A stretch of 64,000 bases of DNA. It comes from Octopus sinensis (lineage: Eukaryota). How positions within the stretch are numbered: the first letter of the stretch is position 1; each line of letters begins with the position of its first letter. The position numbers and the translations under genes are program-made. Location: positions 186,001-250,000 of the forward strand of contig NW_021835987.1 in assembly GCF_006345805.1 (NCBI RefSeq), written 5' to 3'. Shown here in pieces: positions 1 through 64,000 of the stretch. The notes under the pieces were generated by a model. The model did no database searches. It saw only the letters and a program-made list of their open reading frames with translations, and was not told the origin of the DNA.

Positions 1-326
1 ACCACTGTATCCACTTACCACCACCCATACCATTTTTGCAAAATTAACACCATAAATATCAACACTGCTGTAATGATATCCTTAAAACATCACCACAATC
101 ATCATCACCAACACAATGCAACATCCCTATCAACGCCCCATTAAAATCTCCACTGGAAAGCAACAATCACTACTACTAACTCTACTGCAACTACTACTAC
201 AACCAACGACCACCACCAAGGCCGTCACCAAGAACAACAAAATAACAACACCTACGCCTTCTAATGATTCAAGTCTGTTCAGAGAAGTCATTCTGTAAAC
301 ATTGGCTTGTTATAAATCGAATGTAG

Positions 327-560
327 TTTCACTTCGACGGAGACGTCTTGCGCATCAGACTCGAAGCAAGAGAGCAGTAACGACCGTAGTGGACGGTGGA
401 GACATCTGTGAAGATTAAGTAATAGTTGAAATCATTATTGAACAATTTAAATATTTGCAGACATTCCTTGGTAGTTCAGTGGCATCAGTTGATAGTACCG
501 ACAACAGTGGACAGTGGTTAACGTTTTCAAACACAGTTGTTAGTGTAATCAGTAACAAAG
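327..560 (+). pseudogene. Degenerate symmetric (phase 1-1) exon of an unidentified gene, with an RSKR furin-like site and one in-frame TAA (416-418)
   Basis: AG|TTTC acceptor and AAG|GTAAGT donor, both conserved in homologues at ~34742-34980 (-) and ~49289-49530 (-). 234 nt; reads SLRRRRLAHQTRSKRAVTTVVDGGDICED*VIVEIIIEQFKYLQTFLGSSVASVDSTDNSGQWLTFSNTVVSVISNK. Confidence 0.4.
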
Positions 561-1240
561 GTAAGTTTTGTTTCGTTATATTCTGCTATGTGTTGGGACC
601 TCAATGTTGCTCTTCTGCTTTCAACTATGACGGGGTAGATCCCAGTAATGTCATTGTACTTAGATCAGTTCAATGATTTTGCTTCAATGGTTTTGCCTCA
701 AAAATAAGTTCTTTGTACCACATGTATTTAGTTATAACTTATTTAATAACCAGAAGTTTTAGTCAATATCTGAAGATCATTTATTCATAATCCACCTAAT
801 GTTAGAATTTTAATAAATATACTGTAACCTAATCAAAGGTCTAGTGTTCTGATTTCGAATCTCAACAACCAAATTGAACATCATTGTAAAAGGTACCAAA
901 TATCTCATCCTCTCCATCTAGTGTAAGGACCTAGCGTTGTAAGATTTCAAAGGCCTACATCCTTTCAGCACTGTATTAAACAATCTCAGAGATCCGAAAC
1001 CTATATTTGTGAAATGTTTATCTGATGTACCAGATGAACCCACATGGCAGCAGGGAGTACTAGTGTTCACTTGCTTAATAAGTATTTTCCTTATTCATCA
1101 CAGTCATAATCTCTCTTTTTCAAGTAAACATCACGTTAGTCCAACAACACAGAGAGAAGCAGGTTTTCAACTTTTACCTTCCCCTGAAATCAACAAAGAG
1201 ATTTCAGAAAAGCAACCCTTCTATAAGCTTTGCAGTGAGT

Positions 1241-1279
<39 letters not shown>

Positions 1280-1719
1280 GGGAGGGAGAAAACATTGCAA
1301 ACAATGAACGAAATAAACATGAAATGAAGAAATCGTATAAATAAAAGGGCGCTACTATACATTTATACGCTCCCGACTTTGTAGCCTCATGACATGCAGA
1401 ACAATGGATACTTTTTAACAAAAGTATCTATAAATACATCAAAGATGTGAATTCAGAGTATATAGGGATTTAATGGAGAATTTGTTCCGATGGGATGGAG
1501 AGAGGAGTTTTGGAAAATTCACACGATCTTGACATTTTTCCCTCAAAGAGGTCCCGATGTATCTACGTTACGAAATGAAGGGGTGGGGGTTGGGGTTCGT
1601 TTTTAGGGTTAATGTTAGCGCCAGTTTTTGGGGTTAGTTAGAGTTAGAGAGTCATTACCCGTCCACACAGCGCACATTTAAAATGTTTTGTACGTAACAC
1701 CTGTATTTAAGTAGTACCT

Positions 1720-1903
1720 ATTTCTTTACTACCCACAAGGGGCTAAACATAGAGGGGACAAAAAAGGACAGACAAACGGATTAAGTCGATTATATCGACG
1801 CCAGTGCGTAACTGGTACTTATTTAATCGACCCCGAAAGGATGAAAGGATAAGTCGACCTCGGCGGAATTTGAACTCAGCACGTAACGACAGACGAGTAT
1901 TTA
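1720..1903 (-). mobile_element. tRNA-derived SINE, family 1
   Basis: Reverse complement of the multi-copy body GTTCAAATTCCGCCGAGGTCGACTTTGCCTTTCATCCTTTCGGGGTCG with B-box-like GTTCAAATTCC. Confidence 0.8.
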
Positions 1904-2007
1904 AGTTGTACCCGTTAAGGGGCCTCTCTATTTAAGAAGTAGCAGTTTCACTTCAACATTGAAATTTCATTTGTGTCGATGCAGCACGAAGTCTTGCCAG
2001 TTAACAG

Positions 2008-2042
<35 letters not shown>

Positions 2043-2190
2043 TCATTGCCTTTCAATTGTGTGTATGTGTATCTATGTGTGCGCGCGAAGGTGTCACTGT
2101 TGAAGTCGCTCGTGCAACTTGTGTAAATATTTGTTTCTTTACTACCCACAAGGGGCTAAACACAGAGGGGACAAACAAGGACAGACAAAC
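1850..2190. repeat. Segment duplicated in inverted orientation at ~21320-21694
   Basis: Near-identical reverse-complement match, including non-repeat sequence (ggcctctctatttaagaagtagcagtttcac). Confidence 0.85.
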
Positions 2191-2450
2191 GGATTAAGTC
2201 GATTACATCGATCCCAGTGCGTAACTGGTACTTATTTAATCGACCCCGAAGGGATGAAAGGCAAGGTAAACCTCGGCGGAATTTGAACTCAGAACGTAGC
2301 GGCAGACGAAATACCCTATTTCTTTAATACCCACAAGGGCTAAACGCAAAGAGGACAAACAAGGACAGACAAACGGACTGAGTCCATTATATCGACCCCA
2401 GTGCGTAACTGGTACTTATTTAATCCACCCCGAAAGGATAAAATAAGTAC
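2131..2450 (-). mobile_element. Two tandem family-1 SINE copies
   Basis: Same SINE body twice in reverse orientation. Confidence 0.75.
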
Positions 2451-2537
2451 AAAACAATAAGTACAAAATTAACTTTTAGTACTACTACTCACAGTAAGAC
2501 AAACGCACACACACACAGAAGATACAATATCACTTAC

Positions 2538-2698
2538 CGTTGTTCCATATGACTTTCGATTTTGTATCAGAATAACGAATTGAAGGGTAGTGATCTGAGT
2601 TTACCCACTGACAGCTACCTGGCGCCTCAATGATGACCAACCAGCCTCTGTCCCCTTCACAAACAATATTTATTGTTATATAGAAGCGACGTGTAAGA
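2538..2698 (-). pseudogene. Copy E: orphan exon 4 of the PAN-like secreted gene family (open frame, intact splice sites)
   Basis: ccgtag| ... |gtaagt, 161 nt, phase 2-1; LTRRFYITINIVCEGDRGWLVIIEAPGSCQWVNSDHYPSIRYSDTKSKVIWNN. No partner exons found nearby on this strand. Confidence 0.8.
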
Positions 2699-3379
2699 CT
2701 ACGGAGATAGAAAAAGAAAAAAAACTTGTTTGGGTTTCAGAATATGAAAATCTAAACTACTAGAAAACATACCATTATGTCTGCTATATGCAGTTAGATC
2801 AATCAGAATTTAATTAGAATAGCCATCTGGGTATCATACTTAATGTGTATATACACACTCGCGATAGACTATTTACTGAAGTATTTTTCCTGAAATAGCA
2901 TGTATTATGGATTTGCTGTCTATCGGATAGACACCGAAATTCGTCCCAGCAGCGGCCAGTGAGAGCAAAAGATGTTATTTCAGGACACAAATATTGCAGT
3001 AACTGGCCTGTCGAGATTGTACATACGTTATGTATGCTACATAGATGTTAGAATGTGCAGTGGCAGCCCACTGGCCCGTCTATAGATTCCATTTCAAATG
3101 AGATCTATCTTACACCAAAGATGCGTTCGTAAGCACTCACATACATATAAACGACATATATACAGAAATACAGACATACGCAAACGCACACTCACAGGCA
3201 GACACATATGCACACACATACATACACACACACGCGTGCGCAGATTTGTGCAAATGTGAAAATGTAAGGAAAGGCAAAAGTACACACGAGGCATACAATT
3301 TAGCAAAAAATCTACAAAACGCTCGAACATATAAACGATAATATTTTCCCGTGTTGAACATCTTAGCAAAGCGCCAAGA

Positions 3380-3605
3380 AGCACAGGAGTGATTGTGTGG
3401 TAAGTAGCTTGTTTACCAGCCACATGGTTCCAGTTTCAGTCCCACTGTGTGGCACCTCTGGCAAGTGTCTTCTACTATAGCCTCGGGCCGACCAAAGCCT
3501 TGTGGGTGGATTTGGTAGACGGAAACTTGCCCATGATGCCACGCAGTGGGACTGAACCCGGAACCATGTGGTTGGTAAGCAAGCTACTTACCACACAGCC
3601 CCCTG
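3380..3605. mobile_element. Two family-2 SINE heads fused in inverted orientation
   Basis: tgtggtaagtagcttg...ttcagtcccactg followed by its reverse complement cagtgggactgaac...caagctacttaccaca. Confidence 0.75.
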
Positions 3606-3689
3606 CAATAGAAATGAACATGTAGACACGTACACACATGCACATGAATACATATACGCACACACTCTCTCTCTCTCTCTCTCTCTCTC

Positions 3690-4045
3690 TTTTTACTCTT
3701 TTACTTGTTTCAGTCAGTAGACTGCGGCCATGCTGGAGCACCGCCTTTAGTCGAGCAACTCGACCCGGGACTAATTTCTTTGTAAGCCCAGTACTTATTC
3801 TATCGGTCTCATTTGCCGAACACACCATCAATGCTAGGGGGACAAACACAGACACACAAACACACACACACATATATATATATATACATATATACGACAG
3901 GCTTCTTTCAGTTTCCGTCTACCAAATCCACTCACAAGACATTGGTCGGCCCGGGGCTATAGCAGAAGACACTTGTCCAAGATGCCACGCAGTGGGACTG
4001 AACCCGGAACCATGTGGTTGGTAAGCAAGCTACTTACCACACAGC
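3690..4045. mobile_element. Family-2 SINE fragments (tail and reversed head)
   Basis: cagtcagtagactgcggccatgctggagcaccgcc tail and reversed head gtgggactgaacccggaaccatgtgg. Confidence 0.7.
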
Positions 4046-4638
4046 TCCCTGCGCCACACGTTAGCACTCGCATAATGAAAAATAATTGGATCAAGTTAAA
4101 GTGATCGAGATACTTTAAAATATATTTCTTTAGTTGTTAGTCTAATTTCCACTCATTTTTATTACATCCTTCCTTTGAGCAAATCGAATCTGTATAACCT
4201 GCAAATTAACGATTTTTATTTATCACTCACCTAATAAGTATCTTACCATCCATAAATGTATCAAATAATATATATTTAATTACCCTTCGCTTGGAAATTT
4301 CCTTTGGTAATGTTATGAAAACATAGGATCTCATAGTTTTCCATTCCAAGCTGCATGACGCAATGTGGTAACAATAACAAACTTCTGCTACTAAAATACA
4401 CCTCCTAATACACAAATAATCCATGCTTTTTTAGCCCCATTACACGCACATTGTATGTGTTTTTGCGTCTGTGTATGTCTGTGTGTATTTCACTCCTAGC
4501 ACTTGACAAATGGTTTCCTTGTGTTGATGTCCCCCGTAACATAGCGGTTCGTCCAAAGAAATTGATAGAATATATACAAGAGTATTAGTTCTACTAAACC
4601 CATGGCCATAGTCCAATGACAGAAGCAGGCAACATATC

Positions 4639-4758
<120 letters not shown>

Positions 4759-4812
4759 TACGAAAAAACAAGTCAAAAATAGAAAATGCTAAGATGATTT
4801 TATAGTGAATCT

Positions 4813-4854
4813 TTCAGTACCGGTTTCGGTCATTTTGAGACCTTTTCAACTGTA
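4813..4854 (-). ncRNA. Minimal type I hammerhead motif, U3-A8 core variant, inside a ~210-bp element (4761-4970) flanked by (TA)n
   Basis: TTACAG TTGAAAA GGTC-TCAAAAT-GACC GAAA CCGG TA CTGAAA: stem I CAG/CTG, perfect 4-bp stem II, palindromic stem III, GUA cleavage triplet. Confidence 0.6.
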
Positions 4855-4968
4855 ACGATTAAATAATTAAATTTAGAAAAATTAGAAGAAAAGTTTTTTT
4901 AAAAGAATATTTCTGTAGTAGTGTTCAGATATAAGTAGCATTCTGCCTTTCTCTGACTCCCTTGTTTG

Positions 4969-5026
<58 letters not shown>

Positions 5027-5109
5027 AGAGTTTACGAAAAAAAAGACGAAGATAGGTGGTGTACAAAACAAACAGATGTATTAGTATAACGCTCAGGAAT
5101 TGAAAAAGT

Positions 5110-5145
5110 CTTTTACGTTTCGAGCCTACGCTCTTCTACAGAAAG
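5110..5145 (-). ncRNA. Minimal hammerhead-like motif with CUGUAGA core, inside a ~180-bp element (5023-5200) in (TA)n; damaged copies at ~30132-30160, ~30328-30357, ~53455-53482
   Basis: CTTT CTGTAGA A GAGC-GTAG-GCTC GAAA CG TA AAAG; the core deviates at A6. Confidence 0.5.
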
Positions 5146-5197
5146 GGACACAGAAAAAACAAGGAGAGAAAAAAATGTGTGTAATGACTAACGATCT

Positions 5198-5244
<47 letters not shown>

Positions 5245-5429
5245 GGCTGCTAGATAAATCAATGCCTGCTAAATAGAGTTAATAGAATTAATGAAAACTA
5301 ATGCTTCTACCCACCAAAATGTGTAGCAGTCTATCCATGAGAGAAAATATCGAAACGTTAAGTTTAGTTGTCAGATATATATCAGAAAAACACACAAATA
5401 TAAGTCTTCTTAACTTCCTTAACTCCATG

Positions 5430-5680
5430 TAGAGTACAGGACACCAGTAACAGATCGCTATAGGCTGGTAAATTTGGCAATGAATTGCAGTTATCCCCAG
5501 GTCTAGCCATCAACCATTTCTTCAGTTTCTGTTGAGCTTTTCCATGTTTTTTTTTATCTGTCACGCTTCTGCCTTCCTTGTGATATTCATCGGACGGCTT
5601 GTCTTGTAAAATCAGAAAGATGTTTCCGTTCGATGTGTCCTAGCTAACCTCATTCCTTGCTCCTGAAAGCCATTATAGAA
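5430..5680 (-). mobile_element. Decayed LINE (RTE/L2-like) ORF2 3' remnant
   Basis: Interrupted translation LGHIERK...RQAVR*ISQGRQKR resembles the GHxxR...GxRxRGRP tail of LINE ORF2. Confidence 0.3.
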
Positions 5681-5957
5681 AGCCATTCAAATTCATCGGC
5701 GTGGACGAGGTAACAGGGATATACTTCCGAAACAGTACACAATCTATTTTAACAATTGATATCGGACACGTTAAAAGATATTCTCTTGCATTTTATGACA
5801 AATAAACACGCAAATGCACTGGCTTCTAACGCTTTCCATTTAACTTACTTACAGACATTGAAACATAGCATGGACAGTTTTCCCCAGTCTCACACTACAC
5901 GTCTTTACATGCATCACGGCAATTATCGGTGCTATATAATTAGAAAGATTATATATA

Positions 5958-6046
<89 letters not shown>

Positions 6047-7039
6047 TGATAAAAATGGTAAGACAACAAAAGAATGAAAGAGACCTCGATATTATGTCAA
6101 TAGAGGAACTTATCTGAAAATATAACATGTGACAAGTTTCGGATGCCGGCGGCGTGGATTTCCACCTCGGCATCAGAAACTTATTATTATTATTATTATT
6201 GTTGTTGTTTTTGTTATTGTTCAGGTTACTGCTTGTAATCGAACTCGGAACCTTGGGGTTAGTAGCCCGCGCTCTCAACCACTACGCCATATGCTCGTAT
6301 AGAACTGTATAATTTTTCTTGTTTTTTCCCTCCAATCATTCTAATATAATTAGTACTTAATCAAGAATACATTACAAACTTTAGCTCATTATCGCAGTGG
6401 ATAATCGATACTTACCGTAATCTATTTCCTTTAACTCTTAAACCCAAAAAGCACAGGAGGAAGAACCACAACCGCAGCATCACGCCATAAAGTCCTGAGC
6501 TGACTTACAACTGCAGCAATTTCGAACGTACCTGCCTCTCTTGCATTGCCTGTGTTTAACCACGAGCATATCTGCAGAGAATGAGGACCAAATCCTTCAG
6601 AAATTTTCCTTCGCGAAACAAAACCAAGAAGAAGATTAATTCACTACGAGTACAATATTCCATCATATCTTCTTTTACTTATTTATACTCTTTTACTCTT
6701 TTACTTCTTTCAGTCATTTGACTGCGGCCATGAAAGAGCACCGCCTTTAGTCGAGCAAATCGACCCTAGGACTTATTCTTTGTAAGTCAAGTACTTATTT
6801 TATCGCTCTCTTTTGACGAACCGCTAGGTGACAGGGACGTAAACACACCAGCATATACAACTTATAAACAAGGGCAAAAGAAAAAAAAATTCTAATGTCT
6901 AATATGCCGAAAAAGTACAATATGTCAACAACCATATAATTTATCACTATTAACATCGCTTGACAACCGATGCTGGTGTGTTAACACGCGTTTCGATATA
7001 TATATAATATATATTATACATATAATATAATATAATATA

Positions 7040-7460
<421 letters not shown>

Positions 7461-7800
7461 CATACATATATACGACGGGTTTCTTTCAGTTTCCGTCTAC
7501 AAAATCCACACACAACTCTTTGGTCAGTACGAGGCTATAGTAGGAGACACTTGCCCCCAAGTTACCGGACAGTGGGACTGAACGTAGAACAATGTGATTG
7601 GGAAGCAAGCTTCATACCATACAGTTTCTTCTGACCACACATTGACAATAGGTTTATAAGTCAGATCATATCGATCACAACACATCGTTAGTTATTGATG
7701 TCTTTGATCGCATGAAATAACGAAAGGAATATCGACCTGTGGAAGCTCGTAAAAAAACTTTGTCGTAACGATTGACGTGACAGGATTCTGCTAAATATAT

Positions 7801-7803
<3 letters not shown>

Positions 7804-7837
<34 letters not shown>

Positions 7838-8205
7838 CACACACACACACAAACACACACACACAAACACACACTCACAAGCACACACACAAATACACAC
7901 ACACACACAAACACACTCACACAAACTCACACACACAAACACACACTCACAAGCACACACACACACACAAATACACACACACACAAACACACAAACACAC
8001 ACACACAAACACACGCACACACACACAAACACACGCATACACACACAAACGCACGCACGCACACACACGCACACACGCACACACACACACACACAGACAC
8101 ACGCATACACACAAACACACACACACAAGCACACACACACACACACGCGCACATATACGCACACACACACACACACACAAACACACGCATACACACATAC
8201 ATATG
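7804..8205. repeat. Degenerate (CA)n microsatellite
   Basis: Direct reading. Confidence 0.95.
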
Positions 8206-8459
8206 CACGTACGCATATAAGATTCCTCTCTTTCACCATGTCGATTCACGTTCGATTCGACATGCGAAACCTGTTAGTCTTTGGGATGACTGCGTGGATA
8301 AGAAACTCAATTTCTTAGTAATCACTTGGTCCCAGGTTCCCTCCCACTGCCTGGCATGCATCATCTAATATAGCATCGCGGAGTGGGGGCCACCAGTGTC
8401 TTGTGAGTGAATTATATGCGGAAACTGTGGGAAAACCATCGTGTGTATATATATATATA

Positions 8460-8510
<51 letters not shown>

Positions 8511-8712
8511 TAGTAAACACATAAACGCGAAACAGGGTGGAAAAAAGAGTACTCAAATACCAGAGGTAGAGTAATATGCTTTTGTTGAATTTCTGCTGCT
8601 TTTAAATAAAGTATATATATACAGTATATATATATATATCACTATATCAATATATATATATATATACACACACGCTGAGTTTTCCCACAGTTTCTGCATA
8701 TCAAATTCACTC

Positions 8713-8753
<41 letters not shown>

Positions 8754-9054
8754 TATATTCACATGTATATAACCCCCCACACGCGCACACACACACACAT
8801 ACATCAACACACAACTTCTCTCTCTCCCTTACAAACAAACTTTCGCTTGGCTATAGCTAGAAGGGACTTAGCTCATGTAAGCAACCTTCAAAATTGGTAA
8901 AAGCTATGGCTGAACATAGATTTTTACCGGTATCCGCGGATTCCTCGGGAAAAAAATAAGCTGACAAAACCCAGGTAGGATGTTGACGAATGTTCCCCTA
9001 AAATTGGAGCGACATGCGTGCTAATTTGTGGACGTGCATAAACTACAATCACGT

Positions 9055-9087
<33 letters not shown>

Positions 9088-9280
9088 CACATCATGCTTT
9101 TTATAGATACAGATTATCAAAGTCGGGAGTTAAGTCCAAGTAGATATATAGTATATAAATATTTTTTGTAACTAAACACTTTCAAACTTCGGACACTGGT
9201 AGAATGTGTCATATAAAACATCTTTTACTCTTAGCATTTTTTGAGAAAAAAACTTATATTTACGAAGCTATTTCACGTTA

Positions 9281-9626
9281 AATTTCAACCAATCAATGAC
9301 GTGTATTCAGCCGAATAAAATTACTGCTGTTGTTTGACAACAAAATCTTCCGGTGGTGTATCTTTCGTTTGTCGCTGTTATTCATGACAACCCTAACCCT
9401 AAAGCTTTAGCCTTAACCCTAACGCTAACCCTAAAACCCTACCCCTAACCCTAACCCTAAAACCCTAACTCTAACCCTAAATCCTTAAAGCTAAAACCAA
9501 TACAAACGCACGAACGATGTCATAAATAACAGTGACAAACGGAAAATACACCGCCAATAGTTGTTGTTGACCATCAACGGCAGTAATTTTATTCAGTTGA
9601 ATGCACGTCATTGATTGGTTGAAATT
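9281..9626. mobile_element. Foldback/MITE-like element: ~110-bp imperfect inverted arms around a degenerate (CCCTAA)n tract
   Basis: Arms 9281-9390 and 9517-9626 (aatttcaaccaatcaatgacgtg... / ...cacgtcattgattggttgaaatt); core ccctaaccct repeats at ~9391-9495. Confidence 0.75.
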
Positions 9627-9989
9627 ACCGAAATACGTCTATTGAAAGTGTTTGGTTACAAACAATTATTTTTTAAATCTGTTGGTCAAAGGCTAAAGGT
9701 CTCTTACTTTAACTATGGTAGTAATTTAACATTTCTAAATTTTATTTTATATAATGGAATTTAGAAATGTTAGCTTATAATAATATACGATATTTTAAGT
9801 AAGGAATACAATTAGTAAAGATGATTTGGTTTACTGAACATAATAAAGTCATCCATATTTTTGCTTGTATGCTAATGCTAAGCGTAATAGTTTAGACTAG
9901 CTGGACCTGTGAAAAATACACGGAAAACATTAAAAATATAAGCATCTGTAAGCAGTGTCCTGGTGCCATGAGAAATGTTTGTATATTAT

Positions 9990-10360
9990 GGCCGTCTTTT
10001 GAAGGCGGCGAGCTGGCAGACACGTTTGCGCGCCGGGCGAAATGCTTAGCGGTATTTCGTCTGTGGTTACGTTCTGTGTTCAAATTCCGCCGAGGTCGAC
10101 TTTGCCTTTCATCCTTTCGGGGTCGATAAATAAAGTACCAGTCTCGCACTGGGGTCGATGTAATCGACTTAATCCGTTTTTCTGTCCTTGTTTGTCCCCT
10201 CTATGTTTAGCCCCTTGTGGGCAATAAAGAAATATATATTATGGCCGTCTGTCTTTGCGTTCTGAGTTCAAATTCTGCCGAGGTCGACTTTGCCTTTCAT
10301 CTTTCGGAGCTCCATAAATTAAGTACCAGTTGTGTACTGAGGTCGATGTAATCAACTGGT
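9990..10360 (+). mobile_element. Family-1 SINE, full copy plus partial tandem copy
   Basis: ggcggcgagctggcag head, GTTCAAATTCC B-box, body and aataaagaaata tail. Confidence 0.85.
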
Positions 10361-11288
10361 ACAGTCACAACATAAATTTCAAGCCTAGAAAAGTATATTG
10401 TGATAATTACAGAATGTAGAAAGTAATGTAACACCAACGACTACATAATCCAACCAAAATATCTCAGATACAAAAACGTAAACGGAATCACTATTTAACC
10501 TTAAAATACATCGTACGTATTCAAAGAACCTTCTTGGTTTCGTGTTACGGAACGTTTTTCTGGTATTCTTTTATTCTTCTACTTGTTTCAGTCAATTGAG
10601 AGTGGCCATGCTAGAGCACCACCCTTTAGTCGAAGAAATTTACCCTTGTACTTATTCCCTGTAAGCCTGGTGTTTATTCTATCAGTCTCTTCTGCTGAAC
10701 AGCTAAGTTACAGAGACGCAAACACACCAACACCGGTGTGAAGCAAGGGTTGTGGTGGGACAAACACAGACATAAACACACACACACACACGCACACACA
10801 CACATATATACATACATACATACATACATACATGCATACATACATATACATGATGAGCTTGGTGGCAGTGGTGATGCCGGCTGGGGGGATTTTGTGGTTT
10901 GCTGGTATGCCGAGAGATCCAGAGGGTCACACATGCATGCAAGCACATACACAAACACATACCTAGGGACAGAGACAGACAGACAGACAGACAGACTATC
11001 TTAAATTATAATTTATTTCAAATCCGCAAACATTCTCCATCTTGTCATTTCAGGATTTTATCTCTTCCAGGGTTTCTCCCCCTTACTCTCTAATATTTCC
11101 TCGTCTTCAGAAATACCTTCTGATGCATTTTCCCCTTACATATTAAACTCCCTTCTGTTTCTTTTCAAATCTCTCTCCTATCTCTCTCTCTCTCTCTCTC
11201 TCTCTCTATTTCATGCCATTTCTTTCCTCCTTCTAACTCCTTCCGGTGAACAAGAATATCGCAGTTTTCCTTCATTCAGCAAGAAGTG

Positions 11289-11589
11289 ATGGAAGTGATG
11301 CTGTTAACCCTTACAACAATCCTGGCTGTCACCTCAGGTCTGGGAATTAATGAAGCTAACTACAAACGTTTGGAACCTGGTTATTCCTATGATTATACTG
11401 AGACACCTCTAACACAACCACAATTCCCCACCGCAGGAAGTCGACTGGAATGTGCCGCCATCGCTCTAAACAGCCAATCAGAAGTTTTCACTTACAACAG
11501 CGTCAGCCGTGTTTGTAAGAATTACTCACCGAAAGATATAATAACAGTCGTCAACAAGACTAACATCAACGAGATTGCCTTCTATAGAT
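11289..11589 (+). CDS. Copy A exon 1: signal peptide + 2-Cys PAN/Apple-like module
   Basis: MEVMLLTLTTILAVTSG hydrophobic leader; SRLECA...FTYNSVSRVCKNY; donor AGAT|GTAAGT, phase 1; conserved in copies B, C, D. Confidence 0.85.
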
Positions 11590-11894
11590 GTAAGTGATGC
11601 TTCTTTTTCTGTTTTTTTTTTTTGCCCGAGGTAAGATATAATTAACAGTTTAACACTGAGGTCAATGTCATCGACGTCCTGCTCGAAATTGCTGACCTTG
11701 TGTCACAATTTGAAATCAGACCTAAACTCTGCCAGACGCCAACCTGGAATTTCATGATCTCCGGATTGGCTTAGAGGTACTACAAAGTTTCCAAGGCCAA
11801 CCTGAAGGTAATTATGGTTAAGGGTGCCTCACTATTCCCTCGTCGAAAGTGGACAACCGGGTGCAGTTTAACTTTATACATATTATTATTGTTA

Positions 11895-11962
<68 letters not shown>

Positions 11963-12529
11963 GAGTGAGAGAGCTGTGCATGCCATCAAAGTGACACTGG
12001 GGTACAAATATACGAAGCCCAGTATACCCATCATGACTACCCGTCTGTTAAGGGTACACCAGGCACATGCATCACAACAATATGTGCGAGACATGATGAT
12101 CTCATATCAAGATAAACAGCACATGACCTTGTAGGTGGGGCCCAATTAGAATTTTCTTCTGGTCGAGTAAGCCATCCTGCTCAAAAGGTCCCTGAGTAAG
12201 GGTTGTTTAAGGATGTTGAACGAAACACCAGTGTTTCCAGAGGTGACTTATTCAAACCCCAAAGAATCCCTCTCAAGACATGGCTATGATGCTCCCCCAC
12301 TACTTCTGCTCGTGATCAGATTTGCACATATCGTCAGCCACTAAGGGACATGCTCAACTGGTTAAGGTCAAACAACTGACAAGCAAATCTGTGGTATTGA
12401 GCAGAATATTTGCTGTAGCCCATCTTTTATACCAAGACAAAACAATGTACATGATAACACTTCCAATCAGTGAAGATCAGAAGCCATGAGAACCTCTGCC
12501 TGGTACTGCATCATTTATTATTATTATTA

Positions 12530-12594
<65 letters not shown>

Positions 12595-13114
12595 GAGTGA
12601 GAGAGCTGTGCATGCCATCAAAGTGACACTGGGGTACAAATATACGAAGCCCAGTATACCCATCATGACTACCCGTCTGTTAAGGGTACACCAGGCATAT
12701 GCATCACAACCATATGTGGGCGACATGATGATCTCATATCAAGATAAACAGCACATGACCTTGTAGGAGTAAGACATCCTGCTCAAAAGGTCCCTGAGTA
12801 AGGGTTGTTTAAGGATGTTGAACGAAACACCAGTGTTTCCAGAGGTGACTTATTCAAACCCCAAAGAATCCCTCTCAAGACATGGCTATGATGCTCCCCC
12901 ACTACTTCTGCTTGTGATCAGATTTGCACATATCGTCAGCCACTAAGGGACATGCTCAACTGGTTAAGGTCAAACAACTGACAAGCAAATCTGTGGTATT
13001 GAGCAGAATATTTGCTGTAGCCCATCTTTTATACCAAGACAAAACAATGTACATGATAACACTTCCAATCAGTGAAGATCAGAAGCCATGAGAACCTCTG
13101 CCTGGTACTGCATC

Positions 13115-13166
<52 letters not shown>

Positions 13167-13648
13167 GAGTAAGAGAGCAGTGCATGCTATCAACGTGAAA
13201 CTAGGGTACAATTATACTAACTCATCATACCTATCATGTCCACCCGTCTGATAAACTTTAACCGGGTACTTGCAACCCAATCATATGTGCATGACATGGT
13301 GCTCTCATATCAAGATAAACAGCGCATGGCCTTACAGTTGGCGCCCAGTTATTCTTCAGGTCAAGTAGCCCATCCCGTTCAAAAGGTCCTTGAATAAAGG
13401 TTGTTTAAAGATGTTTAACGAAACACCCATGGCTATGATGCTGCCCCACTATTTCTGCTCATGATCAGAAATACACATACCGTCAGCCACTAAGGGACAT
13501 GATCAACTAGTTAAAGTCAAACAACTGATAAGCAAATCTGTGGTATTGAGCAGAATATTTGCTGTAGCCCATCTTTTATACCAAGACAAAACAATGTACA
13601 GTTAAGATCAGAAGCCACGAGAGCCACTGTCTGGTACTGCATCAGAGC

Positions 13649-13650
<2 letters not shown>
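11963..13650 (-). mobile_element. Three tandem copies (11963-12512, 12595-13114, 13167-13650) of a ~550-bp (TAA)n-associated non-coding element
   Basis: Same unit (gagtgagagagc...ggtactgcatc) bounded by (TTA)n; further copies at 31507, 32600, 43292 and 52040. First two copies share private variants. Confidence 0.85.
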
Positions 13651-13700
<50 letters not shown>

Positions 13701-13769
13701 GTTGTTGTTGCTGTTGTTGTTGTTTTTGTTGTTTTTGTTCTTCTTTTTGTTCTTCTTCTTTTTCTTCCT

Positions 13770-13800
<31 letters not shown>

Positions 13801-13810
13801 TTATTATTAA

Positions 13811-13876
<66 letters not shown>

Positions 13877-13917
13877 CATTATTATTATTATTATCATTAT
13901 TATTACTATTATTTCAG

Positions 13918-14096
13918 ATAGTCAATGGATCAAAGTATATGCCTTATCGATGGGACTTGGTTCGAAAGTCTATGAATCATTTTTGAATGAAGGAATTCCT
14001 TCAACCTGGAATGTGAGCGAATGCATAGGTGCCGTCTGTCCTAACCTTTTCCGACATCCTTTCCTCGATCTCTGGGACCATCTTTCAATTGATGAG
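13918..14096 (+). CDS. Copy A exon 2
   Basis: tttcag|...|gtacgt, 179 nt, phase 1-0; (Y)SQWIKVYALSMGLGSKVYESFLNEGIPSTWNVSECIGAVCPNLFRHPFLDLWDHLSIDE. Confidence 0.9.
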
Positions 14097-14873
14097 GTAC
14101 GTGCATAAATGATTCTTATGCGCATTCATATACACAAACATAAACAAACTTAAGTTGGCATCAAGTCATCCATTTTGTGGGAGGAAACAATCACTGTTCT
14201 TGAGATTACTTATTTTACTGATTTTAAAAATCAAAGTTTACCTTAAACTCAGAACGTAAAGGCACGTGAATAAATATTTATGTACTTCAAAATATTACGT
14301 TCACAAGTCTATTGACACTGCCATTTGAAAACACTCAGAATATATTTGCGCTATCTGTGCGCTCAAACAAACACACACACTGATATGTATGTGTGTGTTT
14401 AATAAATTTCAATACGACAAGATGGAATAAACAACTTTTATTTCTAATCACTACAATTGTTTCAGTGCATCATTACCAGCTGGTAATTACTGAAAGTTAC
14501 ATACATCATACACACTATTGCATTAATATGATTCTAAAGTAGCTGTATACTTGCACGTTTTCAGGTGAGTAGTGTCCGAGCACTGCTGGATAATCCTTAG
14601 TTTTTCTTTTCTTTTACGACTCTACCATATTTTTATTTTTAACATTCCATTGAGAAAGAAGGTCGTGGAAGTGCAAAAATATAGAAATGAGAAAAGTTAC
14701 TAAAAGTATATCGATGTAAATAATAGTTAAAAAATAAATAAATCCTGTCTACATTCCGTATGACACTGACTTCCGTTAAAGTGGAACAGTCAGAGACACA
14801 AAAGAAAAGCTATTGGTAAATTCTACTGATATAGAAAAGCTTTGATTAACAAAACCCTGACGATGCGACTTTG

Positions 14874-15039
14874 CCCGTATAGACGTATAATGCTAAAAAG
14901 CACAAAATATCAGCAAGACAAAATTGTCCACCACTGGCAGTGGACCTGTTAGATTAGGTGTCTTCATTGTGTTTGAGCCTCATTAGCATAAAACCCATGG
15001 TAGTATTCTGAGCTTTTTATCACTATACGTCTATACGAG
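14874..15039. mobile_element. Small MITE-like element
   Basis: Imperfect terminal inverted repeats cccgtatagacgtataatgctaaaaagc / gctttttatcactatacgtctatacgag. Confidence 0.55.
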
Positions 15040-15158
15040 ATACATTCTCAGAACGAATACTGCAAGTTTATTGCGTCCTTAAACTATTACCAGGTTAACT
15101 ATGATACAACGATGGCAATTCAATACCAATATTGCTTCTCTCACTTTGGTTGCATGCA

Positions 15159-15195
<37 letters not shown>

Positions 15196-15221
15196 AATAA
15201 TACACGATTTTTGTTTTTTAG

Positions 15222-15385
15222 GTGAAACTAGTGGTTTATAAAAACCAAACAGCTGTGGTTAATATGGTGTTCGATGGACGAAATACAAGCATTGAAAGCT
15301 GGTTCTCTCGCGAAAAGTTGAAAAGCTCTCCTTGGTCGGACGTATTTTCGGCTTCTGTCAATCTCTTCGCAATGGAAGGATTTCA
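15222..15385 (+). CDS. Copy A exon 3
   Basis: ttttag|...|gtaagt, 164 nt, phase 0-2; VKLVVYKNQTAVVNMVFDGRNTSIESWFSREKLKSSPWSDVFSASVNLFAMEGF. Confidence 0.9.
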
Positions 15386-15567
15386 GTAAGTAATTTTTAT
15401 CTGTATATTTTTTTAGTTATTTGTAATTTACATTCTCTGTCCAAAACCTTTTGAGATTAACACATACTTTTATCCCAATGGCGTTTATAAATAAAGTACC
15501 GGTGAACAAAGTACTAAGGTGGCGAGCTGGCGGAAACGTTAGCACGCCGGGCGAATTGCTTAGCGGT

Positions 15568-15569
<2 letters not shown>

Positions 15570-15629
<60 letters not shown>

Positions 15630-15774
15630 TGATGATGATGATGATGATGATAATAATAATAATAATGATATTAATAATAATGATAATAATGATAATATTA
15701 ATAATTAAAATAATATTAATAATTAAAATAATAATAATAATAATAATAATAAAATAATATTAATAATAATATTA

Positions 15775-15823
<49 letters not shown>

Positions 15824-15900
15824 TAATGATAATAATTATAATAATAATAATAATGATGGTAATAATAATAATAATAATAATGATAATAATAATAATAATG

Positions 15901-15937
<37 letters not shown>

Positions 15938-16032
15938 GAATAATTATAATAATGATGATGATGATAATAATAATAAGAAGAAGAATAATGATGATGATAA
16001 TAATAATAATGATAATAATAATAATAATAATG

Positions 16033-16063
<31 letters not shown>

Positions 16064-16095
16064 TAATAATAATAATGATAATAATAATAATGATG

Positions 16096-16133
<38 letters not shown>

Positions 16134-16206
16134 GATGATGATGGTGATGATGATAATAATAATAATAATAATAATATTAATGATGATGATAATAATAATA
16201 ATAAAA

Positions 16207-16237
<31 letters not shown>

Positions 16238-16269
16238 TAATAATTATTATTATTATTATTATTATGATT

Positions 16270-16300
<31 letters not shown>

Positions 16301-16394
16301 TGATAATAATATTAATAATAATAATAATAATGATGATGATAATGATAATAATAATATTAATGATAATAATAATAATAATAATGATAATAATAAT

Positions 16395-16429
<35 letters not shown>

Positions 16430-16431
16430 TG

Positions 16432-16489
<58 letters not shown>

Positions 16490-16830
16490 TAATAATAATA
16501 ATAATAATAATAATGCAAAGACCTCAAAATACAAAGACCTGGAAATAGAGGTAACTAGAATGTGGAATCTGAAAACAGAAACAATTCCTATCATAGTAGG
16601 TGCATTAGGCATGATAAAAAAATATTCAGACAAATACATAACAAAAACACCAGGACTTACAAACACATATAACATACAGAAAATTGCACTACTAGGCACT
16701 GCACACATCCTACGCAGAACACTTTCCATACAATAACCATCAGAGCATCACAACAAATCACAGCACATACCCAAGGCACACAGAGCTGCGCTCGGTAGTG
16801 AAGTGAAAGCACGCTATAAAAATAAAACTA

Positions 16831-16875
<45 letters not shown>

Positions 16876-16927
16876 GATAATGACAATAATAATAATAATA
16901 ATAATGATAATAACGGTCATAATAACC

Positions 16928-16962
<35 letters not shown>

Positions 16963-16984
16963 CATAATTATAATAATAATATTG

Positions 16985-17042
<58 letters not shown>

Positions 17043-17052
17043 CAACAACAAC
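15570..17052. repeat. ~1.5-kb imperfect (AAT)n/(GAT)n tract, interrupted by an R4/Dong-like fragment
   Basis: Direct reading. Confidence 0.95.
16514..16832 (+). mobile_element. 5'-truncated R4/Dong-like non-LTR retrotransposon 3' end in (TAA)n
   Basis: SKYKDLEIEVTRMWNLKTETIPIIVGALG...IQKIALLGTAHILRRTLSIQ*, typical C-terminus of restriction-like-endonuclease non-LTR elements; (TAA)n on both sides. Confidence 0.75.
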
Positions 17053-17101
17053 ATCGAAGAATACCTGAGGGATGAGAACCCAGGTTCGAAGTTTTCCCCA
17101 A

Positions 17102-17147
17102 GACACCTGATGAAGACTGGAGGGTATATCAGCGGAAACGTTGTGTT
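17102..17147 (+). ncRNA. Minimal type I hammerhead motif with canonical core and mismatched stem II, sense within intron 3 of copy A
   Basis: GACAC CTGATGA A GACTG-GAGGGTATAT-CAGCG GAAA CG TT GTGTT; two mismatches at the base of stem II. Confidence 0.55.
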
Positions 17148-17497
17148 AACAAGAAACAAGATGAGGACAAATATCCGTCGAATGTAAATAATGTAAATAA
17201 TGTAAGTAATGTAAATAAAGGCTACTACACACGTATAAGGACCGTCCTTCTTAGTATTGCCCTACACACAGATTACTTCTACGAAACTTTCACTCACAAA
17301 GATTTCGTGGACTCTAAAGTAGTGAACACTACTTGTCCAGAGTATCGCTGAGCAGATTCAGTTCGAACTTGGAAGCCAGGTTGCTTCATAAATTATGTAA
17401 TTGCGAGGCAAACTTCTAAACCTCAACATCTGATAACGACAATAGCAGCAAAACGAAAACTACAGCGATATCTTATTTTGTTTTTCTCCCTTTACAG

Positions 17498-17658
17498 TGG
17501 AAGACGTCGTTTCTATATGTCATCTCTGCATAATGATTGTGGAGGAGACAGCGGTTGGTTCATGGTTGTTCAAAGTAGTTTCTGTCCATTTGAGGAAATT
17601 CTTCCTCCTCCTGTAATATTTTACTCACCTGAAAATTTGCAAGTTATATGGAATGACA
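17498..17658 (+). CDS. Copy A exon 4
   Basis: tttacag|...|gtaagt, 161 nt, phase 2-1; (H)GRRRFYMSSLHNDCGGDSGWFMVVQSSFCPFEEILPPPVIFYSPENLQVIWND. Confidence 0.9.
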
Positions 17659-17889
17659 GTAAGTATTTCGTCATCTGCTTTAATTGTCTCTCTGCTATGT
17701 TAATATATTAAGTACTATAAGTCTAATTATAATTGCGTGGTGAACACAAGGAAAAACTCAGGACACATTTCGGTGTTATTATACCTCCTCAGCAAAGCAT
17801 AAGTCTCACAGTACTTAACGAAGAGCATCATTGTGTGATATAATATTACACACGTGTAGGTGTGGGGAAATTCAGTATGAGGGGTTGCA

Positions 17890-18895
17890 AAGAAATATTT
17901 CATATCATTTGTGACCTCATCATAATTGACTGTTTTCTATCTACATTATCCTTTCTACTATAGACACAAGGCCTGAAATTTGGGGGAGTGGATTAGTCCA
18001 TTACATCAACTCCAGTACGCAACTGGTACTTATTTTACTGACCCCTGAAAGGCTGAAGCAACGTCGGAGTTTGAACTCAGGACGTAGCGACGGGTAAATA
18101 TCGCTAAGCATTTCGTCCAGCGTGCTAACGATTCCGCCAGTTCGCCGCCCTTTTTTCCTTTCTAAGAGAATTCTTTCTACTATTGGCACAAGGCTCGAAA
18201 TTTTGGGGGCGGGGGCCTGTCGATTACATTGATCCCAGTACGCGATAGGATGAAAAAACCCTGGGTTCAAGTGTATCACGAAAGACCTAGCTGGAGTCAG
18301 AAACTTCTGAGCTCTTTCACAGGGCTTAAATTAAGTACCAGTTACACACTGGGGTCGATGTAATTGACTTAATCCATTTGTCTGTCCTTGTTTGTACTCT
18401 CTGTGTTTAGCCCCTTGTGGGTAGTAAAGAAATAGGTATTTCGTCTGTCTTTACATTCTGAGTTCAAATTCCACTGAAGCCAATTTTACCTTTCATCCTT
18501 TCAGGGTCCACAAACTAAGCACCTGTTGCGTACTGGGATCAATGTAATCGACAGGCCCCCGCCCCAAAAATATCGAGCCTTGTGCCAATAGTAGAAAGAA
18601 TTCTCTTAGAAAGGAAAAAGGGCGGCGAACTGGCGGAATCGTTAGCACGCTGGACGAAATGCTTAGCGATATTTACCCGTCGCTATGTCCTGAGTTCAAA
18701 TTCCGACGAGGTTGACTTTGCCCTTTAGCCTTTCGGGGTCAGTAAAATAAGTACCAGTTGCGTACTGGGATTGGTGTAATGGACTAGTCCACTCCCCTAA
18801 ATTTCAGGCCTTGTGCCTATAGTAGAAAGGATTATGTAGATAGGAAACAGTCAATTGTGATGAGGTCACAAATGATATTAAATATTGCTTTGCTT
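17890..18895. repeat. ~355-bp inverted repeat (SINE-containing arms 17890-18243 and 18527-18895) around a ~280-bp spacer in intron 4 of copy A
   Basis: Arms are reverse complements (aatatt..atcatttgtgacctcatc / gatgaggtcacaaatgat..aatatt). Confidence 0.9.
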
Positions 18896-19146
18896 CGAAA
18901 GCTGAAGAATTTTACGTCCCAAGGTTCAATTATTTGCCAAATAGATGGTATTATGTCATCAATAACGATGGGGAAAATTGATATCAGATTTGGGCAGAAG
19001 GCCAGCAGTTTCGTGGGGAGAAGATTCGTCGATTGCATCGATCTCTGCGATATTTTGAACTCAGAACCTCGAAGAGAGACGATATTCTTATTAATTTTGC
19101 TGTTAATTTCGTTGTTATTGTTGTTGTTACTTTTATTATTTTGCAG

Positions 19147-19196
19147 ATTCGGAAACAGCTGATTCCATGGCCATCTTCATCCGCTTGAATTTGTAA
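19147..19196 (+). CDS. Copy A exon 5 (terminal)
   Basis: ttgcag|, phase 1; (N)SETADSMAIFIRLNL*. Five exons total 855 nt = 284 aa + stop with no frame break. Confidence 0.9.
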
Positions 19197-19466
19197 CTAA
19201 CCAATCAAAAGATCTTCTTTATACAACGTGACCACACGGCTTCTGTCAACCAAATTCACTCACAAATAATTAGTTGCATAGTAAAACCCGGGACTATAAG
19301 TAGAAGACACTTGTCTAAGGTGCTGCACAGTACGATTGAACCCGAAAGCACATGGTTCCGAAGCTAACTTCTTAACCACACAACCACGCATGTAACTATG
19401 CATGTGTGTATGAGCATATCAATGTATGCTTATTATATATGTGTGTGTATATGCATGTGCACACAT

Positions 19467-20010
19467 ACAGGGTGACCAGAATTAATTATTTTCAATGAAA
19501 TCGGAAAATTCTTTAGGAAACTCACTTTTATTTACGTTTATCATGTTTAATATCTGCCAAAAACATATAAATTTTTAATTTTGCCTATAATTTTATAATT
19601 TTTCTCATTTTATAAAATAACTTTTACATTCCTGTTGGATCCCACTTTTCTGTCAACGATAGCATTGTTTTCAATTTTGTTCAATTCATTTTCTCTGCCT
19701 CCACCCCCAGAATGGAGCAATAGTTTGGCTGGACTTAAAGAACGCATTCAGTTAGCAGTGCAGGAGGTATTTCCTACAAGGCTTCAATTTCTGTTTCGTA
19801 ACGCTAAGGACAGATTTGAAACTTACAAAGATTCAGACGGAGCACGTTCTATATTTGCAATATAGTTTTGACGTCAGGTTTATAAATTCTGTTTGATTTG
19901 GTATCATAATTAAATAATAATCATAAAAATTATTCAGCTATTTTTTAAAAGAAATTATTCGATTTCAATGAACTAGAAAGTTAACTCTGTGACACCGTGT
20001 TCGGGGTATT
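19467..20010 (+). mobile_element. Internally deleted Tc1/mariner-superfamily remnant (mirror copy 61016-61551; older homologue ~39600-40100)
   Basis: TIR-like acagggtgacc / gtgacaccgtgt; SLAGLKERIQLAVQEV...RFETYKDSDG resembles the Tc1-type transposase C-terminus. Confidence 0.55.
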
Positions 20011-20639
20011 CCTGTTTATGGTACTCCTGTTTATGGTACTCCTGCTTATGTGTATGCTTATATATTCATATATTCTTTAACTTTTTTCTTTACATAATTT
20101 ATTGTACCCTATTTTTTTTTATTTATTCAATTATTGAATTGCTCAACGGGCAAAGAATTTGAAAACAATTAATATTGATAATCGACGTGATCCTGTAAGT
20201 CTGTTGTTTCTAATTTCTTGTAGAACAATCCGGTGATAATTGTATTAATCATTTCAATCTGTATCTATGTGAATATAAACACCCCACTCACCCAGACACA
20301 ATTTGAAACCTGCTTGATAAGATAGGTGACAATGCACGAAACTCTCCTCACTTGAGTCACGTTGTAATAAAAATGAATTAATATACTCACTTGTTTTCAG
20401 TTCTATTTCCTTGTTCATGTTTGGATGAAGGATGAGTGACCGAGGGGAGAGGGACTGACGTTGAAAGGGACCGTAAGGGGAAGGAAATGAGATCATGTCA
20501 AGAAGCAGCAGGTTGAAGACGGCCTCTTTCTTATGGGGTCTGCGGTGAGATCAAGTCGTGTGCTGGAAGCAGACGTATAGTGGTGGACCTTTCCGGCCAA
20601 TGATTGGAGGGTTTTGGTACCTCGTATAGATAAGAAGTG

Positions 20640-21315
20640 TAAGAAAAGAGAAAATAGGCGTTAACGTAGTTAACGGTGATGTTTCTTTATCTGAAAGAAC
20701 TGTACGGAAGTGGTTAGCAAGGTTCCAAGCTGGAGATTATAGCCTAATTGATAAAGAGCGATCAGGTAGACCATCCACTACAGATGATGACTAAATCAAG
20801 TCATTAACTGAGAATAACCCACATCGCACAACCCGAGAATTCGCAGAAGGCCTCAACCTATCAAAATCCGTCATTCATGAGCACCTGGTAAAGCTTGGGT
20901 ACACAAATCGCTACGATGTTTGGGTACCACATGAGTTGAGTGAGAAGAACTTTTTCGATCGCATTCCTATCTGTGATTCGCTTTATAAACGGAATGAAAA
21001 CGCGCCTTTTTTTAAAGAAAATTGTGACAGATGATGAGAAATAGATTATCTACCGAAATGTTCAGAAAAAGCGATCCTGGTGTAAGCGACATGAGCCACC
21101 CTTAACCAACCCAAAAGTGGGTCTTCACCCTAACAAAGTCTTGCTTTTTGTCTGGTGGGATTGCAAAGGATTTCTGTGCTATGAGCTTCTCCCAAGTAAC
21201 CAGACAATTAATTCTGAGAAATACTGCACACAACTGGACGAGTTAAAAGCAGTAATTCAAGAGAAACGTCCAGAATTGACCAACAGGAAGAGTGTTGTTT
21301 TCCAACATGATAATA
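20640..21315 (+). mobile_element. Mariner transposase pseudogene, truncated at the duplication breakpoint
   Basis: ERSGRP, WVPHEL, IVTDDEK, WWDCKG, FQHDN motifs with stops and frameshift. Confidence 0.9.
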
Positions 21316-21462
21316 CATGTCTGTCCTTGTTTGTCTCCTCTATGTTTAGCCCCTTGTGGGTAGTAAAGAAACAAATATTTACACAAGTTGCACGAGCGAC
21401 TTCAACAGTGACACCTCCGCGCGCACACATAGATACACATACACACAATTGAAAGGCAATGA

Positions 21463-21525
<63 letters not shown>

Positions 21526-21694
21526 CTGTTCACTGACAAGACTTCGTGCTGCATCGACACAAATGAAATTTCAATGTTGAAGTGAAACTGCTACTTCTTA
21601 AATAGAGAGGCCCCTTAACGGGTAGAACTTAAATACTCGTCTGCCGTTACGTTCTGAGTTCAAATTCCGTTGAGGTCGACTTTGCCTTTCATCC

Positions 21695-23475
21695 TATGAT
21701 ATCATATTTTCTCTCACAATTCCTACGACCATTAATAGAGCTATCTGCGGATGTATGTGACAGTACTGAGGACCTCCTTAGCAGGATCCACGAATGCAAC
21801 AACACGTGTGACCTCAAGAACCACATCGTGTGTAGCATGGATGTGGTATCACTATACCCCTCCATCGATGTAGACTTTGCTGTCGATAAATGTATAGAAA
21901 TAGTTAGTGAGAGTGGTATGATATTTAAGAATGTGGATGTATATGAACTACGGCTCTTCCTGGCCCTGACGTGTACCAATGCATACCTGTCGCGCAATAA
22001 CCTTCTATATGTTTGTCCCACCCGTAACAAACGCGGTAGACCACCTACCATTACCTCAGCATACAGGTAGACGCACTGTGAGCGCTGGCAGGGATGGACA
22101 AAGCTGGACTACCCACCTTTAAGTGCACACGACATTAGAACCACCATCGCACATGCTATCGGTGTCAGCCTGAGAATTACGCTAAAAACACATATTTTTA
22201 AGTTTGACAACAAACTATATAGGCAGACGAAAGGCGGTGCTATTGGAGTGGGGATCGCCGGTGACGTTGCAAACCTCTTCATGGTATGGTGGGGCAAACA
22301 TTTTAAACAGTGCCTAGCAAACCGTAACATCCACTTGGCTATGTACTCTCGTTACGTCGACGACATTAACCTTGTTGTGAAATATAATACAGACACAGTT
22401 ATGGGCCCTCTACCAAGTGAAGAACAGGTGATGACATCTATACAACACATAGCTGACTCTATCCACAGCAGTATAAAATTTACCATAGACTACCCCTCTA
22501 AACACCCCAGTAAACGATTACCCGTCCTAGATACTGAGCTATGGATGGAAGATGCTATGGTTAATGGAACCATTAAACCCTGTATACTCCACTCACACTA
22601 TCAGAAACCGATGGCTAATCCACTAGTAATCCGTAGTGACTCAGCTATGTCGGATACTGCCAAACTCAACATCCTAGTGGCAGACTTAATGAGAGTAATG
22701 AGGAATGTATCACCACTATGCCAACCACAAGAACGACAACAACACATCCAGCACTACATATTCCAAATGCAACGCTCCGGATACACACAAGACGATAGAG
22801 TCAGAGTGTACAAAAGAGCGAAAGCTAGATTCGAACGCATTCTAAGGAACGACGAAAACGATATATTCCCCCTATACCGCAACAAGTTCTGGAATAGGTT
22901 AGAGAGGGACACCAACAAAAGGAAGAGAAACGTTACTTGGTACGATAACAGGAGATTTCACGGAGTAATGTTCGTTGACACCACACCTAAGAACGAGCTA
23001 AGTAAGGCATTCAAGAAAATCCTGCGCACTACTGGCCTAAAAATTAAAGTTGTAGAAAAGACAGGTAGGACTATCAAATCGGCATTATCCATTTGATAGA
23101 ATCACCTGTCAAAGTAATTGTGCAGTATGTTCGACAAATCCACATGTAAACTGCAAAAACAAAGGGCACTGTATACCAGATTAAGTGCCAGGAGGGAGAG
23201 CTTGCGCGACTAACCCAGAGTCATACATAGGTGAGACTTCTAGAAGCATCAATGATAGGTTCAAAGAACACCTGGACAACTACATTGAAAGGAAGCCAAA
23301 CTCCATCTTCTACCAACATGCTGTAGACTGCCACAAAGGATCCTTAGGGAAACTTAAGTTCAACATCCTATCAACACATCCCACCGATGCAATGTTGAGA
23401 CAGGTCACAGAAGCTGTTTGTATACAAGAATACAAACCTACTCTCAACCGAAAATCCGAATGGAGTAACATCTAG
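21695..23475 (+). mobile_element. Penelope-like retroelement, 5'-truncated and decayed (RT + GIY-YIG endonuclease)
   Basis: SMDVVSLYPSID, YRQTKGGAIGVGIAG, YSRYVDDI RT motifs; VYQIKC..YIGETSRSINDRFKEH GIY-YIG; in-frame TAG at 22068-22070 and frameshifts near 23100-23200. Confidence 0.92.
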
Positions 23476-23504
23476 ATCCCATTCAGAAGGACTATTCTAT
23501 AACC

Positions 23505-23535
<31 letters not shown>

Positions 23536-23855
23536 GTTTACTTGTAGTCCTTACATACAGGTTGCAATGCGTATGTGCAGTTATATATAACTGTATGAGC
23601 GTACGTTGTTTGATACGTACAGTTGCACTTAGGCAACTGTACGGTGAGTGAGAGCAATAGATGTTATCTCAGGACATATATAGCAGTAACTGTCCTATCG
23701 ATGCGTTACGCTTGATAAATAGATGGTTATATCAACCTGTGTTAAGATGTATAGCATAATAATCATATTCAATGAAGATATAATGGTGAAAGCCTGGAAA
23801 TGCTTTGGTCGTTTCAAGAAAATATCGTGAATAACTATATAGTGTTAAGAAACAG

Positions 23856-23898
<43 letters not shown>

Positions 23899-24043
23899 TA
23901 TATATAGAGGGCATTATACATACATGCCAGAAGGCATTATACATACATGCCAAACGCTAAGAGGGACAATTAGTCATTTCTACCAAAAATGTTACTAATC
24001 CCACCGAATGCAATTTTTCAAAGTAAGACATTTAAAAAAATAT

Positions 24044-24091
24044 AGACCTGTATCACAGTGATTTCATACTTACGTACTCATCAGCAGGCCT
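24044..24091 (-). ncRNA. Type I hammerhead ribozyme motif (inverted monomer)
   Basis: Exact reverse complement of 24810-24857. Confidence 0.85.
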
Positions 24092-24809
24092 GAATGTATT
24101 ATAAATAAACAACGACCCTGCCCCGCTTAAGCCGATCAGCTAACTGCTCAACATCAACGAAGCACATGGGTGAGTTTACATATATTACATCCGGATAAAT
24201 GGCAAACTTTTACGAATTGCATTTCGGGAGAGGAAAAGTTTTTTCGGAATAAAAATTTAGCAATTAAGGACAACTACTTAATAAGGAAAACTTAACAAGA
24301 AATTGTCAGGTAGATAGCGTAAAAACCTCATAAGAGAAAAAATTTCGAAAATAATTATTTCTTATTGAACATATTAATTTATGAACAGGTGTCTTACTTT
24401 GAAAAATTGCATTCGGTGGGATTAGTAATATTTTTGGTAGAAATGACTAATTGTCCCTCTTAGCGTTTGGCATGTATGTATAATGCCTTCTGGCATGTAT
24501 GTATAATGCTCTCTATATATAAATTAATATGTTCAATAAGAAATAATTATTTTCGAAATTTTTTCTCTTATGAGGTTTTTACGCTATCTACCTGACAATT
24601 TCTTGTTAAGTTTTCCTTATTAAGTAGTTGTCCTTAATTGCTAAATTTTTATTCCGAAAAAACTTTTCCTCTCCCGAAATGCAATTCGTAAAAGTTTGCC
24701 ATTTATCCGGATGTAATATATGTAAACTCACCCATGTGCTTCGTTGATGTTGAGCAGTTAGCTGATCGGCTTAAGCGGGGCAGGGTCGTTGTTTATTTAT
24801 AATACATTC

Positions 24810-24857
24810 AGGCCTGCTGATGAGTACGTAAGTATGAAATCACTGTGATACAGGTCT
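24810..24857 (+). ncRNA. Type I hammerhead ribozyme motif with canonical core; predicted cleavage after A24850
   Basis: AGGCCTG CTGATGA GTAC-GTAA-GTAT GAAA TCAC-T-GTGA TA CAGGTCT: 7-bp stem I, 4-bp stem II, near-palindromic stem III, AUA triplet. Confidence 0.85.
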
Positions 24858-25217
24858 ATATTTTTTTAAATGTCTTACTTTGAAAAATTGCATTCGGTGG
24901 GATTAGTAATATTTTTGGTAGAAATGACTAATTGTCCCTCTTAGCGTTTGGCATGTATGTATAATGCCTTTTGGCATGTATGTATAATGCCCTCTATATA
25001 TAAAGTAATATGTTCAATAAGAAATAATTATTTTCGAAATTTTTTCTCTTATGAGGTTTTTACGCTATCTACCTGACAATTTCTTGTTAAGTTTTCCTTA
25101 TTAAGTAGTTGTCCTTAATTGCTATATATATATATGTATATTAGTTGAGTGCGTAAAGTGCTTTTGGTATATTACGTTTCTATAAAAAAGAAATAGAAAA
25201 ATATATTTAGAACATAC

Positions 25218-25382
25218 CGAAATCCTTTCATTGAGAAATAATGTGGAGCGGTTGAAGATAGGTCATCCCATGGAGAGCTTTTCAAATTTGCATGAGAGAA
25301 CCAGCTTTCAAGGCTTAAATTTCGTCCATCGAAAATCATAGTCACAACAGAGGATTGTTTTTTTATAAATCACCAGTTTCAC
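25218..25382 (-). pseudogene. Copy B exon 3, defective
   Basis: Acceptor reads TG instead of AG; 165 nt vs 164 (A7 run, +1 frameshift); corrected frame VKLVIYKKQSSVVTMIFDGRNLSLESWFSHANLKSSPWDDLSSTAPHYFSMKGF. Confidence 0.85.
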
Positions 25383-26266
25383 CAGAAAAATAAAAGCAAA
25401 CGTATAACAGACACGCACTCGCGCACGCACACATACCATCCCCACCCGCCCGCCCGCAAAAAATAAACAGACACAGAAAAATAAAATTTATTGATGGTTG
25501 TTAGTCTAATGTCCAGTCCACATTTAACTCATCATTTCTTTGACCGCAAGGAATTAATAACATCTGTGCGTGTATATATATACACGAGTTAGCATACTAA
25601 CGAAAGAAGGGCACTCAACAAATTTTTTGGGAGCCGCCAATCCCCAACGCTTCACCATGCCAGTCTACCCGCTTACTTTTATCCTTTGTAAACAGGCATG
25701 CACACGTACACACACACACATATGTATGTATATATATATATATACACGAGCAAAACGCCCCCCCCCCGTCCAAAGGACTGAGCTGTCAAACATTTCAACC
25801 GAATTTTCTCAAAACAATGTGCCATACCGTCCTATAGGCCTTCCCTTTAAGAAACACTGATTTAACCTAAATTTGAGACACCAGCAAAAGAAGAAATAAA
25901 GAGAGACTTTTTTCTATTCCAAAGAAAAACGATTTTATTCACACAAATATGCAACCGAAGAGTTTAAATTACCAGTTATGATAAGGCTGCTGACTGGCAG
26001 AACACAGACATGGCTTAAACAGTAAGCATGGAAGGAAAGAAACGTGCCTTTAAGCAGTACAAAAACAACAAAAAATGTAAGGTGCAATTGACGGAAGAAA
26101 AGCAGGACAAAAATGGCTTTATCGATCGCACTCTCACCTGGAATCGATTTTTGTATTTTTTTCAAGATTTATACACGCCCTGATACCGTCGGTATCTACA
26201 TATCAAACTTCAGCCCAATCGGAAGAAGGATGCCCGAGATCCTAGAAAAAACACACAAACACACAA

Positions 26267-26385
<119 letters not shown>

Positions 26386-26801
26386 ATTAATATAGGATAA
26401 AATTTTTTTCGGGAAAAATTTTTTTATCAATGGTCAGTATATCAAAAAATGTCTTTAACTGTAAAATTTATACATAATTTATAACATAAGGGCAGAAGAA
26501 AAATTCTAATGACAAATATGCCGAAACAAAAAATTTTGTCGATAACCATTATAATTTAGAGATTTCTATCGGTTTGTTTCGAGACGCATAAATTATAATG
26601 GTTATCGACAAAATGTTTTGTTTCGGCATATTTGGCATTAGAATTTTTCTTCTCCCCTTATCTTGTAAATTATATATATATATATGTATATACGTGGACG
26701 TATATGTACATACACACACACGCATAAATACAAACGCCCACACCAATATACATACACACACATTCACATACGACGCCATTATGCATGCACAAATATGTAT
26801 A

Positions 26802-26878
<77 letters not shown>

Positions 26879-27267
26879 GTATATATATAATATTTAATGT
26901 AGGATAAAAATTTCTTTCGAAAAAAGTTTTATCGATGGCCAGCATATTAAGAAATACTTTTAAAGGTAAAAATTATAAACAACTTATAAATAAAGGCAAA
27001 CGAAAACATTTCTAATGCCAAATATGCCGAAAAATTGGCCATATTGTCCATTACCATATAATTTACCACAATACGCACGCTACTCGAAAAAAAGCCGACA
27101 GAAATTTCTAAAAAAAGTCCATTATTACCATATCGGACCGATTTCAGGGTTAGTTCTCCTCTATTTCTTTGCCACATGTATCACTGACGAAGGGAGGGTT
27201 CTTGCGAACTAACCAATTTTCGGCATATTTGGCATTATAAATTTTTTCATTTGCCTTTATTTGTAAG

Positions 27268-27332
<65 letters not shown>

Positions 27333-28040
27333 TATATGCACATATACATATTTGTGCACTTGAATACCATTCGCACTTGAATACCATTCGCGTGCTGGTG
27401 TATATGTACGTGTTTGCACGCGTGTACATATAGTAGTGTGGGCTTGTACAAGGGGTGTGGGTAAGCGGATGGACAGGAATGAACAAGCTTTAGGGACTGG
27501 TGATTGGCGGCCCTGCTCATGGTGGTTGGCTGATGTCAGTGAGCGTGGTTTAGTCGGTGCATGGAAGCAGCTGGTTGATAAGGTGGTATAATCGGGTTGC
27601 CGAGGCCAGTGGCTTGAAATTTACCAGTAGGGCATATATACACGCACACACACACACATATATATGCGTGCGAGTGGATAGTCAAGTGAACCATGCGCGC
27701 GCGTGTATCATATGCCAGCTTAATTTAATTCGTCCTTAGTCGAAAGACACTTGTTGTTATGTCCTGTTATTTGTATTTGTGTAATTTTCTCCGTCTTTTC
27801 CGTCCTTGTTTTCGTATACATTCGCTGCTTTGTTCCAAGGAATCTAATGCTCTTCGCATAGTTTTTTCCGAGGGGCTGGCCAGATTGGTGCAATCTCGAG
27901 TATAACCAGACGAAATTGCAAAGATAATCTGGAACTCGACTGCGGAAAGAAAACTCCGAATGATACGTCCTTGTTTTCTTAGTTCTCTCTTTCTTGTATC
28001 ATATAACTGTCTGGATGTTTTGCGTTCTTGTCCCATTTTG

Positions 28041-28099
<59 letters not shown>

Positions 28100-28659
28100 A
28101 ATTATAAATAAGGGCAAAAGAAAACAATATTTCTATGCTAATATGCTGAGAAGAGACTTTAAATCGCCAATTTCCACATTTCATTTTACATTCACTATAA
28201 ATACAGGACGTGCTGGAATCAAGGAAAGCTAGCTAACAAAATTTTTTTTAAAGTTCGTTATTTATGTATTGAATCAGTTTCGGGATTAATCTTGCTTATG
28301 CTTTTTTCCATGGGTTCTTGTAAATATTTCATTTATTTTTTATCGTATTTTCCCCATAAGAGGGAAGAATCAATAGGATTAATCCTGAAATTGATTCAAT
28401 ATAGAAATAACGAACTTTTAAAAAAAATTCTGTTAGCTAGCTGTCCTCAATTTCAGCACGAAGTGTATTTATAGTGAATGTAAAATGAAATGTGGAAATT
28501 GACGACTTAAAGTCTCCTCTCAGCATATTGGCATAGAAATAATTTTTCTTTTGCCCTTGTTTATAAGTTGTTTATAATTTTAACCTTTAAAGGTAATTTG
28601 ATATGCTGCCACCTTTGATAAAATTTTTTTCCTGAAAAAACTTTTATGCTATATTAGTA

Positions 28660-28732
<73 letters not shown>

Positions 28733-29173
28733 ATATTAGAGAGTGATCACTATGTGGTTCACTCTAGTGCTAAAAATAGCTCCGCTAATGGTATAGCCAC
28801 TTAAATGTAGTGGTATTTCTTCTTGGAAACAACTTTTAGTGGCTATACCATTAGCGGAGCTATTTTTAGCACTAGAGTGAATCACATAGTAGTCACTCTC
28901 TAATATTTATGTATAAATTTGTATTTTTCCCTTGGTTTTTATGTGCTAAGCCACTTGGTGTTAAATTGATGGTATTATTAAAATAATATCAAATTTTTCA
29001 CCCTCTTTTATAAATTTAATTATACTGCAGTAAATATTTTATGCAGTAATCGTTTCCAGTAAGTCTTATCGCCCTTTTGGCGGGGAAATTTGAATCATAA
29101 CTACGAATACAATCGATTAAACCGCACGTGTATTTGACGCTCGCTGCGACTTAATAAATTGTATTTAAGACAA

Positions 29174-29250
29174 AACTCTGCTGAAGATTTATGGATGTCG
29201 TGTAAGTAAAATTGCATATTACATTAATAATGAAACAATTGTTCAGGGTT
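29174..29250 (+). ncRNA. Type I hammerhead motif with long stem II (monomer 1)
   Basis: AACTCTG CTGAAGA [TTTATGGATGT...ACATTAATAAT] GAAA CAATTG TT CAGGGTT: 7-bp stem I, palindromic stem III, GUU triplet; U-U at the base of stem II. Confidence 0.65.
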
Positions 29251-29658
29251 AATCTATTTTTTCGTTGTGTTAAACTTACCTTACGTTAAATGTAGTGGTA
29301 TTTCTTCTTGGAAACAGCTTTTAGTGGCTATGCCATTAGCGGAGCTATTTTTAGCACTAGAGTGAACCACATAGTAGTCACTCTCTAATATTTATGTATA
29401 AATTTGTATTTTTCCCTTGGTTTTTAAGTGCTAAGCCACTTGGTGTTCAATTGATGGTATTATTAAAATAATATCAAATTTTTCACCCTCTTTTATAAAT
29501 TTAATTATACTGCAGTAAATACTTTATGCAGTACTCGTTTCCAGTAAGTCTTATCGCCCTTTTGGCGGGGAAATTTGAATCATAACTACGAATACAATCG
29601 ATTAAACCGCACGTGTATTTGACGCTCGCTGCGACTTAATAAATTGTATTTAAGACAA

Positions 29659-29735
29659 AACTCTGCTGAAGATTTATGGATGTCGTGTAAGTAAAATTGC
29701 ATATTACATTAATAATGAAACAATTGTTCAGGGTT
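29659..29735 (+). ncRNA. Type I hammerhead motif with long stem II (monomer 2)
   Basis: Identical to 29174-29250, 485 nt downstream. Confidence 0.65.
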
Positions 29736-29980
29736 AATCTATTTTTTCGTTGTGTTAAACTTACCTTACGTTAAATGTAGTGGTATTTCTTCTTGGAAAC
29801 AGCTTTTAGTGGCTATGCCATTAGCGGAGCTATTTTTAGCACTAGAGTGAACCACATAGTAGTCACTTTCTAATATTTATGTATAAATTTGTATTTTTCC
29901 CTTGGTTTTTATGTGCTAAGCCACTTGGTGTTCAATTGATGGTATTATTAAATTAATATCAAATTTTTCACCTTCATTTA

Positions 29981-30027
<47 letters not shown>

Positions 30028-30171
30028 TATATATGCATAGGGAGAGTTTACGAAAAAACAACAAAAGACAAAGACAGGTGGTGTAGAAAACAAACAGATG
30101 TATTAGTATAACGCTCAGGAATAGGAAAAGTCTTTTACGTTTCGAGCCTACGCTCATCTATAAATAAATAA

Positions 30172-30235
<64 letters not shown>

Positions 30236-30389
30236 AGGGAGAGTTTACGAAAAAACAACAAAGGACAAAGACAGGTGGTGTACAAAACAAACAGATGTAT
30301 TAGTATAACGCTCAGGAATAAGTAAAGTCTTTTACGTTTCGAGCCTACGCTCTTCTATAAATAAATATATATGTATATATATATAAATA

Positions 30390-30475
<86 letters not shown>

Positions 30476-30684
30476 TAAAATCGCGGTTAAAATTGCAGTT
30501 TTTAAGGGTAAAATATGCCTGAACCATATCTAAACTGATCTAAAATATAAGTTACCTTTATTACTATTACTATGATAAATGATAAAGTGTGTGTAAAGGA
30601 ATCTCATTTCGTGTGTGTGTGTTTGTGTGTGTGTGTGTAGGTGTAGGTGTGTGTGTGTGAGAGAGTGGAAGGGTGTATACATAC

Positions 30685-30863
30685 CTCATCAATGGCAAGA
30701 TGGTTCCAGAAATCCAGGATAGGATGTCGGAAGAAGTTCGGACAAAAGACACCGTGACGTTTGACCACATTCCAGGTTGAAGGACTTCTTAGATTCAAAA
30801 ATGGATTATAAACTTTCGAACCAGCTCCCATTGATAAGGCATATGTTTTAATCCATTGGCTAT
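30685..30863 (-). pseudogene. Copy B exon 2
   Basis: ttttag|...|gtatgt, 179 nt, open; first conserved Cys replaced by Arg (VKRHG vs DKCLG/DKCID/SECIG). Confidence 0.85.
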
Positions 30864-30919
30864 CTAAAATAACAACAACAACAATAATAATAATAATAGT
30901 AGTATAATAATAATAATAG

Positions 30920-31320
30920 GCGCAGGCGTGGATGTGTGGTAAGTAGCTTGTTTACCAACCACATGGTTCCGGGTTCAGTCCAATTGCGTGGCACCTTGGG
31001 CAGGTGTCTTCTACTATAGCCTCGGGCTGACCAAAGCCTTGTGAGTGGATTTGGTAGACGGAAACTGAAAGAAGCCCGTCGTATATATGTATATATATGT
31101 ATGCGTGTCTATGTTTGTGTGTCTGTGTTTGTCCCCCTAGCATTGCTTGACAACTGATGCTGGTGTGTTTACGTCCCCGTTACTTAGCGGTTCGGCAAAA
31201 GAGACTGATAGAATAAGTACTGGGCTTACAAAAGAATAAGTCCCGGGGGTCGAGTTGCTCGACTACAGGCGGTGCTCCAGCATGGCCGCAGTCAAATGAC
31301 TGAAAAAGTAAAAGAGTAAA
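30920..31320 (+). mobile_element. Family-2 SINE, near full length
   Basis: gcaggcgtggatgtgtggtaagtagc...gggttcagtccc head, ttgggcaggtgtctt core, tail repeats. Confidence 0.8.
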
Positions 31321-31457
31321 AGAGTAAGAGAGAGAGTAGTAATAATAATAATAATATCAATATTAATAATAATAGTAATAATAATAATAATAGTAATGAT
31401 AATAGTAATAAAAGTAGCAGTAGTAGTAGTAGTAGTTGTAATTATGATGATGATGAT

Positions 31458-31506
<49 letters not shown>

Positions 31507-32088
31507 GATGCAGTACCAGGCAGTGGCTCTCATGGCTTCTGATCTTAACTGATTGGAAGTGTTATCATGTACATTGTTTTGTCTTGGTATAAAAGATGGG
31601 CTACAGCAAATATTCTGCTCAATACCACAGATTTGCTTGTCAGTTGTTTGACCTAAACCAGTTGAGCATGTCCCTTAGTGGCTGACGATATGTGCATCTC
31701 TGATCACGAGCAGAAATAGTGGGGAGCATCATAGCCATGTGTTGAGAGGGATTCTTTGGGGTTTGAATATTTCACCTCTGGAAACATGGGTGGTTCTTTC
31801 AACATCCTTAAACAACCCTTATTCAAGGACCTTTTGAGCGGGATGGGCTACTCAACCTGAAGAAAATTCTAACTGGGCCCCACCTGCAAGGTCATGTGCT
31901 GTGTATCTTGATATGAGATCACCATGTCACGCACATATGGTTATGATGCATGTGCCTGGTGTACCTTTATCAGACGGGTAGTCATGATGGGTATATTGGG
32001 CTTCGTATATTTTACCCCAGTGTCACTTTGATGGCATAAACTGCTCTCTTACTTAATAATAATAATAATGATAATAATAATAAATAAA

Positions 32089-32134
<46 letters not shown>

Positions 32135-32369
32135 TTAATAATAATAATAATAATACTCTCTCTGTAATCCCAAGGTTTAAAACAAACTTTTTTAAAATTT
32201 ATTTATTTATTTTTTTTATGTATTAGACATTCACTAGTACAACACCAAAAAAAAAAAAACCCCAAAAAACCCAAATATATGGCACAGAACTTCCAACCTG
32301 TTGTCTCTTGAGGTCTCTGGGTGAGACTTGGAGCCAACTTGTACAGACATAAAGCAAAAGTCAAACATA

Positions 32370-32437
<68 letters not shown>

Positions 32438-32537
32438 TAATAATGATGGTAGTGGTAGTGGTGGTGCTGGTAGTGGTGGTGGTGGTGGTGGATGATGGTG
32501 ATGGTGATGGTGATGGTGGTGGTGATGGTGGTGGTGG

Positions 32538-32586
<49 letters not shown>

Positions 32587-33085
32587 AATAATAATAGTAC
32601 TCTGATGCAGTACCAAGCAGTGGCTCTCATGGCTTCTGATCTTAACTGGTTGGAAGTGTTATCAGGTACACTGTTTTGTCTTTGTAAAAAAGATGGTCTA
32701 CAGCAAATATTCTGCTCAATACCACAGATTTGTTTGTCAGTTGACCTTAATCAGTCAACCATGTCCCTTAGTGGCTGACGATATGTGCATCTCTGATCAT
32801 GAGCAGAAGTAGTGGGAGAGCATCATAGCCATGTGTTGAAAGGAATTCTTGGAGGTTTGGATAATTCACCTCTTCAGGGATTTTTTGAGCGGGATGGGCT
32901 ACTTGACCAGAAGGAAATTCTAACTGGGCCCCACCTACAAGGTCATACGCTGTTAACTTGATATGAGATCACCATGTCGCGCACATATGGTTGTAATGCG
33001 TGTGCCTGGTGTACCCTTATCAGACATGATGGGTATACTGGGCTTCGTATATTTTACCCCTATGTCACTTTGATGGTATGCATAC
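31507..33085 (+). mobile_element. Two more copies of the ~550-bp (TAA)n-associated element (31507-32054, 32600-33085)
   Basis: gatgcagtacc...ctgctctc unit bounded by (AAT)n. Confidence 0.8.
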
Positions 33086-33169
33086 ATACACACATACGTA
33101 CATGCACACTGACCCACACACATGCGCACAAACAAACAAAAAGGAACGCAGTGTAAATAACGGACAGAG

Positions 33170-33520
33170 TCAAGATTATTGAAAAGGTTGCAAGATATAA
33201 GTGGAAATTTTCCACTTATATGGAAATTATAAGTGGAAATTATAAGGCACAAAAAGAAAATGACTCTCCCCAGACACAACAGGATATGCTTCAACACAGG
33301 AACTCATATAAAGAATCTTGGAAACCAAATCCAAATACGAAATGATAATAGGAATTTAAAAAATGGTGGGAAGACAAACAACTTCCAGTGCTTGAAAATG
33401 ATCATATCTCACTCCTTTGGAACTTTACTGTTCAAACTGACAGAAATATAGATGCACGAGGCCAGATATTATAAGGAAGGATGTCAACCAAAAATCATGT
33501 TTCCTCATCCATATGATTGT
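33170..33520 (+). mobile_element. R4/Dong-like endonuclease-region fragment (mirror copy ~51590-51930, -)
   Basis: Frameshifted translation PVLENDHISLLWNFTVQTDRNID..RPDII resembles WDFTIQTD..RPD of RLE non-LTR elements. Confidence 0.65.
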
Positions 33521-33712
33521 CCCAAACAAGACCAACCAAAAGCTGTGCAAACTTAGAGGTCCGGCAAAAGGAGTCCGATATAATAAGTACTATGCTCACA
33601 AAGAATAAATCCAGGAGTCGATTTGTTCGACCAAAGGCGGTGCTCCAGCATGACCGCAGTCAAATGACTGAAACAAATAAAAAAAGAAGAAGAAGAAGAA
33701 TGCTTCACTTAC

Positions 33713-34040
33713 ATCTATAAAAGGAAATCTCGTTGGTGTCATTCGTGCTGACGACTGTCATTATATTCTTCGGTGAGTAATTCTTGCAAACACGACTGAC
33801 ATTGTTGTAAGGGAAGAATTCTGATTGGCTGCTTAGAGCGAGGCCGGCACATTCCAGCAGACTTCGTGTTGAATAGAATATTTCCGATGATGATGACTGA
33901 AGGTAATCATAAGAGTAGCCAGGAGGCAAACGTTCGTAGCTTGCTTCACGTTCCTGATCTGAGCTAACAACCAGAATGGTTGCAAGAGTTAACAGAAGCA
34001 CTGTTATCACAGCAGGATGGGTAACAGGAAACCGGGACAT
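33713..34040 (-). pseudogene. Copy B exon 1 (open frame; gene lacks a usable exon 3 and nearby exons 4-5)
   Basis: MSRFPVTHPAVITVLLLTLATILVVSS...LLECAG...RVCKNY...FYR; AGAT|GTAAGT; 328 nt. Confidence 0.85.
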
Positions 34041-34319
34041 ACTTGGCTCTATGATTGCTAGAGGGAGAAAGAAAGAGAAAAGAAATTATAAGAAAGAGAA
34101 TGCGAGAAAGAGAGAGAGAGATTCGGCAAAGTGGCGGAGAGAAATTTAATATATAAAGGAAGAAGGGGTAAGAGGGTACGAGTGATGATGGGAAACTGTT
34201 AGAGAGTAACAGGGAGAAATCCTGAAAGAGAGGAGGTAAATAAATTGAGAAAATGGAAAACGTTGATGTGAGATTGTTGTGGGGATGCCCCCAGATGACG
34301 AAGTAGGCTAGTGAAGGTT

Positions 34320-34660
34320 GTCTATATATAATGTATATTGAATGCAAGATACGATAATTTCATGACTTTGTAATGTACAAAATTAAGATTATTCTGCACA
34401 AATAAGTTAGAATACACTCAAATGCACAACAACTTAAAATCTTTGGGATTTAGACTTTCTATGGTGTTCTGTCTCAAGTTCATCCCTGTACAACATCTAA
34501 CATTAGTCAGCTAACATTCCTGCATTCCAAAATCCTTAATATCGTTGTTCCAGTGATGGGATATATTGATGAAATCGTTCACCTTGCTCATCAGACACTG
34601 CTCCAAGATTCTCTGCAAAAAAGTCCAGATGTGAATCAACGAAATGGTCTTTTAGTGCTG
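34320..34660 (-). mobile_element. DNA transposon 3' fragment, Chapaev3/CMC-like (family name tentative)
   Basis: SHLDFFAENLGAVSDEQGERFHQ...EQRY motif; longer copy at 48702-49210. Confidence 0.6.
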
Positions 34661-35910
34661 GGATGTATACCGTCATAGTTAAGAGCAGGACAGCAACATC
34701 GAGCTTCCAACACAGAAGAATGTAACGAAATAAAAACTTACCTTTGTTACTGATGAAGCTAACAATTATTTTTGGAAACATTAACGACAGTCGACTGTTG
34801 CCGGTTCTATCAACTGATGCCACTAAACTACCGATGAATCTGTACAAATGTCTGAATTGTTCACTTCACATTGACTTCAACAATCCTCTAAACTTCACAG
34901 CTATGCCAACCGTCCACTTCCGTCACTATTGTTCACTTGAGATCAGTCTAGTGAAAACATTTCTAACCTGAGTCGAAACTATATTCGATTGATAGCAAGC
35001 CTTACTTCATTAGATATACTTAAATGATTCAATATGTTTATTTACATATGTTTTTATACAAACACACATGTATATAACAGGACATGAAGAAGAACAAGAA
35101 AGGGGAAATATTCGAAACTATATTCGATCGATAGCAAGCCATACTTCATTAAATATACTTCATGGACTTCCGGTTTTTTCATCAGGATGTTTACTATGTG
35201 TAGGTGTGAATATTGCTGTTGGTGGTGGTGGGCGTTGGTTGTAGTAGTGGAGTGTTTAATGGGGCCTTGATAGGGATGTTGTATTTGTGGTGATGATTGG
35301 ATGATTTAAGGATATGATTTTTGCAAGCATGGTATTGGTGGTGCTGGTGGTGGTGGTGGTGGTGGTGGTGGTGGTGGTGGGTAGAGACAGTGATTTGTTG
35401 TACTGCGGTGATATGACAGTGGTTGTAAGGTGTTGGTTGTGGTGTTGGTGTTTGTGGTGAGATGTTGTAGGAAGGCAGAAGTAGCGCTGGTTATAGTGGT
35501 TGTGATGGTGGTAGTGGTAGTTATGTCAATGTTGCAGCTATTGTTGTGACTGTTGTTATGAGAGTGGCGGTGGTAGTGGTGGTGATAACAATGTTGAGGT
35601 TGTTGTTGGGACATGTTTTAGCTGTATAGGTGATAGTTGGTGATGGTAGCGTGGCTAATCCACTTAGCAAATACGGGAAGAAAAGGGCAGATCTTGTGAC
35701 CCCAACTTTTAAAACTGTAGCTGTAACTGCTAGAAACACATAGATCAAGTGTTAGCCATTGCGATGTATGGCAGGACATCGAACATATATGAAGGGCAAG
35801 GCACTTCAGCGAGGTCGAAATACTACAGGCAGAAGAAAAGAGAAAGAATATAAGAAAGAGACAAACACGCTCGTGCCGAGAGTAAGAGAGAGAGTTTGAG
35901 AGCTTGAGAG

Positions 35911-35952
<42 letters not shown>

Positions 35953-36835
35953 TGCTCTGATGGTGGGGCAGATGAAATCGACGTTTCTCAGATTCAGATA
36001 TCTCCAATCAAATTTACAATGAGACAAAGTACATGGCACGTAAAGTGTCGTCAAGCGCTCATTTTTTTCTGCTAGTCGAGCAATGAGTAGTTGGAAACCC
36101 CACCATACCATTCCATAGGGAATTAGTGGCCCTGGGCTTTAGCAAGAATCACACGGTTGGTCACTTCCGGGATACTTTCGATTCAGGACCAGTGGATAAT
36201 TTTCAGTGAACACTGACCTGGAATTCTTACCGAAACCGGAATTAACTCTACAAATATGGTAGTGTACTCAGTTCTGCTTTTACTCATACAAGGCCCAATC
36301 GTTTAAGCAGGATTCGATACAATAATGAAGGTAACCCCGCCGCCTTTTTAGGGAATGGAAAGTCACGCAGATTTTCTCTTTCTGGGAGATATGTTGAAAT
36401 TAGTTTTGTAATGAAGAGAACTGAAATGGCTAATAAGAGACACAAGTTCCTCTTTGGCCGAGCCCTTTTCAACGTTTGTGAATTCTAGCTGAAGAGGAAG
36501 GGGAGGACGAATGGGGAGGTGCAGCCCACGGCCAGTAAAACAGTTGAAAGTTGTGTAAAAGTGGCGAGGACAGCCTGAGGTGTGGGGCCTACATTAAGCT
36601 CTTGCTTGTAGGATAGCGGGGGCTATAGTTTGTGGGTCATTGATGGGATCTCTGGTGGTTCCTTGATTACCCTAAAGGTGACCGCATCCACCCACTATCG
36701 GGAATTTGGTTATAATAATTTTCTTGATAATTATTGTGTTGTATTATTTTTGTATTGTGATTATGCAAATATCCGCTGACCATTGTAATATCCTAACTGT
36801 TTTTGCGGTCCTTAGGGAGCAAAAAATCAAAAATT

Positions 36836-36866
<31 letters not shown>

Positions 36867-38021
36867 AAATGAAACATACAATAAAATATTGATCAGGTAA
36901 GTTTTTGATCAAATGATTCCAATATGTTTATTTACATATGTTTTTATACAAACACACAGGTATATACATGAACAGGACATGAAGAAGGACAAGAAAGGTG
37001 AAATATTCAATAACATAAAACTAGATACGTCATATTTGAATATAATGGTGGTTGCCACATTCGGATTGACTTTTATTATTGATCTTCTATACCATGATTG
37101 ACCTGATGCGAAACATCAACATCAGTAAATTGAAGATCAGAGGAGATTTGTTATTCATCTTAATAAATATTTTATAAAATATAATAGAATGCAATATAAA
37201 TTATATTGCAATACTTGGGTATATTCAAATTTGGAATGAAATAGCAGTGAGGGGTACAGGAGGCCCGGGATGTGTAGTGAGTGTTTGAAATATGCGGTTC
37301 CTAAATGAAGACAGATGTTAAAGAATGTCTCTGGGAGATGGTCACTCTTCTATAAAACCAGATAATGAAGAAATGACATTGAATATTTTATAAACCTTTT
37401 GATTGTGTTTGAGATAACGATGGTCCCACATTTCTAAGACGGTGACCCGTACTGGTTCGGGGTATCTTGCACTGGCTTCTCTGTGAATCATGACACCTAC
37501 TGTGGATAGGGTTTGTGAGGTGTTGTGCTAGCTTTATTGGAGCCAAAATTATGTGATGCGCAATCGCAGGGGAGGCGAATTTCCGATGGACGGTCACGTA
37601 TGGGGCGCTACAGAACAAGCATGAAAGCCACAGGTGCGAATCCAGGTGAAGCTGGTGTCGTCTTCAATGATCAGTGATGGTCTTCTTCGGTCACGGGTGG
37701 CTATCATCTGACAACATTAAACAATGGTAAATGGCTATTTATGATTTAAACCATAAATCCCAAAATAAACCACAAAAATAACGACTTCCCCTTTAAAAGC
37801 ACGTGTGTTTCGAAAGGTAACAGGAAAGCGCTCACCCTCTAGCAAAAAAAAGGGTTCTACACAAAATAGGTTAGTTATATCCCCATAAAAGATTTCATAA
37901 CATTATTTTTATAAAAATCACCTTTACACTTCATAAACTGTGTGAAGTAATTCTCATAGACTTTCATATCTCTCTCTCTCTCTCCCCTCTTTATTCCCCC
38001 CCTCTCTCTCCCCTCTCCCTC

Positions 38022-38068
<47 letters not shown>

Positions 38069-38383
38069 GTCTATGGCCGCAGCATTTCCTGTTTTGCATG
38101 GTTCTTTATGGGAATTCGCGTGTTGAAACATATTTTGTTGTGGCTGAGAAGATTTATTCAGCATTAATAACTAACACGCTCTTCGGTTCAATTTACACTT
38201 CTTTTTTGTTTTGTGACAAAAGTAAATAAGTATAAGAATGAGTGGAAATTGAACCGGTGAGTGTGTTAAATATTAACGCAGTATGACACTCTCCATAACC
38301 AACTATATATATACATATAAATATATATATATATATATATAGGGTCAGTTCGTTTCATCCAGGTCGAATCCTAGCGCGCATAA

Positions 38384-39181
38384 TCTATATATATAAAACT
38401 GAGAATATGTGTCTGTCTGTTTGTCTGTCTGTGTGAATCACTAAAACTTGAGAACTACACAACCAATTCCATTCAAATTTTACACATGCCTTACTTAGGG
38501 TCCGAGAAGTGTCATGGGCAAAATGATTTTTACTTCTTGCCTAGGGCGAGCCCACAGTAATATCATATCTTCTCCACTATTTCAGTATTACGTGTTAAAA
38601 GTGAAACAAAAGCATCTCTCTATTGTATGTATATGGATGGCCTGGCCTTGGCTGGCTGGCTTGCTGTCCGGTACTTGGCTGCCTGGCTGGCCCAGCCTTG
38701 GCTTGTTGGCGGGAAACTGGCCTAGGCTGGCTGGCTGGCCCTGTTTTGGATACCTGGCTGGTTCTGGGCTTGGTTTGCTGGCTGGAGACCTGCTTAGGCT
38801 GGCTGGCTGGCTGGCTGGATCGGTTTTGAACACCTGGCTGGTCCTGGGATTGGCTTACTGGCTGACACAAGCATTGTTATTATTATTATTATTTATAGTG
38901 CATTGTTGTGCCATTCAAAACACATTATTATTTACTATATTTTTATAATTTACTTGTTTTAGTCGTTAGACTGAGGCCATGTTGGAGCATATCCTCGAAG
39001 GCTTTAGTTGAACAAATTAATTCCAACACTTGTTATTAAAGTCTGGTACCTATCCTACTGTCTCTGTTGCCAAACTGCAAAATTTGGGGGAGATAAACAA
39101 ACTAATACTGCTCATCTTGCCTGTCAAGCAGTGAGAGGTGGGACACATACATACACAAACACTTATACGCATACGTATATA

Positions 39182-39215
<34 letters not shown>

Positions 39216-39296
39216 AGCAATATCACATCTTTTCCACTATTTCAGTATTACGTGTTAAAAGTGAAAGAAAAGCATCTCTCTATTGTATGTATGTGG

Positions 39297-39355
<59 letters not shown>

Positions 39356-39583
39356 CATATATATATAACTGAGTATGGGTCTGTCTGTCTGTCTGTGTGA
39401 ATCCCTAAAACTTGAGAACTCCACAACCAATTTCATTCAAGATTTACACAATACTTTTAACTTCTAGCCTTGGGCGAGCTCATAGCAATATCATATCTTC
39501 TCCACTATGAATCCCTAAAACTTGAGAACCACACAACCAATTTTATTCAAATTTTACCCGGCGCTGCCGGGTCATAGTGCTAG
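38384..39583 (+). mobile_element. Non-autonomous Helitron-like element
   Basis: 5' A|TCTATATATATAAAA; 3' hairpin CCCGGC-GCT-GCCGGG then CTAG|T; internal duplications and a degenerate (GGCT)n-type tract at 38640-38860. Confidence 0.75.
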
Positions 39584-40391
39584 TGAGTATATAAACACAC
39601 AAATAAGCAGGAGTACCACAGAGAATGTGTCTTAGAATGACCTTTCCATTTTGTGAAAATCTGGTAACTTTTTTTAAAATACCATTTTATATTTATTACT
39701 TGATTGTTATACCAAAACAAACAGATTTATAAATTGTTACGTCAAAAATTTATTGAAAATTTCCAACATGTGCTCCGTCTGTATCCTTGCGAATTTCACA
39801 TCTATCCTTTAGCGGTTATCTCCTGCACTGCTAACTGAATGCTCCCTTTAAGTTCAGCCAAACTATTGCTTCAACTTTTGGATGGAGGTCGAGAAAGTGA
39901 TTTCAGCGAAATCGAATGAAAAGCTGTCTTGGAGAGATAAGCGGATTCCAACAAGAACGAAAGTAAAAGTATGGATAAAAATCGTAAGAATTATAATAGT
40001 ACAAAATTTTAGATTAGATAACTTTATTGTCAATAAACTTTTAATAGGTGTTAAGAATGATAAACATAAATAAAAGTGAGTTTCTAAGTAAATAACACTG
40101 AGTTTTACTGAAATAGTTAATTTGGGGATACTCAGTATGTGCGTGCATGCACACACACATACACACATACACACATACACGCACACACAGTGATGCTGGC
40201 GTTGTTGTGTGATTAAGAAGCTTGCTTTGCAACCATGTGCTTTCGAGTTCAATCCTACTGTGCAGCACCCTGGACAAGAGTTTTCTACTTATAGTCCCGG
40301 GTTTTATCATAAAAGTAATTATTTGCGAGTGAATTTGGTTGACAGAAGACGTGTGGTCACGTCGTCAAAAACAGATCTTTTGATTGGTTAG

Positions 40392-40441
40392 TTAAGGTTT
40401 TAGGCGGATGAAGATGGCCATGGAATCAGCTGTTTCAAAAC
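40392..40441 (-). pseudogene. Copy C exon 5 (terminal, intact)
   Basis: ttgcag|; (G)FETADSMAIFIRLKP*. Confidence 0.88.
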
Positions 40442-40878
40442 CTGCAAAATAATAAAAAAACGACAATAACAACAACAACAATAACAGCAAGATTAACAAG
40501 ACGAATATCAGTAATAACAAATGCAACTTTGGGAATTTCTCTCAGAACTACGCTCCATTGTTCGGATCAATTGGAATGCTCCTCGTCGTAACCGACGGAG
40601 TATCATCAGAAGCTTTAGACATATATTCACTTTTGTACGTGGTTTTAAGGTAAGATGCGTGCTTTCCGACCGCATAAATCCGGGTTCAGTTCCACTGCGT
40701 GGTACGCTGGGTAAGTGTCTTTTACTATAGCCCCGGGCTGATAAACGCCCCGTGTCGGGAATTAGGAGGCGGAAGCAGAAAGAAGCTCTCGTATATATAT
40801 ATATATATATATATATGCATACATACATACATATACATATATGTGTGTGTGTGTGTGTACATATATATATATGTACAC

Positions 40879-40954
<76 letters not shown>

Positions 40955-41045
40955 TATATATATATATATCATATAATGACCGCGTGTGTACCGTTGGCGA
41001 TGTTTTTCCTCTGTCTTCCCTTCTCTGGATCTTTCCTTGTCCTAT

Positions 41046-41080
41046 GTTTCCGACGAAGAGCTCCGCTCGAAACGTTAAAC
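41046..41080 (+). ncRNA. Minimal hammerhead-like motif, CCGACGA (U4C) core, in a ~190-bp element in (TA)n
   Basis: GTTT CCGACGA A GAGC-TCC-GCTC GAAA CG TT AAAC. Confidence 0.55.
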
Positions 41081-41587
41081 CCTTCTTCTTCCCTTCCTTC
41101 CTGAGCGTCCAATAATACTATATTTGTTCCACGTTCTCGCGTTTTTGTGTTTTCATGTTTGGATTAACTTTATATATATATATATATGTACATATATGTG
41201 TGTTGAAAAGATCCTGTCTTGGGATACAAGAAAATACTGGACGATCCCTTAATTATGATTTTATTCAACACATTCCCCCTCAGGTTTACACAATTATTAC
41301 AGTAGTCCTGTAAAAGACTCGGAAGTTTGAATTTCCAGCCAGGCCTTTTGCCAAGAACTCCTCCGTACTAAAAACTCCACACCTACACATGCGTAATATT
41401 GTATCAAATGATGGTTCTCTCTGTTAAGTATTGTGGGACCTATGCTTCACTGAGGAGGTATAATAACACCGAAATATGCCCTGAGTTGTTTCCTGTGTTC
41501 GCCACGCCATCATCATAATAAGGCTTTTAGTACTTACTGCATTAACTTGGCTGTGAGACAAGTTAAAACGGATGACTATAAACATAC

Positions 41588-41748
41588 CGTCATTCCATAC
41601 GATTTTCGAATCTTCACCTGAGTAGATTATTGCAGGAAAATGAGGAAACCGCTCCCACGGACAGTAACTCCCTTCAGCAACAATCAACCAACCACGATCT
41701 ATATCACAACCTCCGTGATTAGATGAAATATAGAAATGACGTATCCAA
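41588..41748 (-). pseudogene. Copy C exon 4 (intact)
   Basis: tttacag|...|gtatgt, 161 nt; (H)WIRHFYISSNHGGCDIDRGWLIVAEGSYCPWERFPHFPAIIYSGEDSKIVWND. Confidence 0.88.
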
Positions 41749-43105
41749 CTGTAAAATGGAGAGAAAAAGACACTGTTATAGTTTTGTGTTTGCGGTCATT
41801 CTCGTTATCAGATGTTGTTATTAAATAGGTTACCTGGCAACTACGTAATTAAGAGGTTCCCAAGTTCGAACCGACATTGTTCGGTGATACATTGAACTAT
41901 CTTCTACTTTACAGTCAATGAAATGTTTGTGAGTGAAGGCCTCGTAGATGTAATCTGTGTGTCGGGCAATTCTAAGAAGGACGGTCCCTATATATATATA
42001 TATGTAGTAGACTTTATTTGTTAGCCAATTTAACACTAACGCCTCACACTTGGGCAAGGGGATGTTAATGGAGATAAATCTGATGCAAATTTCTGGGCCA
42101 GGTTTTATGCGTGGGAATAACTTTTCTCTTCCTCTTTCCCAGCATTTGCAATGGGCCAGGACAAAATCCAGTGTTTTGTCCTTATTCTTCCAACTAAGGA
42201 ATATTTCAAAGTGGTCATCCCTAGTCGAGAAGGATGAATAGTTAAAGGCATTCCCAACATTACTGTCCCCTCTTCGGACTGCATTTCCAATATGAGCTAT
42301 ATTTAAAAACGGTAGGGTGTCATTTCTAGCGATATTTAGTGCTTCTTAGTTTAATGATGAAACTATTATATAGACAGAGGTTCGTAACCACTTTTATAAT
42401 TGCAGATCCGCAAAGAATTACCCAAAATATCCCTATGCACTAATCAGGGGACTGTCAAATTCATCATCATCACCAGTCAATATATGGGTGCATATGTCAT
42501 TCGGTGTTGTTATTAACTAATTTTCGTTTAATCACTGTATAGGTGAGCAGAAACAGAGGAGGAAAGAAAATCATGCAAATTTTGTCATATATGTTCATAA
42601 GTAAATGGATCTCGGTCTGTTTCGAAGATTACTCTGAATATTGATTTACTTGATCAAGTGAAATTCCTGCTCAACGAATTTGTAGCGTGCAATTGCAACC
42701 ACAAACATAGAATCACAAGCTAGACATCATGACCACTACGTCAAGTGCCTCCTTCATTGCTAGACACAAGTGTGAGTGTGTGTGCTTTGTAGTTGGTTGT
42801 TTATTCTCAACCGAAATTCGATGAATTCGATGACATACCATAATAGAATGCAACGAAGTTAATCCTCAGTCGTTGCAGGTGAACATTAATTAATAATATT
42901 AATTCCGCCATTAAACTGGTAATATTTATTGCAACGATAGAAATATAGGCGAAGTGTATATAGTTGATTATATAGACACTGTACTTCACTGGTACATTAT
43001 TCATAGATACGAACAGAGTACAAATTAATGTTAATCACAAAAGGTTTTAGCACAGTATTAAATTACAAATAACTAAAATAAATTAGAGTGATAAAAATTA
43101 CATAC

Positions 43106-43266
43106 TGGTTTCCCATTGAGAAATCAATCACAGGGCTTTGAGGTAAGTCGGACCAAGGAGAGCTTTTCAGGTTTTGAAGAGAGAACCAGCTTTCAAGGGT
43201 TGCATCTCGCCCATCAAACACCACACTAACCACAGCTGTTTGTTCTTTATAAACCACAAGTTTCAC
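43106..43266 (-). pseudogene. Copy C exon 3 (intact, one codon shorter)
   Basis: ttttag|...|gtatgt, 161 nt, phase 0-2; VKLVVYKEQTAVVSVVFDGRDATLESWFSLQNLKSSPWSDLPQSPVIDFSMGN. Confidence 0.88.
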
Positions 43267-43291
43267 CTAAAAAAAATCGTGAAATATTATT

Positions 43292-43830
43292 GAGAGAGCA
43301 GTGCATGCTACCAAAGTGACACTGGGATACGAAGCTCAATATATCAACCAAGACTATTCGTCTGGTACGTGTACACCAGGCACAGGCATCAGAACAATTT
43401 TGGGCATGGCATGGTGATCTCATATCAAGATGAACAGCACATGATCTTGCAGATGGGTCCCAGTTTGAATTTTCTTGAAGTCGAGCTGCACATCCCTCTC
43501 AAAAGTTACCCTGAATAAGTTTTTTTAAAAATGAAGAACGTAACACCCACGCTTTTAGAAGTAAATTATCCAAGTCTCAAAGAATTCCCGTCAACACATG
43601 GCTGTGTTGCTCCCCGACAACTTATGCTCGGGATGAAATATGCGCATATCTTTAGACATTACGGGATATACTCAACTGGTCAACTGGTAATGTTAGACAA
43701 ATGAAAAGGGCAAAATATTTGTTGTAGACCATCTTTTAACATGACAAAACATGGACATGTTAAGACTTCCAATCACTTAAATCAAAAGCCATGAGAACGA
43801 CTGCCTGATAGTGCATCAGGGCATCGGTTC
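43292..43830. mobile_element. Older, diverged copy of the ~550-bp (TAA)n-associated element next to the exon 3 acceptor
   Basis: gagagagcagtgcatgctaccaaagtgacactgg...gtgcatcagggcat; a short remnant sits at the same position in copy A (~15150-15200). Confidence 0.75.
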
Positions 43831-43840
43831 CGAATCAGGA

Positions 43841-43886
<46 letters not shown>

Positions 43887-44021
43887 GTTGTTGTTGTTGT
43901 TGTTGTTATTGTTGTTGTTGTTGTTGTAGTTGTTGTCATTCACTTCTGAAACATATGTTTTCGAATCGCTTCAGGCTGGTGTAACATAAAGCATTTATTT
44001 ACATATGTTTGGTGCTTTCAA

Positions 44022-45139
44022 TACCTAGTTGGTGGAAATCACCTTATTTCGACTGGAAAAATTGATCCAACCAAGCTCTCAATTCTGCATCAGTATTGAA
44101 CGAAACTCCGCGTATAGGATGTGAAAGAGATCGAAAGAGGTGGAAACTCGTTGGTTTCAAATCAGGAGAGTACTGCGGTGTGGCAACACATCCCAACCAT
44201 GCGCTTGAATGGCTTCCTTGCTCATATTGCCGTTGTCATGCAGCAGAAGAACTCTGTGATGCCGATTAGGTCTTTTGTCTTCGATAGCTGATTTGAATCG
44301 TTCCATCTGTTGAACATAGAGCTCCGTGTTGACCGTTATGCTTCCGTTCAAGCAATTCGTAATGGATAATCCCTTCCCAGTCCCAACATACGCACAACAT
44401 CGTTTTACGCAAATGAAGATCTTCTTTCACTCGCGGTGTCTCTTGTTTACCGGGGCTACGCCATTCTTTACGCAGCTTCATATTGATGTACAGGCACCAT
44501 TTTTCGTCCCCACCAACGATTCGGTAAAGAAATCGTTACTTGTGTCCATGAGTTGAGCGGTGACAAGCAAGCAAACCAGCGGAGATTGAGGCTCGTTGAT
44601 TTTTGTCGTTGTCACTTAAAGCATGCGGAACTCATACTCCATACTTCTGAACCTTTCCCATCGAGTGAAGATGGGAGCATTCCATTTTCTCTGCCAGATC
44701 CCTTGTCGTTTGACGAGAATTTTCGTGCAAAAGTTGGTGTAATTGCTCTTCCTCGAACTCAACTGGACGGCTAGGATGAGGTACGTCTTTGAGGCCAAAA
44801 TTTCCATTTTTAAACTTGGCATACCGATCACGAGCGGTTCTTTCAGCTATAGCACCCTCTCCATACACTACACAAATATGGCGAGCAGCTTTTTCGGCCT
44901 CAGAACCTTGATTAAAAACAAAATGGAGGATGTGTCGAAAATTGCTCATCTTTCTTGACTTGACATTCCATTTTAATGACCAAGAAATAAACAAATATTA
45001 ACTAAAATTAACAATATAAAAAAAAACATTCCCAAGTGATTCAAAAATAGAATTCTCGACAAAAATAGATTCCAATATTTAAAGACGCAAAAATTCCAAA
45101 ATTATAAAAAAAAGGCGGCAAATTATTTACCAGCTTAAT
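44022..45139 (-). mobile_element. Decayed mariner element in intron 2 of copy C
   Basis: Frameshifted transposase: GEGAIAERTA, KTMLCVCWDWEG, VLLLHDN, GWDVLPH; boundaries approximate. Confidence 0.85.
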
Positions 45140-45591
45140 ATATATCTATTTAAAAATCATATTAATGCAATAATGTGTATGATGTATGTATTATCCAGCA
45201 TTAAATAGTAATGATTAGTAATAAAAGCTGTTCATTTCAGCGTCTTGTATTAAAATTTATTTAAACACACACACGTATATCTGTGTGTTTGTGCGTGTGT
45301 GTGTGTGTGTGTTTGTTTGTGTGTGAACACAAACAGCGCAAATATATTAAGAACGTTTTTAGATCGCGATGCCAATAAACTTGTGAACATAATAGTTTAT
45401 AGCAATTCAGTACTTCTTAATGTGCCCTGACGTTCTGAGTTTTAATACAGTCAAGGTATACTTTGTCTTTTAAAAATCAATAAAATAAGTAATCTAATAG
45501 ATTCTCACCTCTCACAAAATGGATGACTTTATGCCAACTTAATTCTATGTTTGTGTAAATGAATGTGCATAAAAATCGTTCCTGCACGTAC

Positions 45592-45770
45592 CTCCTCGAT
45601 GGGTAGATCACTCCAGAAATCAAGGATAGGATGTCGGAAGAAGTTAGGACAAACGGTATCGATGCATTTGTCCACATTCCAGGTTGAAGGACTTCCTATA
45701 TTCATGAATGATTCATAGACTTTCGAACCAGCTCCCATTGATATGGCATATGTTTTAATCCATTGGCTGT
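45592..45770 (-). pseudogene. Copy C exon 2 (intact)
   Basis: tttcag|...|gtacgt, 179 nt; SQWIKTYAISMGAGSKVYESFMNIGSPSTWNVDKCIDTVCPNFFRHPILDFWSDLPIEE. Confidence 0.88.
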
Positions 45771-45804
45771 CTGAAATAATAATAATAAAAATAAAAATAA
45801 TAAA

Positions 45805-45923
45805 AAGAAGAAGAAGAAGAAGAAGAAGAAGAAGAAGAAGAAGAAGAAGAAGAAGAAGAAGAAGAAGAAGAAGAAGAAGAAGAAGAAGAAGAAGAAGAAG
45901 AAGAAGAAGAAGAAGAAGAAGAA
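45805..45923. repeat. (AAG)n microsatellite forming most of the 165-nt intron 1 of copy C
   Basis: Direct reading. Confidence 0.95.
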
Positions 45924-46321
45924 CGCTTCACTTACATCTATAAAAGGAAATCTCGTTGCTGTCATTCGTGTTGACGACTGTCATTATATTCTTCGGTGAG
46001 TAATTCTTGCAAACACGACTGACATTGTTGTAAGTGAAGAATTCTGATTGGTTGCTTAGAGCGAGGCCGGCACATTCCAGCAGACTTCGTGTTGAATAGA
46101 ATATTTCCTATGGTGATGACTGAAGGTAACCATAAGAGTAGGCATGAGGCAACGGTTTGTAGATTGTTTCACGTTCCTGATCTGAGCTAACAACCAGAAA
46201 GGTTGCAAGAGTTAACAGAAGCACTGTTATCACAGCAGGATGGGTAACAGGAAACCGGGACATACTTGGCTCTATAATTGCTAGAGGGAGAAAGAAAGAG
46301 AAAAGAAATTATATGAAAGAG

Positions 46322-46360
<39 letters not shown>

Positions 46361-46962
46361 CGGCAAAGTGGCGAAAAGAAATTTAATATATAAAGGAAGA
46401 AGGGGTAAGAGGGTACGAGTGATGATGGGAAACTGTTAGAGAGTAACAGGGAGAAACCTGAAAGAGAAGAGGAAAATAAATTGAGAAAATGGAAAATGTT
46501 GGTGTGAGATTGTTGTGGGGAGGCCCCCAGACGACGAAGTAGGCTAACCCAATACGTAGATTATAGAGGGAGAAGCCTAGACGTCAGCAGCACAGCTGAG
46601 TAGCAATCGAAGAGTAGTAGTAGAAGAGAGCAGAGGAGAGTTGTGTAGAAGGCATCCGAACGTGCGGCATAACAGAGATGCAGAAAGTGTGCATAAGAAA
46701 ACGGAATAGAAATAAATTACAATTTAGAATAGAAAAATTCAAATAAATTAGGGTTATTAGTAATAACGCAGGTCCTGGGTACGATTTTAAACTGCTTCCA
46801 GTAGTGAACCCTGGTTGGGGATTTCTAGGGTTTTAATGAGTTTGGAATCACTCCTTAGCCACTGATGTTCCTCTGTCTACTCTCATCCAGAATCGAAGTA
46901 ATCATCAGGATTCAAATAATGGGTTAATTAGCAATTACGTCGATCATATGCAGCTCATTACC
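45900..46962. repeat. ~1.05-kb inverted repeat arm (partner 50378-51420) placing copies C and D head to head
   Basis: Reverse-complement match from upstream sequence (taatgagctgcatatgatcgacg) through exon 1 into the start of intron 1. Confidence 0.92.
45936..46263 (-). pseudogene. Copy C exon 1 with in-frame TAG at codon 52 (46108-46110)
   Basis: ATG at 46263; ...CAG TCA TCA CCA TAG GAA ATA...; AGAT|GTAAGT; 328 nt. It is the only lesion found in an otherwise complete 879-nt, 5-exon frame. Confidence 0.88.
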
Positions 46963-47039
46963 CTAGTATTCGTGGTGGTAGTGCGGCAACCCTTCTACAT
47001 GGGAAAATGTTCGGGTGTGAACAGTGAGGAAATATCGGG

Positions 47040-47440
47040 GACCAGATCCTCCAAGGCCGTTCGACTTTGTCTAAAACTTCACAGTTGCAAAACCTGCGAC
47101 GACGCTGATAAATTGTAACGTTCCTTGCGGTTCCTTAGAAGCTATTAATAAGGTTGAAATGAAGGACGCATTACATGGGCAACAGCTTATCCTCCATACC
47201 ACACTGCTTAGGCTTAGGCCGTATCGAACACACTGTACTAGTGAGAGAGAACCAGTCAAAGCCCCAGAGAGGAAGGACATTTCATTGCAGCTGAGACGTC
47301 ACAAAGCAGCCTACAAGTGCGGCTTATGTAGCAGAGACTGCCATTTGCCCATAGGATTATTCAGACACAAACAACGATGTTCCGATAGGGCGGGAAGTGA
47401 CGGCCTTCATCCATGGCCATTAGTGAGAGACTGAGGTGCA
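47040..47440 (+). mobile_element. RTE-like LINE 3' remnant
   Basis: YKCGLCSRDCHLPIGLFRHKQRC matches the C-terminal CxxCxRxCxSxIGLxxHxRxC motif of RTE-clade ORF2. Confidence 0.6.
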
Positions 47441-48701
47441 GCGAAAACGGATACTTTTTAACAAAATTACGTACATATACCACTTATTTGCTTCAGAGTA
47501 TATAGGGATTTATGGGAACGAATTTTCCTGAGGGGCGGAGAGAGGAGTTTGAGAAAGTTCACGCGATCTGACATTATTCTCACAAAAACTTCCATGAAAT
47601 GGGTATATTTCAATGAAAGTTTATGCAAATATCTCTGAAACAGCATAGATTACAATTATGAAGTAATGTGTGGGGAAAATGTTTCCGAAGTCGGGGCGAG
47701 AGGAGTTTCGGTTTAGGAAGACCAAATATGTTAGGACTCCTCTGTTTTGAAGGGGATTTCTCCTCTATTTCAAGCCACAGATTTCCAAATGATGGGTTGG
47801 AGTGAGGAGCGTTTTTGTATGACAAAAAGGTTGAAAATCCCCCCGCCCCCATAATCCCATCCGATCTTATTTTGGCCAATTCTTGTCTCACTTCAAATCC
47901 ATGGTTTTCGGTAAAAAAAAAAGAAATTGATAATATTTTTGAAAGGAAAAGTGAGTGATTTAAGGGAGATTATTTGGCTGTTGTTTCTAGCACATCCCAA
48001 GACAATCCTATCAATAACTACCGCATCTATATGCTAAAGAAGAGAAAATTTGAAAACTTATGAATTTTTTGCAACCCCACTCCTCGCTCTCGGTGGTTTC
48101 TGCATATAAATTAAAATATTGGAAAGCCTGAGATCGAAATTATAGGAAATACCTTAAAACATAAATTTATAAAAATATTTCCAGACGGTCAAAGCTTTAA
48201 TAATCGCTTTCTTTTAGTGTTTTTAGTCACTGTTATATACTTAATTAATAAACAGCTTCCCCCATTATAATATAGATACCAGTATTTCTCCACTGAAGTG
48301 AAAATGCACCAAGCTTTTCAATACGTCTTGTTTGATTGCTGTGAAGAAGAAAGTCCTTGAATAGCGACATGCACTTCACTAAACATAATTGCGCTTCACT
48401 AAACATACTGAAAAATACGATTCTATAATCATTAAAGTCGTTCTGATCTTTATGTTGTTGCTGGAGAACACACTGGATTTTAATCAGCGATAGTTGGCAA
48501 AACAAAAGAAATAATATTGGAGTCGCTGACACGCTCCAACCTGCTGTTGCCCGGTATCCTAAGGGCTAAGTATGGTCATCTGAAATCTGTGCGATACTTG
48601 AGGGAAATATACTAATATTATAATATATTTTGTGCATTAAATTATATCAAAAACCTCTGATTTTAACAATTTGTTTAACTTAGAATCAATTCTTTATAAA
48701 A

Positions 48702-49210
48702 CACTGGTCAACAAAATAAACTTTTTTGAATCATCGGAGTTGTTGATTGATTTTTCTGGGTTAATTTTTGATGCTGATTACGAATCCGAAGTCCGATTTC
48801 CTCTATCAGGTCACACTTTCATGTTAATGATACCTGCTGTTTTAACTTATAGGATACGTGAAGGATGTCTATATATAATGTATATTGAATGCAAGATACG
48901 ATAATTTCATGACTTTGTAATGTACAAAATTAAGATTATTCTGCACAAATAAGTTAGAATACACTCAAATGCACAACAACTTAAAATCTTTGGGATTTAG
49001 ACTTTCTATGGTGTTCTGTCTCAGGTGCATCCCTGTACAACATCTAACAGTAGTCAGCTCATATTCCTGCATTCCAAAATCCTTAATATCGTTGTTCCAT
49101 TGATGGGATATCTTGATGAAATCGTTCGCCTTATTCATCAGACACTGCTCTAAGGTTCTCTGCAAAAAAGTCCAGATGTGAATCAACGAAATGGACTTTT
49201 AGTGCTGGGA
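48702..49210 (-). mobile_element. Chapaev3/CMC-like DNA transposon 3' part with terminus
   Basis: HLDFF(A)ENL..DEQGERFHQDIPSMEQRY-type coding remnant; terminal CACTGGTCAACAAA at 48702. Confidence 0.6.
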
Positions 49211-50283
49211 TGTATACCGTCATAGTTAAGAGCAGAACAGCAACATAGAGCTTCTAACACAGAAGAATGTAACGAAATAAAAACTTACCTTTGTTACTGA
49301 TGAGGCTAACAATTATTTTTGGAAACATTAACGACTGTCGACTGTTGTCGGTTCTATCAACTGATGCCACTAAACTACCGATGAATGTGTACAAATGTCT
49401 GAATTGTTCACTTTACAAATGACTTCAACAATCCTCTAAACTTCACAGCTATGCCAACCGTCCACTTCCGTCACTATTGTTCACTTGAGATCAGTCTAGT
49501 GAAAACATTTCTAACCTGAGTCGAAACCAAATTCGATTGATAGCAAGCCTTACTTCATTAGATATACTTAAATGATTCAATATGTTTATTTACATATGTT
49601 TTTATACAAACACACATGTATATACATGAACAGGACATGAAGAAGAACAAGAAAGGGGAAATATTCGAAACTATATTCGATCGATAGCAAGCCATACTTC
49701 ATTAAATATACTTCATAGACTTCCGGTTTTTTCATCAGGATCTTTACAATGTGTAGGTTTGAATATTGCTGTTGGTGGTGGTGGGGCGTTGGTTGTAGTA
49801 GTGGAGCTTTTAATGGGGCCTTGATAGGGATGTTGTATTTGTAGTGATGATTGGATGATTTAAGGATATGATTTTTGCAAGGATGGTATTGGTGGTGCTG
49901 GTGTTGGTGGTGGTGGGTAGAGACAGTGATTTGTTGTACAGCGGTGATATGACAGTGGTTGTAAGGTGTTGGTTGTGGTGTTGGTGTTTGTGGTGAGATG
50001 TTGTAGGAAGGCAGAAGTAGCGCTGGTTATAGTGGTTGTGATGGTGGTAGTGGTAGTTATGTCAATGTTGCAGTTATTGTTTTGACTGTTGTTATGAGAG
50101 TGGCGGTGGTAGTGGTGGTGATATCAATGTTGAGGTTGTTGTTGGGACATGTTTTAGCTGTATAGGTGATAGTTGGTGATGGTAGCGTGGCTAATCCACT
50201 TAGCAAATACGGGAAGAAAAAGGCAGATCTTGTGACCCCCAACCTTTAAAACTCTAGCTGTAACTGCTAGAAACACATAGATA
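48860..50283. repeat. Direct duplicate of 34320-35745 (upstream region of copy B)
   Basis: Continuous high-identity match, including the pseudo-exon and ACC/GGT-rich tract. Confidence 0.9.
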
Positions 50284-51061
50284 AAAAGTTTACTCTGAAT
50301 ATTGATTTACTTGATCAAGTGAAATTCCTGCTGAAGCATGGTATTGGTGGTGCTGGTGTTGGTGGTGGTGGTGGTGGGTAATGAGCTCCATATGATCGAC
50401 GTAATTGCAAATTAACCCATTATTTGAATCCTGATGATTACTTCGATTCTGGATGAGAGTAGACAGAGGAACATCAGTGGCTAAGGAGTGATTCCAAACT
50501 CATTAAAACCCTAGAAATCCCCAACCAGGGTTCACTACTGGAAGCAGTTTAAAATCGTACCCAGGACTTGCGTTATTACTAATAACCCTAATTTATTTGA
50601 AGTTTTCTATTCTAAATTGTAATTTATTTCTATTCCGTTTTCTTATGCACACTTTCTGCATCTCTGTTATGCCGCACGTTCGGATGCCTTCTACACAACT
50701 CTCCTCTGCTCTCTTCTACTACTACTCTTCGATTGCTACTCAGCTGTGCTGCTGACGTCTAGGCTTCTCCCTCTATAATCTACGTATTGGGCTAGCGTAC
50801 TTCGTCGTCTGGGGGGTCCCCACAACAATCTCACACCAACATTTTCCATTTTCTTAATTTATTTTCCTCTTCTCTTTCAGGATTTCTCCCTGTTACTCTC
50901 TAACAGTTTCCCATCATCACTCGTACCCACTTACCCCTTCTTCCTTTATATATTATATTTCTTTCCGCCACATAGCCGAATCTCTCTCTCTCTCTCTCTC
51001 ATTCTCTTTCTTATAATTTCTTTTCTCTTTCTTTCTCCCTCTAGCAATTATAGAGCCAAGT

Positions 51062-51389
51062 ATGTCCCGGTTTCCTGTTACCCATCCTGCTGTGATAACA
51101 ATGCTTCTGTTAACTCTTGCAACCATTCTGGTTGTTAGCTCAGATCAGGAACGTGAAGCAAGCTACGAACGTTTGCCTCTTGGCTACTCTTATGATTACC
51201 TTCAGTCATCACCATAGGAAATATTCTATTCAACACGAAGTCTACTGGAATGTGCCGGCCTCGTTCTAAACAGCCAATCGGAATTTTTCACTTACAACGA
51301 AGTCAGCCATGTTTGTAAGAATTACTCACCGAAGAATATAATGACAGTCGTCAGCACGGATGACATCAACGAGATTGCCTTCTATAGAT
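51062..51389 (+). pseudogene. Copy D exon 1 with the same in-frame TAG at codon 52 (51215-51217)
   Basis: ATG TCC CGG...CCA TAG GAA...TAT AGA T|GTAAGT; 328 nt. Confidence 0.88.
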
Positions 51390-52499
51390 GTAAGTGAAGC
51401 ATTCTTCTTCTTCTTCTTCTTCTTTTAATTATTTGTTTCAGTCATTTGACTGCGGCCATGCTGGAGCACCTCCTTTAGTCGAACAAATCGACTCCTGGAT
51501 TTATTCTTTATGAGCCTAGTACTTATTCTATCGGTCTCTTTTTGCCGAACCTCTAAGATTGCACAGTTTTTGGTAGGTCTAGAATGGGACAGTCATATGG
51601 ATGAGGAAACATGATTTTTGGTTGACATCCTTCCTTATAATATCTGGCCTCGTTGCATCTATCGTTCTGTCAGTTTGAACAGTAAAGTTCCAAAGGAGTG
51701 AGATATGATCATTTTCAAGCACTGGAGGTTGTTTGTCTTCCCACCATTTTTTAAATTCCTATTATCATTTCGTATTTGGATTTGGTTTCCAAGATTCTTT
51801 ATATGAGTTCCTGTGTTGAAGCATATCCTGTTGTGTCTGGGGAGAGTCATTTTCCTTTTGTGCCTTATAATTTCCACTTATAATTTCCATATAAGTGGAA
51901 AATTTCCACTTATATCTTGCAACCTTTTCAATAATCTTGACTCTGTCCGTTATTTACACTGCGTTCCTTTTTGTTTGTTTGTGCGCATGTGTGTGGGTCA
52001 GTGTGCATGTACGTATGTGTGTATGTATGTATGCATACCATCAAAGTGACACAGGGGTAAAATATACGAAGCCCAGTATACCCATCATGTCTGATAAGGG
52101 TACACCAGGCACACGCATTACAACCATATGTGCGCGACATGGTGATCTCATATCAAGATAACAGCGTATGATCTTGTAGGTGGGGCCCAGTTAGAATTTC
52201 CTTCTGGTCGAGTAGCCCATCCCGCTCAAAAAATCCCTGAAGAGGTGAATTATCCAAACACCAAGAATTCCTTTCAACACATGGCTATGATACTCCCCCA
52301 CTACTTCTGCTCATGATCAGAGATGCACATACCGTCAGCCACTAAGGGACATGGTCAACTGATTAAGGTCAACTGTGGTATTGAGCAGAATATTTGCTGT
52401 AGACCATCTTTTTTACCAAGACAAAACAATGTACATGATAACACGTCCAATCAGTTAAGATCAGAAGCCATGAGAGCCACTGCCTGGTACTGCATCAGG

Positions 52500-52550
<51 letters not shown>

Positions 52551-52698
52551 TTATTACCATCATCATCATCATAATTAAAACTACTACAACTACTACTACT
52601 ACTACCACTACTACTATTAGTATTATTATTATCATTATTATTACTATTATTATTATTACCACCATCATCATTATCATCATTATTATTATTATTATTAA

Positions 52699-52729
<31 letters not shown>

Positions 52730-52974
52730 ATTAATATTATTATTATGAGCATCATCATTATTATTGTTAATGGCGGCGAGCTGGAAGAATCGTTAGTACG
52801 TTGGAAGAAATGCTTAGCAGTATTTCGACCGTCTCTACGTTCTGAGTTCAAATTTCGCTGAGGTTGACTTTGCTTTTCATCATTCAGGGTCAATAAATTA
52901 AGCACCAGTAGCGTACTGACCCCCTCGCCCCCAAATTTGAGGCCTTGTGCCAATAGTAGAAAAGATTATTATTA

Positions 52975-53016
<42 letters not shown>

Positions 53017-53059
53017 GTTGTTGTTGTTGTTGTTGTTATTGTTGTTGTTGTTATTTCAG

Positions 53060-53238
53060 ATGGTCAATGGATAAAAGTATATGCCCTATCAATGGGAGCT
53101 GGTTCGAAAGTCTATAATTCATTTTTGAATCTAGGAAGTCCTTCAACCTGGAATGTGGACAAATGTCTCGGTATCTTTTGTCCGAACTTCTTCCGACATC
53201 CTATCCTGGATTTCTGGAACCATCTTGCCATTGATGAG
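53060..53238 (+). pseudogene. Copy D exon 2 (intact)
   Basis: tttcag|...|gtatgt, 179 nt; GQWIKVYALSMGAGSKVYNSFLNLGSPSTWNVDKCLGIFCPNFFRHPILDFWNHLAIDE. Confidence 0.88.
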
Positions 53239-53264
53239 GTATGTATACACTCTTTCACTCTCCA

Positions 53265-53302
<38 letters not shown>

Positions 53303-53567
53303 GAAATGAGATTCCTTTACACACACTTTATCATTTATCATAGTAATAGTAATAAAGGTAAATTATATTTTAGATCAGTTTAGATATGGTTCAGGCATAT
53401 TTTACCCTTAAAAACTGCAATTTTAACCGCGATTTTATATATATATATATATATAGAATAGCGTAGGCTCGAAACGTAAAAGACTTTTCCTATTCCTGAG
53501 CGTTATACTAATAGTTCTGTTTGTTTTGTACACCACCTGTCCTTGTTGTTGTTTTTTCGTAAACTGT

Positions 53568-53658
<91 letters not shown>

Positions 53659-54243
53659 TAAATAAATGGTACATATATATATACTACTAATATAGCATAA
53701 AAGTTTTTTCAGGAAAAAATTTTTATCAAAGGTGGCAGCATATCAAATTATCTTTAAAGGTTAAAATTATAAACAACTTATAAACAAGGGCAAAAGAAAA
53801 ATTATTTCTATGCCAATATGCAGAGAAGAGACTTTAAGTCGTCAATTTCCACATTTCATTTTACATTCACTATAAATACACTTCGTGCTGAAATTTAGGA
53901 CAGCTAGCTAACAGAATTTCTTAAAAGTTCGTTATTTCTATATTGAATCAATTTCAGGATTAATCCTATTGATTCTTCCCTCTTATGGGGAAAATACGAT
54001 AAAAAATAAATGAAATATTTACAAGAACCCATGGAAAAAAAGCATAAGCAAGATTAATCCCGAAACTGATTCAATACATAAATAACGAACTTTTTAAAAA
54101 ATTTTTGTTAGCTAGCTTTCCTTGATTCCAGCACGTCCTGTATTTATAGTGAATGTAAAATGAAATGTGGAAATTGGCGATTTAAAGTCTCTTCTCAACA
54201 TAGTAGCATAGAAATAATTTTTCTTTTGCTCTTATTTATAATT

Positions 54244-54299
<56 letters not shown>

Positions 54300-55181
54300 A
54301 ATTGGGACAAGAACGCAAAACATCCAGACAGTTATATGATACAAGAAAGAGAGAACAAAGAAAACAAGGACGTGTCATTCGGAGTTTTCTTTCCGCAGTC
54401 GAGTTCCAGATTATCTTTGCAATTTCGTCTGGTTATACTCGAGATTGCTCCAATCTGGCCAGCCCCTCGGAAAAACTATGCGAAGAGCATTAGATTCCTT
54501 GGAACAAAGCAGCGAATGTATACGAAAACAAGGACGGAAAAGACGGAGAAAATTACACAAATACAAATAACAGGACATAACAACAAGTGTCTTTCGACTA
54601 AGGACGAATTAAATTAAGCTGGCATATGATACACGCGCGCGCGCGCATGGTTCACTTGACTATCCACTCGCACGCATATATATGTGTGTGTGTGCGCGTG
54701 TATATATGCCCTACTGGTAAATTTCAAGCCACTGGCCTCGGCAACCCGAATATACCACCTTAGCAACCAGCTGCTTCCATGCACCGACATCACTGACATC
54801 CACGCTCACTGACATCAGCCAACCACAGGGCCGCCAATCACCAGTCCCTAAAGCTTGTTCATTCCTGTCCATCCGCTTATCCATACCCCTTGTACAAGCC
54901 CATCCACACAACTATATATACACGCGTGCAAACACGTACATATACACCAGCACGCGAATGGTATTCAAGTGCACCCTGTATGTGTATATATATATATATA
55001 TACAGCATCTTGTTTTGGCTACACGCGGGTGGGAAGGGGCTGTTGACACAATCGTTTCATTCACAAATTGAATTCGGTGATACCAGTTGCGGATTCTAGC
55101 TCGCTCTGATACTGAGTTGAGTTGGTGCCTTCTGGTATCTCAAAATTCAATATATAATCATTTATGATTATAGTATTCTAC

Positions 55182-55242
55182 GCTCTCCATGGGATGACCT
55201 ATCTTCAGCCAACCCAGAGTATTTCAGGATGGAAGGAATAAA
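55182..55242 (+). pseudogene. Copy D exon 3, 3' remnant only
   Basis: SPWDDLSSANPEYFRMEGIK then |gtaagt; the 5' ~100 nt and acceptor are replaced by unrelated sequence (~55001-55181). Confidence 0.8.
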
Positions 55243-55314
55243 GTAAGTTCTAAATATACTTTTCTTTTTCTCTTTGTAGAAACGTAATATACCAAAAGCA
55301 CTTTACGCACGTTA

Positions 55315-55387
<73 letters not shown>

Positions 55388-55856
55388 TTCTTAACACTAT
55401 ATATTTATTCACGATATTTTCTTGAAACGACCAAAGCATTTCCAGGCTTTCACCATTATATCTTCATTGAATATGATTATTATGCTATACATTTTAACAC
55501 AGGTTGATATAACCATCTATTTATCAAGCGTAACGCATCGATAGGCCAGTTACTGCAATATATGTCCTGAGATAACATCTATTGCTCTCATTAGCCGCTG
55601 CTGGGACGAATTTTTCGTGTCTCTCTGATATTTATTGTGTTCGTAACACTGCAAATCCATAGGAGATGTTATCTCAGGGAAAATACTACAGTAACTAGCA
55701 ATCGACAGTGTGTATATATATTGAGTATGATACATAGATGTCTGTTTTAATCAAATGCTGATTTATTCGACTGTGCACATCGGACATAATTGTATATTTA
55801 CTGAATACTTATATTTTCTCATTCTGAAACCCAAACAAGTTCTTTTTTCAATTCAG

Positions 55857-56020
55857 CAGTGATATACGTCGCTTCTATATAACGAACCACGCTGACTGTC
55901 TCACAGAGCGTGGGTGGTTGTGCATCAATGGAGGTTCCGCTTATTGTCAGTATGATAACATGGATCACTACCCTTCAATTCGTTATTCTGATACAAAATC
56001 GAAAGTCGTATGGAACAACG
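55857..56020 (+). pseudogene. Copy D exon 4 (open, intact splice sites)
   Basis: attcag|...|gtaagt, 164 nt (tandem CAGCAG acceptor would give 161); SDIRRFYITNHADCLTERGWLCINGGSAYCQYDNMDHYPSIRYSDTKSKVVWNN. Confidence 0.85.
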
Positions 56021-56292
56021 GTAAGTGATGTTTTGTGTATGTGTTGATGTGCATATGTGTGTGAGTGTCCCTGTGTGTGTGTGTGTTTGTGGATGTGTGT
56101 GTCTCTGTGTGTGTGTTAATGTGAGTAGCAAATGAAATAATTTTTGTATTTATTGTACAACAATCAATTAGTCTTAATTCAGTTGTGGAAATTTGGCTGC
56201 TTTTTCTAGTAATTCGAGCGACCACGTATAAAGGCTTTCCATGGCATATTTTTAATTCCTTTCGTTGTTGATATTTTTATTGTTACTTGCAG

Positions 56293-56348
56293 GTTATGCA
56301 TTGGCAGACTCCATGGCCATATTCATCAGCCTGAGGCAGCAGAACTAA
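56293..56348 (+). pseudogene. Copy D exon 5 (terminal)
   Basis: ttgcag|; (G)YALADSMAIFISLRQQN*. Confidence 0.85.
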
Positions 56349-56865
56349 CCCAGCACATAATATCCCTAGATACTATTGTTGTTGTTAACGTCCAACCAAT
56401 CCAGCTGACCACCACAAGTGTTCCATATAGATCAAGCATTACCTGTTAATAAAAGATCCATAAATATATTTTATCCAACATCGGTTTTTGAGTTGTGATT
56501 CTCTTTCTCTCTTTGCAGATAGAGAGCTGCTGTTTTTTTTTTTGTTGCTCCAGTTCCCTATAACCATATGTATGTATGTATGTATGTATGTATATATTAT
56601 ATGTAGAAAAATACAAACTGGGACAAGAACGTAAAACATTTAGAAGACGATACAAAAAACACGGACGAGACATTCGAAGCCTTCAATCTTCAGTCAAGAA
56701 CCGGATCATCCTAGCAATTTCGGCTGATTAATCTTGAGATCGCTCCGATTCGGCCAGCCCCAAGGAAAAACTAAGCTACGAGCATTAGATTTCTTGAAAA
56801 AAGGATCGAATGTATACGAAACAGGGACAGAAAAACGGACGATGCCACACGAATATAAAATACAA

Positions 56866-56960
56866 AAAACCTGTTACTCTGAGTTTCACGTTCCCGTTCG
56901 TCGGACAGTTTTTGCTAGAATCCGACGAACGGGAACGTGAAACTCAGAGTAACAGGTTTT
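56866..56960. repeat. Perfect 40-bp inverted repeat with 15-nt spacer
   Basis: Arms 56866-56905 and 56921-56960. Confidence 0.95.
56871..56908 (-). ncRNA. Minimal hammerhead-like motif, CCGACGA core
   Basis: CTGT CCGACGA ACG-GGAA-CGT GAAA CTC-A-GAG TA ACAG: all three stems pair, GUA triplet. Confidence 0.65.
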
Positions 56961-57072
56961 GTTGAATTTTCTGCTGCTTTTAAATAAAGCATATTACTCT
57001 ACCCCTGGTATTTGAGTACTCTTTTCTCCACCTTGTTTCACATTTATGTGTTTACTCCGGTATATATAGATA

Positions 57073-57136
<64 letters not shown>

Positions 57137-57464
57137 ACTCATGAATACTTACATATGCGCACGTGTTGTATACGTACATATATGTGCACGTATATACCAG
57201 GCTAATACATTTGCCCATCTCACATCATCTGCTACATGGTCAAAATATCATCGCAGTAATATGATGACATGGAGCGAATGTATAATTTTACATATAAAAA
57301 GGATAAGAACATTATTTATAATGGCCTCAATGTAAAATTCCGTATCGGTTAATAACCATTATAGGTGTATAATAATATAAATATATTTAGAAGTAATGGT
57401 ACCAAAGAAGCACCACCACGCCAGAAATATATATATGTATATAGATACATATGTAAATATATGC

Positions 57465-57514
<50 letters not shown>

Positions 57515-57518
<4 letters not shown>

Positions 57519-58243
57519 CGTTATATAATTAGGGTTCAGTAAAAGAATTTACTTTACCACACAACGAACTTTTAGAAATAGCAGCTAAAAAATTACTTGA
57601 GAACGCCGTTTCTAGATTAGTTAGATATAGAGGTGCTAGAAATGCATATTCCTATCAACATATCCGTCATCAGCCCAAGATTTCGTTGGGTTTAAATTTG
57701 AGAGCACTAAAAATCGAACATACCCGTCTGATATGAGTAATCCCAGACAAACAATCTTCGACCGCCAGTACTAACGAATTCAAAAAGTACGAATGAGGCT
57801 TTGTATCTTCCCTCGTCCACCCACCTGAGTTTTAGAGCAACAGGTCCCTACAGAGGGATCTGTAGTTTATTATCAGGGAGAGAGAATTATACTGTCAATA
57901 ATGAAAGGATAAAATTAATTAATTAGTAATTAATAATTTCACCAAGTAGTGTTCAGTACGTAAAAAGACCATTTACGGTATATTTAAAACATTACGTTAT
58001 ATAATTAGGGTTCAGTAAAACAAATTACTTTACCACACACCGAACTTTTAGAAATAACAACCAAAAAATTTTAGCTATTTCCTCTACGATAAGAAAAGTC
58101 TCCCAAACAATGTATACTCAAAAATAATCCACGTAGGTATAGAGGGAAAAATAACGAAAGATCACACGTACGTCGGTTACTTGAGAACGTCGTTTCCGGA
58201 TTAGTTAGATATAGAGATGCTAGAAATGCATACTCCTATCAAC

Positions 58244-58245
<2 letters not shown>
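57515..58245. mobile_element. Third partial-tandem element in (TA)n (repeat offset 476 bp; first unit lacks ~125 bp), plus a fragment at ~58318-58420
   Basis: attacgttatataattagggttcag at 57515 and 57991. Confidence 0.8.
57596..57679 (-). ncRNA. Type I hammerhead motif with long stem II loop
   Basis: CTTGGG CTGATGA CGGAT...(ATCTA here; ATCCG in the second unit) GAAA CGGCG TT CTCAAG; the second unit has the intact stem II 3' side but is cut off before the core. Confidence 0.6.
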
Positions 58246-58311
<66 letters not shown>

Positions 58312-58423
58312 TTATACTTTATAATTAGGGTTCAGCAAAGATTTGCTTTACCACTCACCGAAGTTTAGAAATAGCAGCCAAAGAACCTTAGCTATTTCCT
58401 CTACTTTAAAAAGAGACTCCCGG

Positions 58424-58458
<35 letters not shown>

Positions 58459-58539
58459 TACATTTATCTACCTAACAGTACACTAACTATTCTACTCTAC
58501 CTGTGTAAACTGTGGGTATAGAGGTATGGTATTTACTAT

Positions 58540-58960
58540 GTATATTTCCTATTTAGTATTGGGGAGGTTTCATTTATAAGGACGTACTCCCGTCTGAGTG
58601 TTGGGTCTTTTGGGTGCTTGGATAAGATGCGGATGTCAAGTTGACCCAAGTTGCCTCCATGGTGGTCTTTGGCATGTTGGTAGCGTATGGAAGACTGTTT
58701 TCAGTCGTCACATTGTCTTATATGTTCATTTATTCGTTCCGCAATGCTTCTAGACGTCTCCCCTATGTACGTCATGTTCACGTCCTCACAAGCACCTTCT
58801 ACGCATCTTATGCTGTAAACTACATTTCGGGTTCTACAGTTAAGGCCAGGGCTAATGTTGTAAATCCATTTTTTAGGAATAATGGTATACATGCAATATT
58901 CCAATATCCTATGAGTAAATTCCAAAAGTCCAACAGAGTTTAAAATGAGTCCTTCCAAAT
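58540..58960 (-). mobile_element. Penelope-like GIY-YIG endonuclease remnant
   Basis: NCRTRNVVYSIRC..YIGETSRSIAERINEH...DIRILSKHPKDPTLR. Confidence 0.85.
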
Positions 58961-59332
58961 ATAGAGTTTATAAGCAATGTAAGATTCCCTTATGAGTGAG
59001 ATCCAGCAGATTTTTAAACTTGGTCATTCCCAGAAGAGAAATTACGTACAGTGTTGCAGACTCAAAGGTTTTTATTTAAAGTGACCTAAAAATAGGGAGT
59101 TTATTAGTAAGGTCAAATCGTAAACAGGCCTCTGCATTAAAGATTATAACGGCCGTGTTTTATCACTTATTTTCTCCGAACTGGGAATATACATTAATTA
59201 TGTTCCATAGATGAGTCTAGACTCTTAAAATCTTTCACACAGTTACGTGGAGAAGAGAGGTAACTCTGCGAAGTAAATGTCAAACATTGATTGCCTCCCT
59301 TACATGCATTGGTCTAAAAAAATATTGCTTTT

Positions 59333-60345
59333 TATTGGGTCGTCCGGAAAGTTCGTGCCGATTTTTAAGGGAAAAAATGTTCAATAAATACTTGCCATTA
59401 CAGCCAAATATGAACCATTTTCTTGCACAATGCGTCTCCACCTTTCCTTTAACTTGCAAATACCCTCTTCCCAGAATTGAGGTGGTTTCATGGCAAAGAA
59501 TTCATCAAGGTATCTATTTACGTCATTCAAGGATTGAAATTTTTACCATTAACACTATTCTCCAGAGACCTGAATAAGTGGCAATCAGAAGGAGCAATAT
59601 CTGGTGAATATGGAGGGTGGGGTAACAGATCCCAGCCGAGCTGCAGCAATTTTTGTCTGGTTCCTGAAGAAACGTACGGTCTTGCATTATCATGTTGGAA
59701 AACAACACCCTTCCTGTTGGTCAATTCTGGACGTTTCTCTTGAATTACTGCTTTTAACTCGTCCAGTTGTGTGCAGTATTTCTCAGAATTAATTGTCTGG
59801 TTACTTGGGAGAAGCTCATAGCACAGAAATCCTTTCCAATCCCACCAGACACAAAGCAAGACTTTTTTAAGGTGAAGACCCACTTTTGGGTTGGTTAAGG
59901 GTGGCTCATGTCGCTTACACCAGGATCGCTTTTTCTGAACATTTCGGTAGATAATCCATTTCTCATCATCTGTCACAATTTGCTTTAAAAAAAGGCGCGT
60001 TTTCATTCCGTTTATAAAGCGAATCACAGATAGGAATGCGATCGAAAAAGTTCTTCTCACTCAACTCATGTGGTACCCAAACATCGTAGCGATTTGTGTA
60101 CCCAAGCTTTACCAGGTGCTCATGAATGACGGATTTTGATAGGTTGAGGCCTTCTGCGAATTCTCGGGTTGTGCGATGTGGGTTATTCTCAGTTAATGAC
60201 TTGATTTAGTCATCATCTGTAGTGGATGGTCTACCTGATCGCTCTTTATCAATTAGGCTACAATCTCCAGCTTGGAACCTTGCTAACCACTTCCGTACAG
60301 TTCTTTCAGATAAAGAAACATCACCGTTAACTACGTTAACGCATA
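59333..60345 (-). mobile_element. Mariner element, 5'-truncated transposase pseudogene with one terminus
   Basis: WVPHEL, IVTDDEKW, QHDNARP, YSPDIAPSDCHLF (D,D34D); TIR-like TATTGGGTCGTCCGGAAAGTTCGTGCCG; stop and frameshift. Confidence 0.92.
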
Positions 60346-61820
60346 TTTTCTCTTTTCTTACCCTTCTTATCTATACGAGGTGTACCAAAACCCTCCAATC
60401 ATTGGCCGGAAAGGTCCACCACTATACGACTGCTTCCAGCACACGACTTGATCTCACCGCAGACCCCGTAAGAAAGAGGCCGTCTTCAACCTGCTGCTTC
60501 TTGACATGACGTCATTTCCTTCCCCTTACGGTCCCTTTCAACGTCAGTCCCTCTCCCCTCGGTCACTCATCCCTCATCCAAACATGAACAAGGAAATAGA
60601 ACTGAAAACAAGTGTGTATATTAATTCATTTTTATTTAATCACAAGAAGTTACAACGTGACTCAAGTGAGGAGCGTTTCGTCCATTGTCACCTATCTTAC
60701 CAAGCAGGTTTCAAATTGTGTCTGGGTGTGTGGGGTGTTTATATTCACATAGATACAGATTGAAATGATTAATACAGTTATCACCGGATTGTTCTACAAG
60801 AAATTAGAAACAACAGACTTACAGGATCACGTCGATTATCAATATTAATTGTTTTCAAATTCTTTGCCCGTTGAGCAATTCAATAATTGAATAAAAAAAA
60901 AAAATAGGGTAAAATAAATTATGTAAAGAAAAAAGTTAAAGAATATATGAATATATAAGCATACACATAAGCAGGAGTACCATAAACAGGAGTACCACAA
61001 ACAGGAATACCCCGAACACGGTGTCACAGAGTTAACTTTCTAGTTCATTGAAATCGAATAATTTCTTTTAAAAAATAGCTGAATAATTTTTTATGATTAT
61101 TATTTAATTATGATACCAAATCAAACAGAATTTATAAACCTGACGTCAAAACTATATTGCAAATATAGAACGTGCTCCGTCTGAATCTTTGTAAGTTTCA
61201 AATCTGTCCTGAGCGTTACGAAACAAAAATTGAAGCCTTGTAGGAAATACCTCCTGCACTGCTAACGGAAAGCGTTCTTTAAGTCCAGCCAAACTATTGC
61301 TCCATTCTGGGGGTGGAGGCAGAGAAAATGAATTGAACAAAATTGAAAACAATGCTATCGTTGACAGAAAAGCGGGATCCAACAGGAATGTAAAAGTTAT
61401 TTTATAAAATGAGAAAAATTATAAAATTATAGGCAAAATTAAAAATTTATATGTTTTTGACGGATATTAAACATGATAAACGTAAATAAAAGTGAGTTTC
61501 CTAAAAAATTTTCCGATTTCATTGAAAATAATTAATTCTGGTCACCCTGTATGTGTGCACATGCATACACACACACATATATAATAAGCATACATTGATA
61601 TGCTCATACACACATGCATAGTTACATGCGTGGTTGTGTGGTTAAGAAGTTAGCTTCGGAACCATGTGCTTTCGGGTTCAATCGTACTGTGCAGCACCTT
61701 AGACAAGTGTCTTCTACTTATAGTCCCGGGTTTTACTATGCAACTAATTATTTGTGAGTGAATTTGGTTGACAGAAGCCGTGTGGTCACGTTGTATAAAG
61801 AAGATCTTATGATTGGTTAG

Positions 61821-61870
61821 TTACAAATTCAAGCGGATGAAGATGGCCATGGAATCAGCTGTTTCCGAAT
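61821..61870 (-). CDS. Copy F exon 5 (terminal), identical peptide to copy A
   Basis: ttgcag|; (N)SETADSMAIFIRLNL*. Confidence 0.85.
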
Positions 61871-62129
61871 CTGCAAAATAATAAATGTAACAACAACAAT
61901 AACAACGAAATTAACAGCAAAATTAATAAGAATATCGTCTCTCTTCGAGGTTCTGAGTTCAAAATATCGCAGAGATCGATGCAATCGACGAATCTTCTCC
62001 CCACGAAACTGCTGGCCTTCTGCCCAAATCTGATATCAATTTTCCCCTTCGTTATTGATGACATAATACCATTTATTTGGCAAATAATTGAACCTTGGGA
62101 CGTAAAATTCTTCAGCTTTCGAAGCAAAG

Positions 62130-63160
62130 CAATATTTAATATCATTTGTGACCTCATCATAATTGACTGTTTTCTATCTACATAATCCTTTCTACTATAG
62201 GCACAAGGCCTGAAATTTGGGGAAGTGGACTAGTCCATTACATCAACCCCAGTACGCAACTGGTATTTATTTTACTGATCCCGAAAGGCTAAAGGGCAAA
62301 GTCAACCTTGTCGGAGTTTGAACTCAGGACGTAGCGACGGGTAAATATCGCTAAGCATTTCGTCCAGCGTGCTAACGATTCCGCCAGGTCGCCGCCCTTT
62401 TTCCTTTCTAAGAGAATTTTTTCTACTATTGGCACAAGGCTCGATATTTTTGGGGCGGAGGCCTGTCGATTACATTGATCCCAGTACGCAACAGGTGCTT
62501 AGTTTGTAGTCCCTGAAAGGATGAAAAAACCCTGGGTTCAAGTGTATCACGAAAGGCCTAGCTGGAGTCAGAAACTTCTGAGCTCTTTCACAGGGCTTAA
62601 ATTAAATACCAGTTACACACTGGGGTCGATGTAATTGACTTAATCCATTTGTCTGTCCTTGTTTGTACTCTCTGTGTTTAGCCTCTTGTGGGTAGTAAAG
62701 AAGTAGGTATTTCGTCTGTCTTTACATTCTGAGTTCAAATTTCACTGAGGTCAATTTTACCTTTCATCCTTTCAGGGTCCACAAACTAAGCACCTGTTGC
62801 GTACTGGGATCAATGTAATCGACAGGCCCCCGCCCCCAAAATATTGTGCCTTGTGCCAATAGTAGAAAAAATTCTCTTAGAAAGGAAAAAGGGCGGCGAA
62901 CTGGCGGAATCGTTAGCATGCTGGACGAAACGCTTAGCGATATTTACCCGTCGCTACGTCCTGAGTTCAAACTCCGACGAGGTTGACTTTGCCCTTCAGC
63001 CTTTCGGGGTCAGTAAAATAAATACCAGTTGCGTACTGGAGTTGATGTAATGGACTAGTCCACTCCCCCAAGTTTCAGGCCTTGTGCCTAGAGTAGAAAG
63101 GATTATGTAGATAGAAAACAGTCAATTGTGATGAGGTCACAAATGATATTAAATATTTCT
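62130..63160. repeat. Inverted repeat in intron 4 of copy F (paralogue of 17890-18895)
   Basis: Arms ~62130-62518 and ~62765-63160. Confidence 0.9.
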
Positions 63161-63392
63161 TTGCAACACCTCGTACTGAATTTCCCCACACCTACACGTG
63201 TGTAATATTATATCACACAATGATGCTCTTCGTTAAGTACTGCGAGACTTATGCTTCGCTGAGGAGGTATAATAACACCGAAATGTGTCCTGAGTTTTTC
63301 CTTGTGTTCACCACGCAATTATAATTAGACTTATAGTACTTAATATATTAACCTAGCAGAGAGACAATTAAAGCAGGTGACGAAATACTTAC

Positions 63393-63553
63393 TGTCATTC
63401 CATATAACTTGCAAATTTTCAGGTGAGTAAAATATTACAGGAGGAGGAGGAATTGCCTCAAATGGACAGAAACTACTTTGAACAACCATGAACCAACCGC
63501 TGTCTCCTCCACATTCATTATGTAGAGATGACACATAGAAACGACGTCTTCCA
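63393..63553 (-). CDS. Copy F exon 4 (exons 1-3 expected beyond the window)
   Basis: tttacag|...|gtaagt, 161 nt; GRRRFYVSSLHNECGGDSGWFMVVQSSFCPFEAIPPPPVIFYSPENLQVIWND. Confidence 0.87.
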
Positions 63554-63903
63554 CTGTAAAGGGAGAAAAACAAAATAAGATATCGCTGTAGTTTTCGTTT
63601 TGCTGCTATTGTCGTTATCAGATGTTGAGGTTTAGAAGTTTGCCTCGCAATTACATAATTTATGAAGTAACCTGGCTTCCAAGTTCGAACTGAAACTGCT
63701 CAGCGATACACTGGACAAGTAGTGTCCACTACTTTAGAGTCCACGAAATCTTTGTGAGTGAAAGTTTCGTAGAAGTAATCTGTGTGTAGGGCAATACTAA
63801 GAAGGACGGTCCTTATACGTGTGTAGTAGCCTTTATTTACATTATTTACATTATTTACATTATTTACATTCGACGGATATTTGTCCTCATCTTGTTTCTT
63901 GTT

Positions 63904-63949
63904 AACACAACGTTTCCGCTGATATACCCTCCAGTCTTCATCAGGTGTC
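63904..63949 (-). ncRNA. Minimal hammerhead motif, paralogue of 17102-17147
   Basis: Reverse complement is identical over the motif. Confidence 0.55.
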
Positions 63950-64000
63950 TTGGGGAAAATTTCGAACCTGGGTTCTCATCCCTCAGGTATTCTTCGATGT

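What the first reader, a model, noticed from the sequence alone, without database searches (positions are those of the whole stretch)
2538..2698. Hypervariable core in exon 4: whole-codon replacement between near-identical flanks
Seen: comparing E (2538-2698) with D (55857-56020), the last 58 coding nt differ at one base and the RRFYIT stretch is identical. Between them 17 of 26 codons change amino acid (INIVCEGDRGWLVIIEAPGSCQWVNS vs NHADCLTERGWLCINGGSAYCQYDNM), while both Cys and RGWL stay. A and C carry two further versions. The end of exon 3 behaves similarly (TAPHYFSMKGF vs ANPEYFRMEGI after 26 identical nt). Inference: diversifying selection on ligand-binding loops, as in molluscan immune lectins and fibrinogen-related proteins, or patchwork gene conversion.
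Basis: partly seen in the sequence, partly recalled or inferred. Interest (0 to 1): 0.7.

Follow-up and report, generated by a model that had tools for sequence, protein, structure and literature searches.

The report
Variable loop exon in octopus gene cluster
Two copies of one exon in an Octopus sinensis cluster of secreted-protein genes share near-identical ends but a scrambled middle that encodes two disulfide-linked loops. This middle varies across the whole family through sequence swapping between copies and probably selection for change, although both copies compared here sit in broken genes.

Summary
E exon 4 (2538-2698, minus) and D exon 4 (55860-56020, plus) are 161 nt each. They differ at 38 of 78 core bases (17 of 26 codons) but at 1 of the last 58.

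The window is Octopus sinensis contig VCDQ01006028.1:186001-250000. It carries five or six copies of an octopus-expanded family: signal peptide, PAN/Apple domain, then an unnamed ~185-aa domain.

D is a pseudogene. "E" joins an orphan exon 4 to exon 3 of a different, broken copy 22.5 kb away.

The D-E core is saturated: 2.06 nt per changed codon, NG86 pS 0.73, pN 0.43, dN/dS about 0.24.

Fifteen D/E-type exon 4 copies from O. sinensis and O. vulgaris show clear mosaicism (p = 0.0002-0.007). Site models give moderate evidence of positive selection at codons next to the two conserved cysteines (p = 1e-5 to 0.08, inflated by recombination).

A confident AlphaFold model places the core in two loops around a GWL strand. 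So "patchwork conversion" is supported and "diversifying selection" is plausible but unproven. Function is unknown.

The parts
2538..2698 (-). E exon 4 (the finding). It is an orphan exon with an open frame, an AG acceptor and a GTAAGT donor. Sub-parts: 5' RRFYIT block 2674-2698, variable core 2596-2673, conserved 3' block 2538-2595.
   Evidence: No exon 5 was found in the 2.5 kb downstream. No exons 1-3 lie on this strand between 2699 and 11000. The O. vulgaris orthologue (L002 1655-1815) differs at 4 bases, all amino-acid-changing and all in the core.
55860..56020 (+). D exon 4. Variable core 55885-55962, conserved 3' block 55963-56020.
   Evidence: It is 161/161 identical to the O. vulgaris orthologue (L003 25220-25380).
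51062..51388 (+). D exon 1, with an in-frame TAG at 51215-51217.
   Evidence: Gene C has the same TAG at 46108-46110. E5' has TCG at that position.
53059..53241 (+). D exon 2.
55182..55240 (+). D exon 3 remnant. Only the last 59 nt remain; the acceptor and the 5' two-thirds are missing. The variable tail is 55208-55240 (ANPEYFRMEGI).
   Evidence: O. vulgaris D keeps a complete exon 3 (L003).
56293..56348 (+). D exon 5 (GYALADSMAIFISLRQQN, then stop).
25220..25382 (-). The acceptor AG is changed to TG, and a 1-nt insertion shifts the frame. The variable tail is 25220-25252 (TAPHYFSMKGF).
30682..30867 (-). E5' exon 2. The family-invariant first cysteine is replaced by arginine (NVVKRHGVFC).
33714..34040 (-). 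E5' exon 1 (open frame).
21318..23648 (.). Breakpoint stretch that stands where O. vulgaris has about 7 kb holding E5's own exon 4 (copy F) and exon 5. Homology of E5' to D stops at 23649.
11289..19196 (+). Gene A, apparently intact with five coding exons: about 11289-11590, 13917-14099, 15222-15383, 17498-17658, about 19150-19196.
   Evidence: The O. vulgaris orthologue is P0001.
40398..46263 (-). Gene C: exon 1 at 45937-46263 with TAG at 46108-46110, exon 2 at 45589-45771, exon 3 at 43114-43266, exon 4 at 41588-41748, exon 5 at 40398-40451. NCBI models it as a 199-aa protein that starts at an internal Met (P0029).
61829..63553 (-). Gene B, 3' part only: exon 4 at 63393-63553 and exon 5 at about 61829-61897. 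The upstream exons lie beyond the window end. B is the inverted duplicate of A.

Best explanation
**Locus (shown).** The window is part of a tandem and inverted cluster in Octopus sinensis. The family is expanded in octopus and encodes small secreted proteins of about 295 aa from five coding exons. Each has a signal peptide, a PAN/Apple-type domain and a C-terminal domain of about 185 aa that has no Pfam model.

**Structure (modelled).** Exon 4 encodes a strand (RRFYIT), a loop holding the first cysteine, a strand (GWLxI), a long loop holding the second cysteine, then another strand (xIxYS). The scaffold residues are fixed and the loop residues vary throughout the family. The tail of exon 3 just upstream varies too.

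**How the D-E pattern arose (partly shown, partly inferred).**
1. The cluster grew by repeated segmental duplication.
2. Short-tract gene conversion between paralogues gives different stretches of one exon different ancestries. The D/F-type core is an old lineage. Its 3' 58 nt are shared almost base for base with the E/G/H/K-type copies, and the flanking introns are about 20% diverged.
3. On top of this, a handful of loop codons next to the two cysteines take amino-acid-changing substitutions faster than silent ones. This fits diversifying selection on a recognition surface, or selection against homogenising it.

**State of the copies in this genome (shown).** D, C and E5' are pseudogenes and E is an orphan exon. 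What is seen here is the footprint of that process in decaying copies, not two working genes.

**Inferred only.** The two cysteines form a disulfide, the loops bind a ligand, and the family acts in recognition.
For: **Identity of the locus and family**
- L004 matches the window at 100%, which places it in O. sinensis.
- O. vulgaris is collinear (about 97% BLAST identity; 0.8-2.0% base substitutions).
- The first protein search returned 34 family proteins, all from Octopus.
- Among 78 relatives, 17 hit Pfam PAN_1; none has a Pfam hit on the C-terminal domain.
- A profile search finds 1079 representative proteins with the domain. Those looked up are from oyster, Aplysia, Argonauta, amphioxus, a crinoid and a Myxococcota bacterium.

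**Variability across the family**
- Column entropy is 1.4-2.1 bits over residues 211-280, against 0.25-1.1 elsewhere.
- C, GW, C, P, YS and W stay invariant.

**Structure**
- AlphaFold2 model of P0029: mean pLDDT 88, and 90-98 across exon 4.
- Predicted elements: strand 133-140, loop with Cys144, strand 148-154, loop with Cys159, strand 169-172.

**Mosaic ancestry**
- D-E core 38/78 against introns 62/313 (p = 9e-7); 3' end 1/68 (p = 4e-5).
- Silent differences at conserved-residue codons, D against G/H/K copies: 5-7 over about 6 silent sites in the core, but 0-1 over about 10 in the 3' block.
- The core's silent rate is 2.3 times that of the rest of the exon (p = 0.007).
- K1a has an E-like intron 3 (10/248 differences) but an H2-like core (16 consecutive informative sites, p = 0.0002). 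H2 alternates between G1-like and G2-like stretches (p = 0.0068).

**Selection**
- E against G1/G2/H2: pN 0.24-0.29, pS 0.07-0.13.
- E orthologues: 4 amino-acid-changing and 0 silent differences in the core, against 2/399 in local flanks (p = 0.008). Poisson p = 0.039 at the regional rate of 2.0%.
- Codon 21 runs ACC, GCC, GTC across the G/H/K copies, E of O. vulgaris and E of O. sinensis.
- M1a versus M2a: p = 1e-5 (12 sequences), 2.6e-4 (7 close sequences), 0.0068 (core alone with its own tree). No signal in the 3' 19 codons.
- Top codons are 12, 14, 27 and 28, which flank the two cysteines.

**Pseudogene status:**
Against: - **Mean rate.** Mean omega of the core does not clearly exceed 1. 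It is 0.89 for 13 sequences. For the close clade it is 2.3-2.9, with p from 0.006 to 0.12 depending on the model.
- **Weaker with partitioning.** The site-model signal shrinks when the core is split to allow for recombination: 5' half p = 0.21, 3' half p = 0.044.
- **Recombination** is demonstrably present and is known to inflate such tests.
- **My own code.** The likelihood code uses an NJ topology, branch lengths proportional to the M0 fit, F3x4 frequencies and only 26-53 codons.
- **Not all close pairs show it.** G1/H2 and G2/H2 have no excess of core over intron differences.
- **Conserved D.** D exon 4 is unchanged between the two species.
- **Alternative cause.** Multi-base changes per codon between recent duplicates could be imported patches rather than selected point changes (D/F 1.67 nt per changed codon; the exon 3 tail of D/E5' 12 nt in 6 codons).
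- **Missing data.** There is no expression, ligand or polymorphism evidence.
Confidence: 0.58

Rival explanations
1. Neutral mosaic only. The loop segment is weakly constrained. Its diversity comes from old divergence, pseudogene drift and short gene-conversion patches, and the flanks are held by purifying selection and homogenisation. No positive selection is involved.
For: - NG86 for the D-E core gives dN/dS about 0.24 with saturated silent sites.
- Mean core omega is 0.89 and is not different from 1 (p = 0.65).
- The core's silent rate is raised 2.3-fold.
- Mosaic breakpoints are clear.
- D, C and E5' are pseudogenes and E is an orphan exon.
- E and H2 differ by about 23% in the core and about 21% in intron 3.
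Against: - A mean omega near 1 in a segment that contains at least six invariant scaffold residues implies omega above 1 at other positions.
- M2a beats M1a even for the core alone with its own tree (p = 0.0068).
- Within the core, amino-acid-changing differences exceed silent ones per site in most E against G/H/K pairs.
- The E orthologues show 4 changing and 0 silent differences, confined to the core.
- Intact expressed-type members such as P0012, P0011 and P0014 keep the scaffold while varying the same positions.
Confidence: 0.3
2. D and E are two recently duplicated, working paralogues with near-identical sequence, and strong diversifying selection replaced whole codons by point substitution in a ligand-binding loop.
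For: - The 3' 58 nt are nearly identical and the scaffold residues are kept.
- Site models point to positive selection in the core.
Against: - The introns next to the exon are about 20% diverged, so the flanks are not near-identical.
- Changed codons differ at 2.06 bases on average, and silent positions in the core are saturated.
- D carries a TAG in exon 1 and lacks most of exon 3.
- E has no exons 1-3 or 5 of its own in the window.
- D-type and E-type cores are separate lineages, each with closer relatives: F for D, and G/H/K for E.
Confidence: 0.05
3. Assembly artefact. The inverted duplicate blocks and odd junctions on an unplaced 342-kb contig are collapsed or misjoined haplotypes, so the 'paralogues' are alleles.
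For: - The window lies on an unplaced contig.
- A 99.6% local palindrome sits next to the E5' breakpoint.
- O. sinensis lacks stretches that O. vulgaris has at two junctions.
Against: - The independent chromosome-level O. vulgaris assembly has the same order and orientation of E, A, F, D and B.
- It also has the same D and E exon 4 sequences.
- D and E differ far too much to be alleles.
Confidence: 0.03

Closest known systems
Diversified multigene families of secreted recognition proteins in molluscs and other invertebrates (for example fibrinogen-related proteins of snails and bivalves, expanded C1q and C-type lectin families). This comparison rests on my own background knowledge.
   Same: - A lineage-specific tandem expansion of small secreted proteins.
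- A fixed cysteine scaffold with variable loops.
- A mix of intact genes and pseudogenes.
- Evidence of exchange between copies and an excess of amino-acid-changing differences in the variable stretch.
   Different: - The variable domain has no Pfam model and no significant match to any solved structure.
- No immune or binding function has been shown.
- Somatic diversification, as reported for snail FREPs, was not tested and there is no sign of it.
Fibrinogen-related domain (FReD: fibrinogen beta/gamma C-terminal domains, ficolins, angiopoietin-like proteins, FGL1, MFAP4)
   Same: - In two independent models the top Foldseek hits are almost all FReDs.
- From memory, FReDs also have a Cys-x-GW-x-Cys loop near the binding pocket and end in a hydrophobic '...IRP'-like strand. 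Here the equivalent features are C-x4-GW-x9-C and '...MAIFIRLKP'.
   Different: - The matches are weak: best E-value 0.009-0.02, probability at most 0.77, TM at most 0.43, rmsd 8-10 A.
- None of the 78 relatives hits Pfam Fibrinogen_C.
- A profile search of PDB sequences finds nothing.
- The domain is shorter, about 185 aa.
- One bacterial protein carries this domain and a separate canonical Fibrinogen_C domain.
ApeC (apextrin C-terminal) domain proteins of aquatic invertebrates
   Same: - A similar spread across organisms: molluscs, amphioxus, echinoderms and some bacteria.
- Secreted short forms, and promiscuous combination with EGF, Sushi, TSP1 and other extracellular domains (PMC9585378, PMC8361754).
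   Different: ApeC is defined by eight conserved cysteines and three DXED motifs (PMC9585378). This domain has four conserved cysteines and no such motifs.
PAN/Apple-domain proteins
   Same: - Relatives hit Pfam PAN_1, PAN_3 and PAN_4 in their N-terminal part.
- Public sources name the O. bimaculoides and oyster members 'Apple domain-containing protein'.
   Different: - The octopus member tested (P0012) gives no Pfam hit at E up to 0.01.
- The N-terminal part is modelled with low confidence.
- The variable segment is not in this domain.

Membership tests
PAN/Apple domain | Significant match to a PAN profile in the N-terminal region | tested here: inconclusive
   - 17 of 78 aligned relatives hit PAN_1 (best E = 1.5e-7), 7 hit PAN_4 and 3 hit PAN_3.
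- P0012 has no hit at E up to 0.01.
- Source names say 'Apple domain-containing'.
Fibrinogen-related domain (FReD) | Match to Pfam Fibrinogen_C or to FReD sequences | tested here: not met
   - No Fibrinogen_C hit on this domain (0 hits among 78 aligned relatives).
- A profile search against PDB sequences finds nothing at E up to 10.
Fibrinogen-related domain (FReD) | Same fold as solved FReDs (TM above 0.5, significant Foldseek E-value) | tested here: inconclusive
   - FReDs dominate the hit lists of both models.
- The scores are weak: best E 0.009-0.02, probability at most 0.77, TM at most 0.43.
- The second model is confident (pLDDT 88).
ApeC domain | Eight conserved cysteines and three DXED motifs (PMC9585378) | tested here: not met
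   The C-terminal domain has four conserved cysteines (C145, C150, C237, C253 in P0012) and no DXED motifs.
Segment under diversifying selection | Site-class model with omega above 1 fits better than a nearly neutral model | tested here: met
   - M1a versus M2a: p = 1e-5 (12 sequences), 2.6e-4 (7 sequences), 0.0068 (core only, own tree), 0.078 (7 sequences, core only).
- Caveats: own implementation, very short alignment, recombination present.
Segment under diversifying selection | Mean dN/dS of the segment above 1, or dN above the neutral (intron) divergence | tested here: inconclusive
   - D-E: 0.24 by NG86, saturated.
- E against G1/G2/H2: 2.3-5.
- ML omega of the core: 0.89 (all sequences) to 2.3-2.9 (close clade), p = 0.006-0.12.
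- Core against flanks is raised in E/E-orthologue, E/K1a and G1/G2. It is not raised in G1/H2 or G2/H2.
Gene-conversion or recombinant mosaic among paralogues | Neighbouring stretches with significantly different closest relatives | tested here: met
   - Three-sequence excursion tests: p = 0.0068 (H2 against G1/G2) and 0.0002 (E/K1a/H2, in both directions).
- The core's silent rate is 2.3 times that of the flanks (p = 0.007).
   - D has a TAG in exon 1 and a truncated exon 3.
- E has only exon 4 in the window.
- E5' has a lost acceptor, a frameshift, a Cys-to-Arg change and no exons 4-5.
Ligand-binding loops | Variable residues are surface-exposed, clustered in space and contact a ligand | not testable with these tools
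   - Only secondary structure and confidence values of the model are returned.
- They place the variable residues in two loops beside the cysteines. Exposure, spatial clustering and ligand contact could not be measured.

The most novel reading that the evidence does not exclude
The cluster may work as a cassette system. Exon 4 units, including orphan ones such as E, and the exon 3 tails would be reassorted between paralogues by gene conversion, and perhaps by long-range or alternative splicing across neighbouring copies. Public gene models that join exons 1-3 of one copy to exons 4-5 of another over 45 kb to more than 100 kb hint at this. Such a system would give octopus a combinatorial repertoire of a previously unnamed recognition domain with a disulfide-braced hypervariable surface.
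Probability: 0.07. Interest if true: 0.8.

Novelty: new member of a known kind. Interest (0 to 1): 0.42.

Why it matters
**If the selection signal holds**
- This would be a cephalopod example of a tandemly expanded secreted family that diversifies one disulfide-braced loop surface. That pattern elsewhere marks immune, reproductive or chemosensory recognition proteins.
- It would give a first functional handle on a widespread invertebrate extracellular domain that still has no Pfam model or name.

**What the re-analysis shows in practice**
- A striking contrast between two copies can come from mosaic ancestry in decaying gene copies.
- Pairwise dN/dS on a saturated 26-codon tract is not informative.
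- The gene models and the wider set of paralogues have to be worked out before selection is invoked.

Tried and rejected
- **Pfam.** A scan of a provisional C protein and of P0012 gave no family for the C-terminal domain.
- **PDB sequences.** A profile search found nothing.
- **ApeC.** I considered it because of its spread across organisms and its domain partners. I rejected it on cysteine count and motifs.
- **First structure model.** The full-length model had a disordered N-terminal half (pLDDT 62). I replaced it with a domain model built on a deeper alignment.
- **E exon 5.** Motif search and blastn over window 1-2538 did not find it.
- **P0012 locus.** DNA could not be fetched because the gene range exceeds 100 kb. 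I reached the locus through its neighbour P0020.
- **Orthology of G1/G2 (O. vulgaris) with H1/H2 (O. sinensis).** It could not be resolved because of nested tandem duplicates, so I did not treat them as orthologues.
- **Concerted evolution of A and B.**
  - Overall it is rejected: 140 orthology-pattern sites against 4 species-pattern sites.
  - The 140 is unreliable. 106 of those sites fall in one 600-column stretch next to an internal inverted repeat, which may be misaligned.
  - A small local excess of species-pattern sites (3 against 1) sits around exon 4.
- **A donor for the D-type core.** None was found among the sequences in hand. The best protein-level resemblance (P0014, 12 of 26 residues) is no closer than to other copies. 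This was judged by eye.
- **Literature.** Two text searches found no description of this octopus family.

Full report
**1. What and where**

The window is 100% identical to Octopus sinensis assembly GCA_006345805.1, contig VCDQ01006028.1, positions 186001-250000. The chromosome-level O. vulgaris assembly (OX597841.1) is collinear with it at about 97% BLAST identity. Counting base substitutions only, the two differ by 0.8-2.0%.

A protein search with a provisional model of gene A returned 34 proteins, all from Octopus. They are about 295 aa long and are named 'uncharacterized' or 'Apple domain-containing'.

tblastn and motif searches give this exon map:

| Copy | Strand | Position | State |
|---|---|---|---|
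| A | + | 11289-19196 | apparently intact |
| E5' | - | 34040 down to 23649 | truncated and broken |
| C | - | 46263-40398 | nonsense codon in exon 1 |
| D | + | 51062-56348 | nonsense codon, exon 3 truncated |
| B | - | 63553-61829 | 3' part only, rest off the window |
| E | - | 2538-2698 | isolated exon 4 (the finding) |

**2. Check of the observation**

- Both exons are 161 nt.
- In the core, 17 of 26 codons and 38 of 78 bases differ.
- The last 58 bases differ once.
- Both cysteines and RGWL are kept.

The pattern is not chance. The flanking introns differ at 62 of 313 aligned bases. Against that, the core is enriched (p = 9e-7) and the 3' block with its donor site is depleted (1/68, p = 4e-5).

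The exon 3 statement is also true. After 26 identical bases, 12 of 33 differ, against 18 of 350 in the adjoining intron.

**3.

*D is a pseudogene in this genome.*
- It has a TAG at codon 52 of exon 1. Gene C has the same TAG, and E5' has TCG there.
- It lacks the acceptor and the first two-thirds of exon 3. O. vulgaris D still has that stretch.

- E5' is a 91-97% inverted duplicate of the 5' part of D.
- Its exon 3 acceptor reads TG instead of AG, and it has a 1-nt frameshift.
- In exon 2 an arginine replaces the family-invariant first cysteine.
- Its homology to D stops at 23649.

*E5' once had its own exon 4.*
- In O. vulgaris this copy still has a D-like exon 4, here called F, directly downstream. 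F is itself broken by a 41-nt deletion.
- In O. sinensis that stretch is missing and 21318-23648 stands in its place.

*E exon 4 is an orphan.*
- It lies 22.5 kb away, on the far side of gene A.
- It has no exons 1-3 of its own and no exon 5 within the 2.5 kb left in the window.
- Its upstream intron is about 19% diverged from D, whereas E5' is 3-9% diverged from D. The two pieces therefore have different histories.

**4. The D-E core by itself**

Nei-Gojobori counts for the core give pS 0.73, pN 0.43 and dN/dS about 0.24. The 3' 19 codons give pS 0 and pN 0.02. Changed codons differ at 2.06 bases on average.

Pathway averaging can inflate pS when many codons are replaced, so I also counted silent differences only at codons whose amino acid is conserved.
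- D against E gives 3 differences over 4.5 silent sites in the core and 0 over 10.7 in the 3' block.
- D against the G, H and K copies gives 5-7 over about 6 in the core and 0-1 over about 10 in the 3' block.

The D-type core is therefore an older lineage than its own 3' end and introns.

**5. The wider subfamily**

I collected 15 D/E-type exon 4 copies from O. sinensis and O. vulgaris. The codon analyses used the 13 distinct ones. In all of them the 3' 57 nt are almost invariant even at silent positions, while the core varies.

*Mosaic ancestry is clear.*
- K1a shares intron 3 with E (10 differences in 248 nt). Its core follows H2 at 16 consecutive informative sites (p = 0.0002).
- H2 switches between G1-like and G2-like stretches inside the exon (p = 0.0068).
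- In a partitioned codon model the core has 2.3 times the silent rate of the rest of the exon (p = 0.007).

*There are signs of selection.*
- E against G1, G2 and H2 gives pN 0.24-0.29 and pS 0.07-0.13.
- The E orthologues of the two species differ at four bases. All four change the amino acid and all four are in the core. The local flanks differ at 2 of 399 bases (p = 0.008), and at the regional rate of 2.0% the Poisson p is 0.039.
- Codon 21 reads ACC in the G/H/K copies, GCC in E of O. vulgaris and GTC in E of O. sinensis, a stepwise series.
- My own Goldman-Yang type likelihood code prefers M2a over M1a.

| Data set | M1a vs M2a p-value | Selected class |
|---|---|---|
| 12 sequences, whole exon | 1e-5 | 28% of codons, omega 3.7 |
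| 7 close sequences, whole exon | 2.6e-4 | 17% of codons, omega 6.8 |
| 13 sequences, core only, own tree | 0.0068 | 24% of codons, omega 3.0 |
| 7 close sequences, core only | 0.078 | not significant |
| 13 sequences, 5' half of core | 0.21 | not significant |
| 13 sequences, 3' half of core | 0.044 | 34% of codons, omega 2.8 |
| 12 sequences, 3' 19 codons | 1.0 | none |

The best-supported codons are 12, 14, 27 and 28, directly beside the two cysteines. Codons 21, 31, 33, 34 and the first two codons of the exon follow.

*Caveats.*
- The mean omega of the core is 0.9-2.9 and is not robustly above 1.
- Recombination inflates such tests.
- The alignments are tiny.
- The code uses an NJ tree and proportional branch lengths.
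- Two close pairs (G1/H2 and G2/H2) show no excess of core over intron differences.
- D exon 4 is identical in the two species. With 1.2% regional divergence this is unremarkable (P = 0.14).

**6. What the segment encodes**

Across 15 near-full-length family members, column entropy is highest from the tail of exon 3 through exon 4. There it is 1.4-2.1 bits, against 0.25-1.1 elsewhere. C, GW, C, P, YS and W remain invariant.

A profile of the family finds 1079 representative proteins at E up to 0.001.
- Those looked up include PAN-plus-domain proteins of oyster, Aplysia and Argonauta.
- They also include large multidomain proteins of amphioxus and a crinoid, and one Myxococcota protein.
- Partner domains include ZP, EGF, Sushi, TSP1, F5/8C and VWD.

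Pfam has no model for the domain. PAN_1 is detected in 17 of 78 relatives.

An AlphaFold2 model of P0029, the annotated product of gene C, was built on a 78-sequence alignment and is confident (mean pLDDT 88, pTM 0.85). In it exon 4 forms:
- strand 133-140;
- a loop holding Cys144;
- strand 148-154 (RGWLIVA);
- a 14-residue loop holding Cys159;
- strand 169-172.

The selected codons fall in the two loops and at one position of the GWL strand. That the two cysteines form a disulfide, and that the loops make a single exposed patch, is inference.

**7. Comparison with known families**

- *FReD.* Foldseek against the PDB gives no significant match. The weak top hits of two independent models are almost all fibrinogen-related domains (probability at most 0.77, TM at most 0.43). 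From memory, the C-x4-GW-x9-C loop and the C-terminal MAIFIRLKP strand resemble the FReD P-domain. However, none of the aligned relatives hits Pfam Fibrinogen_C, and a profile search of PDB sequences is empty. FReD is a lead, not an assignment.
- *ApeC.* It has a similar spread across organisms and similar partner domains. It is excluded because it needs eight conserved cysteines and DXED motifs (PMC9585378), and this domain has four cysteines and none of the motifs.
- *General pattern.* Functionally the locus behaves like other expanded invertebrate recognition families. No function has been shown for it.

**8. Verdict**

- 'Diversifying selection' is plausible at a few cysteine-flanking codons but unproven.
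- The specific D-E contrast is an old core between younger or conserved flanks, seen in a pseudogene and an orphan exon.

Two text searches found no earlier description of this octopus family. I file it as a new member of a known kind of system, of moderate interest.

Noticed in passing
window 11289-34311 versus 50792-64000: A large inverted segmental duplication. Block [A, then E5'] mirrors block [D, then B]: A/B are 96-97.5% identical and E5'/D are 91-97%. The arrangement is conserved in O. vulgaris. The copies differ by deletions at 21318-23648 and at about 55002-55182.
   Followed up: partly
window 23897-24382 and 24519-25004: A 99.6% identical inverted repeat (local palindrome), plus a 97.7% direct repeat at 24390-24652 / 24871-25133. 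Both lie right next to the E5' breakpoint. This could be a real rearrangement or an assembly problem.
   Followed up: no
window 46108-46110 and 51215-51217: Genes C and D carry the same TAG nonsense codon within an identical 36-nt context in exon 1, where E5' has TCG. The defect was either inherited through duplication or spread by conversion. NCBI models C as a 199-aa protein from an internal Met, without a signal peptide.
   Followed up: partly
window 44047-44997 (-), 59533-59991 (-), 21165-21314 (+): Remnants of a mariner/Tc1-like transposase reading frame. One lies inside intron 2 of gene C. The others lie in the spacers after D/B and after A.
   Followed up: no
window 1715-2443, 10057-10357, 18326-18552, 52820-52918, 62594-63056: SINE-like units of about 110 nt, often in tandem, 80-92% alike. 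Three copies sit directly downstream of E exon 4, where an exon 5 would be expected.
   Followed up: no
window 3394-3527 / 3910-4043, with copies at 7488-7623, 30920-31066 and 40649-40817: A short element with inverted ends (MITE-like), repeated in several introns and spacers of the cluster.
   Followed up: no
L002 26776-26937 (O. vulgaris OX597841.1): O. vulgaris keeps a D-like exon 4 (copy F) behind the E5' orthologue. A 41-nt deletion in its conserved 3' block breaks the frame. Its core differs from D at 10 bases in 6 codons.
   Followed up: partly
family profile: The C-terminal domain of about 185 aa has no Pfam model but occurs in 1079 representative proteins. Organisms seen include oyster, Aplysia, Argonauta, amphioxus, a crinoid and a Myxococcota bacterium. 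It is often repeated and is combined with ZP, EGF, Sushi, TSP1, F5/8C and VWD domains.
   Followed up: partly
(P0012 locus, no DNA fetched; L007 for P0026); P0027 in L001: Public gene models in the family look unreliable. P0012 spans more than 100 kb across other family genes. P0026 (450 aa) fuses pieces over 45 kb. P0027 skips exon 3. These may be annotation artefacts or hints of splicing between neighbouring copies.
   Followed up: no
window 17051-17650 versus 64000-63400 (around exon 4 of A and B): In a four-way comparison of A and B in both species, orthology-pattern sites dominate (140 against 4). That count is unreliable: 106 of the 140 fall in one 600-column stretch next to an internal inverted repeat and may reflect misalignment. 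Around exon 4 the species-pattern sites lead 3 to 1 (for example Phe in both O. sinensis copies and Tyr in both O. vulgaris copies), which hints at a local conversion.
   Followed up: partly
L003, minus strand (O. vulgaris D exon 3), versus window 55208-55240: The variable tail of D exon 3 differs by one amino acid between the species (ANPEYFRMEGI against ANPEHFRMEGI), while exon 4 is identical.
   Followed up: no
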